Source: a virus (Duplodnaviria; Caudoviricetes). Taken from it: 64,000 nt of DNA. The DNA is taken from the IMG/VR virus record IMGVR_UViG_3300045391_000852, positions 6,263 to 70,262 of that record; one strand, 5' to 3'. Under the pieces are notes generated by a model that had not been told where the DNA came from, made no database searches, and worked only from the letters and a program-made list of their open reading frames with translations. Position numbers and translations under genes: made by a program. Below are positions 1 through 64,000 of this stretch, piece after piece. Positions within the stretch are counted from its first letter, which is position 1. Each line of letters begins with the position of its first letter.

Positions 1-128
1 CATTGCGGTTGAGAATGATACTCGGAGGAGCCGAACCGGACGGAAAGGATTTGGACATGCCGATGAGACGGCTCGCCACGATAATTAACATAGTCAAAAT
101 AAAGAATTGGTGGTGGTTCAATACTCAT
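1..128 (-). CDS. WYL-like small protein, truncated by window edge
   Basis: Manual translation from ATG at 128: MSIEPPPILYFDYVNYRGEPSHRHVQILSVRFGSSEYHSQPQ; YxNYRGE...R motif; ATGA overlap with upstream stop. Confidence 0.5.
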   Translation of the reverse strand, partial: MSIEPPPILYFDYVNYRGEPSHRHVQILSVRFGSSEYHSQPQ

Positions 129-292
129 CTCTCTGGCCTCGGTTTCTTGTCATGTGCGACGATGTTGAAATGGCAATAGTAACATTTCCCATCGCCTCTC
201 GCAATCTCCTCCTTGAAAAGGAGATTGCCGCATTTGCATCGCGCTTGACCGTCATTCGGTATCGAGCGCGGTTTGTCTCGCCAAGCTGTCAC
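125..292 (-). CDS. small zinc-finger protein (55 aa)
   Basis: Manual translation from GTG at 292: CKCG...CYYCH; overlaps stop of 289-603. Confidence 0.5.
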   Translation of the reverse strand: MTAWRDKPRSIPNDGQARCKCGNLLFKEEIARGDGKCYYCHFNIVAHDKKPRPER

Positions 293-603
293 CGGAAGGA
301 AATTCTGCGTCCGTATTTCTGGAAAGCTTCCTCTTCGCGCATTGCGACCTCTTGATTGGCAGCACGGCGCATATACTCAACATACTCATCATGAGTGATG
401 ACACCTTTGTCCATAAGCAATGCCGCAAGACCAAGCATGTCAGCCTTCGACATGTCAATGCCAGTGCGCATGTGCTTCGGCTCAACAGCTGCGCACCGTT
501 CGAAACCATTCATGTCGGTAAGGATTGCACATTGAACGCCATGTGCAGCTTCTTCATAAGACAATCCAAGGTCTTTCATTGTGTCAAGAACTTTTGGCAT
601 CAC
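289..603 (-). CDS. hypothetical protein
   Basis: 104 aa ORF with 4-nt overlaps to neighbours. Confidence 0.7.
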   Translation of the reverse strand: MMPKVLDTMKDLGLSYEEAAHGVQCAILTDMNGFERCAAVEPKHMRTGIDMSKADMLGLAALLMDKGVITHDEYVEYMRRAANQEVAMREEEAFQKYGRRISFR

Positions 604-965
604 TTCATCTCCAATTCATTCTTCAATACAGCAATATCAGCAATCGCCCGGAAAACATCGGGGTCAAGTTGTGCGACCCTGACAAGCTCTTCAAACGTGA
701 GGTGTTTATGATCAACTAGTTCAGATTTCAGGTAGCGATTTGCCCAAGTCCCAGTCGCAATGTCGAGAATTGCGCGCTTCTCATCTGCGTGGACGCGATA
801 ATCATTATATCCGGCATAAGCAACGACCGGACGCGAATTGATTAGATCGCCACCGATGCGAATTAGTAGAGGGGAAATTCCTTCTCCATGCTGATCGATG
901 AAGTTGCGAATAGATTTGAGCTTCGTTTTAATTTCCAGTACCATTTTCGATCCTTTCAAAAGCAA
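600..965 (-). CDS. hypothetical protein
   Basis: ORF in tightly packed minus-strand run; start uncertain (944 alternative). Confidence 0.6.
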   Translation of the reverse strand: MLLKGSKMVLEIKTKLKSIRNFIDQHGEGISPLLIRIGGDLINSRPVVAYAGYNDYRVHADEKRAILDIATGTWANRYLKSELVDHKHLTFEELVRVAQLDPDVFRAIADIAVLKNELEMK

Positions 966-1119
966 CTACATGATAGCCTTCCGGCGCGTGATGAGAGATT
1001 TTATCAAATGTATCCCTACATGACAGAGAACGCATGGGTGCTTCGCCCTCAATGGTGATCCATCTTCCATCAGCATTCGGCGCGGCGTTCGGAACAATCT
1101 TGATTTTGAATGACATCAC
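928..1119 (-). CDS. hypothetical protein
   Basis: 63 aa ORF coupled to neighbours. Confidence 0.6.
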   Translation of the reverse strand: MMSFKIKIVPNAAPNADGRWITIEGEAPMRSLSCRDTFDKISHHAPEGYHVVAFERIENGTGN

Positions 1120-1583
1120 TTGCTTCCTTGTGTTGCAAAGTCCGTCCGTCCCGGAGGCTCACGGTCACGCACAGCGACGCATGGGAAATAGGTCGCAATT
1201 GGAATGGTCAGAAGATTGCAGGCATGAAGACGAAAAGAATAGTCACCTTGAATGAGATAGATGATCTCAAGTGAAAGAGTGAGCGAAATTGAAAACACCT
1301 TCCAACCGAAACCAAACATAACAGGATCGCAACGAAAACGAAGCGTAAGAGCATTCAGCTTCTTGAGAGAAGAGGCTTGAGCGCGATAAAAGAGATACGC
1401 AAACATCCCATTGATCAAAGTTCCGGCAGCAATGTAAACAACACTTGTGTTGAATAGGAATTGCTGGATCATCGCGCATGCGAACATAACTGACCCGAGA
1501 TAGACCCCGAACCAGTCCCAGAAGAAATGATAAAAGGCACTCACGCCGGAGGCGAACGCGTGATCAATATCAGGCAGCTTCAT
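1116..1583 (-). CDS. membrane protein
   Basis: Several hydrophobic segments; start at MKLPDIDH. Confidence 0.6.
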   Translation of the reverse strand: MKLPDIDHAFASGVSAFYHFFWDWFGVYLGSVMFACAMIQQFLFNTSVVYIAAGTLINGMFAYLFYRAQASSLKKLNALTLRFRCDPVMFGFGWKVFSISLTLSLEIIYLIQGDYSFRLHACNLLTIPIATYFPCVAVRDREPPGRTDFATQGSK

Positions 1584-1845
1584 CTGCTTTGACCTTTGCC
1601 ATAATTGTCTCGCGCTGGCGCAGCATTGCCTCAGCATACTCGTAATTCATGAAGGCCCAAGTGGAGAGGAAGGCAACGCGAGCGCTGTCAGTCCGAAGGT
1701 CAGAGCGTCCATGGATTTGAACAACATCGATGGCTTGAATAGGAGAGTGCATCGCGAATTGATCAAGAAGGTCTTGACGGCGCTTATCCTCAATATTCTT
1801 TTGCATCGCTTTGAGAGTGTCTTGTGGGGAAGGAATTTCATTCAT
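1570..1845 (-). CDS. hypothetical protein
   Basis: 91 aa ORF, overlapping neighbours. Confidence 0.6.
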   Translation of the reverse strand: MNEIPSPQDTLKAMQKNIEDKRRQDLLDQFAMHSPIQAIDVVQIHGRSDLRTDSARVAFLSTWAFMNYEYAEAMLRQRETIMAKVKADEAA

Positions 1846-2255
1846 CGGAAGACCTCAACCTTGACTGACGTTGCGCGCCATCCATTGCGATTGTTGGTGC
1901 CATCTTCTTCGTTCTTTTCCTGAACATCAGTGAGAAGCGCCTCATCGAGGTCCGCATAGACAATTGGCCCTTCATAATGATGCACATCAAATCCCTTTTC
2001 AGGATGCCAAGCTGAGTAACCCGAACAGCCTGTCTCGGCTCCAGCGAAGCGCTTCTCAAAGTCCATCCGGAGCGCTCGCGCAAGCGCCAATTCGCATGAG
2101 ATGCCGAGATTGCCAAGCGTGTTCTTGCTCTTCCGGAGCGAGAGGCCGAAGGCTTCCAGAAGTGGCTTGAGGCGATTTGCCATCTCGATGTCTTCGCCAG
2201 TGACGGCCTTCATCTTTTCCGAAGGCCGCGCGACCTCGATGAGTTTTTCATTCAT
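1842..2255 (-). CDS. hypothetical protein
   Basis: Start at MNEKLIEV, 8-nt overlap with upstream ORF. Confidence 0.55.
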   Translation of the reverse strand: MNEKLIEVARPSEKMKAVTGEDIEMANRLKPLLEAFGLSLRKSKNTLGNLGISCELALARALRMDFEKRFAGAETGCSGYSAWHPEKGFDVHHYEGPIVYADLDEALLTDVQEKNEEDGTNNRNGWRATSVKVEVFR

Positions 2256-2529
2256 AGTGATAGGCTCCTGTCGTCTCAATGCAATGCTTGTTGAACGACT
2301 TAATCCCGAGTGGCGTGATACGATAGTACGGCAGGCGGCGGACAGACAGCAATGGCGACTTGTCGCGGAACGTCTCAACATATCCCTTCCAACGCAGCCA
2401 TCGCATTGACCATCGGAAAGCGAAGCCTGAAAGGTTAATGACTTTTGATTCACAACGAAGTCCATCGAGGCGCTGCCAGCGCTGATGATCATAAAGGACT
2501 TGGAGGATGAGCGCAGGATATTTCTTCAT
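2248..2529 (-). CDS. hypothetical protein, possible winged helix
   Basis: 93 aa; YYRITPLG wing-like motif. Confidence 0.55.
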   Translation of the reverse strand: MKKYPALILQVLYDHQRWQRLDGLRCESKVINLSGFAFRWSMRWLRWKGYVETFRDKSPLLSVRRLPYYRITPLGIKSFNKHCIETTGAYHYE

Positions 2530-2930
2530 TTGCGATACTTCCCGAGCGCGTCGTGCAGCGCTGAGATGTGCTTGCCGATGAAGAATTCCGAACCGTCCAG
2601 CGCTCCTTCATCAACAAACCGGATTGCAGCGCCGAGCGTCGGAGAATGATAGGCGAGCGGCGAGCCTTCAAACTTCAAACCATTCGCGATAGCGCCATAC
2701 ATCCCGCGAATGCAGCGATAGGCTCGCTCCAGTTCGGTTTTGTAGTCCGGCTCCGATGGGAAGCTGTTGAGGTGATCGAGGCAAAAGCCGATTGCCTCTG
2801 CGCGATACTCGTAATACTTGAGACGCTCATCGCGCGTCTTCACACCGAAGAGATTATCATCGCAAAGCATCTCTTCGGTGGGCCGAAGGCAGCGCTCATA
2901 TTCTGCTTTCAATTTTTCCAGATTGCTCAT
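2526..2930 (-). CDS. hypothetical protein
   Basis: 134 aa ORF with 4-nt overlaps. Confidence 0.65.
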   Translation of the reverse strand: MSNLEKLKAEYERCLRPTEEMLCDDNLFGVKTRDERLKYYEYRAEAIGFCLDHLNSFPSEPDYKTELERAYRCIRGMYGAIANGLKFEGSPLAYHSPTLGAAIRFVDEGALDGSEFFIGKHISALHDALGKYRK

Positions 2931-3556
2931 TTCTTTGCCCTCGTTTTCAGTGGCTTCTTTTCCTTCGGCTTCTTCATCTTCGCGGCACGACCGGCGTACA
3001 GTCCGAGCTTTTCCATGTCCACATCCTCGCCATTCTTCATCCGTTCATTGACGAAGGAGAGAAGAGTTTGGTGATGAACGCCAACATTGCTCTCGAAAGA
3101 AATGCCGAACTCCTCAAGCTTGGCTTTGATTTCCCCAGCCGCATTGTCTTGGCCCTTGTCGAAATAGGCTTCAACAGTGTTGCGAATGAGGTTCTCACCG
3201 CCAATGGTCCGGACATAATCCAACGCAGCCTCGCGAGCTTCCGCATCCTTCGGAAGAGTGCCGCCGACAAACGGCTTAATCTCGACACCCCATCCAGCCA
3301 TATCGCCTTCATCAATGGTGAAGGTTGTTGTGCCAAGCGAGGCGAGCGCGTCTGGTAGTTGTTTCGAATTGATTTCATGAAGCTGTGCTTTGAGCTTCGT
3401 GAGAAGCTCCATGCCATTATCAATGCGCTGTTCCAAAATGATTGCTTCTCGCACCATGGCCTCAACAGCCTCGCGCGCAATCGCTGGGGGTGTGGTATCA
3501 CCTAATGCCGCCAGAGTTGCGTCATCAATCTGATTTGAGTTTGGTTTATCGTTCAT
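2927..3556 (-). CDS. conserved phage replication-module protein
   Basis: N-terminal coiled coil, VHHQTLLSFVNER motif; AAGGA RBS 8 nt upstream of ATG 3556; next to SSB-like gene. Confidence 0.7.
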   Translation of the reverse strand: MNDKPNSNQIDDATLAALGDTTPPAIAREAVEAMVREAIILEQRIDNGMELLTKLKAQLHEINSKQLPDALASLGTTTFTIDEGDMAGWGVEIKPFVGGTLPKDAEAREAALDYVRTIGGENLIRNTVEAYFDKGQDNAAGEIKAKLEEFGISFESNVGVHHQTLLSFVNERMKNGEDVDMEKLGLYAGRAAKMKKPKEKKPLKTRAKK

Positions 3557-3713
3557 GTACATGTTCCTTGAAAGACATAGCGATAGAGCGCGATCAGCGA
3601 GGCTATTCCGATGCTGAGGACAACAGATGTGCAAGCGAAGAAGAGAGCGCCGCAAAACACCTTGAGTGCCAGTTCGCCTTTGTCGCCTGAGACATTGTTC
3701 CCCCTCGATGACG

Positions 3714-3767
3714 AAAAAGAGGCACCGCCGCGTTTGCCTGATTGGGGTTAAAACGGCAGTGCCTCTT
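3714..3767. terminator. long hairpin, terminator or RNase III site
   Basis: AAGAGGCAC-CGCCG...CGGCA-GTGCCTCTT inverted repeat with U-tract on the minus strand. Confidence 0.5.
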
Positions 3768-3840
3768 CTCTTCGCTCTCCCAAACCTGAGTTGGATGACC
3801 TCTTCCGGAAGACAATCAACCATTGGGAAAAGCGAAAGCC

Positions 3841-4722
3841 TTACATCCGCTGCGTATCGTCACCGGAGCCGTTCGCATGATCGGCCATGTCATCCTCCTG
3901 ATAAGAGGAGAAATCGCCCTGCACAAAGCCCTGACGGACCTGCACATAGAAATCCTTCGCGCCTTCCAACAGACGCTTCGAAGGATCGATTTCCAGAATG
4001 GTCGGTCCAGCTTCCATCTTCCAGCCGAACCAGTCACCCTGCGCATTGGTCTCATGGGTGGTGGAGATGTTCCAACCGCGCCAATAAACCGGAGCTTGGA
4101 TTTCACGATCACCGATCACGAGCTTTTCGTTGGTGATCTTCGTCATCCAGTTGCGGGATGCCTTGAATGCTGTCGAGGAAAGTGGAATGAAGGAGCGGCG
4201 ACCACCTGCGGTGAGATTGAGGCCGAACCACGTTGCGGTCGGAACGATGTAGTTGCCATTCGGCAAAATGTCCCGGCCCTTGTCATCTTTCTGCAACTGC
4301 TTCTTGATATCGTCCGGGACTTTCAGTCCATGGTTCGCGACAAGTCCCTTTCCGCTCGCGCGTGGCGCCCATTCGAGATGGACGACAGCGAAATAAACTG
4401 GAAGGAAAGTGAAGGTGCCACGGAAAGTATCACTCAGCGCAACGTCACAGAAGTCGCCAGCTTCTGCGCCAGCAATGTATTCAGGCTTCTGTTTGTTCAG
4501 CTGAGGCGAAAGAGCTTGGAGGATCGTAATGCGTGGAATGAGAACGTCATTCGCAGTGACGTTTTCGAGGCCAGTTGGAGCACCATCGAACAGCGCTGCA
4601 TCGTCTGCGCTGAGTGATGTTCCGGTTGTTGTGGTTGGGAGAGATGCGTTCTTGACGGCTGGGAGAACTTCACCGGAAGCTGGCGCTTCCTTCGTAGCTG
4701 TTGCTACATCAGTCTTAGCCAT
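3841..4722 (-). CDS. putative single-stranded DNA-binding protein
   Basis: IPRITILQALSPQ motif typical of phage SSB-like proteins; acidic C-terminal tail. Confidence 0.6.
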   Translation of the reverse strand: MAKTDVATATKEAPASGEVLPAVKNASLPTTTTGTSLSADDAALFDGAPTGLENVTANDVLIPRITILQALSPQLNKQKPEYIAGAEAGDFCDVALSDTFRGTFTFLPVYFAVVHLEWAPRASGKGLVANHGLKVPDDIKKQLQKDDKGRDILPNGNYIVPTATWFGLNLTAGGRRSFIPLSSTAFKASRNWMTKITNEKLVIGDREIQAPVYWRGWNISTTHETNAQGDWFGWKMEAGPTILEIDPSKRLLEGAKDFYVQVRQGFVQGDFSSYQEDDMADHANGSGDDTQRM

Positions 4723-4810
4723 TTGGATTGCCTTTCGTCGGTTAGCCAGAGCTTTCATCTGGGCGCTGCGGGCGGTTCCGCATGCCGGCCATCTTCGGTG
4801 GTTCGCGGAC

Positions 4811-4836
4811 GAAAGAAAAGAAAAAAGATCGGTCAA
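4811..4836 (-). promoter_or_regulatory. repeated promoter-like motif TTGAC-N11-CTTTTCTTTC
   Basis: TTGACC GATCTTTTTT CTTTTCTTTC; recurs at 44059 and 54941, each upstream of a minus-strand operon. Confidence 0.6.
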
Positions 4837-4993
4837 CCCCTGAACTTTTTTCGATCATGCGAGAAGATTTTTCTTTTTCGACGCGGCGAAAAGAGCGAGT
4901 TTCAATCTTTCCTATCCTTCTCTCGCTTCGGGGCCAGTGGGGCAATGCCATCACAAGATGACGCATCATCGCATTTTCGCGGGAGCAAAACGC

Positions 4994-5200
4994 ATGCCTA
5001 GAAATCCAATGTCAAGTCACCCAAATGGAGAAACTGTGTCATCCAAAGAGATGAGGCAGAGCGATCTGCTTTTCTGTTCAGTGCTGGGGTGCATTCTCGG
5101 TGGCGTCATCTTCGCAATCCTCGCATATTATGTCGGCACGCTCGATGGAATGAACTGGATGAATCACAATTTCAATTGCTCGATAATCAGGGGAAAATAA
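4994..5200 (+). CDS. small membrane protein
   Basis: One TM helix; GGAG RBS. Confidence 0.55.
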   Translation: MPRNPMSSHPNGETVSSKEMRQSDLLFCSVLGCILGGVIFAILAYYVGTLDGMNWMNHNFNCSIIRGK

Positions 5201-5520
5201 TGACACCGCTCGAATTCGAAGCAGCAGTGAAAGCTGCCATCGCGAAGAAGCCACCGGGGATGGGTGGCCTTGCTGTTCGCGAAATGGTGCAGGCCGCGCT
5301 CTTCGCGGCAGAAGAGGTCCGGGAAAAGATTGATGTCAATGTTAAGATTGATGCAAGGAGCGTTAAGAATTTTGACGTCATCAACGATCCAAAAACGCCG
5401 GTGATGAAAGAACCAGCGTTGAAGGAAGATGTGCCATTGGTCAATGGAAGACCGGCACGAGTTGGAATGTTCTGCTCTATCGATCCTGTCACTGGGCTCC
5501 CATATCCGGTGATCAAATGA
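5200..5520 (+). CDS. hypothetical protein
   Basis: TAATG overlap upstream, ATGA overlap with primase. Confidence 0.65.
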   Translation: MTPLEFEAAVKAAIAKKPPGMGGLAVREMVQAALFAAEEVREKIDVNVKIDARSVKNFDVINDPKTPVMKEPALKEDVPLVNGRPARVGMFCSIDPVTGLPYPVIK

Positions 5521-7808
5521 GCGACAACGTGAAGCATCCGGAGGCATATCTTCGGTATCTGAACCGCATCGGTGCAACGGTGCTGAATTTCCGCAAGGCG
5601 ATGGTGAAGGAAACGCGCGGACCATACTACATTGAAAAGTCCATTGTGACGATCCACAAGGATGGCTCGATTAAGTGCACGAAGCCGGAGCACGCGCCGA
5701 CGAAAGAAGAGGCAGAGGAAATCGCCGCCGCGCTCGCTGAAATCTCTTTCCCTGTCTCGATCAACGCCACTGAGGCGAACGCCAAGGACTTGATCGCCCA
5801 ATTGATTAAAGATGGGCGCGGAAAGCCAGAAGACTTTTTCTTGTTGCGAACAAGGAAGGACGGCAACAAGATCAAAATGATCCAGCAGCGAGTGGACAAC
5901 AATGGGGCGAAATATTTTCAGCCCCATTCGCTTTGGTCAGATGGAAAATGGCGAGCACTGGAATGTGATGACAAGCTCCCATTTTGGAAGCCACGCGAAA
6001 AGCGCTCCGGCGTCGTGCGGATCATGGTCCATGAAGGCGCGAAGGCAGCAGCGCATTGCGATTGGCTCGTCAACGACCGCTCGCCAGAAGCGAAAGAGGC
6101 TCGCGCAAATCATCCTTGGTTCGAAGAGCTTGCGAACTATGAACACTGGGGCCTGATCGGTGGGGCTATGGCTCCGCATCGCGCGGACTATGGCGAGCTT
6201 AAGAAAGAAGGAGCCATTGAGGTTGTTTACGTCTGCGACAACGATTGGCCGGGAAGGACGGTGCTGAAAGAATTCTCGCGGTTCTATGAAGCCTCACTCA
6301 AGGGGATCATGTTCGATGAACGTTTCAAAGAGAGCTTCGACCTCGCGGACGAAATTCCAGAAGCCTTCTTTAAGGAGCTTCCAACCGGGCGGCGTTATCG
6401 CGGACCTCAGCTGCGTGAATTTGTGAAGCCAGCGACCACAGCGACCGAACTAGTGGCCGGAGAGGAAAAGGCCGGCAAGGATGGAAAGAAGAAGGCTGGC
6501 AAACCAATTGTGCAGCTGACGCGCTCGTTTCGTGAGGAATGGTATCACACCGTTTCGCCGGAGGTCTTCATTCATGCCGACGAACCTAACAAGCTCCTCA
6601 ATGCAGCAGAATTCAATTCGCTGGTCCGGCCCTTCTCAGCGGTTGACGATACCGCGCGGCTGGTCCGTGGTGATGCAGCCAATAAGATGTTCAAAATCCA
6701 TTATCTCCCCGGCGCTCCTTCGGGGATGTACGGCAACGCGCTCCATGGACAATTCTTCAATACCTACTTCCCGCCGAAGATAAAGCCATTGAAAGGTGAT
6801 GCATCACCCTTCCTCGATTTCATCGCGAAGCTGATCCCCTCCGAGAAGGACCGAAAAGAAGTTTTGCGTTGGTGCGCTACGCTCATCGCGCGACCTGAGA
6901 TCAAGATGCTTTATGGCCTTCTCATGATCTCAGAGGTTCAAGGCGTCGGGAAGACGACACTTGGGGAAAAGATTTTAGCCCCTCTGGTCGGAATTGAAAA
7001 TGTCTCGGCTCCGAGCGAGAGCGACATTGTCGAGAGCCAATTCAATTCTTGGATCGCTCACCGCCGTCTCGCTGTGGTGAATGAAATCTACGCTGGAGCG
7101 AGCGCAAAAGCCTACAACAAGCTGAAGAGTGTGATCACTGATCGTACAATCACAGTGAACAAGAAACACCAAGCCACTTATGAAATTGAGAACTGGGTGC
7201 ATGTCTTCGCTTGTTCAAATTCCACCCGCGCACTCCGACTCAGTGCTGATGATCGCCGGTGGCTTGTTCCGAAGGTCACTGAGGTGAAACAGGAGCTTGG
7301 TTATTGGGCGAAGCTGAACGACTGGATTGACAATGGTGGCCTTTCAATCATCTTCAATTGGGCGAAAGAGTTTGTGTTAGATAATCACTATGTCATGCCC
7401 GGCGAGACTGCGCCGCGAACGGACGCGAAGGATGAGATGGTGGATGAGGGAAAATCGTCCGGCCAGCTAATTGCCAAGGCGCTATTCCTCGGGATGAAGA
7501 ATATTGCGGCCGCTCGCAATGAGCGATATTTCATCACCGATATGCGCGTGATCGAAGTGATTAAAAACCGGCTCTATGACGGGAGGTCTTCTGACAAGCT
7601 GGAGAAGGCTTCGACCATTCGCGCGGTCGCGAAGGAGGTTGGGTTGCATATCGGAACCGCGAAGACACGGAAATACTCGGCTGGTGGCATGCTTGGCCGG
7701 ATTGTCTCGACCGGGCACGAAGGCTCTCTGTGTAATCCAGGGGAACTCATTGAGAAAGGCTATAAGGAATTTGATATCAATGTCTTAGATGAGATGGACC
7801 CGTTTTGA
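5517..7808 (+). CDS. primase-helicase (Toprim plus DUF5906/SF3-like NTPase)
   Basis: Toprim HEG and VCDND motifs; Walker A QGVGKTT; Walker B AVVNE. Confidence 0.85.
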   Translation: MSDNVKHPEAYLRYLNRIGATVLNFRKAMVKETRGPYYIEKSIVTIHKDGSIKCTKPEHAPTKEEAEEIAAALAEISFPVSINATEANAKDLIAQLIKDGRGKPEDFFLLRTRKDGNKIKMIQQRVDNNGAKYFQPHSLWSDGKWRALECDDKLPFWKPREKRSGVVRIMVHEGAKAAAHCDWLVNDRSPEAKEARANHPWFEELANYEHWGLIGGAMAPHRADYGELKKEGAIEVVYVCDNDWPGRTVLKEFSRFYEASLKGIMFDERFKESFDLADEIPEAFFKELPTGRRYRGPQLREFVKPATTATELVAGEEKAGKDGKKKAGKPIVQLTRSFREEWYHTVSPEVFIHADEPNKLLNAAEFNSLVRPFSAVDDTARLVRGDAANKMFKIHYLPGAPSGMYGNALHGQFFNTYFPPKIKPLKGDASPFLDFIAKLIPSEKDRKEVLRWCATLIARPEIKMLYGLLMISEVQGVGKTTLGEKILAPLVGIENVSAPSESDIVESQFNSWIAHRRLAVVNEIYAGASAKAYNKLKSVITDRTITVNKKHQATYEIENWVHVFACSNSTRALRLSADDRRWLVPKVTEVKQELGYWAKLNDWIDNGGLSIIFNWAKEFVLDNHYVMPGETAPRTDAKDEMVDEGKSSGQLIAKALFLGMKNIAAARNERYFITDMRVIEVIKNRLYDGRSSDKLEKASTIRAVAKEVGLHIGTAKTRKYSAGGMLGRIVSTGHEGSLCNPGELIEKGYKEFDINVLDEMDPF

Positions 7809-7972
7809 AGTGTTGCGTTCCAAGTTCCATTTTTAGGGTGTTTTCCTCTTTCTGCCTGAAAATGAGAAAATAGAAAAACAAAATTCAAAGAAGAAAGGGA
7901 AAACAGGGTCAAAAATGGAACTTGGAACGGAAGGAACTCTCGGGCCGGGAGACAATGGAAGGAGCGAGGTTT

Positions 7973-8398
7973 ATGATGACACCGACTTGGGATGAAAGCT
8001 ATCTCCGGGCGAGGCTCCGGGCGGAATGGAAGAGCGGACCTTTGGTCTGGGTCGAAGCTGCAGACGGCGGGACCGATGGAGCGGCGGATGTGTTTGTGCC
8101 TGTGAAAGGCCAAGGCTTCATTCCTGTTGAATTGAAAAAATGGGAGGTCGATAAGTATGGCAATGTGAAGGTTGAGGCGAGGCCGTCGCAGCGTCGGTTT
8201 CATCGGCTTTGTGAAGCGGCGAATATGCCGAGCTTCGTTTTGGTGTTGTTGTCGAATATGAAGGTGGTTTTGTTTCCGGGAAGAGTGATGACGGAAAGCT
8301 ATGTGCACCTGACTGATGACTACAAGCTGAAGAAGATAATTGGAATGAGAATTGACGATCTGAGCAAGCTAGGAATGCATTTGGCTGGCGGCTTTTGA
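7973..8398 (+). CDS. PD-(D/E)xK nuclease (VRR-NUC/resolvase-like)
   Basis: GAADVFVP...VELK motif, QRRFH helix. Confidence 0.65.
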   Translation: MMTPTWDESYLRARLRAEWKSGPLVWVEAADGGTDGAADVFVPVKGQGFIPVELKKWEVDKYGNVKVEARPSQRRFHRLCEAANMPSFVLVLLSNMKVVLFPGRVMTESYVHLTDDYKLKKIIGMRIDDLSKLGMHLAGGF

Positions 8399-8411
8399 TC
8401 TGGGGGCGAAG

Positions 8412-9005
8412 ATGTCGTTGGAATGGAAGGTTGGCGACAAGGTTGGCTTTGTGGACCTTGCGAAGAGAAGGCCTGTTCCGAAACCGGAGCCGGGAAGTGA
8501 GACTTGGTTTGTTATGGAGGTCTTCGCCGGTCACGAGGAGTATTTTTTTGAGAAACTGAATGAGGTGATTTATTTTCCCCGGAAAGTAATCTGGCGGAAG
8601 GTGAAGCGAGTGAAGAAAGATGGTGTCCGGCTCCGGGAGAAATATGCGATCCCGTTGATTGCTGGGTATGTGTTTTTGAATTCTGATTTGGAGCATCCCG
8701 GCGTCCGGTGGATGTTTGAAGACCGGAGACTGATTGGTGTGTTGAGTTTTGCCGGGATACCGCTTCGCATTCCGTCCGGGGAGGTCGCGCGGCTGAAGTT
8801 GGCGGAAAGTTCGGGTGATTATGATGAAACCCGGAAAATATTTTCCAGCATAATTGGGACAATTGTTGAAGTGCAAAGTGGTCCTTTTGCTGAGAAATAT
8901 GTTCATGTTCATAGTTTTCATGATGGGAAATTCCGTGGAACGCTCCTCGGGAGTGATCTGGATGTTCAAATCCCACTTTCCAACCTTGAGAAAATCGGGC
9001 ATTAA
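8412..9005 (+). CDS. NusG-like transcription antitermination factor
   Basis: NGN motifs WFVMEV..GHE and PLIAGYVF; KOW motif VEVQSGPFA. Confidence 0.8.
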   Translation: MSLEWKVGDKVGFVDLAKRRPVPKPEPGSETWFVMEVFAGHEEYFFEKLNEVIYFPRKVIWRKVKRVKKDGVRLREKYAIPLIAGYVFLNSDLEHPGVRWMFEDRRLIGVLSFAGIPLRIPSGEVARLKLAESSGDYDETRKIFSSIIGTIVEVQSGPFAEKYVHVHSFHDGKFRGTLLGSDLDVQIPLSNLEKIGH

Positions 9006-9134
9006 TCTGAACCCAGGATGACCGGGAAAGTGATCGCGGCTGAAACAGCGCCGCCCTCCGGCCCAGAGAGGGAAAACCCCTCTTCAAAAAGATCATCATT
9101 GCTTTAATTTCAAACAGTTGATGAAAAGATATCA

Positions 9135-9638
9135 ATGGCGGGGACCGGGGGCAAACGCGAAGGCTCTGGCCGTAAGAAGGGCGGCCAAAATAAAAATTTG
9201 CTTGAGCCTTTGACGCGCGTTCGCGCGAAAGAGGTTTGGGACACTGGCAATGCGCCGCTCGACATCATGCTTGGCAACATGATGTTCTGGCACTCTCATT
9301 CGGAGAATTTGAAGGATCGCATTCTCGCCCTCCTTGATGAGGCTCAAAGTGCGAAGGCTGCTGGTGATGCTGAAGGACCAGACCTCGAAAAGCTCCAGCA
9401 GTTGGTCAAGAACCATCTTGAGGCGCGGCTGAACTCGCAAGAGTGTGCGAAGGATGCAGCGCCCTATGTTCATCCACGGTTGTCTTCCATTGCGATCAAG
9501 CCGGCAGGCAACACTGATGATGTGATTGTGATTGAGGCGCAGCTGGCTACGCCGGTCCCGAACCTTGAAGAGGATCGATCATACCGTGAAGGGTATGACA
9601 ATGTGACGCCGCTCCGGCGAGTGATGCCGGGAAAATGA
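9135..9638 (+). CDS. terS: terminase small subunit
   Basis: GGKREGSGRKKG N-terminus, AKDAAPYVHPRL motif, precedes TerL. Confidence 0.75.
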   Translation: MAGTGGKREGSGRKKGGQNKNLLEPLTRVRAKEVWDTGNAPLDIMLGNMMFWHSHSENLKDRILALLDEAQSAKAAGDAEGPDLEKLQQLVKNHLEARLNSQECAKDAAPYVHPRLSSIAIKPAGNTDDVIVIEAQLATPVPNLEEDRSYREGYDNVTPLRRVMPGK

Positions 9639-10915
9639 GCGAAGCTGCGGCGAAGCCAAAGCCACAACGCTACCAGATCAAGATGCCTTACCTGTATCCG
9701 AAACAGGAAGAGGCGATTTTCTACCCGCGCGACAAGTTCGGTGTCCCGGCTCGTTTCTCGTTTATCGAGGCTTCCACAAAGACCGGCAAGACGGTCGGCT
9801 GCATCTTGTGGCTGTTCAAGGAAGCGATGGAAGGCCCACCCGGTAACTATTGGTGGGTGGCTCCGGTGAGTGCGCAGGCGAAGATTGCCTTCACGCGCAT
9901 GAAGACATACTACAAGGGCCATGTGACGCCTTTGCTTTCGCCAACACCAACACTGACGCTGCCGAATGGCAACATCATTTGGTTCAAGTCTGCGGAAGAC
10001 CCGGACAACCTCTACGGTGAAGATGTTAATGCTGGCGTGTTCGATGAAGCCAGCCGCGCTCGTGAAGAAGCATGGCATGCCTTCCGCTCGACACTGACTG
10101 CGACGCGAGGAACAGCACGTTTCATCGGAAACGTCAAAGGCCGCAAGAATTGGTTTTTCAATCTCTCGCGGAAAGCCGAAGCAGGCGAGCACGGTTATGC
10201 CTACTACAAGATCATCGCTTATGATGCTGTTGCGTCCGGTGTGTTGTCTGCGGTTGAAATTGAAGAAGCCAAACGCGACCTCCCGGAAAACGTCTTCAGG
10301 GAATTGTATCTCGCAGAGCCGAGTGATGATGGTGGAAATCCATTCGGCATGCAGTACATCGCGGCGGCTGTTGAGCCGCTGAGCACGCTTCCTCCAAAGG
10401 TGTGGGGTTGGGACCTTGCGAAGCGTCAAGATTGGACAGTTGGTACAGGGATGGATGAGTTTGGGCGTGTGTGTCGTTTCCACCGCTTTCAAGCTCCTTG
10501 GGAAGACACCACTGATCGTATCATTCGTTTTACTGGAAGTGTTCCTGCTCTGGTTGATTCTACTGGCGTTGGCGATCCCATCTTGGAACGACTACAAAAA
10601 GTTCCAGGCACACACTTCGAAGGCTACCACTTCACTCAGCAATCAAAACAAAAGCTGATGGAAGGTCTGGCAGTCGCGCTCCAAAAAGGTGAAACGAAAT
10701 TCCCTGATGGTCCGATCAAGTCGGAAATGGAGAATTTCGAATTCACTTATTCTCGGACTGGGGTGAGCTATTCCGCGCCGGTCGGCTTTCACGATGACTG
10801 TGTTTGCTCTCTCGCGCTCGCGCAGCATCACCGCTCGCATATGCCTGCAACATTGAACCTCTCGGCTGCTGTTCTCGCTCGCTCTGCACAGCCTGCCGGT
10901 CGAAGGGTATATTGA
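9635..10915 (+). CDS. terL: terminase large subunit
   Basis: Walker A ASTKTGKT, Walker B VFDEA, nuclease GWDLA and HDDCVCSLALA. Confidence 0.92.
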   Translation: MSEAAAKPKPQRYQIKMPYLYPKQEEAIFYPRDKFGVPARFSFIEASTKTGKTVGCILWLFKEAMEGPPGNYWWVAPVSAQAKIAFTRMKTYYKGHVTPLLSPTPTLTLPNGNIIWFKSAEDPDNLYGEDVNAGVFDEASRAREEAWHAFRSTLTATRGTARFIGNVKGRKNWFFNLSRKAEAGEHGYAYYKIIAYDAVASGVLSAVEIEEAKRDLPENVFRELYLAEPSDDGGNPFGMQYIAAAVEPLSTLPPKVWGWDLAKRQDWTVGTGMDEFGRVCRFHRFQAPWEDTTDRIIRFTGSVPALVDSTGVGDPILERLQKVPGTHFEGYHFTQQSKQKLMEGLAVALQKGETKFPDGPIKSEMENFEFTYSRTGVSYSAPVGFHDDCVCSLALAQHHRSHMPATLNLSAAVLARSAQPAGRRVY

Positions 10916-10923
10916 AAGGAAAA

Positions 10924-11094
10924 ATGATGGGCCTCGGCACAATCATTCTGATCATCTTGGTCATCGCGCTGCTTGGTGGCTTCTCCGGCATCGGCGGTGG
11001 ACCGTTCTATGGTCGCGGTTATGTCTATGGCGGTGGTGGCATTGGATTGCTTCTCGTCATTGTGCTCATCTTGATCCTGCTCGGCCGCATCTGA
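10924..11094 (+). CDS. DUF3309-like small membrane protein
   Basis: MGLGTIILIILVIALLGG...GIGLLLVIVLILILLGRI, two TMs with Gly-rich loop. Confidence 0.75.
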   Translation: MMGLGTIILIILVIALLGGFSGIGGGPFYGRGYVYGGGGIGLLLVIVLILILLGRI

Positions 11095-11095
11095 C

Positions 11096-12967
11096 GTGTC
11101 GAAAAAGAAGATGGCGAAGGCTGCGAAGGAACGCGCGAAGAAGCGTTCCAAAAGCAATGTAGAGCAGCGGCCTGCCGCGCTTGGCCGTCTAATCACAGAT
11201 GTGGCGCTTGCGCGCTCCAAGATGGTCCCAGAGAAGGCTGCGCCTGCCAATCCGTTCGAACTGTCCCGCGAAAATCTGTTCCCGCCGAATGTCATTCCGA
11301 AAGACAAGAAGCACCAGATTGCGATGGATGAGGCGCTTAACGTCTCTACGGCTTGGGCCGGCAGCATCGTCAGCGCGGCATGGAATGAAGGTCTTCAGTT
11401 TCTCGGCTATCCCTATTTGGCCGAACTCGCGCAGCGCCCAGAGTATCGCTGCATTGTTGAGATCATCGCGACCGAACTAACGCGCAAGTGGATACGGCTT
11501 GAGGCGTCCGGCGATGGTGAAGGCAATGCCGACGACAAGACGGATAAGATCAAGAAGCTGAACGATGCGCTGGACAAGTTCAAGGTCCGCGATGTGTTTC
11601 GTCAGTTCGCGATCAATGATGGCTTCTTCGGTCGGTCACACATCTTCATCGATGTGGGCAACGCGAACATCAACAAGAATACAGAAGAGCTAGTCACCCC
11701 AATTGGCAATGGCCGCAACGCCATGTCGAAAGCGAAGGTGAAGAAAGGCTCGCTGAAGCGCATCTCGACCATTGAGCCGATCTGGTGCTATCCGACGAAC
11801 TACAACGCCACTGATCCGACGAAGGCTGATTGGTATTGCCCGGAGCAGTGGTTTGTGATGAATAAGCCAATGCATGCTTCCCGGCTCCTCACAGGCATTG
11901 GCCGCCCAGTCCCGGACATCTTGAAGCCTGCGTATGCTTTCGGCGGGTTGTCGCTGTCCCAGATGGCAAAGCCCTATGTTGACAATTGGCTCTCCACGCG
12001 CCAAGGCGTCAATGACATCATTTCTGCGTTCAGCGTCTTCGTGCTCGCGACCGATCTGAGCACGCTGCTGCAGAACGATGGTGACATGCTTTTCAAGCGT
12101 GCCGATCTGTTCAATAATCTGCGCAACAATCGCGGATTGATGATGATTAATAAGGCGGCTGAAGACTTCAAGAACGTCTCTGCCTCGCTCGCTGGTCTCG
12201 ATTTGTTGCAGGCCCAAGCTCAAGAGCACATGGCAGCGGTGTCGCGCATCCCGTTGGTGAAGCTTCTCGGCATTCAGCCTGCTGGCCTCAATGCTTCGTC
12301 GGATGGCGAAATTCAAGTTTTCTATGATTCAATCGCGGCGTTTCAAGAAGCCTTCTTCCGGGAGCCGTTGACACGTATCATTGACTTCATTCAGTTGAAT
12401 GAGTTTGGCGAAGTCGATCAGGACATTGTGTTCAAGTTCGAACCGCTCGAAAGCATCAACGAGAAAGAGATTGCCGAGACTGAGAAGATCAAGGCCGAGA
12501 CAGACAATGCTCGCATTGATGGTGGCGTCATCTCTCAAGAAGAAGCTCGCTCCCGCGTCGCAAATGATCCGCAGAGCGGCTACAACTCGATTGATGTTGA
12601 TGATGTTCCGGACCTCCTTGAGGAAGAGGAGGAAGGCTTGGAGCCGAAGGGTGGCGCTGCGAAGATCGCGGAAGTTGAAGAAGGCGACCTTCCACGCGGC
12701 GCGAATGATGGCTTGGCCACCGATGAACTCTCCGGCGAAATCCAATATGCCTTGGACCTCCCGATCAAAGCTGCTCCATCTCTTCGCACGCGACTGAATG
12801 CCCTCATTCCGTTAGCGAAGGCTGCTGGCCTCGCCCAAGATGCTCATAGCTTGGAACTCCGGCTGGCAGACTATTATGACTGCGTTGCTAAAGCCGCTCG
12901 AAAGGCTGGCAATCAAACCCAAGTGAAGAATGCTCGTGCGAAAGCGGCGAAGCTCCGCAATTCATAA
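11096..12967 (+). CDS. portal protein (DUF1073 type)
   Basis: Follows TerL; SRIPLVKLLGIQPAGLNASSDG motif; acidic and basic C-terminal extension. Confidence 0.88.
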   Translation: MSKKKMAKAAKERAKKRSKSNVEQRPAALGRLITDVALARSKMVPEKAAPANPFELSRENLFPPNVIPKDKKHQIAMDEALNVSTAWAGSIVSAAWNEGLQFLGYPYLAELAQRPEYRCIVEIIATELTRKWIRLEASGDGEGNADDKTDKIKKLNDALDKFKVRDVFRQFAINDGFFGRSHIFIDVGNANINKNTEELVTPIGNGRNAMSKAKVKKGSLKRISTIEPIWCYPTNYNATDPTKADWYCPEQWFVMNKPMHASRLLTGIGRPVPDILKPAYAFGGLSLSQMAKPYVDNWLSTRQGVNDIISAFSVFVLATDLSTLLQNDGDMLFKRADLFNNLRNNRGLMMINKAAEDFKNVSASLAGLDLLQAQAQEHMAAVSRIPLVKLLGIQPAGLNASSDGEIQVFYDSIAAFQEAFFREPLTRIIDFIQLNEFGEVDQDIVFKFEPLESINEKEIAETEKIKAETDNARIDGGVISQEEARSRVANDPQSGYNSIDVDDVPDLLEEEEEGLEPKGGAAKIAEVEEGDLPRGANDGLATDELSGEIQYALDLPIKAAPSLRTRLNALIPLAKAAGLAQDAHSLELRLADYYDCVAKAARKAGNQTQVKNARAKAAKLRNS

Positions 12968-12979
12968 AGGATCGTCATC

Positions 12980-13840
12980 ATGACTGGCTTGTCAACATAC
13001 ACCGCCCAGAACCTTCTGAACTACATCACCGGGCAGACCGCCGAACCAGTGCTGCCATCTGTTTGGCTCGCGCTGTTCACTGCGTCCGGCTCCGACGATG
13101 GCACTGGCTTCACCGAAGTGACTGGCGGCTCTTATGCTCGCCTTCAGGTCGGTGGCAATGCTGCGACGAATGCCACCACCGCGTCCGGCAATGCGATCCT
13201 GCATTTCGCAAGCACCCCGGCATGGGTCACTCCGGGCATGACAGCTTACGATGCTACCACGCCAGCATCCATTCCGCTCGGCACCACTGTGTTGTCGGTC
13301 ACTTCGACCACTGTCACGCTGAGTGCGAATGCGACCGGCGCTGGCGTCGGCTCCGGCGACACTATCAACTTTTCGGCTTTCGGACGCGCGAGCGGCACCG
13401 GGCCTTCGCAGATCACCAACACTGCTGCGATCACCTTCCCTGCGGCCACCGCGTCTTGGGGCACCGTTGTTTCGTTCGGTCTGTATGACGCTTCGACGGT
13501 CGGCAACCTGCTGCTTTGGGATTGGCTCGGCAACTTCAACTGGTTGCCTTGCACCATCACGTCCGCTTCCCCTGGCGTCTTCACTGCGAAGGCCAACGGG
13601 TATGCGAACGGTGATCCGGTTGTGTTCTCGACGGAATATGGTGGCACAGCGCCCACCGGCCTCACGCCGGGCAATACGATCCAGACGGTTGCTGGCGTTT
13701 CCGGCGCGGACAACTTCAACGTCAGCGTCAATACGACTTCGACCGGCTCCGGCAACGTCCGGAAGATCACCCAGCAGTCCATTCCGACAGGCGTGACTGC
13801 ATCGTTCGCTGCCGGCGCTCTCGTTTCGACAGCGGCGTAA
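12980..13840 (+). CDS. fibre-associated structural protein
   Basis: VWLALFTA...EVTGGSYAR and ITFPAATASWGTV..FGLYDAST.GNLL motifs of phage fibre-base proteins, with two inserts. Confidence 0.65.
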   Translation: MTGLSTYTAQNLLNYITGQTAEPVLPSVWLALFTASGSDDGTGFTEVTGGSYARLQVGGNAATNATTASGNAILHFASTPAWVTPGMTAYDATTPASIPLGTTVLSVTSTTVTLSANATGAGVGSGDTINFSAFGRASGTGPSQITNTAAITFPAATASWGTVVSFGLYDASTVGNLLLWDWLGNFNWLPCTITSASPGVFTAKANGYANGDPVVFSTEYGGTAPTGLTPGNTIQTVAGVSGADNFNVSVNTTSTGSGNVRKITQQSIPTGVTASFAAGALVSTAA

Positions 13841-13876
13841 ATGCCGGGGTATCTCGACTAAGGGTAAGCGCTCAAG

Positions 13877-14584
13877 ATGGGCTTGTTCGCCAACCTAGTC
13901 ATCATGACATGCGCCTCAGCGCCGGGTACGGGTACCACAATTACCCTGTCCGGCGCTGCGACGGTCGGTGGCGTTCAATTTCTGACGGGAGCGCAGGCCA
14001 GCGTTACTCCCGGAGCAGTTTACGATTACGCACTGCTTGATCCGACGAATGGCGGGTGCGAGAACGGAACAATCACTTGGCCTGCGTCAGGCTTGACGCT
14101 GACAGGCCGAACGGTTGTCAATTCTTCGAATGGTAATGCAGCAATTAATGCGAGCGCTGATTCGCTGCTTTATCTTTCGCCAATTGCTTCCTCGCTCCTT
14201 GCCTTTCCGTCTGGAACGAAGATGTTGTTCCAGCAGTCTTCCGCTCCGACAGGATGGACGAAAGATACGACATTCAACGATGCTGCTTTGCGCGTCGTTA
14301 ATGGTTCGACATCGAGTGGTGGAACTAATGGCTTCTCGACTGTCAATGCGCAAACTGCTGTTGGCAACACCACTCTTTCGACTGCGCAGATGCCATCGCA
14401 CGATCATCCGTACACCAAGCCGCAAACTAGTGGCATGGCCTCATCCAATGGCGGTTGTAACTCCTTCCTGGTCGGAGGCGGTACCGCAGCGACGACCGGC
14501 GCGAATGGCAGCGGTGCTGCTCACAATCATTCGATAACGATGGACATGAAATATGTGGACATCATTATCGCGACAAGAAACTAG
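13877..14584 (+). CDS. short fibre protein with tail-collar-like domain
   Basis: FPSGTKMLFQQSSAPTGWTK and TLSTAQMPSHDH motifs. Confidence 0.7.
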   Translation: MGLFANLVIMTCASAPGTGTTITLSGAATVGGVQFLTGAQASVTPGAVYDYALLDPTNGGCENGTITWPASGLTLTGRTVVNSSNGNAAINASADSLLYLSPIASSLLAFPSGTKMLFQQSSAPTGWTKDTTFNDAALRVVNGSTSSGGTNGFSTVNAQTAVGNTTLSTAQMPSHDHPYTKPQTSGMASSNGGCNSFLVGGGTAATTGANGSGAAHNHSITMDMKYVDIIIATRN

Positions 14585-14593
14585 GGGAACAAT

Positions 14594-14971
14594 ATGAAAA
14601 AATTCACTGTCATCAAAGATGACAACATGACCATCATTGATGGCGTCGCAGTTGACAGTCTCGATTTATCTTCGATCCCGGACAATGTGCATGCGATCCA
14701 ATGGGATGGCGAAGCTGGATCAGGAGAGATTGAATATCGCTCTTCGCGCTGCTCCCACTGCAACGTCCTCAGCAAAAAGCCGAATGAGATGTTTTCTGAC
14801 ATTTCAACTTACTCTGCCATCATTTCTGAACATGGCATCAAGGTTGAAGAGGCGCTCGCTGAGAAGGCGGCGCTTGAATTGAAGATGAAGGAGGAGGAAG
14901 CGGCTCGCGAAGTTGCCCGCAGCGCCCCTCCGGCAGACAATTTGTCCGGCGAAGTGCATGTTGAAGAGTAA
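14594..14971 (+). CDS. fibre accessory/chaperone-like protein
   Basis: LDLSSIPDNVHAIQWDG motif seen after phage fibre genes. Confidence 0.55.
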   Translation: MKKFTVIKDDNMTIIDGVAVDSLDLSSIPDNVHAIQWDGEAGSGEIEYRSSRCSHCNVLSKKPNEMFSDISTYSAIISEHGIKVEEALAEKAALELKMKEEEAAREVARSAPPADNLSGEVHVEE

Positions 14972-15239
14972 AGACCTTCAATCAGGCGACCTTCGCGGCG
15001 TGACTTATGAGTTCACTGCGGCCGGTGATGTTCTTCCAATGCATAAGCACGGTGCAAACGATACTCACGTCACATTCTTTCGTCACGGCTCCTTTCGCGT
15101 TCATGGACCGAAGATTGGCGCAATGATCTTGAAGGCTGGAGCCTTTGTGGATTGGCCTTCTGACATTGAGCATGAATATGTTGCATTGGAACCGGGTTCA
15201 GTGTTGACCAATATTACGAAGGTGATGCATGCTTCCTGA
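14958..15239 (+). CDS. cupin-domain protein
   Basis: LPMHKH...HVTF and IEHEYVALE cupin motifs. Confidence 0.65.
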   Translation: MLKSKDLQSGDLRGVTYEFTAAGDVLPMHKHGANDTHVTFFRHGSFRVHGPKIGAMILKAGAFVDWPSDIEHEYVALEPGSVLTNITKVMHAS

Positions 15240-15555
15240 TCCAAAGGTCAAATGTCCGGCCACCGGCTTCGCGCGCAGCTGCCGAGAGATTTTGGCTGAA
15301 TGTGATTGCCCGAAGTGGGTTCACCTTCAAGGAAAAAACCCTCAGACCGGCGCTGACATCGATCAATATGGCTGTGTTGATGGTTTCCTGCCGCATCTCC
15401 TCATTGAGAATGCACTGGTTGGCCGGCAGACCGGCGCGGCAGTTGAAACGCTTCGCAATCAGATCGCAGCCGCACAACGCGGCGACCTCGGACTGATGCT
15501 GTTGGCCAATCAGTCTGAAGCTCTTCCTCTGCTATCATCCTTGCCTAAGAGCTAA
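15229..15555 (+). CDS. Cys-rich fibre-locus protein
   Basis: CP...C...CDCPKW..GKNPQTG..GC..LLIEN..QTGAAVETLRN. Confidence 0.6.
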   Translation: MLPDPKVKCPATGFARSCREILAECDCPKWVHLQGKNPQTGADIDQYGCVDGFLPHLLIENALVGRQTGAAVETLRNQIAAAQRGDLGLMLLANQSEALPLLSSLPKS

Positions 15556-17222
15556 TGGGCTGGGGTGCAGTTGGTCAGTATGCAATTGGTCAAGGACCGC
15601 TCGCTGTCTCAGGTGGCAGCGCGGTTCTGGCAGCACGCTCGCGGATTGCCGTTAAGACTTCTGCTGGCATGTCGCCAACCACTGCTTTGAAATCGATTGA
15701 CAATATTGCTGTGAAGGCAAAGGCAGGCGCGACGAATACGACGCCACTTGTTGGTCACACATCCTCGCAATTCAAGGCTCGCCTCGTCAATGCGCCGCAG
15801 GCTCGGGTTGGCGGCCGCAGTGAGGCGATGGCGAAGGCGCGAGGATTGATCGCAGGCGCAACGCCGCTCTCCGGCGCGGTGAAAGCTCAAGCGAAGATGC
15901 GAGACGGCATGACGCCATTCGCAGCGATGATTGGTCATTCATCAATTCAGGTTAAGACTTCGGATCGTTTCTTTCCATTTTGGGCAGCGCTCGCCCGGAC
16001 TGCATCACAGATCAAAGCCAAACTCGGCTTCACGCTCGTTCACACGCCTCTTTCCAGTACGACAAAGGTAGAGGCGAAAACGCGAGACGGACTGTTTGGG
16101 ACAACGTCCCTGGCGGGCATCTCATCGGTTCAAGTGAAAGCTCCGAACGATTTTCGCGGCGTATTCTTTGTGAAGGCTCGCGCGACTATTCAGGCGAAGA
16201 CTGCAGACACACTGACATTCTTCCGCTTCCTCGCGAGCAATGCAAAAGTTCAAGTGAGCGCGAAAGGCACCTCAACTCGTTTCGCGCTGCTCTATGGAAT
16301 AGCGAAGACAACAGTTCAATCGACCTTCGACACTCTCCAGCGTGTCAGGCTTTTTGGATTGGCGCGTGTTTCTTCCAATGCCAAGGCTCGCATGCGTCCA
16401 GTTGCTTTCATCGAGACGAAGGCAAGCGTTCAGACAAAAGCGAATGCTGGTTTCACTTCGCTGATTGTTCAGGTCTTTGGGTCTGCGCTAGTCGCTGTTA
16501 AGGCGAAGCTTCAGCGCAATGGTCTTCTCGATTTGATGGCGTCGGCGTATGTTCAGACCTCGGCATTCTTCAAGCCTTCGCCGGTCGCATTTGTTGAGAG
16601 TCATTCAACAGTTCAGGTGAAAAGCTCCCGGAGCTTTATCCAGCCGATCATCTTCATTACTGCTCAAGCGACATCTGCAGCTAAAGCTTCGCTTCGTTTT
16701 GCAGGCCGCACCCATCTTTTGGCTCGATCAAAGGCGACAAGCTCGGCTCGCGGAACGATGCGTTCAATTCGGCATATCTTCGGACATGCCACTGTTGCCT
16801 TGAAGGCATCGCCTAAGTTCAGTGCCATTGCTGTCATGAGCGCTCGGACCTCGATTGAGGTTAAGGCTCGCTCGGCAATGAACACGGTGACATATCTCTT
16901 TGTCGCTGGCCGGTCGAAGGCGATGGTGACATCTCGCGGCGTGGCGCTCGGAACTGTGAAGCTCGCTGCCCGGTCGAAGTTGGCTGTGAAATCAGTTTCG
17001 CATTTCTCGCCTCTTATTCAAAAGCTCGCTGGTGCAGCGCTGATCGCTGTGAAGGTGCTTTTCAAGTATGGCGTCACGCCGGTCTCAGCTTGCGCGCATA
17101 CGAAGGTTGAGAGGGTGTTTTCCTCTTCCGTCAATGATGCTTCTGCATTCGCCACGTCCATTTCTGATGCTTCGGCCTTTTCAGTGATTGCGAAGGCAGA
17201 GCGCTGTGAAGGTGAGGAATGA
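15555..17222 (+). CDS. basic 20-residue repeat protein
   Basis: About 24 imperfect 20-22 aa repeats, usually Lys at position 10. Confidence 0.7.
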   Translation: MGWGAVGQYAIGQGPLAVSGGSAVLAARSRIAVKTSAGMSPTTALKSIDNIAVKAKAGATNTTPLVGHTSSQFKARLVNAPQARVGGRSEAMAKARGLIAGATPLSGAVKAQAKMRDGMTPFAAMIGHSSIQVKTSDRFFPFWAALARTASQIKAKLGFTLVHTPLSSTTKVEAKTRDGLFGTTSLAGISSVQVKAPNDFRGVFFVKARATIQAKTADTLTFFRFLASNAKVQVSAKGTSTRFALLYGIAKTTVQSTFDTLQRVRLFGLARVSSNAKARMRPVAFIETKASVQTKANAGFTSLIVQVFGSALVAVKAKLQRNGLLDLMASAYVQTSAFFKPSPVAFVESHSTVQVKSSRSFIQPIIFITAQATSAAKASLRFAGRTHLLARSKATSSARGTMRSIRHIFGHATVALKASPKFSAIAVMSARTSIEVKARSAMNTVTYLFVAGRSKAMVTSRGVALGTVKLAARSKLAVKSVSHFSPLIQKLAGAALIAVKVLFKYGVTPVSACAHTKVERVFSSSVNDASAFATSISDASAFSVIAKAERCEGEE

Positions 17223-17509
17223 GCTGCTGCTCTGACTATACGCAGAATGATTTGGTTCGGCTTTCGCTCGCTGTGACGCAGCAGAGCGATGGAACACCAA
17301 TCAGCCCGACAACGCTGACAGCGAAAGTGAAGCTGCCAGATGGATCGATTGATGATCTCACTGCTTCAATCGTTCAAGATGGCATTGGCCTTTACCACGT
17401 CGATTTCCTGCCGACGATGGTAGGGGCGTATCTTTATGAATTCATCGGGACCGGCGCAGCACAAATTGCAGCTGTCGGCTCCTTCAATGTCGATCAGGCT
17501 ACGTTTTGA
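17219..17509 (+). CDS. small Ig-like structural protein
   Basis: beta-rich; GIGLYHVDF...GAYLYEF. Confidence 0.55.
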   Translation: MSCCSDYTQNDLVRLSLAVTQQSDGTPISPTTLTAKVKLPDGSIDDLTASIVQDGIGLYHVDFLPTMVGAYLYEFIGTGAAQIAAVGSFNVDQATF

Positions 17510-18297
17510 TCCGGAAGAAGCCTAAGACGCTTCGCGCGGTTCGCCCAAGCCTTGGCATCGAGGTCGCGTATCGCCGGAAGCTCGACAAGTTGATTGAAGA
17601 GATGCACAATTCAATCATGTATTGGGTCAAAGCTGCTTATAAGTCAAATGAGCCGGAGATTGCGATGGACGCGCTCCCGGCGACCGATTTGCAAGCAGCC
17701 GTCCGGAAGCTCGTTCGGCGTTGGCAGCGCAAGTTTAATGAGGCTGCTTATCAATTGGCAGATTGGTTCGCGGACGATGTGAACAACCGATCTGATCAGC
17801 AGCTGAAGAAGATTTTGAAGGATGGCGGCGTCAGTGTTCAATTCAAGATGACGCGAGCGCAGCAGGACATTTTGCGCGCAACCATCAATCAGAATGTTTC
17901 GTTGATCAAGTCAATTCCGCAACAGTACCTTGGACAGGTCGAAGGCATGGTGATGCGCTCGGTTCAAACCGGACGCGATCTAGGAGACCTTTCAAAAGAC
18001 CTCCAAAAGCAGTTTGGCGTGACGAAGCGCCGCGCCGCTCTGATTGCGCGGGACCAGAACAACAAGGCGACCTCCGCGCTTCAGCGTGCTCGGCAGATTG
18101 AATTAGGCGTCACAGAAGCTGTTTGGGTTCATTCCCATGCCGGAAAGACGCCGCGACCGACACATGTGAAGATGGATGGACAAAAGTTCGATATCAAGAA
18201 GGGCATGTGGGACCCAGCAGTGAAAAAGTACATCCTTCCGGGAGAACTTATCAACTGCCGTTGTGTCTCAAAGAGCGTCATTCCTGGCTTCTCATGA
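17506..18297 (+). CDS. minor head protein (Mu gpF / SPP1 gp7 family)
   Basis: RAALIARDQNNK, WVHSHAGKTPRPTH, PGELINCRC. Confidence 0.88.
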   Translation: MIRKKPKTLRAVRPSLGIEVAYRRKLDKLIEEMHNSIMYWVKAAYKSNEPEIAMDALPATDLQAAVRKLVRRWQRKFNEAAYQLADWFADDVNNRSDQQLKKILKDGGVSVQFKMTRAQQDILRATINQNVSLIKSIPQQYLGQVEGMVMRSVQTGRDLGDLSKDLQKQFGVTKRRAALIARDQNNKATSALQRARQIELGVTEAVWVHSHAGKTPRPTHVKMDGQKFDIKKGMWDPAVKKYILPGELINCRCVSKSVIPGFS

Positions 18298-18731
18298 AGC
18301 AGGCGGTGTTTGATCTACTTCAAACATTGATTGTCGGTGAACAGCCTTTATCGATTTATGAAATTGAAGACATCTCAGGCTATAGCATTTCGACTTTCTA
18401 TCTTCATAAGCTTGAGATGCGCCGGATGGGTTGGATGATCGGTAATGGTGCAGGATATTCCAACAAGTTTGAAATAACAGAGCTTGGGAAGATCGCCTAT
18501 GCCATCGAGGCAGGGCGAAAGGTTAAACAACGAGCGGTGATGAACAATGCCAACAGTCTCTCCAGCCCAACATCGATTGATGGAAGCTGCAGCCCACACT
18601 CCGGGCGGCTATGGCGGGGTATCGCAGGCAGTCGGCAAGGAGTTTGTGAGCAAGGATGCGAAGCTGTCGGCAGCTGGCATCGTTTACATCACCGGAGACA
18701 AGGAAATTCTTCTTCTGAAGCGCTCGGGTGA
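18294..18731 (+). CDS. putative winged-helix protein
   Basis: ATGA overlap with minor head gene; FEITELGK wing motif; 3' end overlaps next gene, so the end is uncertain. Confidence 0.4.
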
Positions 18732-20472
18732 AGGCGACCACGCAGGCGAATGGGCGCTCCCAGCTGGTAAGGTTGAAGAAGGCGAAGAGCCGATTGACGC
18801 GGCGCGGCGCGAAAGCGGCGAAGAGATTGGAATGATCCCAGCTTGGAACATCGGTCTCATTGACCGAACGACAAGCGATGAAGGGGTTGACTTCTCTACC
18901 TTCGCCCAGCGCGTCAATAAGTTCGATCCGATGCTGAACAATGAGCACAGCGAGAGCGGATGGTACAAGCTCGATGCGCTCCCGGAGCCGCTTCATCCCG
19001 GCGTCAAGAAGCTTTTTGAGAGCAAGAACCCAGCCATGGATGAAAAGCCGACAATCGCACTCGACCGCGCCACTGTCCGTTCAATTGACAAAGACGGTCG
19101 GCTGCATGTCGCAGTGACGAATATCTCAAAGGCCAACATCTGTCCATATCTCGGGAAGGAAATTCCCGACTATGAGGCATTGGGTCTTGACCCAAACAAG
19201 GTGTACAAGCTCTATCGTGATCCGGAGGAGCTTGCGAAGGCAGTTAAGACCTTCAACAATCTTCCTGTTCTCAATAAGCATGTTCCTGTTTCGACGCTCG
19301 ATCATCAGCCAGAACATATCATTGGTACCACAGGATCAGAGGCGTCATTTGAATTTCCTTATCTTCGCAACTCGATGTCATTCTGGCGCCAAGACGCCAT
19401 TGATGATATTCAGGCCGAAGACCGGAAAGAACTGTCCAGCGCGTATCGCTACCGCGCTGATATGACACCCGGAGAACTTGACGGTGTCAAGTTCGATGGC
19501 GTCATGCGTGACATCGAAGGCAACCACGTAGCGTTAGTAGAAGAAGGCAGAGCCGGCAGCGATGTCGTTGTTGGTGACGCAAAACCTCAGATGGAGAAGA
19601 TGATTATGGCAAAATCTGCTCTGCTCACTCGCAAGGCAGCTTTCATGCTTGGGGGTGTTGCGCACTTCCTCGCACCGAAGCTCGCTGCTGATGCGAAGCT
19701 CGATTTGTCGCCAGCTTTCGCCGGTGTCACTTCGAAGAACTACAAGACGAAGAAAGCTGGCATCGTCAAGGGCATCGAGAATGCTGTGAAGGGCAAGCTC
19801 GCTGCTGATGCGACACCGGAAGGTCTGGCCGAACTCCTCGACGCTTTGGAATGCTCCCCAGTCGCTGAAGGCGGCACAATGGACGCAGAGCCGGAGCCGC
19901 AGAAGGACGTGGACGCTGGCGCCAACGACGAAGACGATGATGACGATGACATGTCGATGGATGCTGAGGGCCTTCAGAATTTCCTGAAGGACAAGCTCAG
20001 TGACGAAGACATGAAAGCGGCTGATGCTTTCTTCAAGAAGGGTGCCAAAGACAATCCTCCTCCGACTGCCGGCACGCCGGACGTTGGCGGGAAGATCAAC
20101 GGCAAGGATGCTGAGCCTCCGGTGACGAAGGCGGCAATGGATGCAGCCATCCAGAAGGCGTCGAAGGCTGCGACTGATGCTGCTGTCAAGAACCAGCAGG
20201 AAATCCAGAGTGCCATTCGTGATGTTCGTCCCTATGTGGGCGAGCTTGACATTGCTTTCGATAGCGCTGAAGGCGTTTATCGCGAAGCATTCAAGGCTCT
20301 GGAGGTTGATGTCACCGATGTGCATCCTTCAGCCTTCAAGACCATTCTGGGAATGCAGACGAAAGCGGGCGACAAGAAGCCTGCTCCGGGTGCATCGCTC
20401 GGCATGGATGCTGCCGCTCAGAAAAGCTTCAATGAGCGTCATCCGAACGTCGCTCGCATCGCAACTGTGTAA
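18547..20472 (+). CDS. Nudix hydrolase fused to DUF2213 prohead protease/scaffold
   Basis: Nudix box [22 protein letters not shown]; DUF2213 motifs [11 protein letters not shown] and [12 protein letters not shown]; acidic scaffold-like tail. Confidence 0.85.
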
Positions 20473-20487
20473 CGGGAGATTTTAACT

Positions 20488-21432
20488 ATGGGAAATGGTT
20501 TCCAGACTTCTGTCAGCACGCAGCCTGCTCCGGCAGTTGCGGGCGACTTCGCGAGCGCCAACCCTCGCTTCAGCGTTGATGCTGGACCGGGCGGTTTGGT
20601 TGCTGGTGCTGCCGGCCTTCTCATCGGTCGCGCTGCTTGGCTTTCGCCTTCGCAGGTGGATGCCAATGGCGCTCCGGCGATTGCCAACAACTTCGGTTCC
20701 GGACCTATCGCCGGTATCGTGCCGCGTGAGCAGCAGGGCTTGATCACTGAGTATCTTCAGGAATCAGGCATGCTTCTTCCGGCTGGTTTCCAGACCACTG
20801 TGATGAAGAGCGCTGACATGTGGGTTGTCAATGACGGCACCACTGAAGCTCTCTACGGCATGTTCGCTTATGCTGACTATGCAACCGGCAAGTTCAATTT
20901 TGCCGCTGCGTCGGCTCCGAACTCGGCATCTGTGACTGGCGCCATCGCTGCTTCGACAGCATCGGTGACCGGCTCGATCAATGACAACATTCTGACCGTC
21001 ACTGCGGTCGGCTCTGGCGTCGTTGTACCGGGTGCGACGATTTCTGGCACTGGCATTGCTGCCGGTACCAAAATCGTTTCGCAGCAGTCTGGCACTTCTG
21101 GTGGCATCGGCGACTATGTCGTTTCCATCCCGGAGCAGACTGTTGCATCCACTGCCGTCTCGCTGACATATGGAACACTGACTGTTTCGGCAGTCGGCTC
21201 CGGCGTGCTCGGCGTTGGCGACACACTCTCCGGCTCCGGCGTCGTTGCCGGCACGACCATTACCGCTCTCGGCACTGGCACTGGCGGGACCGGCACCTAC
21301 ATTGTGGACAACAACACGGTGGTTGCATCCACGACCATTACGGCTGGCACCAATATCCAGACGAAATGGATTGCGCAGTCCAGCGCCTTGCCGGGCGAAC
21401 TGGTCAAAGTCACATCGGTTCCGAACGGTTAA
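20488..21432 (+). CDS. head decoration/cement protein
   Basis: [21 protein letters not shown]-terminus, directly before capsid gene. Confidence 0.75.
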
Positions 21433-21446
21433 GGGGGACATAAACT

Positions 21447-22544
21447 ATGCCAAAGTCTGTAACTGAAGCTCGCAACAATTGGGCAATGGATCGTGCCCAA
21501 TTTGAGGCAGCAGGAGCGTACTTGCTTCCTGAGACCATCTCGTATGTCCCGGATGAGTTCAAGCGCAACTTCGCTCTCGCGATGGATGCTCAGCCTCAGC
21601 TGGTGACCAATCCCAACAGCGCCATTCCGGCGTTCCTGACGACCATGGTGGACCCCACCGTGTTCGAAATTCTGTTTGCGCCGAACCGTGCGGCCGAAAT
21701 TTTCGGTGAAGTCCGCAAGGGCACTTGGCTCGATGACACTGCCATGTTCCCGGTTGTGGAACACACTGGTGAGGTTTCGAGCTATGGCGACCATAACAAT
21801 AATGGTCGTGCCGGCGCCAACACCAACTGGCCGCAGCGTCAGGCCTATCTCTACCAGACCATCAAGGATTACGGCGAGCGCGAGCTTGAACGTGCCGGTC
21901 TGGCTCGCATCAGCTGGGTCACTGAAATCGACCGCGCTGCTGTGACTGTTCTGAACAAGTTCCAGAACCTCACCTATTTCTACGGTGTGGCTGGTCTTCA
22001 GAACTACGGCCTGTTCACTGATCCGAACCTCAGTGCTGCTTTGACGCCTTCCACGAAGACGGCTGGTGGCACTGCATGGATCACCAATGGTGTCGTCACT
22101 GCCACCGCCAATGAGATTTACACCGACATCCAGTCGCTGTTTTCCAAGTTGGTGGCGCAGAACGCCGGTCTGATCACGCAGGAAAGCAAGCTGACGCTCG
22201 CTATGTCTCCGGGATCAGAAGTGGCGTTGACTGCAACCAACACCTTCAACGTCAATGTTTCGGACCTTCTGAAGAAGAATTTCCCGAACATTACGGTGAA
22301 GACAGCGGTTCAGTACGGCGCTCGCTCGGCTCAGAACCCGCAGGGCATCGTCGGTGGCAACCTCGTTCAGCTCATTGCTGACGATGTTGAAGGGCAGGAC
22401 ACTGGTTACTGCGCCTTCAATGAGAAGATGCGTGCGCATCCGATCATTCGCCATCTCTCTTCCTTCCAACAGAAGCTCACTGCCGGCACTTGGGGTGCGA
22501 TCATTCGCATGCCCAGCGCGTTTGCGCAGATGCTCGGAGTGTAA
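21447..22544 (+). CDS. major capsid protein (DUF2184-like)
   Basis: 365 aa; YGERELERAG and FYGVAGLQNYGLFTDPN motifs; position. Confidence 0.88.
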   Translation: MPKSVTEARNNWAMDRAQFEAAGAYLLPETISYVPDEFKRNFALAMDAQPQLVTNPNSAIPAFLTTMVDPTVFEILFAPNRAAEIFGEVRKGTWLDDTAMFPVVEHTGEVSSYGDHNNNGRAGANTNWPQRQAYLYQTIKDYGERELERAGLARISWVTEIDRAAVTVLNKFQNLTYFYGVAGLQNYGLFTDPNLSAALTPSTKTAGGTAWITNGVVTATANEIYTDIQSLFSKLVAQNAGLITQESKLTLAMSPGSEVALTATNTFNVNVSDLLKKNFPNITVKTAVQYGARSAQNPQGIVGGNLVQLIADDVEGQDTGYCAFNEKMRAHPIIRHLSSFQQKLTAGTWGAIIRMPSAFAQMLGV

Positions 22545-22547
22545 TGT

Positions 22548-23039
22548 ATGGCGAAAAAGTCAGGATCGTTTGTTTCCGTTGGTTGCCGCGTCCCGATGGG
22601 CCTTGAGCTTCGTTTGTTCAAGGGCTTTGATACGCAGGAGCCAGTCATGGGTGGCGGCACACGTGCCGTCACTGTTTACCGTGAAGTCCCCGGCAAATCA
22701 GTCATGCTGAAGGGTTTCGCGACCGCACAAGGCGTTTCGCCCGGTCACCAGATTATCGGCGGCTATGGCCTGACGCACAATGTTGACAAGGAATTCATGG
22801 AGGAATGGCTCAAGCAGAACGCTGAATCAGACCTCGTGAAAAATCAGCTTGTCTTCATCCGCGAGACGCCTTCGGAAGCTCGGAAGGAAGCCAATAATCT
22901 CCGTGACAACAAGTCAAACATGGAGCGTTTGGACCCCAACAATCTTCCGAAGGGTGTCAAGACTGCCGAAGAAGGTGCTGCCCAGATCGGCAATACCGAC
23001 AGCGACAGCGATGGCGAAGACGCGGGCGGCGAGGAATAA
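22548..23039 (+). CDS. putative virion protein
   Basis: VGCRVPMGL and GGYGLTHNVDKEFMEEW; conserved position after capsid gene. Confidence 0.65.
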   Translation: MAKKSGSFVSVGCRVPMGLELRLFKGFDTQEPVMGGGTRAVTVYREVPGKSVMLKGFATAQGVSPGHQIIGGYGLTHNVDKEFMEEWLKQNAESDLVKNQLVFIRETPSEARKEANNLRDNKSNMERLDPNNLPKGVKTAEEGAAQIGNTDSDSDGEDAGGEE

Positions 23040-23041
23040 CG

Positions 23042-23470
23042 ATGGGTGCTGTCGTCAATTTCAACTATCAGCAGTGGAAGGCTCGCTATCCCGAATTTTG
23101 CGGGGTCAGTGAGCCGACTGCTCAAGCGTATTTTAACGAGGCCCAGATTTATCATCGCAATGATGCTATGGGCCCTGTTCAAAATCCGTCTGTTCAGCTG
23201 ACGATGTTGAACATGGTGACAGCACATCTCGCTGCCATTTACTCAGGGACCAACGGCCAACCGGCTTCACCGCTTGTTGGCCGTGTCTCTCAGGCTGCAG
23301 AAGGATCGGTAAATGTCTCGACTGACATGACAATCGATCCTGGCTCTGAGCAGTGGTGGGCTCAGACGAAATATGGTTTGGCCTATTGGACAGCTGCTGC
23401 GCCTTATCGCACAATGCAGTATGTTCCGGGTTTTCCCCGCCCCACCAATCCGTTTTTCTATCGTCGCTGA
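23042..23470 (+). CDS. head-tail adaptor (DUF4054-like)
   Basis: YPEF, LVGRVSQAAEGSVNVS, QTKYG..YW. Confidence 0.8.
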   Translation: MGAVVNFNYQQWKARYPEFCGVSEPTAQAYFNEAQIYHRNDAMGPVQNPSVQLTMLNMVTAHLAAIYSGTNGQPASPLVGRVSQAAEGSVNVSTDMTIDPGSEQWWAQTKYGLAYWTAAAPYRTMQYVPGFPRPTNPFFYRR

Positions 23471-23919
23471 TGGTTACTGTTCGCGGCGGCGATCAATTAG
23501 AGAAGCGTTTGCGAGAAATTGCGGACGCTCTCGGGAATAAAGGAGCCGTCAAAGTTGGCTTCTTAGAGAATGCGACATATCCGAATGGAACGCCGGTCGC
23601 GATGATCGCTCTCATTCAGGATAGTGGCGCTCCAAATGCAGGAATTCCGCCGCGTCCGTTTTTCCGGAACATGGTTGCTTCGAAAAGTCCAGAATGGCCC
23701 AAGGCCATTTATGATTTATTGAAGCAGACAAATTACGATGGCCAACACACACTCGCGTTGATCGGGGAAGCTATCAAAGCGCAGCTTCAGCAATCGATCC
23801 GTGATACCAACACACCACCGTTGAAGCCTGCGACCGTCAAGCGCAAGGGATTTGATAAGCCGTTGATCGAGACATCTCACATGATCAATAGTGTGGATTA
23901 TGAGGTTGTGACAGAATGA
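23470..23919 (+). CDS. neck/virion morphogenesis protein
   Basis: VKVGFLE, IPPRPF, KPLIET.HMINSVDY. Confidence 0.75.
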   Translation: MVTVRGGDQLEKRLREIADALGNKGAVKVGFLENATYPNGTPVAMIALIQDSGAPNAGIPPRPFFRNMVASKSPEWPKAIYDLLKQTNYDGQHTLALIGEAIKAQLQQSIRDTNTPPLKPATVKRKGFDKPLIETSHMINSVDYEVVTE

Positions 23920-24290
23920 ACCTTCATGGGATCGCCTCGGGAGCCATTGGCGTGGTAAATCCTTTTGAGGAGATTACCATTCAGCGTTCTGATGGATATG
24001 AAACATCACCTTCCGGGAAGCGCACGCCGAAATATGATCTTCCTGTGAATGTCTTGGCTCAAGTTCAAGCTCTGTCGTTTTCTGATTTGACGCAGATCAA
24101 TGGATTGAACATTCAAGGCGAGCGTCGCGCGGTTTATATAAACGGCCGCAGCGATGCGATCATCAGAGAAGATAAAAAAGGTGGCGACTTGATCACCCGG
24201 AAGGATGGGACAAAATGGCTCAATGTCCATGTCCTTGAGTATTGGCCGGATTGGTGCAAGTTTGTCATCACTCGACAAGATGGAGCATGA
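23916..24290 (+). CDS. head closure protein
   Basis: QVQALS...KGGDLI; position in neck module. Confidence 0.7.
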   Translation: MNLHGIASGAIGVVNPFEEITIQRSDGYETSPSGKRTPKYDLPVNVLAQVQALSFSDLTQINGLNIQGERRAVYINGRSDAIIREDKKGGDLITRKDGTKWLNVHVLEYWPDWCKFVITRQDGA

Positions 24291-24291
24291 T

Positions 24292-24630
24292 ATGAAACTT
24301 CTTCACTTCACCTTCCCGCTTTGCCTCGCGTTTCTGTGTGCGGCTCCAGCGCTCGCTGATCCGGGAATTCAAAAGGTTCCGCTCGGCTATCAACAGATCA
24401 CATCGACCGACACAGCAGTCAGCTTGACTGTTCCGACTGGTGCGACCTCGGCAGTCATCGAGACTGAAGCGCAAGCTGCGCGCTATCGCGATGATGGTGC
24501 GGCTCCGACAACGACAGTTGGCATGCCGCTCGCGGTAGGCGAAAAGCTGGAATATTCCGGAACGCTTTCGAAGGTCCGCATCATTGCCGCCACGACTGGC
24601 GCCATCATCAATGTTCTTTACTATCGATGA
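24292..24630 (+). CDS. protein with signal-peptide-like N-terminus
   Basis: MKLLHFTFPLCLAFLCAAPALA-DP. Confidence 0.6.
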   Translation: MKLLHFTFPLCLAFLCAAPALADPGIQKVPLGYQQITSTDTAVSLTVPTGATSAVIETEAQAARYRDDGAAPTTTVGMPLAVGEKLEYSGTLSKVRIIAATTGAIINVLYYR

Positions 24631-25355
24631 CTGCTTCTATCGGACCAACACAAGCTGACCTCCAGACCGTCCTGCGGGCATTCTTGGTTGGAATTCTTCC
24701 GGACGGTGTAGAGATTTTCGAAGGCCAAGACAATCGCGTTCCAGAGCCGAGTGGCAATGACTTCGTTGTCATGACGCCTTTCCGGTTTGATCGTCTTGAG
24801 ACGAATGTTGATTCATTCGCAGATGTCAAATTTGTTGGATCGATCACCGGCAATACCTTGACAGTTGAATCAATCAGCCTCGGACAGATCAAGGTTGGAA
24901 CGCCAGTTTTTGGCGTAGGGGTCGCAGACGGAACGATTGTTAAGGCGCTAGGCTCCGGGAACGGTGGTGCTGGAACTTATATCTTGAACAATATCCAAGC
25001 GGTCGCGAGCGAAAATCTAGCTGGCGGCGGCAAGACGATGGTTCAGGCAACGATGGTGACAGTTCAGTTGGATGTGCACGGCCCAAATGCATCCGACAAT
25101 GTTCAGATCATCTCGACTTCATTTCGTGATAGTTATGCAGTCGAAAAGTTTACTGCGATCAATCCAGCTGTCACGCCGCTTTATGCAGACAACCCGCGCC
25201 AGCTTCCCTTCGTCAACGCTGAGCAACAGTATGAATATCGCTGGAGCGTTGATGCTGCAATTCAGAATAATCAGACTGTCACCCAAATCCCGCAGCAGTT
25301 TGCGGACACACTGGACCTCGACGTGATCAGCGTCGAAGAAGCATACCCGGCTTGA
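24627..25355 (+). CDS. tail terminator/neck protein with inserted domain
   Basis: GQDNRVPEP, VQLDVHG, EQQYEYRW. Confidence 0.75.
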   Translation: MTASIGPTQADLQTVLRAFLVGILPDGVEIFEGQDNRVPEPSGNDFVVMTPFRFDRLETNVDSFADVKFVGSITGNTLTVESISLGQIKVGTPVFGVGVADGTIVKALGSGNGGAGTYILNNIQAVASENLAGGGKTMVQATMVTVQLDVHGPNASDNVQIISTSFRDSYAVEKFTAINPAVTPLYADNPRQLPFVNAEQQYEYRWSVDAAIQNNQTVTQIPQQFADTLDLDVISVEEAYPA

Positions 25356-25368
25356 AACGAGGAAAGAC

Positions 25369-27099
25369 ATGAGCACAATCCCAGCAAGTGAAATCGTCAA
25401 TGTAACTCCCGGCGTTCTCTCTGCGGGAGGAAGCTCATTGAACGTCATCGCCTTGATGCTGTCGAACAGCAATCGCGTTCCGGTCGGAACGGTGAAGCCG
25501 TTCGCCACCAAGAACGATGTGGCCGATTTCTTCGGCTCTGATTCAGTCGAAGCCAAATTGGCATCGATTTACTTCAAGGGCTACAACAACGCCACTGCCA
25601 TTCCCGGCTCGCTGTTGTTTGCGCAATACAATCAGTCAGCAGTCAGCGCTTATGAACGTGGCGGCCCAATTGGCGCTTCCGCGACCGTGGCGCAGATCGC
25701 GGCGATGTCCGGCGACATCTCCATTAATGTTGATGGTGCTGTCCGGAGCGCTTCGGCTTTGAGCCTTGGTGCGGCAACGAGCTATTCAAATGCAGCCTCG
25801 ATCATTGAGACGGCGCTGAATGATTCACCGCCCACCAATGCGACATTCACAGGCTCAATCTCCGGCTCAGAATTGACTGTCACAGCGATGGCGAGCGGCG
25901 TGATTGCTGTTGGCCAGCAGGTTGTCGGCACCGATGTGACAGCCGGCACTGTCATTGTCGCGCTCGGCACTGGAACGGGAAGCACCGGAACTTATACCGT
26001 CAATAATTCGCAGAGCGTTTCCTCTGAGGATATGACGACACAGCCTGCTCCTGTCGTGGTTTCGTATGATTCATTGTCTCAAGCTTTCACCATCGCTTCC
26101 TCTTCGACCGGCGCTGTTTCAACGATCCAGAGTGCCACAGGAAGCCTCGCGACCTCGCTGTTGCTGACGTCTGCGACCGGCGCTGTTCTGTCGCAGGGTG
26201 CGGCTCCGGCCTCCCCGACGCCATTCATGAATGAGATCATTGACCAGACGCAGAATTGGGTCACCTTCATGACCACATTCGATCCGGATAATGGTTCAGG
26301 CAATGCCGTCCGTCTTGCCTTCGCGCAGTGGGTCAATCAGCAGGATGATCAGTACTGCTACGTTGTCGAGGATGATGACGAAGCTCCAACTGTGACTGTT
26401 CCGGCAACCTCATCGCTTGGCGTCCTCATTCAGACGCAGGAGCTTGAGGGCACCAACGTCAACTTCAACAATCAGGACTTTGGCACCATCGCTGCCTTTG
26501 TTTGCGGCTCGGCTGCGTCCATTGACTTTGCGCGGACGAATGGCCGGACCACATTTGCTGATCTTCAGCAGGATGGTCTTGTTGCATCCGTCACCAATGC
26601 GTCTGTTGCCCGCAATCTCGCGGATAATGGATACAATTTCTACGGTGCTTATGCAACACGCAACTCTGACTTCGTCATTTATCGCAATGGCGTTGTCTCA
26701 GGCGATTTCCAATGGATGGATAGCTACATCGATCAAATCTGGCTCAACTCGATGTTCCAGCTTGCATTGATGCAACTTCTGACTTCAATCGGTTCGATCC
26801 CATACAATCCGGCAGGCTATGCTCTCATCGAGGCAGCGCTGTCTGATTCAATCAACGCCGGTCTAAACTTTGGCGCTTATCGTCCGAATGTGACGCTGTC
26901 CTCAACGCAGATCGCAGAGGTCAACCAAGCTGCCGGCGCAGAGGTCGCATCCACCCTTCAAGCTCGCGGCTGGTATCTGCAAATCCTCGATGCTTCCCCG
27001 GCAGTCCGGGCGAAACGCGGCTCGCCTCCGATGACATTCTGGTACGTCGATGGTCAGAGCGTCCAGTCCATCTCGCTGAACTCTGTCGCTGTTCAATAA
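25369..27099 (+). CDS. tail sheath protein (DUF3383-like)
   Basis: IPASEIVNVTPGVL start; IPYNPAGYALIEA; RGSPPMTFWYVDGQSVQ. Confidence 0.88.
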   Translation: MSTIPASEIVNVTPGVLSAGGSSLNVIALMLSNSNRVPVGTVKPFATKNDVADFFGSDSVEAKLASIYFKGYNNATAIPGSLLFAQYNQSAVSAYERGGPIGASATVAQIAAMSGDISINVDGAVRSASALSLGAATSYSNAASIIETALNDSPPTNATFTGSISGSELTVTAMASGVIAVGQQVVGTDVTAGTVIVALGTGTGSTGTYTVNNSQSVSSEDMTTQPAPVVVSYDSLSQAFTIASSSTGAVSTIQSATGSLATSLLLTSATGAVLSQGAAPASPTPFMNEIIDQTQNWVTFMTTFDPDNGSGNAVRLAFAQWVNQQDDQYCYVVEDDDEAPTVTVPATSSLGVLIQTQELEGTNVNFNNQDFGTIAAFVCGSAASIDFARTNGRTTFADLQQDGLVASVTNASVARNLADNGYNFYGAYATRNSDFVIYRNGVVSGDFQWMDSYIDQIWLNSMFQLALMQLLTSIGSIPYNPAGYALIEAALSDSINAGLNFGAYRPNVTLSSTQIAEVNQAAGAEVASTLQARGWYLQILDASPAVRAKRGSPPMTFWYVDGQSVQSISLNSVAVQ

Positions 27100-27110
27100 G
27101 GAAAACCATA

Positions 27111-27539
27111 ATGTCAATTACCTCCGCAAATGCTGTATATCAGCTGGCCATCGCCAATCTCTTCCCGACGCCGGTTCAGCTTCAAGGTTTTGGCACTGAC
27201 GATGCCTTCGACACTGATTCACTTGAATCAGCTGAAACGATGATGGGTGTGGATGGAAAGCTCTCGGGCGGTTTCGTCTATGTCCCAACGAAGCAGACGA
27301 TTACGCTTCAGGCTGACAGTGCTTCCAACTCCATCTTCGACACATGGTGGTCGGCGGCGCAAGGTCAGCAGGACGTTTTCGTTGCCAACGGCCTGATTCT
27401 CCTCCCGGCGCTCGGGAAGAAATGGACCTTCACAAAGGGCTTCTTGACGGGATATTCTCCGGTTCCGCCTGCGAAGAAAATTCTTCAGCCGCGCAAGTTC
27501 GGCATCACTTGGGAAAGGGTATCGCCAGCGGCGATCTGA
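27111..27539 (+). CDS. tail tube protein
   Basis: SITSANA, LQGFGTDD, MGVDGKLSGG. Confidence 0.82.
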   Translation: MSITSANAVYQLAIANLFPTPVQLQGFGTDDAFDTDSLESAETMMGVDGKLSGGFVYVPTKQTITLQADSASNSIFDTWWSAAQGQQDVFVANGLILLPALGKKWTFTKGFLTGYSPVPPAKKILQPRKFGITWERVSPAAI

Positions 27540-27543
27540 TCAC

Positions 27544-27951
27544 ATGAGAAAAATTCTTGAAGTAAGGGTGGAAGCAACGCCGGAAAACCGGGATAATGGG
27601 AAGCTCTTCATTATCACTGAAATGCCGGCATCTCAAGCAGAGCTTTGGGCGCTTCGTGTGTTCCAAGCTCTCGCCAAATCCGGCGTGGACATTGGCGATG
27701 TCGATCAAAGCTCTGGGATGGCCGGAATTGCCTTCATGGGAATTAAGGCTCTCGCGGGCATGAATTTCTCTGATGCGCAATTCCTTATGGATGAGATGTT
27801 CAAGTGCATCAAGATCGCTCCCAGTTCAGTCGATCATGGTGTGCAGCGTGCACTCATCGAGGAAGACATTGAAGAGGTCAGCACCCGGCTTCTGCTTCGG
27901 AGAAAGGTGCTTGAACTACACACGGGTTTTTCTTTTCCCGGCTCAAAATAG
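27544..27951 (+). CDS. tail assembly chaperone
   Basis: Between tube and tape measure; slippery heptamer near 3' end. Confidence 0.75.
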   Translation: MRKILEVRVEATPENRDNGKLFIITEMPASQAELWALRVFQALAKSGVDIGDVDQSSGMAGIAFMGIKALAGMNFSDAQFLMDEMFKCIKIAPSSVDHGVQRALIEEDIEEVSTRLLLRRKVLELHTGFSFPGSK

Positions 27952-28148
27952 ACCTTCCATATGAAGCCGGGATTTCGTTAGAACCGTATCGAAATGTTAC
28001 GCCAATCGTCGGTGCAGTTGTCTCGCTAGGTAAAGCATCTCTCCACGAACTTCAAACAATCTATTCGCTTGAAGATGCTTATGATCTCCTAGAGATAGCC
28101 ATCATCGATAGCCACAACAAAAAACTTTTGGCGCCCAAGTCGCCATAA
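27924..28148 (+). other. -1 programmed frameshift site and extension ORF of the tail chaperone
   Basis: G GGT TTT at 27924-27930; -1 frame open to TAA 28148, encoding SLHELQTIYSLEDAYDLLEIAIIDSHN. Confidence 0.75.
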
Positions 28149-28164
28149 TGAATGAGGGGAAGAA

Positions 28165-29652
28165 TTGCCAACAGTCATTGACAGCTTCATTGTTGAACTT
28201 GGCCTTGATCCGTCGAAGCTCGACAAGGGTCAGAAGGAAGCTGTCAAAAATTTCAAGAAAAATAATGAAGAGTTTGTCAAACAAGGCAAACAGATGGAGG
28301 CCCAATCCAAGAGCATGGGTGATGCTCTTGAGTCATTTGGCCGAAAGACGCTTGGCGTTTTCGCATTGTTTGCGGGCGGTCGCGGCGTCAAGGAGCTAGC
28401 CCAGTACATTACCGCCGTCGATGTTGCGGCCGGTCGGCTCTCCAAAAATATCAATGTTGGCGTTGGCCAACTCTCGGCATGGTATGGCGTGAACATTCGC
28501 GCCGGTGGCAGTGCGGAAGGTGCTGCCCAGTCCTTTGCCAATTTCAACAATCAACTTCAAAATTTCAAGGCGACTGGCGAAGCGGGATTTATCCCGTTCC
28601 TTCGTGCATTGGAACAAGGCACAGGTCGCCAAATCCAACTGAACAAGCCGCTGGAAGAAACCTATCTTGACATTGCTGATGCTGTTCACAAGCTCGCTCA
28701 GACAGACCGCGCATATGCAGTTTGGGTTGCCAAGCAGATCGTTGGTGATGATGTTCTCGCGACCACCATGGCAGATCGTGGCCGTGGCATCAAGAGCCTG
28801 ATCGAAGATCAAAAGAAGCTTGGTGAAATCACCGATGAAGATATCAAAGCTTCAAATCAACTCAATGCTGCTTGGGCTGACAGCGAGCGAGCAGCCATTT
28901 CATTGGGTCGTTCTATCCTGACATGGATGACCCCGGCGCTGGTCGGCGTTCTTCATGTTGCGCGAGATTTTTTCAAAGGCGCAGCCAATGGCGACTTTGT
29001 GGAGAATTCCATCCGGACCTCCGGCGCATCCATTGGCATGTCTCCGGAAGAGATTGAAAGTGAGATCGCCAAATATAGGGCGAGCCGCGCCGCCAAGAAG
29101 GCTTCTTCCAATGCTCCTGTGACTGGCACAGCCTTCGGAAATTCCGGCGAGAAAGAAGCTTTCATCCGGGCGACAGCTGCAAAATTTGGCATTAATCCCA
29201 ACACTGCGATGCAGGTGGCCAAATCCGAAGGCTTCAACAGCTTCGTTGGTGACCGGGGAACCTCTTTCGGTGCATTCCAGCTTCACTACGGTGGCCGCGC
29301 GGGCGGGAGCCTTGCAGCGAGGGGCCTAGGAGATGCGTTCACAAAAGACACAGGACTGGATGCCTCAGACCCAAAAAACGAGCGGGCGGCCATAGAATAT
29401 GCCCTCCGGTATGCTTCGAAGCACGGTTGGGGCGAGTGGTACGGCGCTCGCCGGGTCGGGGTGGGCCGGTTCGAAGGAATTGGGCCTTCTTTGGCGTCCG
29501 GGGGCGGCGGCGGAACCCATAACACTGATGTCCGGATTGATACAATCAATATCCAGACCTCCGCCACCGACGCGAGCGGCATCGCGAAGGACATCCAGCC
29601 GGAACTGAAACGAGCAACAATGGCCGCCAACGCTAACTACGGGCAGCAGTGA
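28165..29652 (+). CDS. tape measure protein with C-terminal lysozyme-like domain
   Basis: TVIDSFIVELGLD start; Ala-rich helices; AKSEG...SFGAFQLH motif. Confidence 0.8.
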   Translation: MPTVIDSFIVELGLDPSKLDKGQKEAVKNFKKNNEEFVKQGKQMEAQSKSMGDALESFGRKTLGVFALFAGGRGVKELAQYITAVDVAAGRLSKNINVGVGQLSAWYGVNIRAGGSAEGAAQSFANFNNQLQNFKATGEAGFIPFLRALEQGTGRQIQLNKPLEETYLDIADAVHKLAQTDRAYAVWVAKQIVGDDVLATTMADRGRGIKSLIEDQKKLGEITDEDIKASNQLNAAWADSERAAISLGRSILTWMTPALVGVLHVARDFFKGAANGDFVENSIRTSGASIGMSPEEIESEIAKYRASRAAKKASSNAPVTGTAFGNSGEKEAFIRATAAKFGINPNTAMQVAKSEGFNSFVGDRGTSFGAFQLHYGGRAGGSLAARGLGDAFTKDTGLDASDPKNERAAIEYALRYASKHGWGEWYGARRVGVGRFEGIGPSLASGGGGGTHNTDVRIDTINIQTSATDASGIAKDIQPELKRATMAANANYGQQ

Positions 29653-30362
29653 TGCCAAACGTCCCGAACCTTCCCGGCGTCCCGCTCCTTTCGAGCTATT
29701 CGCCACTCGCGGCAGTGGCGATGGTTTTGAACGATGCCATCAATCTTCTTTCTGGATCGCTGACGCCGCAGTGGGGCCTTTTCAAGAACGGTGCTCCAAT
29801 CGTCCTTTGTGATTCAGTCAATGCATTTGACTATCGCAATTCGTCGGTGGTGTCTGACTATCCGCAGGAAGATGGAAGCTTCACTAGCTATGACAAGGTC
29901 CAGACGCCATTTGATGTCCGGCTCCGGTTTGTCACTGGCGGTTCGGTTTCTGCCCGAGAGGCTATGCTGGCTTCAATCCTCACAATTGCTCAGGACACGC
30001 AGCTTTATGATGCAGTGACGCCGGAACAGGTCTATGTGAATTGCAACGTGGTTCATGTTGCTTATCGCCGGACCAATGCAAATGGGAATGGCCTTCTGGT
30101 CATTGATGTTGGCCTTCAAGAAATTCGTGTCACTGCTGAAGCAGCTTTTGTGGATAACCCTTCGCCCGCAACTAGCTCAACCGGCTCCGGCTCAACCTCT
30201 TCTGGATCACCAGCGGTTGCGACGGCTCCGGTGGCTCCGATTACAGCGCCACAAAATCCTGCCGCAACCTCTCCTGTCAATGAGGGAACGGTGCAGCCGA
30301 CTGCCCCGACGCAGCAAGAAACGAGTTATGTTGATCAAATGACAAACGCATTGGCATTTTGA
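29652..30362 (+). CDS. baseplate/tail initiator protein
   Basis: DYPQEDGSFTSYDKV motif. Confidence 0.7.
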   Translation: MPNVPNLPGVPLLSSYSPLAAVAMVLNDAINLLSGSLTPQWGLFKNGAPIVLCDSVNAFDYRNSSVVSDYPQEDGSFTSYDKVQTPFDVRLRFVTGGSVSAREAMLASILTIAQDTQLYDAVTPEQVYVNCNVVHVAYRRTNANGNGLLVIDVGLQEIRVTAEAAFVDNPSPATSSTGSGSTSSGSPAVATAPVAPITAPQNPAATSPVNEGTVQPTAPTQQETSYVDQMTNALAF

Positions 30363-30363
30363 T

Positions 30364-30681
30364 ATGCAGATCGTTCCGCTTCAGCCAGTCCCGGCGCAAA
30401 TCTTGAACATTCAGTTGGACATTCAAGATGTCACGCTGAATGTGTATCAAAAAAATTATGGTTTGTTCATTGACGTTTACCTCAATAACGTCTTGATCAT
30501 CGCCGGGCAGATTTGCCAGAACTTGAACCCGATCATTCGCGGTGATTACATCGGGTTCATTGGCAATCTTGGCTTCATCGATCTGCAGTCTGATCCCAAT
30601 GGGATTGGAAATGATCCAATTTATACTGGCCTCGGATCACGTTATGTCTTGGCTTATCTTGAAGCATCGGACCTCGCATAA
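30364..30681 (+). CDS. baseplate protein
   Basis: IVPLQPVPAQ start; GLGSRYVLAY end. Confidence 0.7.
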   Translation: MQIVPLQPVPAQILNIQLDIQDVTLNVYQKNYGLFIDVYLNNVLIIAGQICQNLNPIIRGDYIGFIGNLGFIDLQSDPNGIGNDPIYTGLGSRYVLAYLEASDLA

Positions 30682-31553
30682 TGGCTTTCATTCAGCGAAA
30701 GCTAAATGTGACATTCAAGCTCGCTTCCGGCTCCTTTGATGAAGGCGGCAATCAGGCCACCTTTAAGGGTCTTCGCATCTCTTCGAAGATCACGAAGGCT
30801 GGCGGGCGCTCGATGAGCATGGCTGAATTGTCGATCTATGGTTTGACTGATTCAGTTACCAACAAGCTTTCAACGCTTGGCATGAAGGTTCAATTCGTTC
30901 AGCGCAACACCATTACGATTGAGGCCGGGACTGATTCAGGTGGGTTTTCGACCGTCTTCCAAGGCAATGTCACAAACGCCTATGCGGATCGTCAGAACCC
31001 ACCGGCCAATCCTTTTCGTATCACAGCCCATGCAGGACTTTATGAGGCTGTGAATACTTCAAAGGCTTCTTCCTATAACGGAAGCACAGACGTGGCAACT
31101 GTCATGTCTAACCTCGCGTCGCAGGCAGGCCTTCAGTTTGAAAACAATGATGTTAAGGTCCAGCTGTCTGATCCTTACTTCTACGGATCAGCACGCAATC
31201 AAATTTATGAATGTGCAGCTGCGGCCGGCATCAATGCGATCATTGATAATGGCAAGCTCGCGATCTGGAATAAGAACGGCGCTCGGAAAGGGCAAATCCC
31301 GTTGATCTCAAAAGAGACAGGATTGGTGACGGCTCCGGCCTTCACAGCGCAAGGAATTGGCTTCAAGACCATCTTCAATCCTGGAATTGAATTCGGCAAG
31401 AAGATACAGATGCAAAGCTCAATTCAAACTGCCAATGGAATTTGGGCTGTGTATCTTCTCGACTATGAACTTGATTCAAATGTCCCAAAAGGAAACTGGT
31501 TCTGTCAAGTGAGCGCGACAAATCCTAATTTTGCTCCTGCGATTGGTAGATGA
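30681..31553 (+). CDS. baseplate hub protein
   Basis: LSIYGL, ISKETGLVTAP motifs; position. Confidence 0.75.
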   Translation: MAFIQRKLNVTFKLASGSFDEGGNQATFKGLRISSKITKAGGRSMSMAELSIYGLTDSVTNKLSTLGMKVQFVQRNTITIEAGTDSGGFSTVFQGNVTNAYADRQNPPANPFRITAHAGLYEAVNTSKASSYNGSTDVATVMSNLASQAGLQFENNDVKVQLSDPYFYGSARNQIYECAAAAGINAIIDNGKLAIWNKNGARKGQIPLISKETGLVTAPAFTAQGIGFKTIFNPGIEFGKKIQMQSSIQTANGIWAVYLLDYELDSNVPKGNWFCQVSATNPNFAPAIGR

Positions 31554-32269
31554 TGGCTGACGACCTCGCCGCTGGTCAGCAAGACCCTTCTTCCACATCG
31601 TCGGAATACAACACCTTTGAGTTCATGGTGCAGCAAATTCTTGGCCGTGTTTCGACCATGAAGCTGGTCAAGGTTATCAGTGTCACTTCGACAGGAACGC
31701 TCGCGGCAGTCGGATTTGTTGATGTGCAGCCGATGGTGAACATGCGGGACGGCAATAATCAGTCCACTGAGCATGGCATCATTCACAATGTTCCATTCAC
31801 CCGAATTCAAGGCGGCAAGAATGCCGTCATTCTTGATCCTCAAAAGGATGACATTGGATGGATGGCGTGTGCTGATCGCGACATTTCGTCTGTGAAGAAG
31901 AATAAGGCAATTTCAAATCCCGGCTCCTATCGCATGCTCAATATCGCGGATGGAGTTTATATGGGTGGGCTTCTCAATGGTGTCCCGGAGAACTATCTCC
32001 AGTTCACTAATGATGACAAGATCGTTTTGTTTTCGAAGCAGGATTTGACTGTCAAATCCAATACGAAGATTGTCTTGGAAGCGCCGACTGTTGAAATTGA
32101 CGGAAACATCGTTGTCAGTGGAACATGGTCGCCTAAGACAGGAAACCAGATCAACTTTGGTAGCAACACACTCGTCAGCGCCGATCTGCATTGCGGCTCT
32201 CTTGTCTTTACAACACACAAGCATGGCGGCGTAACAACTGGCGGCGGCTCTACAGGAGGCCCAGTTTGA
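31550..32269 (+). CDS. baseplate spike (gp138/gpV-like)
   Basis: VDVQPMV, VPF.RIQGG, DRDIS, THKHGGV. Confidence 0.82.
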   Translation: MMADDLAAGQQDPSSTSSEYNTFEFMVQQILGRVSTMKLVKVISVTSTGTLAAVGFVDVQPMVNMRDGNNQSTEHGIIHNVPFTRIQGGKNAVILDPQKDDIGWMACADRDISSVKKNKAISNPGSYRMLNIADGVYMGGLLNGVPENYLQFTNDDKIVLFSKQDLTVKSNTKIVLEAPTVEIDGNIVVSGTWSPKTGNQINFGSNTLVSADLHCGSLVFTTHKHGGVTTGGGSTGGPV

Positions 32270-32616
32270 AAACTCTCCTTCTCGCTATTGACACTTGGGA
32301 TTTGGTTCTTGACGCCTCCGGTAATATTGCGGTGGCGAGTGATCCTTATTCTCAGTCGCAGGACGCTGCGAGCGCCGCGCGTGTCTTTCAAGGTGAGGTC
32401 TGGTATGACACAACGCAAGGAATTCCTTATTGGTCTGAAATTCTCGGCCAGCTTCCTCCTATTTCGTTGATCAAGACCCTTATCTCAAACGCGGCATTGA
32501 CTGTTCCCGGCGTGACAGCTGCAGTCACATTTATCACTTCGTTTTTGAACCGCCGCGTTACAGGACAACTTCAAATCACCAATTCGAATGGTGATTCAAT
32601 TGTGGTGAACTTCTGA
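32266..32616 (+). CDS. baseplate wedge protein (gp25-like)
   Basis: TTG start; [25 protein letters not shown]. Confidence 0.72.
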
Positions 32617-34040
32617 TGACAACAAACGTCCCCAAGCCAGTATTCGGGCCTGCCGGTTTTGAATCACCGACGCAAGCTGTCATTCTCGCTGGCATCATGG
32701 CTGATATGGTTGCAGCCTTCGGCGGAAATCTTAACACATCTCTCTCAACACCACAAGGACAGATGGCTTCAAGTGAAGCAGCAATTGTCGGAAACGCGAA
32801 CGACACATTTGTCTATTACACCAATCAGACAAATCCAGATTTCGCTCAAGGCCGAATGCAAGATGCAATTGGAGCGATCTATTTTCTTCAGCGTCTTCCG
32901 GCGCAGGCAACTGTCATTCAGGTCAATTGCATCGGCCTCTCCGGCGTTGTCATCGCTGCTGGCACAGCACAGGTTATTGATGACGCAGGCAACATCTACA
33001 TCTGCAATGAGACAGGAACGATCCCAAGCACAGGGAATATCACTCTTCCATTTTCCAATCAGACGGTTGGTCCAATTGATGTTCCAGACAGCGTTACTCC
33101 TTTCCGTGTCATTCCGGGATGGGATAGCACAATTGTCATTTCCGGCGTTGTTGGGAATGATGTTGAAGGCCGCGCAGCTTTCGAGACGCGCCGGAGGCAA
33201 AGTGTCGCACGAAATTCTTTGGGATCGCTCCCGGCAGTTCGCGGTGAGGTCTTGAATGTCCCTGGCGTTTTGGATGCATATGTCACAGAGAACACGCTGA
33301 CAACTCCCAACGTAATTGGCGGCGTCACGCTCGCGCCGAAATCAATCTATGTCGCTGTCACTGGCGGCAATGCTGACGACATTGCGAAAGCGATCTGGCG
33401 CAAGAAAGCTCCGGGATGTGGATACAACGGCAACACCACGATTGTCGTTCAGGATACCAACTCGGGATACAATCCTCCTTTCCCGTCATATGATGTGAGC
33501 TTTGAAATCCCGGCCGCATTGCAAATTCTCTTTGCAGTTCGGATCGCGAATTCAACGTTGGTTCCTTCAAATGCGACGCAGCTGATTCAGCAAGCTATCC
33601 TGACAGCCTTCGCAGGCAACGATGGAGGTCCGCGAGCTTCAATTGGCAACACCATCTTCGCTTCTCGTTTCTATGCTCCGATTGCATCGCTAGGTTCTTG
33701 GGCGCAAATCATTTCGGTGCTGATTGGATCAGATAACTCTCCGGAGGTTGCTTTCACTGGATCAATTGCCGGAACTGTTCTGACTGTGTCAGCTGTATCT
33801 GCCGGCGTTCTCGCTGTCGGCCAGACCATTAGCGATGACGTTGCTGGTGTCGCGCCGGGCACTCGTATTGTCTCCCTTGGCACTGGCACTGGCGGGACTG
33901 GAACTTATAATGTTTCAATCAGCCAGACTGTTGCATCGGAGGCGATGATTGGTGCGCTTCCAGCTGATACAGAGGTCTTGGTGAACATCGATCAAGCTCC
34001 TGTCCTTGACGTCAATAACATCTTGGTGACAGTGGTATGA
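32616..34040 (+). CDS. baseplate J-like protein
   Basis: [32 protein letters not shown]. Confidence 0.85.
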
Positions 34041-34699
34041 CCGGGCCTCTTTATCCGCCTCCTCCGGAAGCTGGAAGCAATGCCATTGGCCAATTCATCA
34101 TTGGCGTTTCCCCCATTGGGACGATTGAGCCATTTGATTTTTGGTCAACCATCATCAGTCAATATGCAAATTCAGATGTGTTGACTACTCTGATTGGGAA
34201 TTTCAATGACTATCTCGACCAGACTGCCAACATGGAAAACTTTTTTGACTTCATCTGGAATGTCAATACAGCGCAGGGGTATGGCCTCGACATCTGGGGC
34301 AAGATTGTTGATGTGTCGCGCGTTCTCCGGATTGTCGGTGACACGCGTTATCTCGGATTTGAGCAAGCTCTCCCGGATAGCGACCCATTCAATCAGTCTT
34401 CATTCTTCGCTGGCGCAACGCTGACATCGAACTTTTCATTGTCTGATGCTGCTTATCGCGCGTTGATTTTCGCGAAGGCGCTGTTCAACATAACAGATGG
34501 GTCAATCCCAAGCATCAATCAAATCCTTCTTAATCTTTTCCCGAACCGGGGAAACTGCTATGTCATTGACAATCTTGATATGTCGATGATTTATAAGTTC
34601 AACTTCATTCTGACGCCGGTTGAATTGGCGATTGTGCAACAGTCCGGAGCACTTCCCAAACCAACTGGCGTTTCGTTCACAATCGAACAGCTGATATGA
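34037..34699 (+). CDS. baseplate wedge protein (DUF2612-like)
   Basis: [26 protein letters not shown]. Confidence 0.8.
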
Positions 34700-34706
34700 G
34701 GCCGCA

Positions 34707-35759
34707 ATGCTGAACTCACAACTCCCAACTCGCTTTCCAATCCCGTTTGGAAATGGCGCAGGCGGCAGCTTCATTCGTCCTATCCCGGTGCCATCGCAGC
34801 AAACAATTGATCCGGGTGCGGCCTCGCTCACAGATGGCTTCCCTCCTGATACGTTCATTCCTGTCAGCGCCGGTGGCGAGCCTCCGAATGGTGCTGACTT
34901 CAATGGCATCTTGAATCAGAGCACTGCATGGAACCGCTGGCAAGCAGTCGGCGGCATGGTGCCTTATAATGCCGCATTCGCTTCCGCGATTGGCGGTTAT
35001 CCTATGGGATCGCTCTTGCGGTCAAGCGTCATCATTGATGATTTTTGGCTTTCAATGGTTGACAACAATTTGACCGATCCAGACAGCGCGAGCGCCACAA
35101 ACTGGATTTCATATGGTCGAGGTCCGGGGGATTTGATTGTTGATCCTTCACCGCTTCTTCGACAGACTGCGCTTCGTGCCAATGGGTTGACAATTGGCAG
35201 CGCTTCATCTGGAGCTTCCGCGCTCGCGAGCGCAACTGCCATTCTGCTTTACCGCAATCTTTGGCTGAGCTATCCCAACACTGTGTGCCCAGTGACAGGC
35301 GGTCGCGGCGCCAATCCGGATGCAGACTTTGCAGCCAACAAGCCGATCCAGTTGCCAGCTTGGCAAGGTTCCGGTATTGTCGCATGCGACACAATGGGCG
35401 GTGGCGCAACAACGCTTCTCGCGAATGTCCCTGTGATCGTCGGAAATCCGAATACCCCTGGCTCTCTCTTGGGTGAGAATTTCCACGCCTTGAACTCGAA
35501 TGAGAATGGACCACACATCCATGGGATCACTGATCCAGGTCACACCAATGAAATGATCCTTCGCTTCCGGCGTTACAGCTTGGATAATGCTGTGGCGAAT
35601 GCCCTCACCGTTGCAGCGCTTGGCCCAACTGATGGCGCTGTTGATGCTGGCCCAACTCAGTCCGCTTTCACTGGTGTGACAGTCAATAGCTCAGGTTTCG
35701 GAACGCCGCACAATAACGTTGAACGCTCGATCACAACCAATCTGTGGTTGAAGCTCTAA
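34707..35759 (+). CDS. tail fibre protein
   Basis: AASLTDGFPP...GGEPP.GADFNGILN...IGGYP N-terminus; collar-like C-terminus. Confidence 0.8.
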   Translation: MLNSQLPTRFPIPFGNGAGGSFIRPIPVPSQQTIDPGAASLTDGFPPDTFIPVSAGGEPPNGADFNGILNQSTAWNRWQAVGGMVPYNAAFASAIGGYPMGSLLRSSVIIDDFWLSMVDNNLTDPDSASATNWISYGRGPGDLIVDPSPLLRQTALRANGLTIGSASSGASALASATAILLYRNLWLSYPNTVCPVTGGRGANPDADFAANKPIQLPAWQGSGIVACDTMGGGATTLLANVPVIVGNPNTPGSLLGENFHALNSNENGPHIHGITDPGHTNEMILRFRRYSLDNAVANALTVAALGPTDGAVDAGPTQSAFTGVTVNSSGFGTPHNNVERSITTNLWLKL

Positions 35760-35769
35760 GGGGAACAAG

Positions 35770-36330
35770 ATGACACATAAGGTTCTGGCTTCGAAAATTC
35801 AAGGCCGTGATTTCCAGAAGGATGTTGCGAGCTATCTTCATGAATTGACTGAATGGAAGCGTCACGAAACGCTTGTCAAGTCAGATGATGCAAGGATCGC
35901 AAAGGGTGAAAAAATCGATCCTTTGCAGCGTCGGCGCTCCTTCCCGATGCCGTCAGCTCATCCGGATGTTGTCGCATCCATAAGCGCAGATGGCAAGATC
36001 GATTATGAGATTGTTGATGATTCACCTTCTGCAACTGAAATCCTTAGGCAGAAGAAAGATAAGCTTCTGTCTCAGGTCATGAATGCCGAGAAGGAAGCAT
36101 CATATTCTCTCCTCCATCCGGCAAAGCGCCGCCTTCATGAAATTCGGAAGCGTGAAATTTTAATGTTGGAAGCGCCAAATTCGAAAGCCAAAAAGGAGCT
36201 TGATGAGCGGCAGGAAATTGATGCTCGGCTCCAGCGCATTGATCGTATTGCCGCGCAAGCTCTTCATGACATCGAAGACTTGACAACAAAGAATATCGAC
36301 AAGTGGCTGATGCCATCTTTTGAGGTTTGA
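35770..36330 (+). CDS. putative tail fibre assembly protein
   Basis: Follows fibre gene; helical. Confidence 0.5.
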   Translation: MTHKVLASKIQGRDFQKDVASYLHELTEWKRHETLVKSDDARIAKGEKIDPLQRRRSFPMPSAHPDVVASISADGKIDYEIVDDSPSATEILRQKKDKLLSQVMNAEKEASYSLLHPAKRRLHEIRKREILMLEAPNSKAKKELDERQEIDARLQRIDRIAAQALHDIEDLTTKNIDKWLMPSFEV

Positions 36331-36333
36331 TCA

Positions 36334-37764
36334 ATGAAGCAGATCATTCGCAGTCTTCTTGTTGCAGCAGCGCTTCTCTTCCCGGCGCTCGCCTTCGCAC
36401 AATCCTCCCCCGGCCTTGTTACAGGGCAAGTTCCGACAGCAGCGCAGTGGAATTCATATTTCGCTGCAAAACAAGACGCGCTCGGCTATGTCCCGTTGAA
36501 TACCAATGGCGGGCAAATGTTGGGTCCGCTCGCGTTGGCTCCATCAACATCGATTTCCTCAAGCCTTAACCTTCCCCAAGGTGCGGCTCCGGGTGTCCCA
36601 AATAATGGTGACATCTGGATGACAAGCTCAGGCTTGTTTGTTCACTTCAATGATCAGACAGTTGGTCCGCTTGTTTCGTCCTCAACAGCCGGGTGTGCGC
36701 TCTTCAGTTCTACTGCTTCCGGTTGCGTTGCTTCTCCGGGAGCGCCGACTGGCCGAATTCTTTCTGACAATGGCAGCTGGATCAATCCGACATCAGGTGG
36801 CACTGTCACTTCTGTTGGCTTCACTGCCGGCACAGGCCTGTCTCTTTCAGGATCAACATCGCCAATTGTTGGTAGCGGAAGCTTCAATTATTCCTTCGCC
36901 CCAATCGCCGCCGATAGTCTTTGGCTTAATGGAACAGGCGCAAGTGCAGTTCCTTCTGCCACGGCAGTTCCAAACTGTTCCATTCTTTCCTATAGCACAA
37001 CATCTCACAGCTTCACGTGCGGCAATCCCGGCGTGACAAGTGTGACAGCCGGGACCGGCCTTCTCGGAGGGAACATCATTGGCGTTGGAACAATCGATGC
37101 TGACATTGCATCAGTTTCGAATTTTCTCAATGCCACTTCCAACAAAATACTCGATGCTCAAAATGTCTGGGTGGCGGCCCAGACAGTCACGACGAATTGC
37201 GGATGCACTGGCTTCTCGGGAACGCCAGTTATTTCAGTTGCAACTCCCGGAGTGGTTAACTGGACCTCGCATGGATTGGTCGCTAACACTCCTGTTGTAT
37301 TCAGCGGTGGAACTCTTCCGACAGGAATCACTGCCGGAACAGTCTATTATGTCGTTGGATCATCGATCACCACCAATTCTTTCTCTGTCTCTTCCACGCC
37401 GGACGGCTCTGCAATCAATACCTCTGGGACTTCGACCGGAACACAAACTGTTCAGTCTCATGTGTTGATTGATTTTGCGGCCGGGGTGAATTTCAAGGTG
37501 CAATTTGTTTCTGGTCTTCCTTCAGTCTTTGGCTCGCCAATTCACGCGACGAAGCAGGGACAGTCCGGAATCATTTATGCGCTCCAGCCACCCAGCGGCA
37601 CATCTGTGACGCCTTCGTTTGATCCGGCTTGGAAATTCTCGAACGGTTCTGTTCCGCAATTCTCGAATGTGGTGGGAAGAAAAGATTGGTTCGGGTATGT
37701 CACTGAAAGCAATTCCAGTATCGCGACCAATGTTAATGTCCCAGCAGTCAATGTGAATTTCTGA
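36334..37764 (+). CDS. fibre/adhesin-like protein with signal-peptide-like N-terminus
   Basis: Ser/Thr/Gly-rich beta protein; MKQIIRSLLVAAALLFPALAFA-Q. Confidence 0.65.
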   Translation: MKQIIRSLLVAAALLFPALAFAQSSPGLVTGQVPTAAQWNSYFAAKQDALGYVPLNTNGGQMLGPLALAPSTSISSSLNLPQGAAPGVPNNGDIWMTSSGLFVHFNDQTVGPLVSSSTAGCALFSSTASGCVASPGAPTGRILSDNGSWINPTSGGTVTSVGFTAGTGLSLSGSTSPIVGSGSFNYSFAPIAADSLWLNGTGASAVPSATAVPNCSILSYSTTSHSFTCGNPGVTSVTAGTGLLGGNIIGVGTIDADIASVSNFLNATSNKILDAQNVWVAAQTVTTNCGCTGFSGTPVISVATPGVVNWTSHGLVANTPVVFSGGTLPTGITAGTVYYVVGSSITTNSFSVSSTPDGSAINTSGTSTGTQTVQSHVLIDFAAGVNFKVQFVSGLPSVFGSPIHATKQGQSGIIYALQPPSGTSVTPSFDPAWKFSNGSVPQFSNVVGRKDWFGYVTESNSSIATNVNVPAVNVNF

Positions 37765-37766
37765 AC

Positions 37767-38579
37767 ATGAAAAAGCTCGCTCTACTCTTTGTTGCTTTCT
37801 TCGCATTCATCTCTCCGGCATTCGCACAGTTTGCCGGGACGAATGCGATTGGGGCGATTGCATCTTCGCAGCAACCAACCTGCACCTTCGGTGGGAATGA
37901 TAGTTTCACAAAAGCTCTCCTCCACATGGACGGTGCTAATGGGGGAACGTCATTCGTTGATGATGCTGCCGGCGCGACAGCTGCTTGGGTTTCTCCAAAC
38001 GGCTCAACGACAACGACTTCAACATTCAAGTTCGGAACAGCATCCTATCAAGGCACCACAACATCTTGGATTGTTTCAAATCAGTCAGCAGTTTATGCTG
38101 CTGGGAATTCAGACTTCACAGTTGATTTTTGGATCAGGGGAAATCCTGCCACCACTTCAACATTGCAGTACATCGTTGGGTTTGGTGATCCGAACCAAAG
38201 CACAAGCTCGGCTTGGTACATTTATTACGATACCTCGAAAAACCTGAGAGCCAATTTTCAGAACACAGGATTTTCAAACTACCAAAACATCGCCAATGTC
38301 CCGAACATCTTCGATGGGAATTGGCATTATGTCGCCTATGTGAGGGCTTCGACAATCGCCAAGGTTTACATTGACGGAAATGCGATTGGGAGTGCTGTCG
38401 CGACCTCCGGGACAATGAATTACCAAGGCACATACCAAATGATGATCGGCGTTAATCCAACATCAGGCGGTATGTTTGGGAATAACAAATTCCCCGGAAA
38501 CATCGATGAGTTCCATTACACATTTAAGGCTCTATACACTTCAAACTTTGTCCCACCAACTCTTCCTTGGTGCAATTGA
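37767..38579 (+). CDS. LamG/concanavalin-like lectin domain protein
   Basis: ALLHMDG, DFTVDFWI, WHYVAYVR, GNIDEF. Confidence 0.8.
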   Translation: MKKLALLFVAFFAFISPAFAQFAGTNAIGAIASSQQPTCTFGGNDSFTKALLHMDGANGGTSFVDDAAGATAAWVSPNGSTTTTSTFKFGTASYQGTTTSWIVSNQSAVYAAGNSDFTVDFWIRGNPATTSTLQYIVGFGDPNQSTSSAWYIYYDTSKNLRANFQNTGFSNYQNIANVPNIFDGNWHYVAYVRASTIAKVYIDGNAIGSAVATSGTMNYQGTYQMMIGVNPTSGGMFGNNKFPGNIDEFHYTFKALYTSNFVPPTLPWCN

Positions 38580-38586
38580 GGATCGC

Positions 38587-39249
38587 ATGTCAGTAAACAT
38601 CACCCAATTGAAAGCTCGGAACGCGCAGCGCTGGGCAAATATGAAGCTGGACAAGAAGCGTCTCAAGAGCTTCCAAAGCACAGCTGAAAGGTTATGCGCG
38701 CCGGAAGCGAAGGCGCGTTATCAGAACATTTCAAAGGGAACAGAACGCCTCCTCTTGGGCGTTTCGATTTCTGTTCCATGGTCTGTGATAGCTGTCATTC
38801 ATGAGCGCGAGGCTGGTGGACCTCCGCATTGGGACAAGCAACTTGGGCAGGGCGATCCACTCTCCCGCGCCTCCATTCACGATCCAAAAGGACGCGGGCC
38901 ATTCTTCAATCACCCTGATGATCCTCCGGGACAGGATGCATTCTATCGCGGCGCTCTCGATGCACTCACAGACTGTCATCCATTCGCTGCGAAATGGCAG
39001 GACTGGTCCATTGGCGGTGCGCTCACGCTGCTTGAGGAATACAATGGCCTCGGGTATGCAATGATGGGGGTGCCTTCGGCTTATGTCTGGAGCGGAACAG
39101 ATCAATACAAATCTGGCAAGTACATTCGTGATCGCGTTTACCGGAAGAATGTCGTTGATGTTCAGAACGGTTGCGCGCCAATTCTTTACTGCATGATGCA
39201 GATCGATCCATCAATTGTTTTCACAGCGCTGGTTCCAGCGGTCGCCTGA
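38587..39249 (+). CDS. endolysin, lysozyme-family
   Basis: IAVIHERE, LEEYNGLGY, PSAYVWSGT.QY..GKY. Confidence 0.78.
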   Translation: MSVNITQLKARNAQRWANMKLDKKRLKSFQSTAERLCAPEAKARYQNISKGTERLLLGVSISVPWSVIAVIHEREAGGPPHWDKQLGQGDPLSRASIHDPKGRGPFFNHPDDPPGQDAFYRGALDALTDCHPFAAKWQDWSIGGALTLLEEYNGLGYAMMGVPSAYVWSGTDQYKSGKYIRDRVYRKNVVDVQNGCAPILYCMMQIDPSIVFTALVPAVA

Positions 39250-39261
39250 AAGGACTGAAAG

Positions 39262-39531
39262 ATGTCTTCAACACCTTGGCTTATTCTTCTCGCGCTTGCC
39301 ATTGTTGGCTTTGCGTATTTCGAATATCAAGCCATCAAGAACAACAAATACAAAACTCTCTCAGCTGTGGTCTATGGCATCGGCGCTAAGTTTCCGCTCG
39401 CGATCTGGCTCTGCGGCGTCTTCGCTGGCGGCCTCGCTGTTCACTTTTTCTGGCACTGGTGTCCGCCCGGTTCGGTGTCAGAAGGCTTGCTCTCGCCACT
39501 GGGGCCAATCGGGCTTTCTTCACTTCACTGA
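39262..39531 (+). CDS. putative holin
   Basis: 89 aa, two TM helices, directly after endolysin. Confidence 0.55.
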   Translation: MSSTPWLILLALAIVGFAYFEYQAIKNNKYKTLSAVVYGIGAKFPLAIWLCGVFAGGLAVHFFWHWCPPGSVSEGLLSPLGPIGLSSLH

Positions 39532-39549
39532 AATCTATCACAACAGGGG

Positions 39550-40443
39550 ATGAAAATGGATACCAATCCGAATATCTGGACAATGCTTGGGCCTTGGCTC
39601 GCGAAGTTCGCGAAGCAGGGTCTGCAGGTTCTGGGCGCTTATCTCGCGGCCAACGGTTTCATCACTTCCGGCGCGGGCACCGAAGCCTTCGTGGGCGCGG
39701 GCATGACCCTCGCCGGGTTATTCTGGGACTGGTGGTCCACGAACGGCCATATTCAGGCTGAAGCGCTGTTGAAGAAGCTCACTGCAACCCGGAAGGCATC
39801 GGACGCCATTACGGTCGCGAAAGCCATGCCTCCGGCCTCCGTAACCGGCGCGGCGGCGGTCGCGAAGGCCGAAACCGGGGTATCTGGCACTCCGGCGTCC
39901 GGAGGGGTGGCTGGATCGGTCGGGAAAGCCCTTTTGCTGGCCCTAGGAGTGGGTTTTCTGTGGTTCGCGGTCGCGCCGCACGCCTTCGCTCAGGCTCGGA
40001 CCTTGAAGCTTCCTATTGACCCCTTGAGGCTCAACGGAACTCCCCTGACCGGGAATGCTTCGAATGATCTGAAGGCCCTTTGGGCTAAGATCGGTGCGGC
40101 CTCGCTCGCGGACCTCCAGTACGCCTCGGCCATGGCTGGAGCAGCCGGAACGCCAGCCGCGAAGGTCCGGAAGCAGTGTTGGGACGGCCTGATCACCATG
40201 AATGAGCAGATCAATGGGAACTCACTCAAGAACCCGGACGGCTCGGCCATGGTCCGGCCTGACCCGCATCTGTTGAGTGATGTGGAAAGCCTCGCGGAAA
40301 TTGTGGACAATCTCTCGACGCAAGGGCAGCTGTTTTCGGCCTGCTCCGGCGCGGCAGAGATGGCGAAAATGAGTGCGCTGCAGTTTGTCACTCAGGCCAT
40401 TGCCGGCCTCGCGACCTTCTCGACGCTTCCCGTTATTCCTTGA
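39550..40443 (+). CDS. lysis-region membrane protein
   Basis: Holin-like N-terminal TMs, Ala-rich linker, a further TM, then soluble domain. Confidence 0.55.
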   Translation: MKMDTNPNIWTMLGPWLAKFAKQGLQVLGAYLAANGFITSGAGTEAFVGAGMTLAGLFWDWWSTNGHIQAEALLKKLTATRKASDAITVAKAMPPASVTGAAAVAKAETGVSGTPASGGVAGSVGKALLLALGVGFLWFAVAPHAFAQARTLKLPIDPLRLNGTPLTGNASNDLKALWAKIGAASLADLQYASAMAGAAGTPAAKVRKQCWDGLITMNEQINGNSLKNPDGSAMVRPDPHLLSDVESLAEIVDNLSTQGQLFSACSGAAEMAKMSALQFVTQAIAGLATFSTLPVIP

Positions 40444-40505
40444 AATCGTCTTCGTGCTCCGGCAGGGTTTCCCCTCGCCGGAGCCTCGAACAACGGAGAC
40501 AAATC

Positions 40506-41003
40506 ATGCAAAAATATTCACTTCGTGAGTTGACGATCATTCTCGTCATTCACCTTGAGAAGAGACTATTTGAATTCGCCATGACATGCATCATGCTTGG
40601 CGAAGGCATCTTTCTCTACTTCAATGCCGCTTCGATCCGCGAGAGTGCTTTCCGTTACACCCTCGACATGCTTTCAGAAGCAACATTCATGTATCTGTTT
40701 TTTCTTTTTGGCCTGGCAAGATTGATAGCAATCATTCTCAATGGTCACTGGATGCCATGGGGCGCTATTTTCCGAATGGGAGGAGCTTTCATCGGAGCTT
40801 TGATATGGGCACAATGGTGTGCGGCGTTGTTGGTGTTGAAATCGAAGACTGGCTTGCCGCCTTCACCGGGTGTCGTAACGTACTGCGTTCTTGCACTCTT
40901 TGAAGTTGTCTCGATGTACCGGGCTTACTTAGGGGCGACGAAAGAAAATGCCAGAGAGAAACGGAACAATAGATGCGCTCAATTGGCTTTGGGAAAAAAT
41001 TAG
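40506..41003 (+). CDS. multi-pass membrane protein
   Basis: About four hydrophobic helices. Confidence 0.6.
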   Translation: MQKYSLRELTIILVIHLEKRLFEFAMTCIMLGEGIFLYFNAASIRESAFRYTLDMLSEATFMYLFFLFGLARLIAIILNGHWMPWGAIFRMGGAFIGALIWAQWCAALLVLKSKTGLPPSPGVVTYCVLALFEVVSMYRAYLGATKENAREKRNNRCAQLALGKN

Positions 41004-41394
41004 TCATCTCCCGGATGTCCCGATGCAATCCATTGCTGCTCTTATCCTTGTTGTTATCCTCGCTTTGCCGCTTTGCGTTCGCATCTGGAATAGCTGGAGT
41101 GATCTTTTTCGCCGCGATGGTGATGACCGTGAGCGTCGTCATGATCGTGACCGGAGCCGCGAGGATGATTTTGTTTACGACATTCGTAATTCGGAAATCA
41201 TCCGCCACAACCCTTGGGTCATTTCAGAATTGATCAACATTGATGCTCAAGTTCAGAACATGGTTCATATGATGACAGCGATGCGCGCAGAGCTTTCCGA
41301 AGTGAAAGCTATCGCCACCGCCGCTCGTGACAAGTCTGAACTTGTTATCCGGATGATGCGTCGGAAGCCGCCAAAGGCCGAGACAAAACGCTAA
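40948..41394 (+). CDS. membrane protein with coiled coil
   Basis: One TM, Arg/Asp-rich stretch, coiled-coil C-terminus. Confidence 0.55.
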   Translation: MPERNGTIDALNWLWEKISHLPDVPMQSIAALILVVILALPLCVRIWNSWSDLFRRDGDDRERRHDRDRSREDDFVYDIRNSEIIRHNPWVISELINIDAQVQNMVHMMTAMRAELSEVKAIATAARDKSELVIRMMRRKPPKAETKR

Positions 41395-41454
41395 GGGTAG
41401 CGATAGCATTGCTGCTGTTGCTGCCCTCCTTGGGTGTTTCCTCCCCTTAAACTT

Positions 41455-41488
41455 AAAGCCCCGGCCTCACCGCTGGGGCTTTTCTTTT
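41455..41488. terminator. bidirectional rho-independent terminator
   Basis: AAAGCCCCGG-loop-CTGGGGCTTT TCTTTT where the two gene blocks converge. Confidence 0.75.
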
Positions 41489-41877
41489 GGCGCTCGCTCT
41501 GCTGCGTCCAGTTCGATCCAAGCTTGGCCGGCAATTCCTGTGGGATAGTTCTTCGCCACCAGCTTCTTGATCAACGCAATCTCCTCAGCTGTCAAGTTCG
41601 GGTGAGCCTCGTGCTGAATTCGGAGCGCGAGGAGCCATCGCTGCGTCTTGTCTTCGCCAGACAATGTCGGCTCATCCGCATAAACCCCCAGCAATGAATT
41701 CGTCACGACGCTCCGGAGCGTGATCGGGACTGGCTTGCCATCCTTGTCGTGGAATGGCGATCCATCGATTTGCAAGAGCGGCGTCAGCGTATTGATCTCA
41801 ACTGCCTGCGCAGGCAGAGAACAAATCGCAATGAATGCTGCGTTGATGATGAATAGCTCCAAGATGATTTTCTTCAT
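41467..41877 (-). CDS. hypothetical protein with signal-peptide-like N-terminus
   Basis: MKKIILELFIINAAFIAICSLPAQA-VE. Confidence 0.6.
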   Translation of the reverse strand: MKKIILELFIINAAFIAICSLPAQAVEINTLTPLLQIDGSPFHDKDGKPVPITLRSVVTNSLLGVYADEPTLSGEDKTQRWLLALRIQHEAHPNLTAEEIALIKKLVAKNYPTGIAGQAWIELDAAERAPKEKPQR

Positions 41878-42404
41878 CACACTTTCCTTTTTCCGGGACT
41901 TGGTTTGCGGTGATAGATTTTGTCGCGTCTCGCGTTGCAATGGACAGCGCAATAAGGCTCGCCCGGTTTCGCCGGATGACCGCAATAGGTGAAATTGTCA
42001 GCACCGAAAGGCCAATGGCAGTTATGCGTCGTAAGCTCCATGAACGAAATGTGGAGTGGCGGACGGTTTGGATCAATGACCTCTTTCGGCATTGCCTTTG
42101 GCGCAAGGCGCTCGGCAGGAACATTCGCAGTTGACTTCAATGGATTTGTGAAGTTGACTGCGTGCGGATAAGAAGGAGCCTTTAGCTTACGCTTCTTTAT
42201 CGGCTTGATGACAGAGCCATTGGACTGTCGGCCTTTGAGGCGCTGTCCGAGACGATGCACAACACCAATGACTGCGTTGCGCGTGATCGTTCGATTGTAT
42301 TTCTCAAAATACATTTCAGTGATCTGAGTGGCGCTGAAAGCAGTCTTTGAAAGGATGAATTCTTTTTCTTCATCGGTGTATTTGTGTCCCAGCCTATTTG
42401 ACAT
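41877..42404 (-). CDS. gcrA: GcrA-family cell-cycle regulator
   Basis: SATQI...TRNAVIGVVHRLG N-domain; ELTTHNCHWPFG...YCG...PYCAVH C-domain. Confidence 0.88.
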   Translation of the reverse strand: MSNRLGHKYTDEEKEFILSKTAFSATQITEMYFEKYNRTITRNAVIGVVHRLGQRLKGRQSNGSVIKPIKKRKLKAPSYPHAVNFTNPLKSTANVPAERLAPKAMPKEVIDPNRPPLHISFMELTTHNCHWPFGADNFTYCGHPAKPGEPYCAVHCNARRDKIYHRKPSPGKRKV

Positions 42405-42470
42405 CTTTTCCCCGAAGGTGTTAAAGGAAAGGCGACACATCCTTCCGGGAAGTGCCGCCTTCTTAGATAA

Positions 42471-42626
42471 CTAGCCGCCGCCCTGATTGGCCTGATCGTC
42501 AGGCACCTGCTTCTCGGTGGAAGGATTTTCGGCCATATCCTTGTTCAGGGCGTCCTGCGATGGCTCCTTCGGGTTGACTGTCTTGGCGGAATTGCCATCG
42601 TCCTGAAACTTTTCGGTGTCGCTCAT
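42471..42626 (-). CDS. small acidic protein
   Basis: AAGGAG RBS before MSDTEK. Confidence 0.45.
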   Translation of the reverse strand: MSDTEKFQDDGNSAKTVNPKEPSQDALNKDMAENPSTEKQVPDDQANQGGG

Positions 42627-42690
42627 ATTTCCACTCCTTGTTTTCCCGCTACTGGATTGGAGCGGGGCATTTTTCAGCCGCTTGCTGAAA

Positions 42691-43203
42691 TCATTCACCA
42701 TCATCATTGATGGCGGAACCTTCGCGATGATCTTCGTGCTCCTCCCGGCGCGACCGCAAGAATTGCGGAACGTCAGCGGATGGGTGACCATCCCCCGGCT
42801 GTTCCTCCGGTGCACCGCGCGAAGGAAGGCTCTGGGCTGCGAATTTTTTGCTGTCCCGGATACCATCCAGTATCAGATTAGCTGCCGCCGACATCATGGT
42901 TTCGAGCGAAGCGGCATATTTCACATAGCGGTCGAGCGCTCCAATAGCATCTTCGTGCTGTTGCTTGTAGAAATCTCGCTCGGCCTTTGTTTGAGCGATC
43001 TGCGCTGCCGCATCCCGCTTCACCCGTTCGATCCCATCTTCCAGATCGTGGTTACGGGCGGTCAGCATATCAACCTGACCCTTCATTGTGTTGTAGTTGT
43101 TCGCCGCTTCTTGAAGCGGGTTGTTGTGCTCAATCTCCGGGAGAGGATGAGGCCGCTGCACAACTGCAGTTTGCTGCCTCCTCAAGGGAAGGGGAAGTGA
43201 CAT
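42691..43203 (-). CDS. coiled-coil protein
   Basis: Heptad-rich central region. Confidence 0.6.
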   Translation of the reverse strand: MSLPLPLRRQQTAVVQRPHPLPEIEHNNPLQEAANNYNTMKGQVDMLTARNHDLEDGIERVKRDAAAQIAQTKAERDFYKQQHEDAIGALDRYVKYAASLETMMSAAANLILDGIRDSKKFAAQSLPSRGAPEEQPGDGHPSADVPQFLRSRREEHEDHREGSAINDDGE

Positions 43204-43216
43204 TTCAAATTCCTTT

Positions 43217-43543
43217 TCAAGATGTTTGTTTCGTCAGCATTCGATATTCGACGCCGCCGCGTCCACCACCACGCTTTTCGATACGGCGGCGACCATCGTT
43301 CTTTTCCAGCTTCTTGCGGATTGATTCCATCGTCACACGGATTGATCCGCGCGCATTGATGGGCCACAAACTGTCGATCATGCCGTATTCAGACTGAACC
43401 AACGCGGCTGTCGTCACCCAACCTGTCCGTCCCTTCATGATGTTGAAGAGACGGGTTTCAAGCGGCGACAGCTTTACGTTTGGTTCACTCTTAGGTGCTG
43501 TGGAGGCCAAAGTAGTTTTCCTTATTTTCGCGCGTCTTCTCAA
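43217..43543 (-). CDS. putative winged-helix DNA-binding protein
   Basis: LSPLETRLFNIM...SIRVTMESIRKKL...GRGGVEYRM. Confidence 0.55.
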   Translation of the reverse strand: MRRRAKIRKTTLASTAPKSEPNVKLSPLETRLFNIMKGRTGWVTTAALVQSEYGMIDSLWPINARGSIRVTMESIRKKLEKNDGRRRIEKRGGGRGGVEYRMLTKQTS

Positions 43544-44009
43544 TTTTGAGCTTCAGCTTCTGAGACTTGATGACGCCGGCAACACCCTTCATGACCATCA
43601 TGAGAGGCCCTTTGTAATCCTTCCGGGCCTCGCCATAAGTTGCCTTCATCAAAGATGTGATGGACAGCTGTTGGCCGAGATGCTTTTCCATATACTTGAA
43701 AAGCTTGTCGCGGTTGGAGCCAGGACGGACAGCCTCGCCATCCTTCTTCTCGCGTGGCGCCTTCGCAGCTTTTGGCGTCTTGGCGGCCTTCGGCTTCTTG
43801 GCCTTCGGTTCCTTCTTAAGCGCTCGCTTCTTCGGATTGACGCTGTCCGGAGGATCAATGCCCAAGATTGCTGCTGTTCGCCGGAGCGCCGCAGGGCGAT
43901 CTGAGAAGCGCTTGACGGTCGGCTTGCCGTCTGTTGCTGCCTTCTCGTTGTAGGCTGCGAGGAGCGCGGCACCGTCCATTTCATTGAGTTGAGCAGTTGT
44001 GATTGACAT
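43491..44009 (-). CDS. basic DNA-binding protein with histone H1-like linker
   Basis: KKEPKAKKPKAAKTPKAAKAP repeat between two folded domains. Confidence 0.65.
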   Translation of the reverse strand: MSITTAQLNEMDGAALLAAYNEKAATDGKPTVKRFSDRPAALRRTAAILGIDPPDSVNPKKRALKKEPKAKKPKAAKTPKAAKAPREKKDGEAVRPGSNRDKLFKYMEKHLGQQLSITSLMKATYGEARKDYKGPLMMVMKGVAGVIKSQKLKLKIEKTRENKENYFGLHST

Positions 44010-44058
44010 GATTTATGTCTCGCTTTCTGGTTTGGTTGAGTTAATCTGAAGCGCAAAG

Positions 44059-44084
44059 GAAAGAAAAGAATTTTGTTCAGTCAA
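44059..44084 (-). promoter_or_regulatory. repeated promoter-like motif
   Basis: TTGACT GAACAAAATT CTTTTCTTTC upstream of 43491-44009. Confidence 0.55.
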
Positions 44085-44317
44085 CTGACGGTTGTATCAG
44101 TTCTCCGGACAAAATTCATAATGTCATTGATGGCTGTGTTTGCTGTACTTGAAGGCCAGCTATTGTCGTATTTTTCTCCAGTCATCTCTGCGGCCTCTTC
44201 AAATAATGTTTCCCATGTTGCGCCGGGATATGGCCGGAGGCCATACTGCATCATTCGAAGAGCGCCGATGAGTTTGGCGGCTTTGCAGACTGTCGAGCTT
44301 CGAATATATTCACTCAT
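44081..44317 (-). CDS. hypothetical protein
   Basis: 78 aa ORF, overlap coupling. Confidence 0.55.
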   Translation of the reverse strand: MSEYIRSSTVCKAAKLIGALRMMQYGLRPYPGATWETLFEEAAEMTGEKYDNSWPSSTANTAINDIMNFVRRTDTTVS

Positions 44318-44523
44318 TTCTCAGCATTCCTTTCTGCGAATGATAAGGCAACACGAATTGCTGTGATGGCCTTATCTAGTTTCTTCGCCATCTTCCTGTG
44401 GAGAGAGCGCTCACGCGATCCCTCCGGACTTTCATCACGCATTGAGGCATGCTCATCGAGCCTTTCGCAAAGCTCATCATCTGCCTTATTTAGCCTCTCG
44501 CGCGTGACTTCAAAGGTGTTCAT
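44314..44523 (-). CDS. hypothetical protein
   Basis: 69 aa helical ORF. Confidence 0.55.
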   Translation of the reverse strand: MNTFEVTRERLNKADDELCERLDEHASMRDESPEGSRERSLHRKMAKKLDKAITAIRVALSFAERNAEK

Positions 44524-44530
44524 TGTCTTC

Positions 44531-44800
44531 TCACTTTCTGGAAAGCTTCTCCCGGATCACAAACTCATGACCGCAGGAACGAAGCACTGCATTCATCGAT
44601 GCAAATTGCGGCCGCTTCGTCGTGCCGCCGAACCAATTTCCGAGAGTGCCGGCAGACACGCCGCTGTCCTCGGAAATCTTCGTGTAGGTCTTCTGGCTCT
44701 TTTGAACCACAGTCCGGACCTGATCAATGATTGGGTCCTTGTCGCGAAACACATACGACTTGTAGAGCCGCAGAGGTCCGGTCTTTTTACCTTTAGCCAT
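44531..44800 (-). CDS. XRE-like helix-turn-helix protein
   Basis: TYTKISEDSGVSAGTLGNWFGGTTKRPQ. Confidence 0.75.
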   Translation of the reverse strand: MAKGKKTGPLRLYKSYVFRDKDPIIDQVRTVVQKSQKTYTKISEDSGVSAGTLGNWFGGTTKRPQFASMNAVLRSCGHEFVIREKLSRK

Positions 44801-44803
44801 GCT

Positions 44804-45175
44804 TTATCCCTTTCGCTTGTTGATCATGAAGAAGACGCCTTTGGCCTTTGGCTTCTTCCTAAGAACTTTCATTGTGACGAGTTTGTTGACGACTTGAGAT
44901 GTCGTCAATGGCGATTTTCCGAGTGACACCAAGATGGTCTTGACGTCTGGTGACGTCACAATCTGGCCATTCTTGAAGCGCTCGGAAAGCGAAGCTGCGA
45001 CCATATCAGCTACGCTCCCATCGCTCTTTGCCTCGACGCCACCGCCCTTTCTGGGCTTTGCGTTGACGACAGGCGTGACATCGAGATTGAAGATTTTGAA
45101 TTTCAGAAGGTCGCGCCGGACCATCCCAACATTCTTGTCCTCAATGAGGAATTCAACTCTGGTGAGGTCTGTCAT
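44804..45175 (-). CDS. putative HTH protein
   Basis: C-terminal winged-helix-like segment. Confidence 0.5.
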   Translation of the reverse strand: MTDLTRVEFLIEDKNVGMVRRDLLKFKIFNLDVTPVVNAKPRKGGGVEAKSDGSVADMVAASLSERFKNGQIVTSPDVKTILVSLGKSPLTTSQVVNKLVTMKVLRKKPKAKGVFFMINKRKG

Positions 45176-45184
45176 TGCTTCTCC

Positions 45185-45439
45185 TTATTGAAGGTAAACG
45201 AGGTCATCAAGCTGCCCAATCTTTTCGATGGTCACATCCTTGATGTATTCTCCGTGGTGGTACCGCGCGAAAGCGGCTCGCGCGAGGTCTTCTGTTGGAG
45301 CCACACAAAGATAAGGCGGCATCTGGACATTCTCTTCCCAGTGAGAAAAGTCACTGTCCATTCCACCAAATGCTGGTGTTCTATGTGCCTTGCGATCCTT
45401 GTATTGGATGCACCAGACAGAATAATCACAGGCTCTCAT
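45185..45439 (-). CDS. hypothetical protein
   Basis: 84 aa ORF, overlap coupling. Confidence 0.5.
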   Translation of the reverse strand: MRACDYSVWCIQYKDRKAHRTPAFGGMDSDFSHWEENVQMPPYLCVAPTEDLARAAFARYHHGEYIKDVTIEKIGQLDDLVYLQ

Positions 45440-45765
45440 TTCTTTTCCTCGCTCAATTCGCCGGAAGCGATGCTGTTATATTCAATCATCTTCTTCCGGG
45501 TATCATCCACATATTTCTCGAAACCATTCATGACGCTCGGCTCAAGAAATACTTCATGGTCACCCATCATTCCACGCGGCGCTCGGAGCTTGAATTGGAA
45601 ACCATCATATGACGCGAAGAGCCCATCGCCCAAAAAGATTTCCTGAGTGATGTTCGCGCGAAGAGAGGCGAGACGTTCCTGCTTCTCTTCGCCTGCTTGA
45701 GTTGCTGTCTTGTCATTCATGTTAATCCACCCGATAAGTTTTCTTGATGATACCAAGGCGGTCAT
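45436..45765 (-). CDS. hypothetical protein
   Basis: FLGDGLFASYDGFQFKLRA; start probably near 45720. Confidence 0.55.
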   Translation of the reverse strand: MTALVSSRKLIGWINMNDKTATQAGEEKQERLASLRANITQEIFLGDGLFASYDGFQFKLRAPRGMMGDHEVFLEPSVMNGFEKYVDDTRKKMIEYNSIASGELSEEKK

Positions 45766-46714
45766 CGCCTCGGTGGTGATCTTTCACAGGAACAATCCTT
45801 TTGATTGTTCCATCTTCATTCCGGAGCTTCCGGAGATGGCCACGAACGTCATGACCTTTCTTACGAGCTTGGGTGATTGCGCGAAGCGCCACCTTCTCGA
45901 CAGTCTGCCGGGCACCCAACTTCAAATCCAGAATTTTGTGTTCCAGATTGAAGAGAGGTTTCCCATTGAACATCGGCTCCGGCGTGCCTGACCAAACGCT
46001 ATCTGAAATCGTCCGGGAGATGCCGGACTTTTCCTGCTCCGACGAATTCAGCGCGACAAGGAAGCCAAAGACATGGCGAAGCTCGCCTGCCAACTCTTCC
46101 AGCATCATTCGATCTGACTTGGACCATTCGTGATGAGCATTGTCTGTATGATCGTGAATGATCTCAGCACGAAAGCAGTTGGTGTGCGTTCCGAAAGCAT
46201 AACGATCAACAAAGTTCTTTTCGGTCGCAGTCAGTGTCAATTTCATGTCAGCCTGTGACGTCCAGCACCAAGAGAATTGAGGGCTGATCCATTTTCCATC
46301 AATCATACAGTGATATGTCATGATGTGAAGTTGGAGGTCGCGATTTCCTGCAATTCCGGCAGGGCCATGACCAGTTTGGATAAGCCAACCAACCCGGTCG
46401 ATGATGTCACCGTGGCCGGCAGGATCACCAACAAGTTGAACATCGCCGCGAGAGCGAGTGCGCTTAAGCCTCGCAGAATTGTCGAATTCGATCCATGTGA
46501 TTGGATATGGCGGGATAGCCATGGTGCAGGCCGCGTCCATGTCCTTCGATACAGCCACAGAAAAATCCGAAATCATCGCGGATGTCTTCTCATTCAAGAC
46601 AAAGCGCTGCGCCTTCCGGAGCACATCCCGGAGGTCGCGTGGCTTCACCTTGTGCTTAGCCATCTGCACTGAATCGAAGGTTGCAGCCTGCACCTCATCA
46701 ATGAGGTACTTCAT
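45722..46714 (-). CDS. hypothetical protein (330 aa)
   Basis: Long ORF; HDVRGHLR...VKDHHRG C-terminal motif seen in phage proteins. Confidence 0.75.
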   Translation of the reverse strand: MKYLIDEVQAATFDSVQMAKHKVKPRDLRDVLRKAQRFVLNEKTSAMISDFSVAVSKDMDAACTMAIPPYPITWIEFDNSARLKRTRSRGDVQLVGDPAGHGDIIDRVGWLIQTGHGPAGIAGNRDLQLHIMTYHCMIDGKWISPQFSWCWTSQADMKLTLTATEKNFVDRYAFGTHTNCFRAEIIHDHTDNAHHEWSKSDRMMLEELAGELRHVFGFLVALNSSEQEKSGISRTISDSVWSGTPEPMFNGKPLFNLEHKILDLKLGARQTVEKVALRAITQARKKGHDVRGHLRKLRNEDGTIKRIVPVKDHHRGDDRLGIIKKTYRVD

Positions 46715-46868
46715 TCCTTCTTCTCCCGTTCTGATTTCTTCAATTGATCGATCCTGCTGTATGCTTTCTCTTCGGAAGAGACAGTGTCAACAGGCGTTCC
46801 ATTGAGAACGATCTGAAAATCATTCAGAGAGATTTGGTTGATGTGATATCCGCGATAAATGAGTTTCT

Positions 46869-47339
46869 TCATTTGGCACTCCTGTTTGAATGGCCCAAGA
46901 TGTAGCTCGGCCTTCTCGCATCGTTCGGTGGACAAACAGCAATGAGCCGCCATCCATCATCGAGAAAACCTTGGAGCTTGTCAGTGCAGCAATCCTCCTC
47001 GACGCGGACACGCTCCACCTGCATCAATCCAATGTTGGCAACAGAGATGTTATAGACCGACTGTGCCGGGTTGACAGTTGGCGTCGCAACACCACTGATG
47101 CGAGACATGTGGACTTCAACATCTGCGATCTCAGTCCATGCTGTGGCCTCCTCAGCATCAATGATATAATCATTGAAGTAAGGAAACTTGTCAGCATCAA
47201 ATGTTGAACGATCCTCCGGGAGTAAATCACGAAGCCTCGATTTGACGCCATCCCGGAGCCGCGCGTAATTAGTGTCGCTCAATTCAGAAATCTTCTTTGC
47301 GCTGCCATATCCCAGCTTCGCATTGCACAAAAAGCTCAT
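46869..47339 (-). CDS. hypothetical protein
   Basis: 156 aa ORF, overlap coupling. Confidence 0.6.
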   Translation of the reverse strand: MSFLCNAKLGYGSAKKISELSDTNYARLRDGVKSRLRDLLPEDRSTFDADKFPYFNDYIIDAEEATAWTEIADVEVHMSRISGVATPTVNPAQSVYNISVANIGLMQVERVRVEEDCCTDKLQGFLDDGWRLIAVCPPNDARRPSYILGHSNRSAK

Positions 47340-47557
47340 GCTTCCTCCTTCATCTTTTCCTTGGCGCCAGCGATCCGTCCCGAATGTGGCAGCTTGTAGC
47401 GCTCCGGATTGATCTTTTCATGGCAAGGCTTTCCGACTGCCGCGCCGCAAAATGGGCAAGCTACGATATAGAACTTGCTTGGCTTGCCAATTTCAAGACC
47501 ATGGCGCTCGCGATAAGCCTTCGTATCACTCGTCAAAATTGCCTCCATTAATTTCAT
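47336..47557 (-). CDS. zinc-finger protein
   Basis: CPFCGAAVGKPC...HSGR. Confidence 0.55.
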   Translation of the reverse strand: MKLMEAILTSDTKAYRERHGLEIGKPSKFYIVACPFCGAAVGKPCHEKINPERYKLPHSGRIAGAKEKMKEEA

Positions 47558-48437
47558 CGATCATGTCAGTCATGACCTGTTTGTCATGGACCTCTTCCAG
47601 CAGCGCCGCGTCCCATTTCTTTTCATCCCGGATGCCTTTGACGGCTCCTTCAATGAGGTTCTGGATCACGCTCGGCTCCAATGCGTCAAGCTCCCAAGAC
47701 AGATCACCGAACTTACGTTGATAGACTTCAAAGCGAACGTCTGTCACCTTCGCCGGGTTTGGCGGCGGGTTGTACTGCTCGATTTGGTTCATGTTGAGGC
47801 CGAGACGGACAACTTGAACCGGCGTGCCAGCAAACATAGAAAGACGCTCCGCATTGTCGCGCGTCATGTCAATCCCGGAAGGATCATGATCACCGAAATG
47901 AAAAATGATTGGGCGCTGCCCTTTGTGGACATAACGAGCCATGCGTTGACCGGCACGCCATTGCTCACTTTGGGAAACGTACCCGCGACAAGCGAAGAAA
48001 TCGACGCGAAGTTTATTGCACATCTGCCCAACGACATCTGAGAGAGCTTCTTTCTCAACCCAGACCTCCGGACGAAAAGCTTGATCTTCCCACAAGTCCT
48101 TCCGGTACTTGTCTCTGGCTTCTTCCAAAGCCTTCTCAGGACCAGTGTAAGTGTGAAGGCCCATCAGGTTTCGCGTGCGATCCTCGATGGAGGTCCATGA
48201 GATGAGACCGGCGAGACGCCCATCATTGACGAGTGATCCAAGTTGATCATAAGAGCGCTTCGAATTCTCGATCAATCCGCGAGCGACATGCTGGTAATAC
48301 AACTGACGAAGCGTCAGCGAGTATCCCTGCATCTCGTACTCGTATATGATCTGGTTGGCCTGCTCGATTTTGGCGAGCGTATCCGGACGGAAATTCTTCT
48401 CAATATATGCCCGGTAATGGCCGCGATCATTAGACAT
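47526..48437 (-). CDS. Spo11/Topo VI-A-like protein (Mini-A type)
   Basis: TLRQLYY winged-helix Tyr motif; Toprim VWVEKEAL and HFGDHDPSG. Confidence 0.75.
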   Translation of the reverse strand: MSNDRGHYRAYIEKNFRPDTLAKIEQANQIIYEYEMQGYSLTLRQLYYQHVARGLIENSKRSYDQLGSLVNDGRLAGLISWTSIEDRTRNLMGLHTYTGPEKALEEARDKYRKDLWEDQAFRPEVWVEKEALSDVVGQMCNKLRVDFFACRGYVSQSEQWRAGQRMARYVHKGQRPIIFHFGDHDPSGIDMTRDNAERLSMFAGTPVQVVRLGLNMNQIEQYNPPPNPAKVTDVRFEVYQRKFGDLSWELDALEPSVIQNLIEGAVKGIRDEKKWDAALLEEVHDKQVMTDMIDEINGGNFDE

Positions 48438-48816
48438 CAATAGTCCTCCAAACATAGAGCGCAATATCGCGCGAGACGAAATCAGAGCCAAGACGATATT
48501 GGAATTCAATGTCCCGACCTTCATTCCAATAAATGTGAAGCCAGAACTGACCGTTCACCATTTTGCGATAAACACTTCCCTCTGATGCCTTCGCGGAAGC
48601 TTCAGCCATCTCGAAAGTTTCTTCATCATGTTTCAATGGCGGATTGTTTATCATGTCGATAGCATCACAAGCCATCTTGGCGAGAGATGAATTTGTGAAC
48701 ACTGCAATCCGATTATGCGGCGCAGAAAGAGGTCCGACATAATCAGAACTTTCTGTGTCGCCGCGATAAACAGCCGCGCCGCCAATTTTGGCTTGAACCC
48801 ATTTTGGTTTTCTCAC
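48430..48816 (-). CDS. hypothetical protein
   Basis: 128 aa ORF, overlap coupling. Confidence 0.55.
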   Translation of the reverse strand: MRKPKWVQAKIGGAAVYRGDTESSDYVGPLSAPHNRIAVFTNSSLAKMACDAIDMINNPPLKHDEETFEMAEASAKASEGSVYRKMVNGQFWLHIYWNEGRDIEFQYRLGSDFVSRDIALYVWRTIDV

Positions 48817-49850
48817 TTCAACCTCCTCGTTTCACCACGATCCTTCATCTGCTGATCAATCGAGATGTCCTGACCTCGATCATATCCCTGAGCGAAGTAA
48901 GATGACGATTGACGAGCTTCACGCGCAGTTGGAGCACGATAGCGATAGGAGCTTCCCCGGCGCTCGCGGGCACGTTCCTTAGCCTTCTCCTTAGCACGTT
49001 CTTTCGCTGCTTCCTTCGCAGCCTCTTCCGGGTTTGCAGCTGCCCACTGGGTGTAGGCTTCTTCTGCCGCCTTATCAGCTGCCGCTTGTGCTGCCCGGCG
49101 CTCGCTGTCTTCCTTCTCGTATTCAGCATTGCGCTGCTCTTTCCGCGCCCATGCACCTTCCCCATAGAGAAAGTCATAGTTGGCTGCTTCCTCGCTCTTC
49201 ACCACATCCGCGATTGTCAGCGTTGTGGCGAGCGAAACGCCGGCACGTGCCGCACGTACCCGGTCGGCCTCGGCTTTGTCATGCCTCTTCTTCTCTGCCG
49301 CTTTCATCTCGCGGCGCTTGGCATCCAACTTGTACCAGACGGCATCAGCCATTCCCTCGCGATATGCGACAGCTTCACGCGAGAAGAATTGCGAAGCTGA
49401 CGGGAAACGTTCGCGGCAAAGTCGCTCAATCGTTCCCTGTATATATTCACCCATAACTTTGGTCGCAGTTGTATTGACAACGCGACCAACAAGACGATGT
49501 TTGAAAGACCAACTCCTGCCACGATACTTTTCCTTGTTCCTTTCTCTTGTTACAAAGTAGTAACAAAAATTGAGGCGAGCGATCTGACCCCAAAGCTCGC
49601 GCTCATACTGATACATCCCGCCACGAATGCGGGCATCCTCGCGCTTCCCGGAGCCAGAATTGCCTTGCTCCAGAACGGTCATATCCAAATTGTAGGCAGT
49701 CAGCAATTCCTGCGCCTTTGCGGCCGCAGCAGCAGCTTCATGTTCATTCGGATTTTTCGCAGCCAGATTGAGAAGACGCTGAACCTTCTCAATCACCCGA
49801 TCCATGTTGATTTGCTCGGCTGTCTTGGCTTCTTCCTCGACTGGCTTCAT
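48813..49850 (-). CDS. DUF2786-domain protein
   Basis: VIEKVQRLLNLAAKNPNEHEAAAAAAKAQELL. Confidence 0.75.
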   Translation of the reverse strand: MKPVEEEAKTAEQINMDRVIEKVQRLLNLAAKNPNEHEAAAAAAKAQELLTAYNLDMTVLEQGNSGSGKREDARIRGGMYQYERELWGQIARLNFCYYFVTRERNKEKYRGRSWSFKHRLVGRVVNTTATKVMGEYIQGTIERLCRERFPSASQFFSREAVAYREGMADAVWYKLDAKRREMKAAEKKRHDKAEADRVRAARAGVSLATTLTIADVVKSEEAANYDFLYGEGAWARKEQRNAEYEKEDSERRAAQAAADKAAEEAYTQWAAANPEEAAKEAAKERAKEKAKERARERRGSSYRYRAPTAREARQSSSYFAQGYDRGQDISIDQQMKDRGETRRLK

Positions 49851-50113
49851 TCGCTCGCTTCCTCAATTTTTGAAATGAAATCGCCAATGTCGAATTCTTC
49901 GATAGCATCTTTGACTTCACTGAGATTGTCGATGGCTTGTTGTGCCTTCGATCCTTTGTCGCCGCTTTGAAGACCTTCAGGCATATTGTCGAGATATTCA
50001 GTCTCTTCATCGTGAGCAGTTTCAATGATGGACTTTGCTTCTTCAAGCTTGCCCTGAGCCTCGCTTAAAAGGATCGTTGCCTGACCAAGCTTCTTCCGGC
50101 GCTCTGAATTCAT
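49847..50113 (-). CDS. hypothetical protein
   Basis: YLDNMPEGLQSGDKG motif, helical. Confidence 0.7.
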   Translation of the reverse strand: MNSERRKKLGQATILLSEAQGKLEEAKSIIETAHDEETEYLDNMPEGLQSGDKGSKAQQAIDNLSEVKDAIEEFDIGDFISKIEEASE

Positions 50114-50538
50114 GGCGCTCTCTCTTCCGATGCAATAATCCCCGGTGTCTGCTTTGTGCGAAGATGCAAAATCTTTTCGCGAGCGCGATTGATCCGGCTC
50201 TTCAGTGTGCCAATCTTGATGTTGAGTTCAGCAGCTGCTCTTTCATAATCGAAGCCATCATTAATTTTCATGAGAGCTTCCCATTGATCCTTCGGGATGG
50301 AAGCGCTGAATTGATTGTCGCTCTCTTGAAACTTGAAACCAGCACTGTGTCCGCGCATGCTTGTCTTCCTTTTCGGTTGCCGGCAGAGCGCCGGGAAATT
50401 GTGACGGTGGAATGCTTCAGCTGCATAGCTCCGAAAGCTCTTGCCGCATTGGCATGTCATCTTGTCAGACCAATGCTTCACTCCTCTTCCTCCAAGAGGC
50501 AAATCCTCATGGAGCTTGATGTGAATGACTGTCATCAC
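50110..50538 (-). CDS. sigma-70 region 4 (ECF-like) HTH protein
   Basis: FDYERAAAELNIKIGTLKSRINRAREKIL; N-terminal CQC...HRH. Confidence 0.7.
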   Translation of the reverse strand: MMTVIHIKLHEDLPLGGRGVKHWSDKMTCQCGKSFRSYAAEAFHRHNFPALCRQPKRKTSMRGHSAGFKFQESDNQFSASIPKDQWEALMKINDGFDYERAAAELNIKIGTLKSRINRAREKILHLRTKQTPGIIASEERAP

Positions 50539-50741
50539 ATGTCCTCATGTCGATAGGCGCTCTCGGAAACTGCCGCAACGCCTTCTTGAATTGTCGGTCG
50601 CTGACGTATCATCTTGAAGGCCGAATGCATATCCTCGCGCCGGGATACGGTGCCAAGATGTGCATTCGGCCAGTACTCCATCGCGAGCCGGACTGCATCA
50701 TTGATCTGTTGACGCATGTATCGGTCAATCGCGTTATTCAT
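50535..50741 (-). CDS. hypothetical protein
   Basis: Start MNNAIDRY with GGAG RBS. Confidence 0.5.
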   Translation of the reverse strand: MNNAIDRYMRQQINDAVRLAMEYWPNAHLGTVSRREDMHSAFKMIRQRPTIQEGVAAVSESAYRHEDM

Positions 50742-51060
50742 AATGTGGCTTCTCCTTTGGATAGTTTTTCTCCGGCCAACACTCTCGGACCTCTGCAACA
50801 TATCGTCCGGTCGAAAGAACGCTATCAATCGACCTTCGGCCAACATTGACAGATTGCCCAAGAAGACCATTCAATAGAGCGGCATGTTGCTCTGCCTCTT
50901 CTTCTGAGGCTTCGCCTGAGAAGACTTTAGCCACGCTGTCTGGTGGCATGCCGTCAAGAACGTCATCAACGCGCTCCCCGACATCGTACCACCATCCTCC
51001 CTCTTCGGGACCGCCATAGCGGCGGTCTGTCAGATAGATCGCAACGGAATGAAATGGCAT
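50734..51060 (-). CDS. hypothetical protein
   Basis: YLTDRRYGGPEEGGWWY motif. Confidence 0.7.
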   Translation of the reverse strand: MPFHSVAIYLTDRRYGGPEEGGWWYDVGERVDDVLDGMPPDSVAKVFSGEASEEEAEQHAALLNGLLGQSVNVGRRSIDSVLSTGRYVAEVRECWPEKNYPKEKPHYE

Positions 51061-51351
51061 TCACGCCTCCATTGCTTCGCGCGGGCACCATGGCTCCAGA
51101 TCGGAGCGCGGCACCATATACCATTTCTGCGGCCGATGATCAGGCAGCAAGAAGGCTTTCCGCTCGCGATCTGAATAGGCGATGCCGGCAGCAGTGAAAG
51201 GCCCATTGTCAACGAGACAGACAAACATCTTGTCTTTCAGATCGCTCCATGGCATCTCGCGAACGACAGCGATATTGACTTGCTGACCATTTCGCGCCAA
51301 CCAGTCTTCCTTCGTTCCGACTGGCGGATTGATGTAATAACCCATATTCAT
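51061..51351 (-). CDS. hypothetical protein
   Basis: VCLVDNGPFTAAGIAYS motif. Confidence 0.65.
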   Translation of the reverse strand: MNMGYYINPPVGTKEDWLARNGQQVNIAVVREMPWSDLKDKMFVCLVDNGPFTAAGIAYSDRERKAFLLPDHRPQKWYMVPRSDLEPWCPREAMEA

Positions 51352-51596
51352 TTCCTTCCTTGTTTGATGAGAAGACCTTTCCCATAGAGGTCTTCATAAA
51401 AATCGACTTCAAGCTTGATGCGTTCCTCGACGCCGGGATGTGAGTAATCAGGAGCCCACACCCAAGCTCCTTCCTTTCCGTAATGGACCTTCTTGTAAGG
51501 CAGTGGCCCAATCAACAACCCCGGAGGATTGAAACCGGGCCACTGCCACATCGCATCTTCTTCAGCTTTGGTTGCCACTTGCCTCCTCCGGTACAT
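51348..51596 (-). CDS. hypothetical protein
   Basis: 82 aa ORF. Confidence 0.5.
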   Translation of the reverse strand: MYRRRQVATKAEEDAMWQWPGFNPPGLLIGPLPYKKVHYGKEGAWVWAPDYSHPGVEERIKLEVDFYEDLYGKGLLIKQGRK

Positions 51597-52146
51597 ATTG
51601 CTTCACGATCTTTTTAACGAACCAATCTGGAACTCCGGGAACGGAAAAATCGCCGGACTTATTTTTGATATTGGCGACAGCATCTCGCATCATGAATTCA
51701 CGGTCTTGTTCATCAAGACAAAGCCAAGACATGCGAGTATATATTTCCATATTCTCATGTGCCTCGATTTCCCAAGGCAGCGACGAATAAGCGAACTTTG
51801 AATTGCAGATTGCTCGCGGCCAATATTCACCTTTCCAAATCGTCCCGCCTGTAAGCTTGTCATCAAACATATCGCCTCGGAGGTATTGAGCGACATGAGT
51901 TGTCTCATGGATCAAGACGCTTCCGAACTCAACGATACCTTCGTCCGGCGAAACTGCAATAATGAAGTCATGTTCGAGCTTCGTCATAACGCCGCGCTTC
52001 GCCGGATGATCAAACCTCTCCCGGCGAAGGAAAACTGATGTGTCCTTTTTATCGATGCCGAATTCCCGGCAACAAAAACTGAATTGCTTTTGGATGATGC
52101 GTTTTTCAGGAGCCGAAAATTGATCTGACATGACCAGTGTAGGCAT
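51562..52146 (-). CDS. putative zinc metallopeptidase
   Basis: LIHETTHVAQY (HExxH) plus PWEIEA; first gene downstream of ribozyme HH-D. Confidence 0.65.
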   Translation of the reverse strand: MPTLVMSDQFSAPEKRIIQKQFSFCCREFGIDKKDTSVFLRRERFDHPAKRGVMTKLEHDFIIAVSPDEGIVEFGSVLIHETTHVAQYLRGDMFDDKLTGGTIWKGEYWPRAICNSKFAYSSLPWEIEAHENMEIYTRMSWLCLDEQDREFMMRDAVANIKNKSGDFSVPGVPDWFVKKIVKQYVPEEASGNQS

Positions 52147-52176
52147 TGTCTTCCCCTAATCCAAGGTTTTCTGATG

Positions 52177-52233
52177 GGCCTCATCAGCGAGCGTTCCACG
52201 CTCGGACGCCGGGGTTAACCCGGCGTTTCGGCC
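52177..52233 (-). ncRNA. hammerhead ribozyme type II (HH-D)
   Basis: GGCC-GAAA-CGCCGGG[UUAAC]CCCGGCG-UC / CGAGCG[UGGAA]CGCUCG-CUGAUGA-GGCC; complete core; predicted cleavage after 52205. Confidence 0.92.
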
Positions 52234-52451
52234 TGACGTTTTGCGTAAACCTGCAGAGCTTCAACAAAGGTCTTCTTCGCGTGAAGTATCGATCCCTCTG
52301 TTAGATTATCAATGCTTGCTGCATACTTACCGATGTTGCGACCAAGAATAATGGTCATTGCGATGCTGGCATCACCAACATCCATTTTCTTTTCCGAGAT
52401 AAATTTTTCAATCTCGGAAATGGCTTCAATAACTTTGACTGGCTCAGCCAT
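52215..52451 (-). CDS. hypothetical protein
   Basis: 78 aa; last codons and stop lie inside HH-D. Confidence 0.65.
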   Translation of the reverse strand: MAEPVKVIEAISEIEKFISEKKMDVGDASIAMTIILGRNIGKYAASIDNLTEGSILHAKKTFVEALQVYAKRQAETPG

Positions 52452-52463
52452 CTCTTCTCCTTT

Positions 52464-52922
52464 TCAGAACCAAACTTTATCAAGCATGAGGATCGCGCGA
52501 CCTCGAATGTCTGGATCGTTCGGACGCTTTCCCTCCATGGCGTCAGCCAGAGAGATGAGGAAAGCTTCCTTCAACATTTCACAGGTCGATTGTCCCGGCC
52601 TCTTCGGCATCTTATGGGCCTGTGATGCCGTCCAGTAGATCGCGGTGGCGATGACGTTTCGCGGGAGGTCTTTCAGCCTTCCGGTGTCGTCAACAAACAT
52701 GTCAGTCACGCCGGTCTTCGCGAGGAAGGAGTTGACATAGACATGCTCGAAATTGGCGCGACGAAAGAAAGGCACTTCAATCTTATCGACCAATTCAGGA
52801 TAATCCGGACGGCGTTGCCGGAATTCCATTTCTTTCAGGTCAGCGAAGACCTTTTCCCAATCTTCCGGCTTCGCGTCCGGTTCGATGCAGAGATACTTGG
52901 TGGTGAATTTTTTATCAGACAT
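52464..52922 (-). CDS. hypothetical protein
   Basis: Start MSDKKF. Confidence 0.65.
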   Translation of the reverse strand: MSDKKFTTKYLCIEPDAKPEDWEKVFADLKEMEFRQRRPDYPELVDKIEVPFFRRANFEHVYVNSFLAKTGVTDMFVDDTGRLKDLPRNVIATAIYWTASQAHKMPKRPGQSTCEMLKEAFLISLADAMEGKRPNDPDIRGRAILMLDKVWF

Positions 52923-52924
52923 TT

Positions 52925-53089
52925 TCACATTCCTAATGTTTCGAGGAGGAAGACGTGCCACTGGTTAGTAGTACCCCAGCGGATGCAAGCGGCAACTTGG
53001 TGTTGCGGAAAGCGCAAATCGCGATGGACTTTGAAAAAGCTCAAGTCGCGTTTCTCGTGAGACTGGATCAGATGAAATTGAGTTTCCAT
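52925..53089 (-). CDS. small hypothetical protein
   Basis: TGATG overlap; METQFHLIQSH. Confidence 0.45.
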   Translation of the reverse strand: METQFHLIQSHEKRDLSFFKVHRDLRFPQHQVAACIRWGTTNQWHVFLLETLGM

Positions 53090-53418
53090 CAATATGTCTC
53101 CTTCATCCATTTTTCGAAGGCTTCCATGATGCCGCCAACGAAAGTGAAACCATCATTGAGATTGACTGAGCCAGCAGCAAAGTCAGACCATTTCACGCTC
53201 CAATGAGGAGCAGGACCAATTGCCGGCCACCATTCGAGTTTGTCAAGATTTACATCAACTTCAAAATTGATGATCTGATTGCCATCTTTCATTTCCAGAT
53301 CAAAGAACCGATCTGGAAGGCCATGGTTGCCGTCCGTCTCGATGTAAGGCAAGACACAATCCAGCGTCCATTTCCCGGCAACATTCTTCCGAAAGATGAG
53401 ATGTTTCTTAGCCGTCAT
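53089..53418 (-). CDS. hypothetical protein
   Basis: 109 aa; ATGA overlap. Confidence 0.6.
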   Translation of the reverse strand: MTAKKHLIFRKNVAGKWTLDCVLPYIETDGNHGLPDRFFDLEMKDGNQIINFEVDVNLDKLEWWPAIGPAPHWSVKWSDFAAGSVNLNDGFTFVGGIMEAFEKWMKETY

Positions 53419-53609
53419 GCAACACTCCGGGTTGCAGCCTCGCGACCGCGCAGGACGTTCTCGTTGTAGGCATCGACCAAAGATGCTGGAGCACCGCGAA
53501 GGAACCAGTCAACACGAGATTTGAAACGATCCTTCTTGATCGCTGCGTCGAAGGCGTTGGGATCGATATGAGCCGAAGCGAGAGCTTCATTGAAGATGCG
53601 TTCAAACAT
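53415..53609 (-). CDS. small hypothetical protein
   Basis: MFERIFNEAL with GAGG RBS, downstream of HH-C. Confidence 0.6.
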   Translation of the reverse strand: MFERIFNEALASAHIDPNAFDAAIKKDRFKSRVDWFLRGAPASLVDAYNENVLRGREAATRSVA

Positions 53610-53637
53610 TTCCGTTTTCCTCTTCCAAGGTTCTGAT

Positions 53638-53695
53638 GATCTCATCAGGCCGCTCATCCAAGCGACGACCGGAGAAGCTTTCCCCGGTTTCGATC
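53638..53695 (-). ncRNA. hammerhead ribozyme type II (HH-C)
   Basis: GAUC-GAAA-CCGGGGAA[AGC]UUCUCCGG-UC / GUCGCU[UGGAUG]AGCGGC-CUGAUGA-GAUC; predicted cleavage after 53667. Confidence 0.92.
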
Positions 53696-53697
53696 TG

Positions 53698-53937
53698 TTA
53701 ACAAAAGCCAATCCACTCTCCGGCCTCGTTGCGTCCCATGTCGAGACGATCACACATGACCTTTTCGTGAGTGGATCGTTCATCCTCAAACTCATCACCG
53801 AAAATTTGCTGCATTTCTTCGCGATGCTGTTTGGCTTCAAATTCTCGATCATTGATGTCATCGATGATTTGATCATCGCTCATGCCTTTGGCACGAAGAT
53901 CATCGACCAGAGAGAGGATTGATTTGTTGATGGTCAT
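53698..53937 (-). CDS. small acidic protein
   Basis: MTINKS...; TAA directly before HH-C. Confidence 0.6.
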   Translation of the reverse strand: MTINKSILSLVDDLRAKGMSDDQIIDDINDREFEAKQHREEMQQIFGDEFEDERSTHEKVMCDRLDMGRNEAGEWIGFC

Positions 53938-53953
53938 AGTCAGTTTCCCCTTT

Positions 53954-54169
53954 TTAATTCGAGTTGTATGGAGAGATTGGAAGTGCATCAACAATATTGT
54001 AGAAACGGTTCATCTCATTCTCCAATTTATTGATTTGGCGCTGAATTTTTCCATATTGTTTATCGCCAACAATAAAGTTGTCTTGTTCTTTTTCCAAAGC
54101 GATGTGTTCACGCGTCAATTGACGCATATAGGTGCGAAGTTCAGATTGAAGCTTTTTGCTGCTGATCAT
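53954..54169 (-). CDS. small coiled-coil protein
   Basis: MISSKKLQSEL. Confidence 0.55.
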   Translation of the reverse strand: MISSKKLQSELRTYMRQLTREHIALEKEQDNFIVGDKQYGKIQRQINKLENEMNRFYNIVDALPISPYNSN

Positions 54170-54170
54170 C

Positions 54171-54239
54171 TCACTTGCCTCCATTGCGGAAGGTTTCAAG
54201 CTCGCGGCGGCGAAGATAGGCGATCAATTTTTTGCTCAT
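54171..54239 (-). CDS. 22-aa basic peptide
   Basis: MSKKLIAYLRRRELETFRNGGK with AAGGA RBS, downstream of HH-B. Confidence 0.45.
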   Translation of the reverse strand: MSKKLIAYLRRRELETFRNGGK

Positions 54240-54266
54240 GACATTTTCCTTGTCCAAGGTTCTGAT

Positions 54267-54326
54267 GATCTCATCAGGCCGCGTTCCACGCGACGACCGG
54301 GAAGCTCTCGCCTCCCGGTTTCGATC
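54267..54326 (-). ncRNA. hammerhead ribozyme type II (HH-B)
   Basis: GAUC-GAAA-CCGGGAGGC[GAGA]GCUUCCCGG-UC / GUCGCG[UGGAA]CGCGGC-CUGAUGA-GAUC; predicted cleavage after 54295. Confidence 0.92.
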
Positions 54327-54328
54327 TG

Positions 54329-54433
54329 TCAGCTGGCGAGATAGGCGATAAGGATTGAAAGGACCAATCCGAAAATCATCGGCCAATTTCGCCACTCGGC
54401 AATTTCATCTTCGGTACGAGGTTCATCACTCAT
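54329..54433 (-). CDS. 34-aa membrane peptide
   Basis: MSDEPRTEDEIAEWRNWPMIFGLVLSILIAYLAS; ATGA overlap upstream, TGA directly before HH-B. Confidence 0.55.
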   Translation of the reverse strand: MSDEPRTEDEIAEWRNWPMIFGLVLSILIAYLAS

Positions 54434-54603
54434 GATGAAATCATCCCAGTGGGATCGTACAAAATGAAGAGGCCAATAACCGCTTCAAAAGTTTCCAACA
54501 TGTGGAAGCCAATCGCATTCACCAACACGACAGCGAAGAGGCCAAGCCCACAGCAGTGCTTGTAGTGGGTGTGGTTCAGTTTGTGAGGGTCGGGAAGCTT
54601 CAT
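54430..54603 (-). CDS. small His-rich membrane protein
   Basis: MKLPDPHKLNHTHYKHCCG then hydrophobic segments; AAGGA RBS downstream of HH-A. Confidence 0.55.
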   Translation of the reverse strand: MKLPDPHKLNHTHYKHCCGLGLFAVVLVNAIGFHMLETFEAVIGLFILYDPTGMISS

Positions 54604-54633
54604 GGTCGTTTTCCTTTTCCAAGGGTTGCTGAT

Positions 54634-54689
54634 GATCTCATCAGGCGTCTCATTCCAAGACGCGACCGGCCACATGGCCGGTTTCGATC
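54634..54689 (-). ncRNA. hammerhead ribozyme type II (HH-A)
   Basis: GAUC-GAAA-CCGGCC[AUGU]GGCCGG-UC / GCGUCU[UGGAAUG]AGACGC-CUGAUGA-GAUC; predicted cleavage after 54664. Confidence 0.92.
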
Positions 54690-54940
54690 TGTGTTTGCAA
54701 AATTTGTCTCCGTGGATTTCTCATCACGGTGAAACGGACGACTTGCCCCGTTCTGTCGGAAACCTCGCGCCACCCGCTGCTTAACTCCATACCGAATTTC
54801 GGAGGCTCCCTGCGTCGGCCACGATGGGCACTTAGGAGCCGAGATTTTCGGCGGTCGAAAGGGAAACCTTGAAGGAGCTTCCCGGCGTTCTTGGGCGGCG
54901 CGAACCGCGTCAATGACCCTATTTAACTCCCAAAAACAAA

Positions 54941-54967
54941 GAAAGAAAAGAAAAAAGATGGGGTCAA
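54941..54967 (-). promoter_or_regulatory. repeated promoter-like motif heading the ribozyme operon
   Basis: TTGACC CCATCTTTTTT CTTTTCTTTC. Confidence 0.6.
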
Positions 54968-55004
54968 AGTCAGAAAAATTGATGCGTTTTCAAAGGAAAA
55001 GCCA

Positions 55005-56696
55005 TCATTCCTCAGAAATAATGGCCTGCCGGATTTCGTCCAGCGTCAAATCGGCCAAATCCTTCTTGTTTTTGAGATTGCGCAAAATCGACCGATCTAC
55101 CGACTTGGTGGCCACGAGGTCGAAATAAGTCACTGTTCCGAGCGTCCCAATTCGGTGGGTCCGTCCGTCCGCTTGCCATCGATCTACTGCATTGAAGCTG
55201 TTCGAAAAGAAGATAACCGTTTGGCAATGGCCTTGAAGATTGAGACCAACACCGCCAGAGCGCGGATTTGAAACGAAGCATCGCGCTTTCCCGGAAAGAA
55301 ATGCATCCCTAGCAGCACTGCGTTCATTGTCGTTGCCTTCATAAACAACAAACGTCTCTCCGGCCTTCTTCAAGGCTTCAGTGATGACAGCGCGATCCTC
55401 GATGAAGCGGCACCAAATAACAATTGGCCCGGTCGATAGATCAACAATGTCCATCATCGCTTCAACGCGCTCGCCTCCAAAACGATGCATCTCACCTTCG
55501 CCGGGGAGATGGCCGCAGACAATTTGATGAAGCCGGAGGAGGCCGACTGCAGCATTGACACCGTCCACAATCGTTCCATCATCCATCTCTGTGAGGAGCG
55601 TCTTTTTCATCTCATCATAATGCTTCCGCGTCGCATTGCTCATCTCATATTCACGCACAGAATAAATCTTCGGCGGAAGGTCAATGGCCTCTTCCTTCGT
55701 CAGCCGGAAAGAATGAGGTGCGATGAGTGAATAAAGCTCTTCTGTATTTTTCTGCGCCACAACAGTCCGTCCATCCTTTCCGGAAATGCAGTAACGGGCA
55801 CGGAAGGAGGAGAGATATTTGCAACCCAGAATGAGCGGTGACAAGAATTCAAACTGAGTGAAGAGGTCCATAACATTCTTCGCTTGCGGCGTTCCGGTTG
55901 CGATCCGGCGATATGTCGCCATTTCACCAAGCTCGTTCAGCGCTCGCGTCCGGTCAGAGGCTTGGTTCTTGAAGTCGTGACTTTCATCGATGAACAGTGC
56001 CACCTTCCCGCTGTGCGTCTTCATAAACGCTTTCGCGCTCGCGAGGCCATCCTTTGTCCGAATTGCATCTGTGTTCATTGCGAAGAATGTTAGTTTCTTT
56101 GCCGGCAGCTTCCAATCAGTGATCCTCTTTTTCTTCCAAACGATACCGCTCCAAGCAATACGCTTGTCCATGTGGCGCGGTATCTCTTCATCGATCCATT
56201 GCCGATGCACACCCTTCGGCGCGAGAACGAGCACGCCAGTGATCTTCCCCCGGAGGAAGAGGATGCCGGCAGTAACAATCATGATGAAGGTCTTTCCTAA
56301 ACCAACATCGAAAAGGAGAGCGTAATATTCCCTGAACCAAGACAACCGAATGCACTTATCTTGGTGATCATATGGCGTCTCGTTGAAATTGTAGTCCAGT
56401 GGTTCGTCCGGAGCGCTCGCATGCTGCGTCGGCATTGACTGAACCTTCTCCATCTCAGTCAACTGTCCAATGCGATCCTGAAATTCAATCGCATAATCAC
56501 TCTCTTGAAGAATACGAAGGTTGGATGGGGTGCCTTCAATCTTGACAGAATTCAGTCCGTCCCAGTTCTTTCGACCGGCGAGCGAATTGATCAAACGGAT
56601 GAATGGGAAAGGAAAAGGACCGAACAAAGTGCAACGATTTTCAGACCAGATTTCTGCCTTGATCACTTTCGCAATTCCTTCTTCTTTTCGTTGCAA
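55005..56696 (-). CDS. SNF2-family (SF2) helicase
   Basis: FDVGLGKT, FIDESH, TGTP, GGVGLNL, QADGRTHRIG. Confidence 0.9.
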   Translation of the reverse strand: MQRKEEGIAKVIKAEIWSENRCTLFGPFPFPFIRLINSLAGRKNWDGLNSVKIEGTPSNLRILQESDYAIEFQDRIGQLTEMEKVQSMPTQHASAPDEPLDYNFNETPYDHQDKCIRLSWFREYYALLFDVGLGKTFIMIVTAGILFLRGKITGVLVLAPKGVHRQWIDEEIPRHMDKRIAWSGIVWKKKRITDWKLPAKKLTFFAMNTDAIRTKDGLASAKAFMKTHSGKVALFIDESHDFKNQASDRTRALNELGEMATYRRIATGTPQAKNVMDLFTQFEFLSPLILGCKYLSSFRARYCISGKDGRTVVAQKNTEELYSLIAPHSFRLTKEEAIDLPPKIYSVREYEMSNATRKHYDEMKKTLLTEMDDGTIVDGVNAAVGLLRLHQIVCGHLPGEGEMHRFGGERVEAMMDIVDLSTGPIVIWCRFIEDRAVITEALKKAGETFVVYEGNDNERSAARDAFLSGKARCFVSNPRSGGVGLNLQGHCQTVIFFSNSFNAVDRWQADGRTHRIGTLGTVTYFDLVATKSVDRSILRNLKNKKDLADLTLDEIRQAIISEE

Positions 56697-56989
56697 GCTC
56701 GTGCCGCCTCGCTCATTGTCTTGAAAAATGGCAGCTTGGCCTCTGGGTGAATATCATCACCGATAAAATTTGCCTTGTGGACAAACATCTCAGTTGAGAA
56801 GGCTGCATTCTTCCATGTCGCGGAATATGCTTTGTAGTTCGCATCGAAGAAAATATTGAATTGATAAGTGTTCCATGTCGCATACCACCATCGACAACCG
56901 TCCTTCGCGAGTTTTTGAACTAGCTCAAAAGCCCTAGGGTCTTCCCGGAGGTTGCCTTCATGCTGAGGGTAGTATTCCTTAAACCTCAT
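56663..56989 (-). CDS. hypothetical protein
   Basis: 108 aa ORF, overlap coupling. Confidence 0.5.
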   Translation of the reverse strand: MRFKEYYPQHEGNLREDPRAFELVQKLAKDGCRWWYATWNTYQFNIFFDANYKAYSATWKNAAFSTEMFVHKANFIGDDIHPEAKLPFFKTMSEAARACNEKKKELRK

Positions 56990-59955
56990 TGCTCTGCCTC
57001 CTCCGGCATCCGGCCTCCGGGGATTTGCGCGATCCCATCGACGCCTTCAATTGCGTACCCGCGCCGGGAATGCTCCTCTTTGATTGGCTCATCAATGTCT
57101 CCGAGATAACGAACTTGCGTCACACTGATCATTCTGAAATCTGGCGGGATGGTCCCTTTGATTGCATAGAGCGCCTTTCCCGGCTTGCCTCGATCAACAA
57201 TCGGACGGCCAATGCTTTCGAACATGTAACGATCAATTTTGCAGAAGACCTCATCAGTATCGTCTTCAATGAACATATTGAGCGCATCTGTTGGACCTCG
57301 AATGATACCGTCACTAATGCGGCCATTATCCTTAGCAATCTTGATGCGTTTTTGAACCTTCTGAAGTTCATTCTCGTTCAGCGGTGCGATCTTTTTCGCA
57401 ACAACAAGCACCATAACGACACCCGAGACGCCACATTGAACATCGATGACGCGCGTTGGCTTCGTGTGGATGTTGATTGCTGTCAGGTCCGGGTGGAGCC
57501 GCGCAATGGCGTCCCTAATCGGATAGAGCGTATCAATTGGCGTGACGGCTCCGGCGAGACGTTTCATCAGCGCCGCGCGGATAGGCTTTCCAGTCCGGCG
57601 ACAGTCCATAATCTCGCCGGTCATCTTTTCGCCAATTCCCTTAATGTTCATCAGCGGACCAACAAGGATTTTCTTTCCATCCTTCTCGCGAAACGTCCAC
57701 CGATCTGAAGAGTATTCAATGTCCACCGGGACATAGTCAATGCCTTCTTCAGCAAGTTCGCGCAGCATCGCGATCTGCTTCATAGGATTGTCTTCTGCAT
57801 CGAGCGTTGCTGCCGCAAATTCGAGAGGATAATGTGCCTTGAGCCAGCAAGTCCAATAAGACACAATCCCGTAGGCCACAGCATGCGACCGATTGAAGGC
57901 CCAAGAACCGAAGGTGTTGACCTGATCCCAAATCTGCTTCGCGATATTTTCCGGGACGCCTTGCGCGACTGCACCAATGCGAAATTTCTCCCAATAGCCA
58001 GCGAAGAATTCATCACCAAGGCTCTTCGACATTGCCTTGCGAAGCTCCGATGTATCCTCCCAAGACAACTGCCCCATCTCGCGAGCGATACGCATGACTG
58101 TCTCTTGGAACACCACAATGCCGAAAGTGTCCTTTGTGAGTTCAGTCAACATCGGGTGCAGCGTCGTGATTGCTTCCTCGCCTCGCCGCCGCCGCACCCA
58201 AGCGTTTGCGCCGCCTGTGGCCATCGGTCCCGGTCGCGCCAGAGCGGTAATTGAGATCATGTCCTCAAGGTTCTCAACCTTGATCTGCTTAGTCAGAGAT
58301 TTGAGGGCTTGCCCGGTGAATTGGAAGATGCCAGAGAAGCGGCCTTCATTGAGAACAGCAAACGCCTTCGGATCATCCAGCGGTATGGTTTCGAGAAAGC
58401 CACTTACATCCGGCTTGCCAATCAACTGAAGCGTCCGTTCAAAGATAGACAGCTGCGTGAGGCCGAGCGCGTCAATCTTCAACAGGTTTAGTTCTTCAGC
58501 GTCCTTCTTGTCGCACATCGTTGCGCCGGTTCGCGCATCAACGCCAATAAATTCTGTGATTGATTTTTCTGTGATGATGATGCCGGCAGCATGCTGCGAC
58601 GAAGTGTTGGGGTGGCCTTCCATCTTCGCAGCAATCTTTGCCTCTGGGAATTCCTCCAAGAGAGCACGACCGGCTGGTGTTGATGTCATTGCATCTTCCA
58701 GAGCCTGCAACGCGCGGCTGTCGCCGGAGGATCGTTCGATGACACCTTCAAGCGTCCGCTCCACCATCCACTTCGGAATTTGAAGTGAAGCTCCGACTTG
58801 GTTCAGAGCAGAGCGCGGCTTAAACATGCCGACTGTCCCGAGACGCGCAACATGCTCCCGGCCATATTTGTCTTCCACGTACTCAAAAACCATATCGCGG
58901 CGCTTGTCGCTAAAATCAATATCGATATCAGGCAAGTCTTTTCGATTGATGTCAATGAACCGTTCGAAGATGAGGCCATACGGTATTGGATCAATAGCAG
59001 TAATCCCGAGAAGATAGCAAACCAAAGAGCCGCAACTGGAGCCACGGGCGGGCCCAACCACCATCCGAGACTTAGCCCAGTTGATAACATCTGCGATGAT
59101 ATAAAAATAATCCCCAAAGTTCTTTTCATCGATCAACCTCAATTCGCGATCAAGTCGCGCTGCATATGTTTCATTTTCAATATCACACCCGAGCTTCGCT
59201 GCGCCTTCCTCGCACATCTCGCGCAGTGTTTTCTTTTTCTCCGGAACTAGCAGCACAGCCTTTTTCAGTTCGGCGCGGGAATTCTCAATGATGAAATTCC
59301 GGTTCACCAGCGCGGCGTCCTGCTCTTCCGGCGCGGCAATATAGCGCGTGGCCTCGCGCCATTCGTCATCAGAAAGGATGTGCTGAGGATAGGTCTGAGT
59401 GTTGGAACGGAACCCGAGTGCCACCCGGTAAAGCTCCAGTTGGTCCGCGACCGGGTAGAAGTTATCGCTCCGGGCCACAAAGGAGTACCCGGCTCGCTTC
59501 GCGGCGTTGTAGAAGCCCTTAGAAACAGCCGGGGACAGCCCTATAAAGAGGTCCGGGGGAGCGCCGGACGCGGGCATTAGGTCGAGCCGCGCGGCGTGCC
59601 CGGCGATCTTGAACACCCCCGTAGCGGCCAGCGCCTCCTCATAGGTCAGGGCTGCATGGTTATTCTTCGTCGCGCTCCGGATCAGCTCATTGAGCCGCGC
59701 CAGATCATCCTTCGCGAAGAATGTCCAATAATCGAGTGTTGGCTTTTTCGCTTCCAGATCGGTGGCGACCGCCAATTCAACACCGAAGACAGGCCGGGTG
59801 CCTTTCTTCTTGCACAGCTTTGCCCATTTCACAAACCCGAAGGTGGTGCAAGTGTCAGCGATTGGGTATGCTGGCAAACCGATTTCTGTGATGCGTTTAT
59901 AAACATCATCAAGATGACCGAAGGCGCGGCGGAAGCTATACCCAGTCCTGATCAT
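56986..59955 (-). CDS. dnaE: DNA polymerase III alpha subunit (family C)
   Basis: PHP-like N-terminus; GPARGSSCGSLVCYLLGIT; FERF; LPDIDIDF; HAAGIII; KIDALGL; AFNRSHAVAY. Confidence 0.95.
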   Translation of the reverse strand: MIRTGYSFRRAFGHLDDVYKRITEIGLPAYPIADTCTTFGFVKWAKLCKKKGTRPVFGVELAVATDLEAKKPTLDYWTFFAKDDLARLNELIRSATKNNHAALTYEEALAATGVFKIAGHAARLDLMPASGAPPDLFIGLSPAVSKGFYNAAKRAGYSFVARSDNFYPVADQLELYRVALGFRSNTQTYPQHILSDDEWREATRYIAAPEEQDAALVNRNFIIENSRAELKKAVLLVPEKKKTLREMCEEGAAKLGCDIENETYAARLDRELRLIDEKNFGDYFYIIADVINWAKSRMVVGPARGSSCGSLVCYLLGITAIDPIPYGLIFERFIDINRKDLPDIDIDFSDKRRDMVFEYVEDKYGREHVARLGTVGMFKPRSALNQVGASLQIPKWMVERTLEGVIERSSGDSRALQALEDAMTSTPAGRALLEEFPEAKIAAKMEGHPNTSSQHAAGIIITEKSITEFIGVDARTGATMCDKKDAEELNLLKIDALGLTQLSIFERTLQLIGKPDVSGFLETIPLDDPKAFAVLNEGRFSGIFQFTGQALKSLTKQIKVENLEDMISITALARPGPMATGGANAWVRRRRGEEAITTLHPMLTELTKDTFGIVVFQETVMRIAREMGQLSWEDTSELRKAMSKSLGDEFFAGYWEKFRIGAVAQGVPENIAKQIWDQVNTFGSWAFNRSHAVAYGIVSYWTCWLKAHYPLEFAAATLDAEDNPMKQIAMLRELAEEGIDYVPVDIEYSSDRWTFREKDGKKILVGPLMNIKGIGEKMTGEIMDCRRTGKPIRAALMKRLAGAVTPIDTLYPIRDAIARLHPDLTAINIHTKPTRVIDVQCGVSGVVMVLVVAKKIAPLNENELQKVQKRIKIAKDNGRISDGIIRGPTDALNMFIEDDTDEVFCKIDRYMFESIGRPIVDRGKPGKALYAIKGTIPPDFRMISVTQVRYLGDIDEPIKEEHSRRGYAIEGVDGIAQIPGGRMPEEAEQ

Positions 59956-60149
59956 TTTAAAAATTCCTTGACAGTCTCAACCAGCTTTTCGATTTTCTTG
60001 AAAAGCTCAAATTCTATCTCAATAGTGGACCAACGGAATTTACATTTCTGGCATTGTCTCCGGCGTATCCCGGTTGGCGTCGTATCCACAACAGTGCTAG
60101 GTGTCCCATCGCCACAAAACCTGCAAGTTTTCGCATCGCTCCTCTTCAT
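59952..60149 (-). CDS. zinc-ribbon protein (NrdR N-domain-like)
   Basis: CRFCG...VVDT...IRRRQCQKCKFRWSTIE. Confidence 0.65.
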   Translation of the reverse strand: MKRSDAKTCRFCGDGTPSTVVDTTPTGIRRRQCQKCKFRWSTIEIEFELFKKIEKLVETVKEFLK

Positions 60150-60682
60150 AGATCACCCCGTTTGAATAACTCAATGCACACCCGCGTCAAAGCGTCCACA
60201 TCCGGTCGAGCGCGGTGGTGATCCTTGAATGGCTCGTTGAACAGATATTCATGAAGAGGCTGGAGGCCGAGCCGAAAACCTTTGATGTGGAGTGTAGCTT
60301 CCACCGTACAAATCTGACGAGGCCATTTGAAATCTTTTACAGCGCAACGCTCTAATTCAAAATTTATCATCTCATGATCAAACGACATATTGTGAGCGAT
60401 GACGACTGACGCCATGTTGATATGTTCAGCGATCTTGTCAATGACATTCGCAATCGGCGGAGCGTTGGCCAGCAACTCATTTGTGATGCCGGTGATCCGG
60501 GTTGTTGTCGCATTGATCTGGATTGGAGGCTTGATCAATGTCTCGTATTCATGGATCGTCTCGCCGGTCGCGAGGTCCACATGCCGCCCGAAATACTCAA
60601 TCATGTGCGGCTGCTTATCCAGCTTTATTGAATGATTTGAGATCAGATCAGTTGTTTCAGTATCGATAATGAGAGCCTGCAT
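60146..60682 (-). CDS. DEDDh 3'-5' exonuclease (Pol III epsilon-like)
   Basis: IDTETT, AHNMSFD, HRARPDV. Confidence 0.88.
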   Translation of the reverse strand: MQALIIDTETTDLISNHSIKLDKQPHMIEYFGRHVDLATGETIHEYETLIKPPIQINATTTRITGITNELLANAPPIANVIDKIAEHINMASVVIAHNMSFDHEMINFELERCAVKDFKWPRQICTVEATLHIKGFRLGLQPLHEYLFNEPFKDHHRARPDVDALTRVCIELFKRGDL

Positions 60683-60683
60683 G

Positions 60684-61043
60684 TCACACCCGGTGCTTCT
60701 CATTGGTCGCGTCATGCTTATCGATTTCCGCGAGAAGGTCTTCAACATTCTGGCTGCACAATCTTAAATCATCAGCAGCAATCCGAAGACAATGAGGGCA
60801 AAGTGAAACTCCCGCAAAAGGAGCATCCTCTTTGAGGCTGACAATGGCAACACCTTCCGGTGTCAGCTTGAAGAAGTCTCCTTTTGTTCGAATATGAACG
60901 CAATACATTGTAGCTGTAGCCTTGCTGAAATTTTCACGGATATGTTCAACAATGTCCTCCAGCCTCGCTACATCCTCTGGTTTCTTGGGAAGGCAGCTGA
61001 CTGGTTCATGCGTCTTGTTGTAGTCTTTCGCGTCAAAGCTCAT
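60684..61043 (-). CDS. hypothetical protein
   Basis: 119 aa ORF. Confidence 0.55.
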   Translation of the reverse strand: MSFDAKDYNKTHEPVSCLPKKPEDVARLEDIVEHIRENFSKATATMYCVHIRTKGDFFKLTPEGVAIVSLKEDAPFAGVSLCPHCLRIAADDLRLCSQNVEDLLAEIDKHDATNEKHRV

Positions 61044-61603
61044 AATGAGGCTCCTTCAAACATTGACGTTTGCTTTGATGCAACGCCGAAGATATTTTTG
61101 CTGTTCATTGAGTGTGTTGCCCAGCGAAGATTTAGCCGCCGGCAATCCCATTCTTTTCCGTTGATGTGATCTGGTATGTGATGATCTTCGGAAGGTTGAG
61201 GAATTCCGGAACGCAACATGACAACAGTGTGAAGAAAGAGCGTCCGCTGAACGCGCTTCCTGTTTCGTTTTATCTTTCCAGTTTCATGACAAAAGTATCT
61301 CTCGCCTTCCGGTTCAATGTCATCTTGAACATTCCGGCGAAGATAACATTTCCTCCGGTTCTTTGAAAATTTTGGTGACCAGCGATGCCGAATAAGGAAA
61401 TGATAATCTTCCTCATCAACAATGGCAAAAATTCCTGCATTGTCGTCGCCATAAATCCTGAACTCGTGTCGCGAAGGCTCCCAGTTGTTTGGATCGAATG
61501 GATCAACATCAGACGGTATCTGTATGGCCCCAGTGAAGGTCTTCACGTTTTGCCCCTTTTGAATGCGTGTCTTTCCCATAACGCGCAAACACAAACTCAT
61601 CAT
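61040..61603 (-). CDS. HNH endonuclease
   Basis: PDHINGKEWDCRRLNLRWATHSMN; start uncertain. Confidence 0.75.
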   Translation of the reverse strand: MMSLCLRVMGKTRIQKGQNVKTFTGAIQIPSDVDPFDPNNWEPSRHEFRIYGDDNAGIFAIVDEEDYHFLIRHRWSPKFSKNRRKCYLRRNVQDDIEPEGERYFCHETGKIKRNRKRVQRTLFLHTVVMLRSGIPQPSEDHHIPDHINGKEWDCRRLNLRWATHSMNSKNIFGVASKQTSMFEGASL

Positions 61604-61706
61604 TGAATGAAGTCAAAATTCCGCTTTCTCCCGCCGCATTGGGCGGGAGATGCCGAGCGCGATAGATGACCTCTCGCCCAATGTCGTTGAGGTCTGGATT
61701 GATCAT
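61509..61706 (-). CDS. hypothetical protein
   Basis: 65 aa; DIGREVIYR...GILTSFND.FVF.RY. Confidence 0.55.
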   Translation of the reverse strand: MINPDLNDIGREVIYRARHLPPNAAGESGILTSFNDEFVFARYGKDTHSKGAKREDLHWGHTDTV

Positions 61707-61969
61707 CGTGGTGCCTTCGAAGCGCTGCCAATCTCCGGCTTCGAAAAGTCCGGCACATCCATGACTGGAGTGGTTGTTGTCGTCTTTAGACGCTTGACGT
61801 CATACCAACAGGCGAGCTTCGGTTCACCCTTATCGTTCAGTCCGGGAGGCCGCACAGAAGCCTGAATGCAGCCATAGAGGTCGAAGCAGATTGAGTCACA
61901 AACACCTTCGGTGCCGGTGACGATGTCCTTGACGTTGTGGCCGAGAAGCTTAAAGCTGGGATGGATCAT
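61703..61969 (-). CDS. hypothetical protein
   Basis: VKDIVTGTEGV...LYGCIQA...WYDVKRL, SH3-like phage motif. Confidence 0.7.
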   Translation of the reverse strand: MIHPSFKLLGHNVKDIVTGTEGVCDSICFDLYGCIQASVRPPGLNDKGEPKLACWYDVKRLKTTTTTPVMDVPDFSKPEIGSASKAPR

Positions 61970-62291
61970 AGGTGTTCTCCTTGGTTGTTAGCAAAGTACA
62001 GCGGCAATTGAAATGTTGAATGATATCATCATTAGATGGCATGTCATAAAATTCAACATACAGCTGGCCATTTTCATATCGATGCAGCCTTCCAATAGAT
62101 TGGAACTCAGCATTGTACGGTCTGGCATAATCAACACCAATGTGAATTGGTGAGATGATTTTCTTCGGACGGACTGGCATAATGTTTTCAAGCTTGACGA
62201 TGGCTGGAGCCGCGATCAAGGTTGCCAGTCCTGTGATGAGTGAGCGTCGGCTAAGAGACACTTCTCGCTCCTCCATCGGTGAATGCCACAT
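61950..62291 (-). CDS. hypothetical protein with Tat-like N-terminus
   Basis: SRRSLITGLATLIAAPAIV. Confidence 0.5.
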   Translation of the reverse strand: MWHSPMEEREVSLSRRSLITGLATLIAAPAIVKLENIMPVRPKKIISPIHIGVDYARPYNAEFQSIGRLHRYENGQLYVEFYDMPSNDDIIQHFNCRCTLLTTKENTYDPSQL

Positions 62292-62460
62292 TCAAAGCAT
62301 CAGCAATCATCTGTGCAGTCTTTTGATCAAAGCATTCACAAACAGTCGGATACTGGTCACCAAGGAAACCTTTTTCTTCAGGATCAGTCGGCTCAGTATC
62401 GACAACAGAAGCATCAAAGCAACATTGATGCTGTGATGCCATCTCAACTTTGTATCTCAT
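62251..62460 (-). CDS. hypothetical protein
   Basis: HCCF.ASVVDT...VCECF. Confidence 0.55.
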   Translation of the reverse strand: MRYKVEMASQHQCCFDASVVDTEPTDPEEKGFLGDQYPTVCECFDQKTAQMIADALNVAFTDGGARSVS

Positions 62461-62801
62461 CGACGTTTCCCCTTCCGAAGATTATGCTTCCGCGCTTCCA
62501 GACCTTCAAGCGTTACCTCTTCAAGCATGGCGGAATAAACCATCATGTCGTGAGATGAATCAACATGACCGCCACGCGAAAACATATTCGCGTAGCGAGT
62601 GATCTTGACAGCTGTCAGGAGCATGAGATGAAAACGGTTGAAATCATCTTCTGTCTTGAGAGTAATACCCTCCGGGAACATGCCACGCATAACCGTCCCG
62701 AAGTTCTTGTAGTTCTGGCCATAGAGCGCGTTGCGCTCCCGGAAGGTTTCTGCGCCTTCATCGAGATGATCTGCGGCCGTCTTGGCTAGCTTCTTGCTCA
62801 T
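62457..62801 (-). CDS. nucleotide-modification-associated/DUF6378-like protein
   Basis: FRERNALYGQNY...VKITRY...HVDSSHDMMVYSAML. Confidence 0.55.
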   Translation of the reverse strand: MSKKLAKTAADHLDEGAETFRERNALYGQNYKNFGTVMRGMFPEGITLKTEDDFNRFHLMLLTAVKITRYANMFSRGGHVDSSHDMMVYSAMLEEVTLEGLEARKHNLRKGKRR

Positions 62802-63382
62802 GCTGCGAGCGCTCCAGCATTGTCGGTGCGAATGAAGTCAGCCAGTTCGGGCGAGAGCCGTGTCAATGCAGTTTCCGGCGCTCCGATACGCTCCCGGAGA
62901 GCTTCTGCTGCCGGCCAGACCTCCAAGATGTCTTCGAAATAACGGCTGTCCCAAATCAACGCGCGATAAGCCTGCTTCTTTGTCTCAACAGCCTTCTCGA
63001 AAATCAACTTGTTGCGAGCGTATTCCAACACCAATTCAGCAGTGTCTGCATCATAGGGATAGACGCGGCTCTTGCAGCTTCCGGTGCAAGGAACAAGTGG
63101 TGCTTCTTCTTCGGTGATGAATTCGAAACCAATGACAACATCGCTGCTCCCATTATCAACGCGAGCGCCTTTGATGCATTGATCATTCCGCGCCACACTG
63201 TACTTGTCGAGAAGCTTCATGTCACTTGGCGGATATTTCGCCTCCACAACTGACCGGACGGCGATGCAAGCCGCATTGTAGCTCGCGATCATTGCCATGT
63301 GTTCTTCCTCACACTTCACATTCTCTTCCGCGAAGGTGATAAGAGTGCGGCGATGATATTGATTCAAACGCTTCTTAGCCAT
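62798..63382 (-). CDS. Nmad5-like protein
   Basis: KYPPSDMKLLDKY and LEVWPAAEAL resemble nucleotide modification associated domain 5 (from memory). Confidence 0.5.
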   Translation of the reverse strand: MAKKRLNQYHRRTLITFAEENVKCEEEHMAMIASYNAACIAVRSVVEAKYPPSDMKLLDKYSVARNDQCIKGARVDNGSSDVVIGFEFITEEEAPLVPCTGSCKSRVYPYDADTAELVLEYARNKLIFEKAVETKKQAYRALIWDSRYFEDILEVWPAAEALRERIGAPETALTRLSPELADFIRTDNAGALAA

Positions 63383-63848
63383 TGTTGTAACTCCTTCCCT
63401 TGATTTGAAGGGCTGTGACGCCAGCCTTCTGAAATGCGTCACAAACCTCTGGATGATCATCAATGATAAACAAAACGCTTTCAGAAATTTCGCTCCCAAA
63501 CCGGCGTTCGGCAAGCTCAATTTTCAACTGTGCACTTGGGCGATATTCATCGTCCGGACGCATCAGCAAGTCATCAAAGAGATGCCAGATGTTTGCTTTC
63601 TTCAAGCGCTCCTCGGAAATGGTCCGCCATTTCTCCGGCCTGGCCGTCAAGCCAATGATGTTATATCCGGCATAATGCATTGCCTCCAAAAGCTCAACAG
63701 CATCGAGAGCCATTTCATCTTCTGCTGAAGAGGCGTGATAAGCATCCCACCGGCCAGTGTGCATCGCCTCCGGAATCATGTGATCCCGGCGCGATGCGTC
63801 CATAAGCGTGTGGTCCAGATCGAACAACACCACATTTCGTTTCTTCAT
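63375..63848 (-). CDS. HAD-family phosphatase (T4 PseT phosphatase-domain-like)
   Basis: LFDLDHTL, LTARP, LLMRPDDEYRP, IIDDHPEVC. Confidence 0.8.
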   Translation of the reverse strand: MKKRNVVLFDLDHTLMDASRRDHMIPEAMHTGRWDAYHASSAEDEMALDAVELLEAMHYAGYNIIGLTARPEKWRTISEERLKKANIWHLFDDLLMRPDDEYRPSAQLKIELAERRFGSEISESVLFIIDDHPEVCDAFQKAGVTALQIKGRSYNNG

Positions 63849-64000
63849 TGCAGTGTCGCCGCTGCCGGCGCTTCCTCGATGATGATTTCAGAGCCATTAC
63901 GATCCACAACAATATCATCTTCATGGATGAAGACATCCGCGCCGACGCGCTCGCTCACCTGATTGAACTTGTCCCGGACAGACGCAGCGAGGTCCACGCC
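63845..64000 (-). CDS. MazG-like nucleotide pyrophosphohydrolase, C-terminal fragment
   Basis: Manual translation GVDLAASVRDKFNQVSERVG; 5' part outside window. Confidence 0.55.
   Translation of the reverse strand, partial: GVDLAASVRDKFNQVSERVGADVFIHEDDIVVDRNGSEIIIEEAPAAATLQ

Follow-up and report, generated by a model that had tools for sequence, protein, structure and literature searches.

A short 3' tail can mask the catalytic core of phage type II hammerhead ribozymes

In the published consensus for type II hammerhead ribozymes of bacteria and phages (Perreault et al., 2011; PMC3088659), stem II has 2 bp and the tail behind it forms a pseudoknot with loop I. This pseudoknot joins loop I to the nucleotides directly 3' of stem II by at least 4 bp and is found in a majority of type II members, and arrays comparable to the one considered here cut both in vitro and in vivo (PMC3088659). 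We analysed a window of 64,000 nucleotides from a phage of the Caudoviricetes (IMG/VR record IMGVR_UViG_3300045391_000852, positions 6,263 to 70,262; coordinates below are those of the window) that holds four type II hammerheads, A to D, on its minus strand. They resemble the type II ribozymes of Perreault et al. (2011) and of RF02276 in their core (CUGANGA, GAAA and GUC), in the permuted topology with an open stem II, and in forming an array between small phage genes in polycistronic RNAs. Unlike the type II consensus, they combine a 4-bp stem II and a short loop I with a tail that pairs with the catalytic core.

In the hammerheads of viroids (Avsunviroidae) and satellite RNAs, core bases are sequestered in a competing structure, and cleavage is confined to a particular time or state; the satRPV hammerhead, in the work of Song et al. 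from 1999 (cited in PMC6765202), reportedly has an alternative structure. What competes in viroids and satellites is the global folding of an entire replicating circular RNA into a rod or branched form, or the need for a double hammerhead, whereas the competitor here is local and minimal, a 6-bp hairpin that a 5-nt tail creates in the mRNA of a DNA phage. Attenuator pairings of the HDV ribozyme are said to have been described by the Bevilacqua laboratory; there too, flanking sequence reportedly pairs with strands of the ribozyme, and the resulting alternative helix slows self-cleavage during transcription. HDV is, however, another ribozyme class and its attenuator lies upstream; to our knowledge, no covariation-based conservation of the attenuator has been shown across a large family. 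Exclusive helices with one arm common to ON and OFF states are also the principle of engineered hammerhead aptazymes and riboswitch expression platforms, which are ligand-controlled or man-made, whereas no aptamer or ligand pocket is evident here. In the literature searched, mostly outside subscription journals, we found no description of the tail.

All four copies are complete, each with a 4-bp stem II, GAAAC, a stem III hairpin, the GUC cleavage triplet, a stem I hairpin and CUGAUGA. The elements that define a hammerhead core (CUGANGA, GAAA and a U-H site, GUC) are thus correctly placed in every copy, as CUGAUGA, GAAAC and GUC, and the permutation is that of type II, in which loops cap stems I and III while stem II is left open. 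Hammerhead A (52177–52233, minus strand; cleavage between 52205 and 52204), the copy with an altered stem II that the initial annotation called HH-D, has GGCC/GGCC as stem II, and the other three have GAUC/GAUC. In hammerhead B (53638–53695, minus strand; cleavage between 53667 and 53666), where loop I is UGGAUG(A), the UAA stop of the upstream gene lies 2 nt 5' of stem II; the UGA stop upstream of hammerhead C (54267–54326, minus strand; cleavage between 54295 and 54294) lies at the same distance. Hammerhead D (54634–54689, minus strand; cleavage between 54664 and 54663) runs from the 5' strand of stem II (GAUC, 54686–54689) through GAAAC, stem III, GUC and stem I to the core CUGAUGA (54638–54644) and the 3' strand of stem II (GAUC, 54634–54637). 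Stems I and III vary in sequence among the copies with pairing preserved by compensatory changes, and the same three-helix plan recurs in more than 600 structurally filtered homologues from IMG/VR. Copies B, C and D, with their common stem II and flanking motifs, are paralogues.

At the gathering threshold, Rfam reports no hammerhead in the window, and sub-threshold matches surface only with E-value reporting. Copies A, C and D match RF02276 at 24.9, 25.1 and 23.8 bits, below a gathering score (37 bits) that is a curated threshold and not a structural defining feature; B has no RF02276 listing and only a weak match to RF00008 (type III). In the RF02276 model, stem II has 2 bp and the tail pairs with loop I, two features that these copies appear to lack. 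A blastn search of the array against 50,697 phage records (INPHARED release) gave no match, PHROGs assigned no function to the small inter-ribozyme ORFs, and a sigma-70 scan found no convincing promoter upstream of copy D. By analogy with comparable prophage arrays, which cleave in vitro and in vivo (PMC3088659; PMC8782182), the four copies are predicted to self-cleave, leaving 2',3'-cyclic phosphate and 5'-OH ends.

A tail of five or six nucleotides lies directly 3' of stem II and is able to base-pair with C3 to G8 of the core (CUGAUG). The initial annotation had described all four copies as CUGAUG-A-(GAU or GGCC)-CAUCAG, a perfect 6-bp hairpin, which is confirmed by reading the minus strand and by a pattern search; the pattern CTGATGA-N3-4-CATCAG occurs at four minus-strand loci against 0.01 expected (100 shuffles). 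Pattern search and folding place this anti-core hairpin at 53633–53648 in B, 54262–54277 in C and 54629–54644 in D (all minus strand). In these three copies it reads CUGAUG-AGAU-CAUCAG, a 6-bp stem with a 4-nt loop, and the C of CAUCAG doubles as the last base of stem II (GAUC), leaving AUCAG at 54629–54633 as the tail of D. The hairpin of A (52171–52187, minus strand; tail CAUCAG at 52171–52176) reads CUGAUG-AGGCC-CAUCAG with a 5-nt loop, so that it is indeed retained where stem II has changed to GGCC, and CAUCAG is invariant in the four copies although stems I and III differ. It was also correctly anticipated that the hairpin cannot form together with stem II or with an unpaired core. The two helices have C10.4 and the core bases in common and, as in a bistable RNA, they exclude each other while each has comparative support, which for stem II comes from GAUC/GGCC and many further compensatory variants.

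Folding with ViennaRNA places the hairpin in the minimum free energy (MFE) structure of all four precursors, with five of its six pairs in D, for which the full hairpin lies 0.1 kcal/mol above the MFE. By nearest-neighbour energies, which leave out the tertiary stabilisation of the hammerhead core so that the true balance of folds may differ, the alternative fold beats the forced active fold by about 1 to 7 kcal/mol across the four copies. The difference is 2.3 kcal/mol in A (1.1 in a second calculation), 6.7 in B (5.0), 3.8 in C (5.0) and 3.5 in D (4.2 with short flanks), and the hairpin alone contributes -5.6 kcal/mol in A and -5.7 kcal/mol in D. The active fold lies a median of 0.0 kcal/mol above the MFE in 311 tail-less hammerheads versus 2.3 kcal/mol in 127 that have the tail.

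Position 7 is the sole variable base of the core, and the initial annotation had proposed covariation across homologues as a check on the hairpin. Such covariation between N7 and the tail was found. Among the pooled phage type II hammerheads from IMG/VR (more than 600), the N7 pair is C7:G in 103 cases and C7:A in one, and U7:A in 103, U7·G in 12 and U7:U in two. The same holds when stem II is fixed as GGCC and the tail left free: 98 U7 ribozymes have (C)AUCAG in 20 cases, (C)GUCAG in two and other tails in 76, and 58 C7 ribozymes have (C)GUCAG in 25, (C)AUCAG in none and other tails in 33. An alignment of 117 sequences has C-G at the N7 pair in 75, U-A in 19, U·G in four and another combination in one, with 98.7% of its cells paired versus 8 to 45% when the partner is slid. 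A tree-based test with both columns masked yielded 12 independent pairs, about 9.8 of them concordant and none opposed (median p 0.002). C7 and U7 states are neighbours within single arrays (L121, L175 and L198), and U7·G intermediates occur (L209 and L225). An independent set of true hammerheads from bacterial genomes gives C:G 7, U:A 7, U·G 1 and C:A 0, against 32, 28, 25 and 15 over the same four classes among chance pattern matches taken as a control. Most pattern matches in bacterial genomes (Pantoea, Mesorhizobium and others) are such chance occurrences, without hammerhead structure. No A7 or G7 hammerheads with a compensating tail (A7:U or G7:C) were found, the patterns matching seven places in IMG/VR and none of them a hammerhead. 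We did not count as selected a 5-bp register, CUGAU/AUCAG with the triloop GAG, that arises from GAUC-AG tails (40 of 71); AG also follows GGCC, where this helix is impossible (26 of 98), and the examples with C7 or A7 contain a mismatch.

These data bear on the reading that CAUCAG has no function as RNA and was kept merely through recent duplication, or that the inverted repeat is a DNA site for a protein. B, C and D are paralogous, as duplication would have it, and on both DNA strands the sequence reads as an inverted repeat. However, stems I and III have diverged among the copies and the tail has not, and the same tail stands beside many different stem II sequences on hundreds of contigs and in several bacterial phyla. 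Four U7·G and 20 G8·U cells of the 117-sequence alignment pair only as RNA of the ribozyme strand and are mismatches on DNA or on the opposite strand, which indicates that the pairing takes place in the RNA of that strand. With the phylogeny-aware test also positive, this reading appears largely refuted, and we regard it as very improbable. As far as comparative sequence evidence goes, the hairpin is a real, selected alternative fold and not an accident of recent duplication, because matching changes on both sides preserve its pairing in hundreds of phage hammerheads that look unrelated.

Another alternative is that the tail makes a contact of the active fold, either as partner of loop I in a pseudoknot or by extending stem II with the 5' flank, and that its match to the core is incidental. 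The loop I pseudoknot of Perreault et al. (2011; PMC3088659) has its partner directly 3' of stem II, exactly where the tail lies. Loop I of B (UGGAUGA) and of D (UGGAAUGA) could pair with UCAUC or UCAU of the tail (GAUGA:UCAUC in B, AUGA:UCAU in D), and the 5' flank of C, CUGAC, could lengthen stem II by pairing with UCAG. Some homologues of the pseudoknot class have a loop I (UUGACU, GUGAUG) that pairs with the same tail, and in one homologue (L459) tail and 5' flank make stem II 12 bp long. Across 198 hairpin-class hammerheads, however, the tail matches loop I and the 5' flank no better than permuted controls do, and most of these ribozymes have loops of 3 to 5 nt that are unable to pair with the tail. 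The loop of copies A and C, UGGAA, offers only 3 bp including a wobble. The covariation of N7 with the tail keeps to the helix register whether the hairpin loop has 4 or 5 nt, which fits a helix rather than a fixed-position tertiary contact, and we know of no partner for N7 in the hammerhead active fold. A tertiary contact, which the initial annotation had listed among the findings that would count against its reading, is therefore unsupported in general given the match to permuted controls, and both pseudoknot and extended stem II were rejected as general explanations. We consider this alternative improbable, although a contact between loop I and the tail may exist in copies B and D, where loop I repeats GAUGA or AUGA.

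Among hammerheads alike in other respects, about 20% of those with U7 and 45% of those with C7 carry the tail, and it is missing from one natural variant (L175:7487); its presence in a minority, together with this variant, indicates that the hairpin is optional. Comparing hammerheads with and without the tail (masked and unmasked), we found no clear difference in stem II length, GC content, stop-codon position or distance to the next start. The similarity in stop position and start distance points to no particular role.

We favour, at a probability of roughly 0.6, a reading built on comparative and modelling evidence in which (C)AUCAG forms the 3' arm of an anti-core hairpin under selection and each of these type II hammerheads is a two-state RNA with a brake on its processing. 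In one state, stem II and an open catalytic core would allow cutting; in the other, the local hairpin would prevent it. The tail would be transcribed only 5 nt after stem II is complete, and a 6-bp hairpin would be expected to open and close far faster than a hammerhead cuts, suggesting that the folds reach equilibrium ahead of cleavage. In that case the hairpin would reduce the active fraction and act as a built-in brake on the processing of polycistronic early mRNA. After cleavage, the 4-bp stem II would dissociate, leaving the 3' product to settle into the hairpin. Ahead of its ribosome-binding site, the downstream mRNA would carry a 5'-OH end and then the abutting stem I and anti-core hairpins. 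Refolding would make the cut irreversible and leave a fully structured 5' leader. A point against the brake is that a core-based hairpin, at 5 nt, could simply be the cheapest means of structuring that leader. The block of re-ligation put forward in the initial annotation is, by our own reasoning, the weakest version of a functional reading, since only the 4-bp stem II joins the products and it is expected to dissociate anyway.

A stronger form of the brake, in which the hairpin serves as an off-state regulated by a specific trigger and inhibition is its purpose rather than a side effect, seems unlikely to us, if far from negligible. Its most concrete version is translation gating: a ribosome terminating at the upstream stop would cover the 5' strand of stem II and GAAA, and the 3' half would collapse into the hairpin, so that cutting would occur only on messages no longer translated upstream, or only after a delay. 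In almost all of the roughly 455 hammerheads tabulated, the upstream stop has its end at -1 to +4 nt relative to stem II, as it does near copies B and C, but this placement is identical with and without the tail, and copy D keeps the hairpin with no upstream stop nearby. The hairpin is built from the catalytic bases themselves and no other sequence, which fits inhibition as a purpose, and the family-wide advantage of the alternative fold is small, about 2 kcal/mol, as expected of a switch; against a specific trigger, no ligand- or protein-binding element is evident.

The tail is a sequence signature that can sort phage hammerheads into masked and unmasked classes, and any control that it exerts would be lost from in vitro constructs that end at stem II. 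It may also serve as a minimal natural design for self-limiting ribozymes. A conserved, covarying helix that hides the catalytic bases implies selection on the timing or extent of cutting, or on the shape of the RNA left behind, beyond the ability to cut. Tentatively, roughly a fifth to nearly half of one major phage type II class might be tail-gated two-state devices, not constitutive cutters, with which phages program the time and amount in which each segment of an early polycistronic mRNA is released. The gate may be, for instance, the time elapsed since transcription, or translation of the upstream gene, whose stop adjoins stem II. The biological role of the thousands of phage and prophage hammerheads is still described as unknown (PMC6155905; PMC6765202). 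If gating is true, bacterial and phage hammerheads would gain a definite regulatory role that experiments can address, on a question that reviews still list as open.

The virus record is complete at 70,262 bp with direct terminal repeats, and the window covers most of it. Genes between 51.5 and 56.7 kb lie on the minus strand. Here a DNA helicase gene (55005-56696) is followed by a terminator-like hairpin (55027-54999, minus), an ORF-free stretch of about 300 nt upstream of hammerhead D (54700-55004) and, downstream of that, a run of small minus-strand ORFs without known function. Minus-strand sequence and predicted pairing place four complete type II hammerheads between these small ORFs: D (54689-54634), C (54326-54267) and B (53695-53638), each with stem II GAUC/GAUC, and A (52233-52177), with stem II GGCC/GGCC. 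Each copy consists of the stem II 5' strand, GAAAC, the stem III hairpin, GUC (the predicted cleavage site), the stem I hairpin, CUGAUGA and the stem II 3' strand, and the pairing of stems I and III is preserved although their sequences vary among copies. Copies A, C and D match the Rfam type II model only below threshold (23.8-25.1 bits versus 37); the Rfam consensus combines a 2-bp stem II with a tail that pairs with loop I, both of which are missing from copies A-D. Since no stop codon lies close upstream of hammerhead D, this copy may serve to shorten a new transcript's 5' leader and not to divide two cistrons. Elsewhere in the window, a full-length match to RF00519, the suhB/mmgR small-RNA family (41416-41495, plus), scores 61.5 bits against a gathering score of 41; the family is alphaproteobacterial, so the match would hint at the identity of the host and suggest that the phage carries a regulatory sRNA.

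Immediately after stem II, all four copies carry the tail (C)AUCAG. Pattern search and sequence reading bear out the initial annotation, in which this tail forms a perfect 6-bp hairpin with the core CUGAUG in every copy and is retained in the copy with an altered stem II (copy A). Copies B, C and D have a 4-nt hairpin loop (AGAU), the C of CAUCAG doubling as the final base of stem II, and copy A has a 5-nt loop (AGGCC). The motif pattern is observed at four loci against 0.01 expected. Because this anti-core hairpin occupies core bases C3 to G8, with the stem II 3' strand taken up or looped out, it and the active fold (stem II with an open core) are mutually exclusive, again as proposed. ViennaRNA places the hairpin in the minimum-energy fold (MFE) of all four precursors, with five of the six pairs in D, and the alternative fold lies below the structure with forced stem II and open core by 2.3 (A), 6.7 (B), 3.8 (C) and 3.5 (D) kcal/mol. 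The hairpin alone contributes -5.6 to -5.7 kcal/mol.

N7, the variable base of CUGANGA, is the sole variable core base and therefore the only site able to show covariation with the tail. Relatives were drawn from IMG/VR by patterns leaving the relevant positions free, and every candidate was then screened by a structural descriptor blind to the tail. The matches listed include 628 distinct type II hammerheads, nearly all situated between small phage genes and with very diverse stems. With the tail given as xUCAG, x being the free base opposite N7, 103 ribozymes with C at N7 (C7) have G at x and one has A, and of those with U (U7), 103 have A, 12 have G (wobble) and two have U, among the matches listed. 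When stem II is fixed as GGCC and the tail left unconstrained, (C)AUCAG follows 20/98 U7 and 0/58 C7 ribozymes, and (C)GUCAG follows 2/98 and 25/58, respectively. Across 117 sequences, 98.7% of cells are paired, versus 8-45% with the partner slid by 1 to 3 columns; N7 is paired as C-G (75), U-A (19), U·G (4) or other (1), and G8 as G-C (72), G·U (20) or other (7). Since G·U would mismatch in DNA or on the opposite strand, the pairing is that of RNA from the ribozyme strand.

The independence of these changes is further supported by arrays in which C7 and U7 states adjoin with the same stem II (homologous loci L121, L175 and L198) and by U7·G intermediates (L209, L225). In a tree built from the ribozymes with N7 and its partner column masked, supported branches yield 12 independent pairs, of which about 9.8 show the partner changing in step with N7, none shows the opposite change and about 2.2 show no change in the partner (sign test, median p 0.002). 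The same test on a smaller sequence set gives five pairs and p 0.06. A separate bacterial-genome collection supplies 15 hammerheads of valid structure, spread over several phyla; they comprise seven C:G, seven U:A, one U·G and no C:A, while about 100 chance pattern matches in the same control show no association (32, 28, 25 and 15, respectively). The A7 or G7 version of the pattern yields seven matches and no hammerheads in all of IMG/VR, and no A7:U or G7:C hairpin occurs in this sample; the background is therefore a few matches per N7 letter, versus more than 117 each for C7 and U7. The expectation that N7 and the opposing tail base change together across homologs thus holds in the IMG/VR hammerheads, the fixed-stem-II set and the tree test, and we conclude that selection maintains an RNA helix incompatible with the catalytic fold.

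The tail might instead make a tertiary contact within the active fold, as in the type II pseudoknot, where the partner of loop I lies directly 3' of stem II, exactly at the tail position (PMC3088659). The pairing register is the same with 4-nt and 5-nt loops, which is expected of a helix and not of a fixed-position tertiary contact. Among 198 hairpin-class ribozymes, the tail is no more complementary to loop I or the 5' flank than it is to permuted loops or flanks, and most loops I, at 3-5 nt, are unable to pair with the tail. As a general explanation the contact thus fails across homologues, and it keeps a possible place in copies B and D. Loop I of B (UGGAUGA; stem I 53649-53666, minus) and of D (UGGAAUGA; stem I 54645-54663, minus) repeats the core GAUGA/AUGA and could pair with the tail UCAUC/UCAU in the usual pseudoknot position, as an alternative to the core. 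Loop I is UGGAA in A and C, and the 5' flank CUGAC of C can lengthen stem II by pairing with UCAG. Some pseudoknot-class homologues likewise have core-mimicking loops (UUGACU or GUGAUG) with the tail A/U-GUCAG, and there are homologues whose tail is clearly able to pair with either of two partners. In a candidate on a Bosea vestrisii contig (L459, ~5919-6000, plus), which the structural filter did not confirm as a hammerhead, the tail GUCAGCUC pairs with a core-like 5' flank GAGCUGAU to give a predicted 12-bp stem II; if this is a true hammerhead, its tail would compete between the long stem II and the core.

The anti-core hairpin is optional, since only about 20% of U7 ribozymes (22/98 with GGCC; 12/60 unselected array neighbours) and about 43% of C7 ribozymes (25/58) sampled regardless of tail carry it, and tailed and tailless forms occur as neighbours. 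In one array, L175:7487-7541 and L175:6105-6159 are alike in stem II (GGAC/GUCC) and in much of stem I, and the former has GAAAGGG directly after stem II in place of the GUCAG tail, a natural with/without pair. The MFE is the active secondary structure in 65% of 311 tailless ribozymes, whose median gap is 0.0 kcal/mol, and the median gap of tailed ribozymes is 2.3 kcal/mol with a 4-nt loop (n=127) and 1.8 kcal/mol with a 5-nt loop (n=17). For the window copies, folded with these shorter flanks, the gap to the MFE is 1.1 kcal/mol in A, 5.0 in both B and C and 4.2 in D. The computed energies take no account of how tertiary structure stabilises the folded core, and a difference of roughly 2 kcal/mol fits two states that are about equally stable.

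Other features adjoin the tail. An A directly follows stem II in 66/71 (GAUC set) and 72/98 (GGCC set) ribozymes, hairpin present or absent (loci L003-L359), and this base may stack on the open end of stem II or make a tertiary contact there. In every copy, CCUUGGA..(A)AGG stands 2-4 nt after CAUCAG (within 52147-52170, 53611-53632, 54240-54261 and 54607-54628, minus); its predicted fold is a 4-bp mini-hairpin over part of the Shine-Dalgarno sequence, with three pairs in the MFE of A. UGGA also occurs in loop I of all four ribozymes, giving two hairpin-loop GGA motifs per unit, and locus L484 has a similar ACCCUUGGGGG after its tail.

Copies A-D are type II hammerheads in a known phage context, and their new element is the core-masking tail. 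Alternative folds of viroid and satellite hammerheads and the attenuators adjoining the HDV ribozyme embody an analogous idea, as do engineered aptazymes. We found no mention of a conserved core-sequestering hairpin in the hammerhead literature searched, including the D. vulgaris type II study.

Judging from transcription order, the tail would leave the polymerase 5 nt after stem II is completed, and helix lifetimes suggest that a 6-bp hairpin would exchange much faster than a hammerhead cuts. With fast exchange and an early tail, the two folds should reach equilibrium ahead of cleavage, with the hairpin expected to lower the active fraction. We consider a block to re-ligation, also suggested initially, the least necessary role, because products joined by the 4-bp stem II alone should come apart anyway. 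The 3' product would start, at its 5'-OH end, directly with stem I and continue without a spacer into the anti-core hairpin, both upstream of the ribosome-binding site. Stop codons are placed alike in hammerheads with and without the core-pairing tail, and neither the length of stem II nor the spacing to the following start codon sets the two classes apart, so these features favour neither a brake or gate nor a role in the product state. In nearly all of about 455 homologues (L003-L430), masked and unmasked alike, the upstream ORF terminates next to the stem II 5' strand, with the end of its stop codon at -1 to +4 nt; the window sites are 53696-53700 and 54327-54332 (minus). This stop is often UAG, its G shared with stem II, and a ribosome that terminates there would sit over both stem II and the GAAA bases. 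The position of the stop codon in both classes thus makes a translation-gated form of the hairpin switch an attractive possibility.

Follow-up and report, generated by a model that had tools for sequence, protein, structure and literature searches.

What are the four short, related elements that lie among the small genes of an uncultured tailed phage, and what might they do to the RNA that carries those genes? The window that we analyzed, 64,000 nt in all, comes from a phage genome that is complete, with terminal repeats, and whose host is probably an alphaproteobacterium. The elements fall within a block of small genes on the replication-module strand (minus in the window, as are all features given below), downstream of same-strand genes for a DnaE-type DNA polymerase III alpha (56986–59955; Pfam DNA_pol3_alpha, phrog_405) and an SNF2-family helicase (55005–56696; Pfam SNF2-rel_dom and Helicase_C, phrog_62); the virion genes lie on the opposite strand. 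The DnaE protein shares 38% identity or less with proteins of cultured phages, a blastn search of GenBank phages with the 2.9-kb region gave no match, and one soil DNA sequencing run compared with the region matched it only twice, spuriously and over about 36 nt. We consider it likely that the four elements are genuine type II hammerhead self-cleaving ribozymes that are transcribed with the small-gene block and split its transcript.

To define the elements, we scanned with a pattern that places the 3′ core strand, cleavage triplet, and 5′ core heptamer in the order of a type II hammerhead. Shuffled sequences led us to expect 0.04 matches in the window; the scan returned exactly four, all of them minus-strand, and these were also the only matches in the whole 70,262-bp genome. 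The first of these, hammerhead 1 (54634–54689, 56 nt), has eight, four, and seven pairs in stems I, II, and III, respectively; hammerhead 2 (54267–54326, 60 nt), hammerhead 3 (53638–53695, 58 nt), and hammerhead 4 (52177–52233, 57 nt) were delimited by the pattern together with a structure parse. [quoted passage not shown] We compared the copies with the core definition in the methods of Perreault et al. (2011, PLoS Comput Biol; PMC3088659), namely C3 U4 G5 A6 N7 G8 A9, G12 A13 A14, and H17. All four have the heptamer CUGAUGA, GAA, and C17 after U16.1, and all four form the core-adjacent Watson–Crick pairs (10.1–11.1 as G-C, 1.1–2.1 as G-C or C-G, and A15.1–U16.1 as A-U). Because the full core and its adjacent pairs are present in every copy, the elements satisfy the acceptance rules of that study. 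Thus, the first-pass annotation was right to describe four minus-strand elements with a full core in type II order.

The stems themselves argue for selection on structure. In an alignment of the four copies, stems I to III share 17 pairs, every one of which forms in each copy, 12 of them with compensatory changes; on each of five measures all 500 shuffles fell short of the observed value, and alignments that had been slid out of register fell to 32–48% paired. Stem II is GAUC/GAUC in copies 1 to 3 and GGCC/GGCC in copy 4, and UGGA is present in the stem I loop of all four copies, which bears out what had been noted at first reading about paired yet divergent stems, the covariation of stem II, and loop I. 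A CsrA-like protein binding the repeated GGA motifs of these loops was considered and dropped, because there was no CsrA family match among the small ORFs tested. Hammerheads recur in two related phages: L096 carries three of type II directly after the orthologous helicase gene, and L014 carries two of type II about 2.8 kb downstream of it; the hammerheads of L096 and L014 flank a DUF2786/DUF7168 gene and a DUF932 gene. When these five elements were added to the alignment (nine sequences from three phages), 98% of cells were paired and 13 of the 17 pairs were doubly changed, so that covariation extends over the three helices in both alignments.

Comparison with Rfam gave a mixed outcome for the check by hammerhead models that the first reading had suggested. 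The type II model, RF02276, was the best Rfam match for each copy and recognized all four (23.8, 25.1, and 24.9 bits for hammerheads 1, 2, and 4, and 20.9 bits for hammerhead 3 when searched alone), but every score lies under the gathering score of 37, and at the gathering threshold Rfam reports no hammerhead in the window or in the relatives. The model also misses the pseudoknot-bearing copies of L096, indicating that its threshold is narrow for this phage group. Since the curated threshold passes over the whole group, such arrays are under-annotated. The window copies share with the RF02276 family the circular permutation, the core, and a UGG-containing stem I loop. They differ from its consensus in having four pairs in stem II (about two in the consensus), a shorter stem I, and no four-pair pseudoknot between loop I and the 3′ tail. 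Such a pseudoknot is found in the majority of type II members, although not in all (PMC3088659). We sought one of at least four Watson–Crick pairs in the four window copies and found none: the best run between loop I and the tail has two or three Watson–Crick pairs, or three or four with wobbles, and shuffled tails do as well (p = 0.76–1.0). In the positive control, L096, the same search recovered 5–6 pairs including one G-U (4–6 Watson–Crick), starting from tail position 0. With the canonical pseudoknot missing, fast cleavage at cellular magnesium is not assured.

This absence bears on the view that the elements retain a hammerhead shape but serve mainly as structured intercistronic spacers with little or no cleavage, acting perhaps as mRNA-stabilizing hairpins or as structures that decouple ribosomes. 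A competing hairpin (described below) that was computed to be more stable than the hammerhead fold points the same way, as does a U4C core variant in L014, a change that considerably lowers activity in vitro (PMC3088659). We nonetheless regard the spacer view as improbable. All 11 conserved core nucleotides are intact in the four copies despite freely diverged stems, and selection for hairpins only would not keep core residues that are unpaired; moreover, natural core variants, U4C among them, keep function in vivo.

The four ribozymes are all intergenic and on the coding strand, lie within 2.5 kb of one another, and are each followed by a ribosome-binding site (RBS) and an ATG. They delimit blocks of two, three, and five ORFs. 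Between hammerheads 1 and 2 are two small overlapping ORFs (57 and 34 aa; 54329–54603) with no family match; between hammerheads 2 and 3 are three small ORFs (22, 71, and 79 aa; 53698–54239) with weak family matches only; between hammerheads 3 and 4 are five ORFs (64, 109, 61, 152, and 78 aa; 52215–53609) to which no function was assigned. The first ORF past hammerhead 4 (194 aa; 51562–52146) falls in PHROG families of unknown function. Hammerheads 2 and 3 each begin 2 nt past the upstream stop codon (54329–54331 and 53698–53700, respectively), and for hammerhead 4 the stop codon of the upstream ORF (52215–52217) lies inside the stem III loop. The predicted cut sites are after 54664, 54295, 53667, and 52205 for hammerheads 1 to 4; a scripted coordinate check agreed exactly with these positions and with the leaders of 60, 55, 57, and 58 nt to the next ATG that had been proposed earlier.

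From this anatomy we infer that the array is transcribed, that it is cut in vivo, and that the cuts have a consequence for expression, in the following way. Each ribozyme starts at or just past the preceding stop codon and ends about 30 nt before the next RBS. As the polymerase passes, the three-stem fold would form and cleave the RNA 3′ of the C in GUC. A 2′,3′-cyclic phosphate would then close the upstream product, whose last structure is the G+C-rich stem III hairpin; the downstream product would open with the stem I hairpin, its first base carrying the 5′-hydroxyl, and continue into a near-identical leader of 55–60 nt and the RBS. A transcript of the block would thus yield a 5′ leader of about 250–280 nt, three internal pieces (369, 628, and 1462 nt), and whatever lies 3′ of the last cut, and the stability and translation of the pieces would be uncoupled. 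A compact array of four sites with near-identical leaders suits experiments that relate ribozyme cutting to relative mRNA stability and translation.

How much of the message the array would divide depends on where transcription starts. About 250 nt upstream of hammerhead 1 is a repeated motif (54941–54968) that we take as promoter-like; it has three copies in the genome, which align and have an exact 12-mer in common, and the 12-mer with up to one mismatch gives five matches against 0.87 expected. The motif is partly conserved past the helicase gene in L096. Given this position, hammerhead 1 may trim a 5′ leader instead of splitting the block from the helicase message. Consequently, the first-pass reading of a multigene transcript cut into mRNAs with hairpin 5′ ends fits the anatomy and the literature, but its "one polycistronic early mRNA" is uncertain. 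The 244-nt stretch from the motif to hammerhead 1 is not unusual in structure (z = 0.2), it aligns poorly with the L096 leader, and a candidate ORF within it has no counterpart in L096.

Two systems offer a comparison for the predicted products. The early transcript of phage T7 is processed by host RNase III, a protein enzyme, and the synthetic insulator RiboJ was engineered from a type III satellite-RNA hammerhead. As in these, a transcript, polycistronic or with a variable leader, would be cut at structured sites to give defined mRNA ends that bear hairpins; unlike in these, the predicted cut is made by a natural type II ribozyme, with no protein.

The sequence 3′ of each ribozyme is also conserved. 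The leaders of hammerhead 1 (54604–54633, from invariant alignment columns and folds) and of hammerheads 2, 3, and 4 (54240–54266, 53610–53637, and 52147–52176, from the alignment and folds) have in common a hexamer that directly follows stem II on its 3′ side, does not vary among the copies, and can sequester the catalytic core; the hammerhead 1 leader holds, besides this core-complementary hexamer, a conserved 8-mer and a mini-hairpin overlapping the RBS. For RNA ending just past stem II, the minimum-energy structure is the hammerhead fold. Once the whole leader is included, stem II gives way to a core-burying hairpin in the computed minimum-energy fold, which beats the best hammerhead-compatible fold by 2.3–6.4 kcal/mol in a calculation that leaves tertiary contacts outside. 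A full-text literature search, which cannot prove absence, found no description of a core-complementary 3′ hexamer.

These folds raise the possibility, which we hold tentatively, that the ribozymes are deliberately slow or conditional: the hexamer would pair with the core, and only some transcripts would be cut, either in a brief interval before the tail has been synthesized or upon opening of the tail hairpin, in which case the ratio of long to processed mRNA might be tuned and the hairpin might lock the product after the cut. Such behavior is compatible with the main explanation. The hexamer is the same in all four copies although their stems differ at 12 compensatory pairs, and it is kept in copy 4 despite another stem II and another loop size. 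In L014, a different 3′ segment is complementary to a shifted part of that phage's own core, with one change that retains the pairing, now as a wobble. The core-pairing hairpin appears in the free minimum-energy folds of all six elements considered, and shuffled tails gave p = 0.013–0.07 per element. Against this, the statistics for single elements are modest, the four copies in the window cannot be counted as independent, L096 has no core-complementary tail, and the tertiary structure of hammerheads does not enter the energy models. An invariant core leaves no room for covariation, and the core-sequestering hairpin is thus not proven.

A related and similarly tentative suggestion is that this lineage uses a standardized ribozyme-leader cassette of about 90 nt in which a conformational switch replaces the pseudoknot. 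The hammerhead might form and cleave as long as the transcript reaches no further than stem II, after which the next five or six nucleotides would pair with the core. If so, the freed mRNA could start with two stacked hairpins, would not religate, and would carry the same leader and RBS whatever lies upstream. Copy 1, about 250 nt below the promoter-like motif, might then perhaps act as a natural 5′-UTR insulator. The core-complementary hexamer is a testable candidate for a natural self-inactivating switch.

The same repeats can be viewed as DNA, as protein-binding palindromes or as recombination sites that bound exchangeable cassettes, with the likeness to hammerheads secondary. The core and the 3′ hexamer form a 6-bp inverted repeat, stem II is a 4-bp palindrome, and the genes flanked by hammerheads differ among the related phages. 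We think this very unlikely, for the compensatory changes keep G-U pairs, which points to selection on RNA, and both the strand and the position relative to genes are uniform. In addition, the halves of the inverted repeat stand 4 nt apart in three copies but 5 nt apart in the remaining one, a difference that a hairpin loop tolerates but that would be expected to upset a dimeric DNA-binding site.

The chemistry of hammerhead cleavage is reversible. Neighboring ribozymes could excise RNA cassettes, the ends of which would restore a hybrid hammerhead and become joined into circular or spliced RNAs, and copies 1 to 3 have the same self-complementary stem II, so that the two ends of an excised piece could rebuild the motif. 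That the array works by such excision seems to us a slim prospect: the stem II of copy 4 does not match, the core-sequestering hairpin would disfavor religation, and Perreault et al. looked among the products of such clusters for circular or spliced RNAs without success (PMC3088659). The screened ORFs include no RNA ligase or RtcB-like gene. The sole candidate from a search for genes that heal or seal RNA ends is a HAD phosphatase resembling the phosphatase domain of PNKP, and no kinase or ligase family was matched.

Splitting of the block transcript by hammerheads has precedents, and the novelty that the first pass suggested for this architecture does not hold: for prophages, the arrangement has been on record since 2011. 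Perreault et al. reported prophages of Clostridium scindens, Azorhizobium caulinodans, and Agrobacterium tumefaciens in which multiple hammerheads flank single genes or short blocks, and proposed that long phage transcripts are processed into operon- or gene-length mRNAs; three of the tandem arrangements cleaved in vitro, and one did so in Escherichia coli (PMC3088659). The array described here belongs with those clusters in its spacing of a few kb, its position on the coding strand among phage gene blocks, its inconstant flanked genes, and the processing role proposed for it. It differs in having four copies in a free 70-kb phage with terminal repeats, not in an integrated prophage, in lying on the replication-module strand just past a helicase gene, and in combining a near-identical leader and core-complementary hexamer with the lack of a pseudoknot between loop I and the 3′ tail. 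In Desulfovibrio vulgaris, cyPhyRNA-seq captured both cleavage fragments of type II hammerheads near phage genes from total RNA, showing that they cleave in vivo (PMC8782182). Those motifs likewise adjoin hypothetical and phage-like genes, with about 250 nt separating two of the motifs, but they occur singly or in pairs on a bacterial chromosome. What hammerheads do for bacteria and phages has yet to be defined (reviewed in PMC6765202). We conclude that the array is a fresh, clean example with a canonical core of a phage gene block punctuated by ribozymes, not a new kind of system, and that related phages keep hammerheads past the same helicase.

The distribution of the feature was followed through the helicase. 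A single-protein helicase search of IMG/VR returned only relatives at 25–26% identity, none with hammerheads, and an alignment-based helicase search was needed beyond it to find closer ones. The closest relatives whose DNA was examined, L094 and L095 (helicase identity 57–58%), have no hammerheads in the available DNA, which makes the feature patchy. Matches to the exact core and conserved-tail pattern in L005 (IMG/VR) and in L012 and L013 (GTDB genomes) proved to be chance matches with no hammerhead, as did a 13-bit RF02276 match in the relative G001. A protein search showed that helicase homologues at 64–71% identity exist.

Four elements on the minus strand (hammerheads 1 to 4, at 54634–54689, 54267–54326, 53638–53695, and 52177–52233) share one order of parts when the minus strand from 52000 to 54900 is read: a stem II strand (4 nt), GAAA, the stem III hairpin, GUC, the stem I hairpin, CUGAUGA, and the complementary stem II strand (4 nt). 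Stem III is G+C-rich with an A-U closing pair, and each stem I loop contains UGGA. Hammerheads of type II are permuted in this way. The corresponding pattern matches exactly four places in the window, against 0.04 expected from shuffles; all four are minus-strand hits, and a scan of the whole genome returned the same four matches and no others. The first-pass annotation, which had reported four minus-strand elements with a full core in type II order, is thus borne out. Its predicted cuts (after 54664, 54295, 53667, and 52205) were confirmed by script, as were the next ATGs and the leaders of 60, 55, 57, and 58 nt that precede them.

In the four-copy alignment, 17/17 shared stem pairs form in 4/4 copies, with double-sided, compensatory changes at 12 of the 17. 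On each of the five measures, all 500 shuffles fell short of the observed value, and sliding the partner strand by 1 to 3 columns lowered pairing to 32–48%. Three copies have GAUC/GAUC as stem II and one, hammerhead 4, has GGCC/GGCC; the earlier observation of covarying stem II and of stems that pair fully and differ between copies stands. Unlikely rival explanations are that the elements act by structure only or have a role at the DNA level. The unpaired core residues are invariant despite divergence of the stems, a pattern that a ribozyme should show and simple hairpins should not. The Rfam search that had been proposed gave a divided answer: RF02276, the type II hammerhead model, was the best match for each copy (25.1, 24.9, 23.8, and 20.9 bits), but all scores lie below the gathering score of 37. 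On the evidence of sequence, structure, covariation, gene context, and recurrence in relatives, we conclude that the four copies form a real, tidy hammerhead array whose motifs are almost certainly under selection. We further infer that the array is transcribed and that its members probably self-cleave in vivo and so process the transcript, with possible effects on stability or translation.

No close relative was found among cultured phages. An alignment of helicase homologues served to fetch 160 related loci (IMG/VR and metagenomes), all of which went through a structure-aware screen; the 41 loci that matched best were also searched with a covariance model of the four window copies. Type II hammerheads lie downstream of the helicase ortholog in two relatives. 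The first, the metagenomic phage L096 (49% helicase identity), has three on the plus strand (11861–11915, 12699–12763, and 13426–13492), beginning ~220 nt past the helicase gene and each directly against an upstream stop codon; a DUF2786/DUF7168 gene lies between the first two. In every L096 copy, stem II is three pairs long, variable position 7 is A, and loop I forms the canonical pseudoknot with the nucleotides right after stem II (5–6 pairs including one G-U, 4–6 of them Watson–Crick). The second, L014 (52% helicase identity, with a 63-kb genome rated complete), has two near-identical plus-strand copies (14479–14537 and 15442–15500) ~2.8 kb past the helicase gene, with a DUF932 gene between. 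Core position 4 is C instead of U in both, a natural variant with lower activity in vitro (PMC3088659). No hammerheads were found within the sequence fetched for L094 and L095, the closest of the fetched loci (57–58% helicase identity). When the five relatives' elements were aligned with the four window copies, 98% of cells were paired, with double changes at 13/17 pairs. None of the hammerheads of L096 and L014 exceeds the Rfam threshold, and we conclude that the curated model under-detects hammerheads of this phage group. Six distant loci (L006–L011, helicase 25–26% identical) each contain a SAM riboswitch (RF00162, ~60 bits; in L008, for example, at 16864–16987 on the minus strand).

The IMG/VR record (70,262 bp, of which the window is most) has direct terminal repeats and is rated complete. 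Virion genes occupy most of its plus strand from ~5 to 41 kb; from ~41.5 kb on, candidate ORFs lie mainly on the minus strand and include replication and accessory genes. Genes for a DnaE-type polymerase (56986–59955) and an SNF2 helicase (55005–56696) immediately precede the array on the same strand, and downstream are many small ORFs and genes for a sigma-like protein (50110–50538), a DUF2786/DUF7168 protein, and a topoisomerase-like protein. ORFs between the ribozymes (22–152 aa) had no informative family match. Hammerheads 2 and 3 start 2 nt past the upstream stop codon, and for hammerhead 4 that stop codon sits inside the stem III loop. The first ORF past hammerhead 2 (54171–54239, minus strand), of only 22 aa, stops 1 nt short of the next start codon; rather than being a protein gene, it may specify a leader peptide or serve in translational coupling.

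The genome holds three copies of a motif in which TTGAC precedes a T/C-rich exact 12-mer, all on the minus strand and upstream of gene blocks (4811–4838, 44059–44086, and 54941–54968). L096 has this motif, in partly conserved form, at the corresponding position past the helicase gene (about 11680–11710). The motif is possibly a phage-specific promoter. The phage also encodes a sigma-like protein. If the copy at 54941–54968, ~250 nt upstream of hammerhead 1, is a promoter, then hammerhead 1 would remove a 5′ leader and would not sever the block from the helicase message.

Downstream of the diverged stems, the copies are nearly identical over the ~30 nt from stem II to the ribosome-binding site, and the hexamer that opens this leader is the complement of core nucleotides one to six. 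In computed folds of the four window and two L014 copies, RNA ending at stem II adopts the hammerhead; with the full leader present, a core-sequestering hairpin displaces stem II in the minimum-energy structure (favored by 2.3–6.4 kcal/mol in the window copies), and the 3′ cleavage product forms two adjacent hairpins from its first nucleotide on. The L014 tail differs in being complementary to a shifted part of the core, with one substitution that retains a wobble pair, and the L096 copies lack a core-complementary tail. Compared with shuffles, the core/tail pairing has modest statistics (p 0.013–0.07 per element), and we consider a functional switch rather doubtful. A less likely rival to ready processing is conditional or slow cleavage. 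A weak, four-pair mini-hairpin is also computed to overlap the ribosome-binding site. The canonical pseudoknot is absent from the four window copies, whose best loop I/tail helix (2–3 Watson–Crick pairs, 3–4 with wobbles) is no better than with shuffled tails; applied to L096, this test does find the pseudoknot. A three-pair contact of UGG with UCA just past stem II is possible in 4/4 copies, both sides being invariant.

The first-pass annotation knew of no description of this architecture, but one exists: in 2011 Perreault et al. reported several hammerheads around single genes or short gene blocks of prophages and proposed that they process long phage transcripts into mRNAs of operon or gene length (PMC3088659). 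[quoted passage not shown] The functional inference of the first-pass annotation repeats this published hypothesis. Type II hammerheads of Desulfovibrio vulgaris that lie close to phage-like genes cut themselves in vivo (PMC8782182), and a 2019 review still gave the purpose of hammerheads as undefined (PMC6765202). Two features alone might go beyond published work: the candidate switch by core sequestration and the placement of the first copy near a possible promoter. Circularization is a further, unlikely rival to simple processing; spliced or circular products were sought by Perreault et al. and none were found (PMC3088659). A 157-aa HAD phosphatase (63375–63848, minus strand) resembles polynucleotide kinase-phosphatase in its phosphatase domain (PF25109, E 3.7e-12), and the other ORFs screened gave no match to a kinase or RNA ligase family. 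Because a ThyX gene lies close by across the genome end, the phosphatase could equally well serve nucleotide metabolism or RNA end healing. Just past the last plus-strand ORF (40948–41394), inside the phage genome, is a full-length match to the alphaproteobacterial mmgR/suhB small RNA family (RF00519; 41416–41495, plus strand; 61.5 bits versus a gathering score of 41), and the ORF at 41877–42440 (minus strand) contains a GcrA cell-cycle-regulator domain (PF07750, E 1.7e-18). Together, the GcrA-like gene and the mmgR-family small RNA suggest an alphaproteobacterial host.
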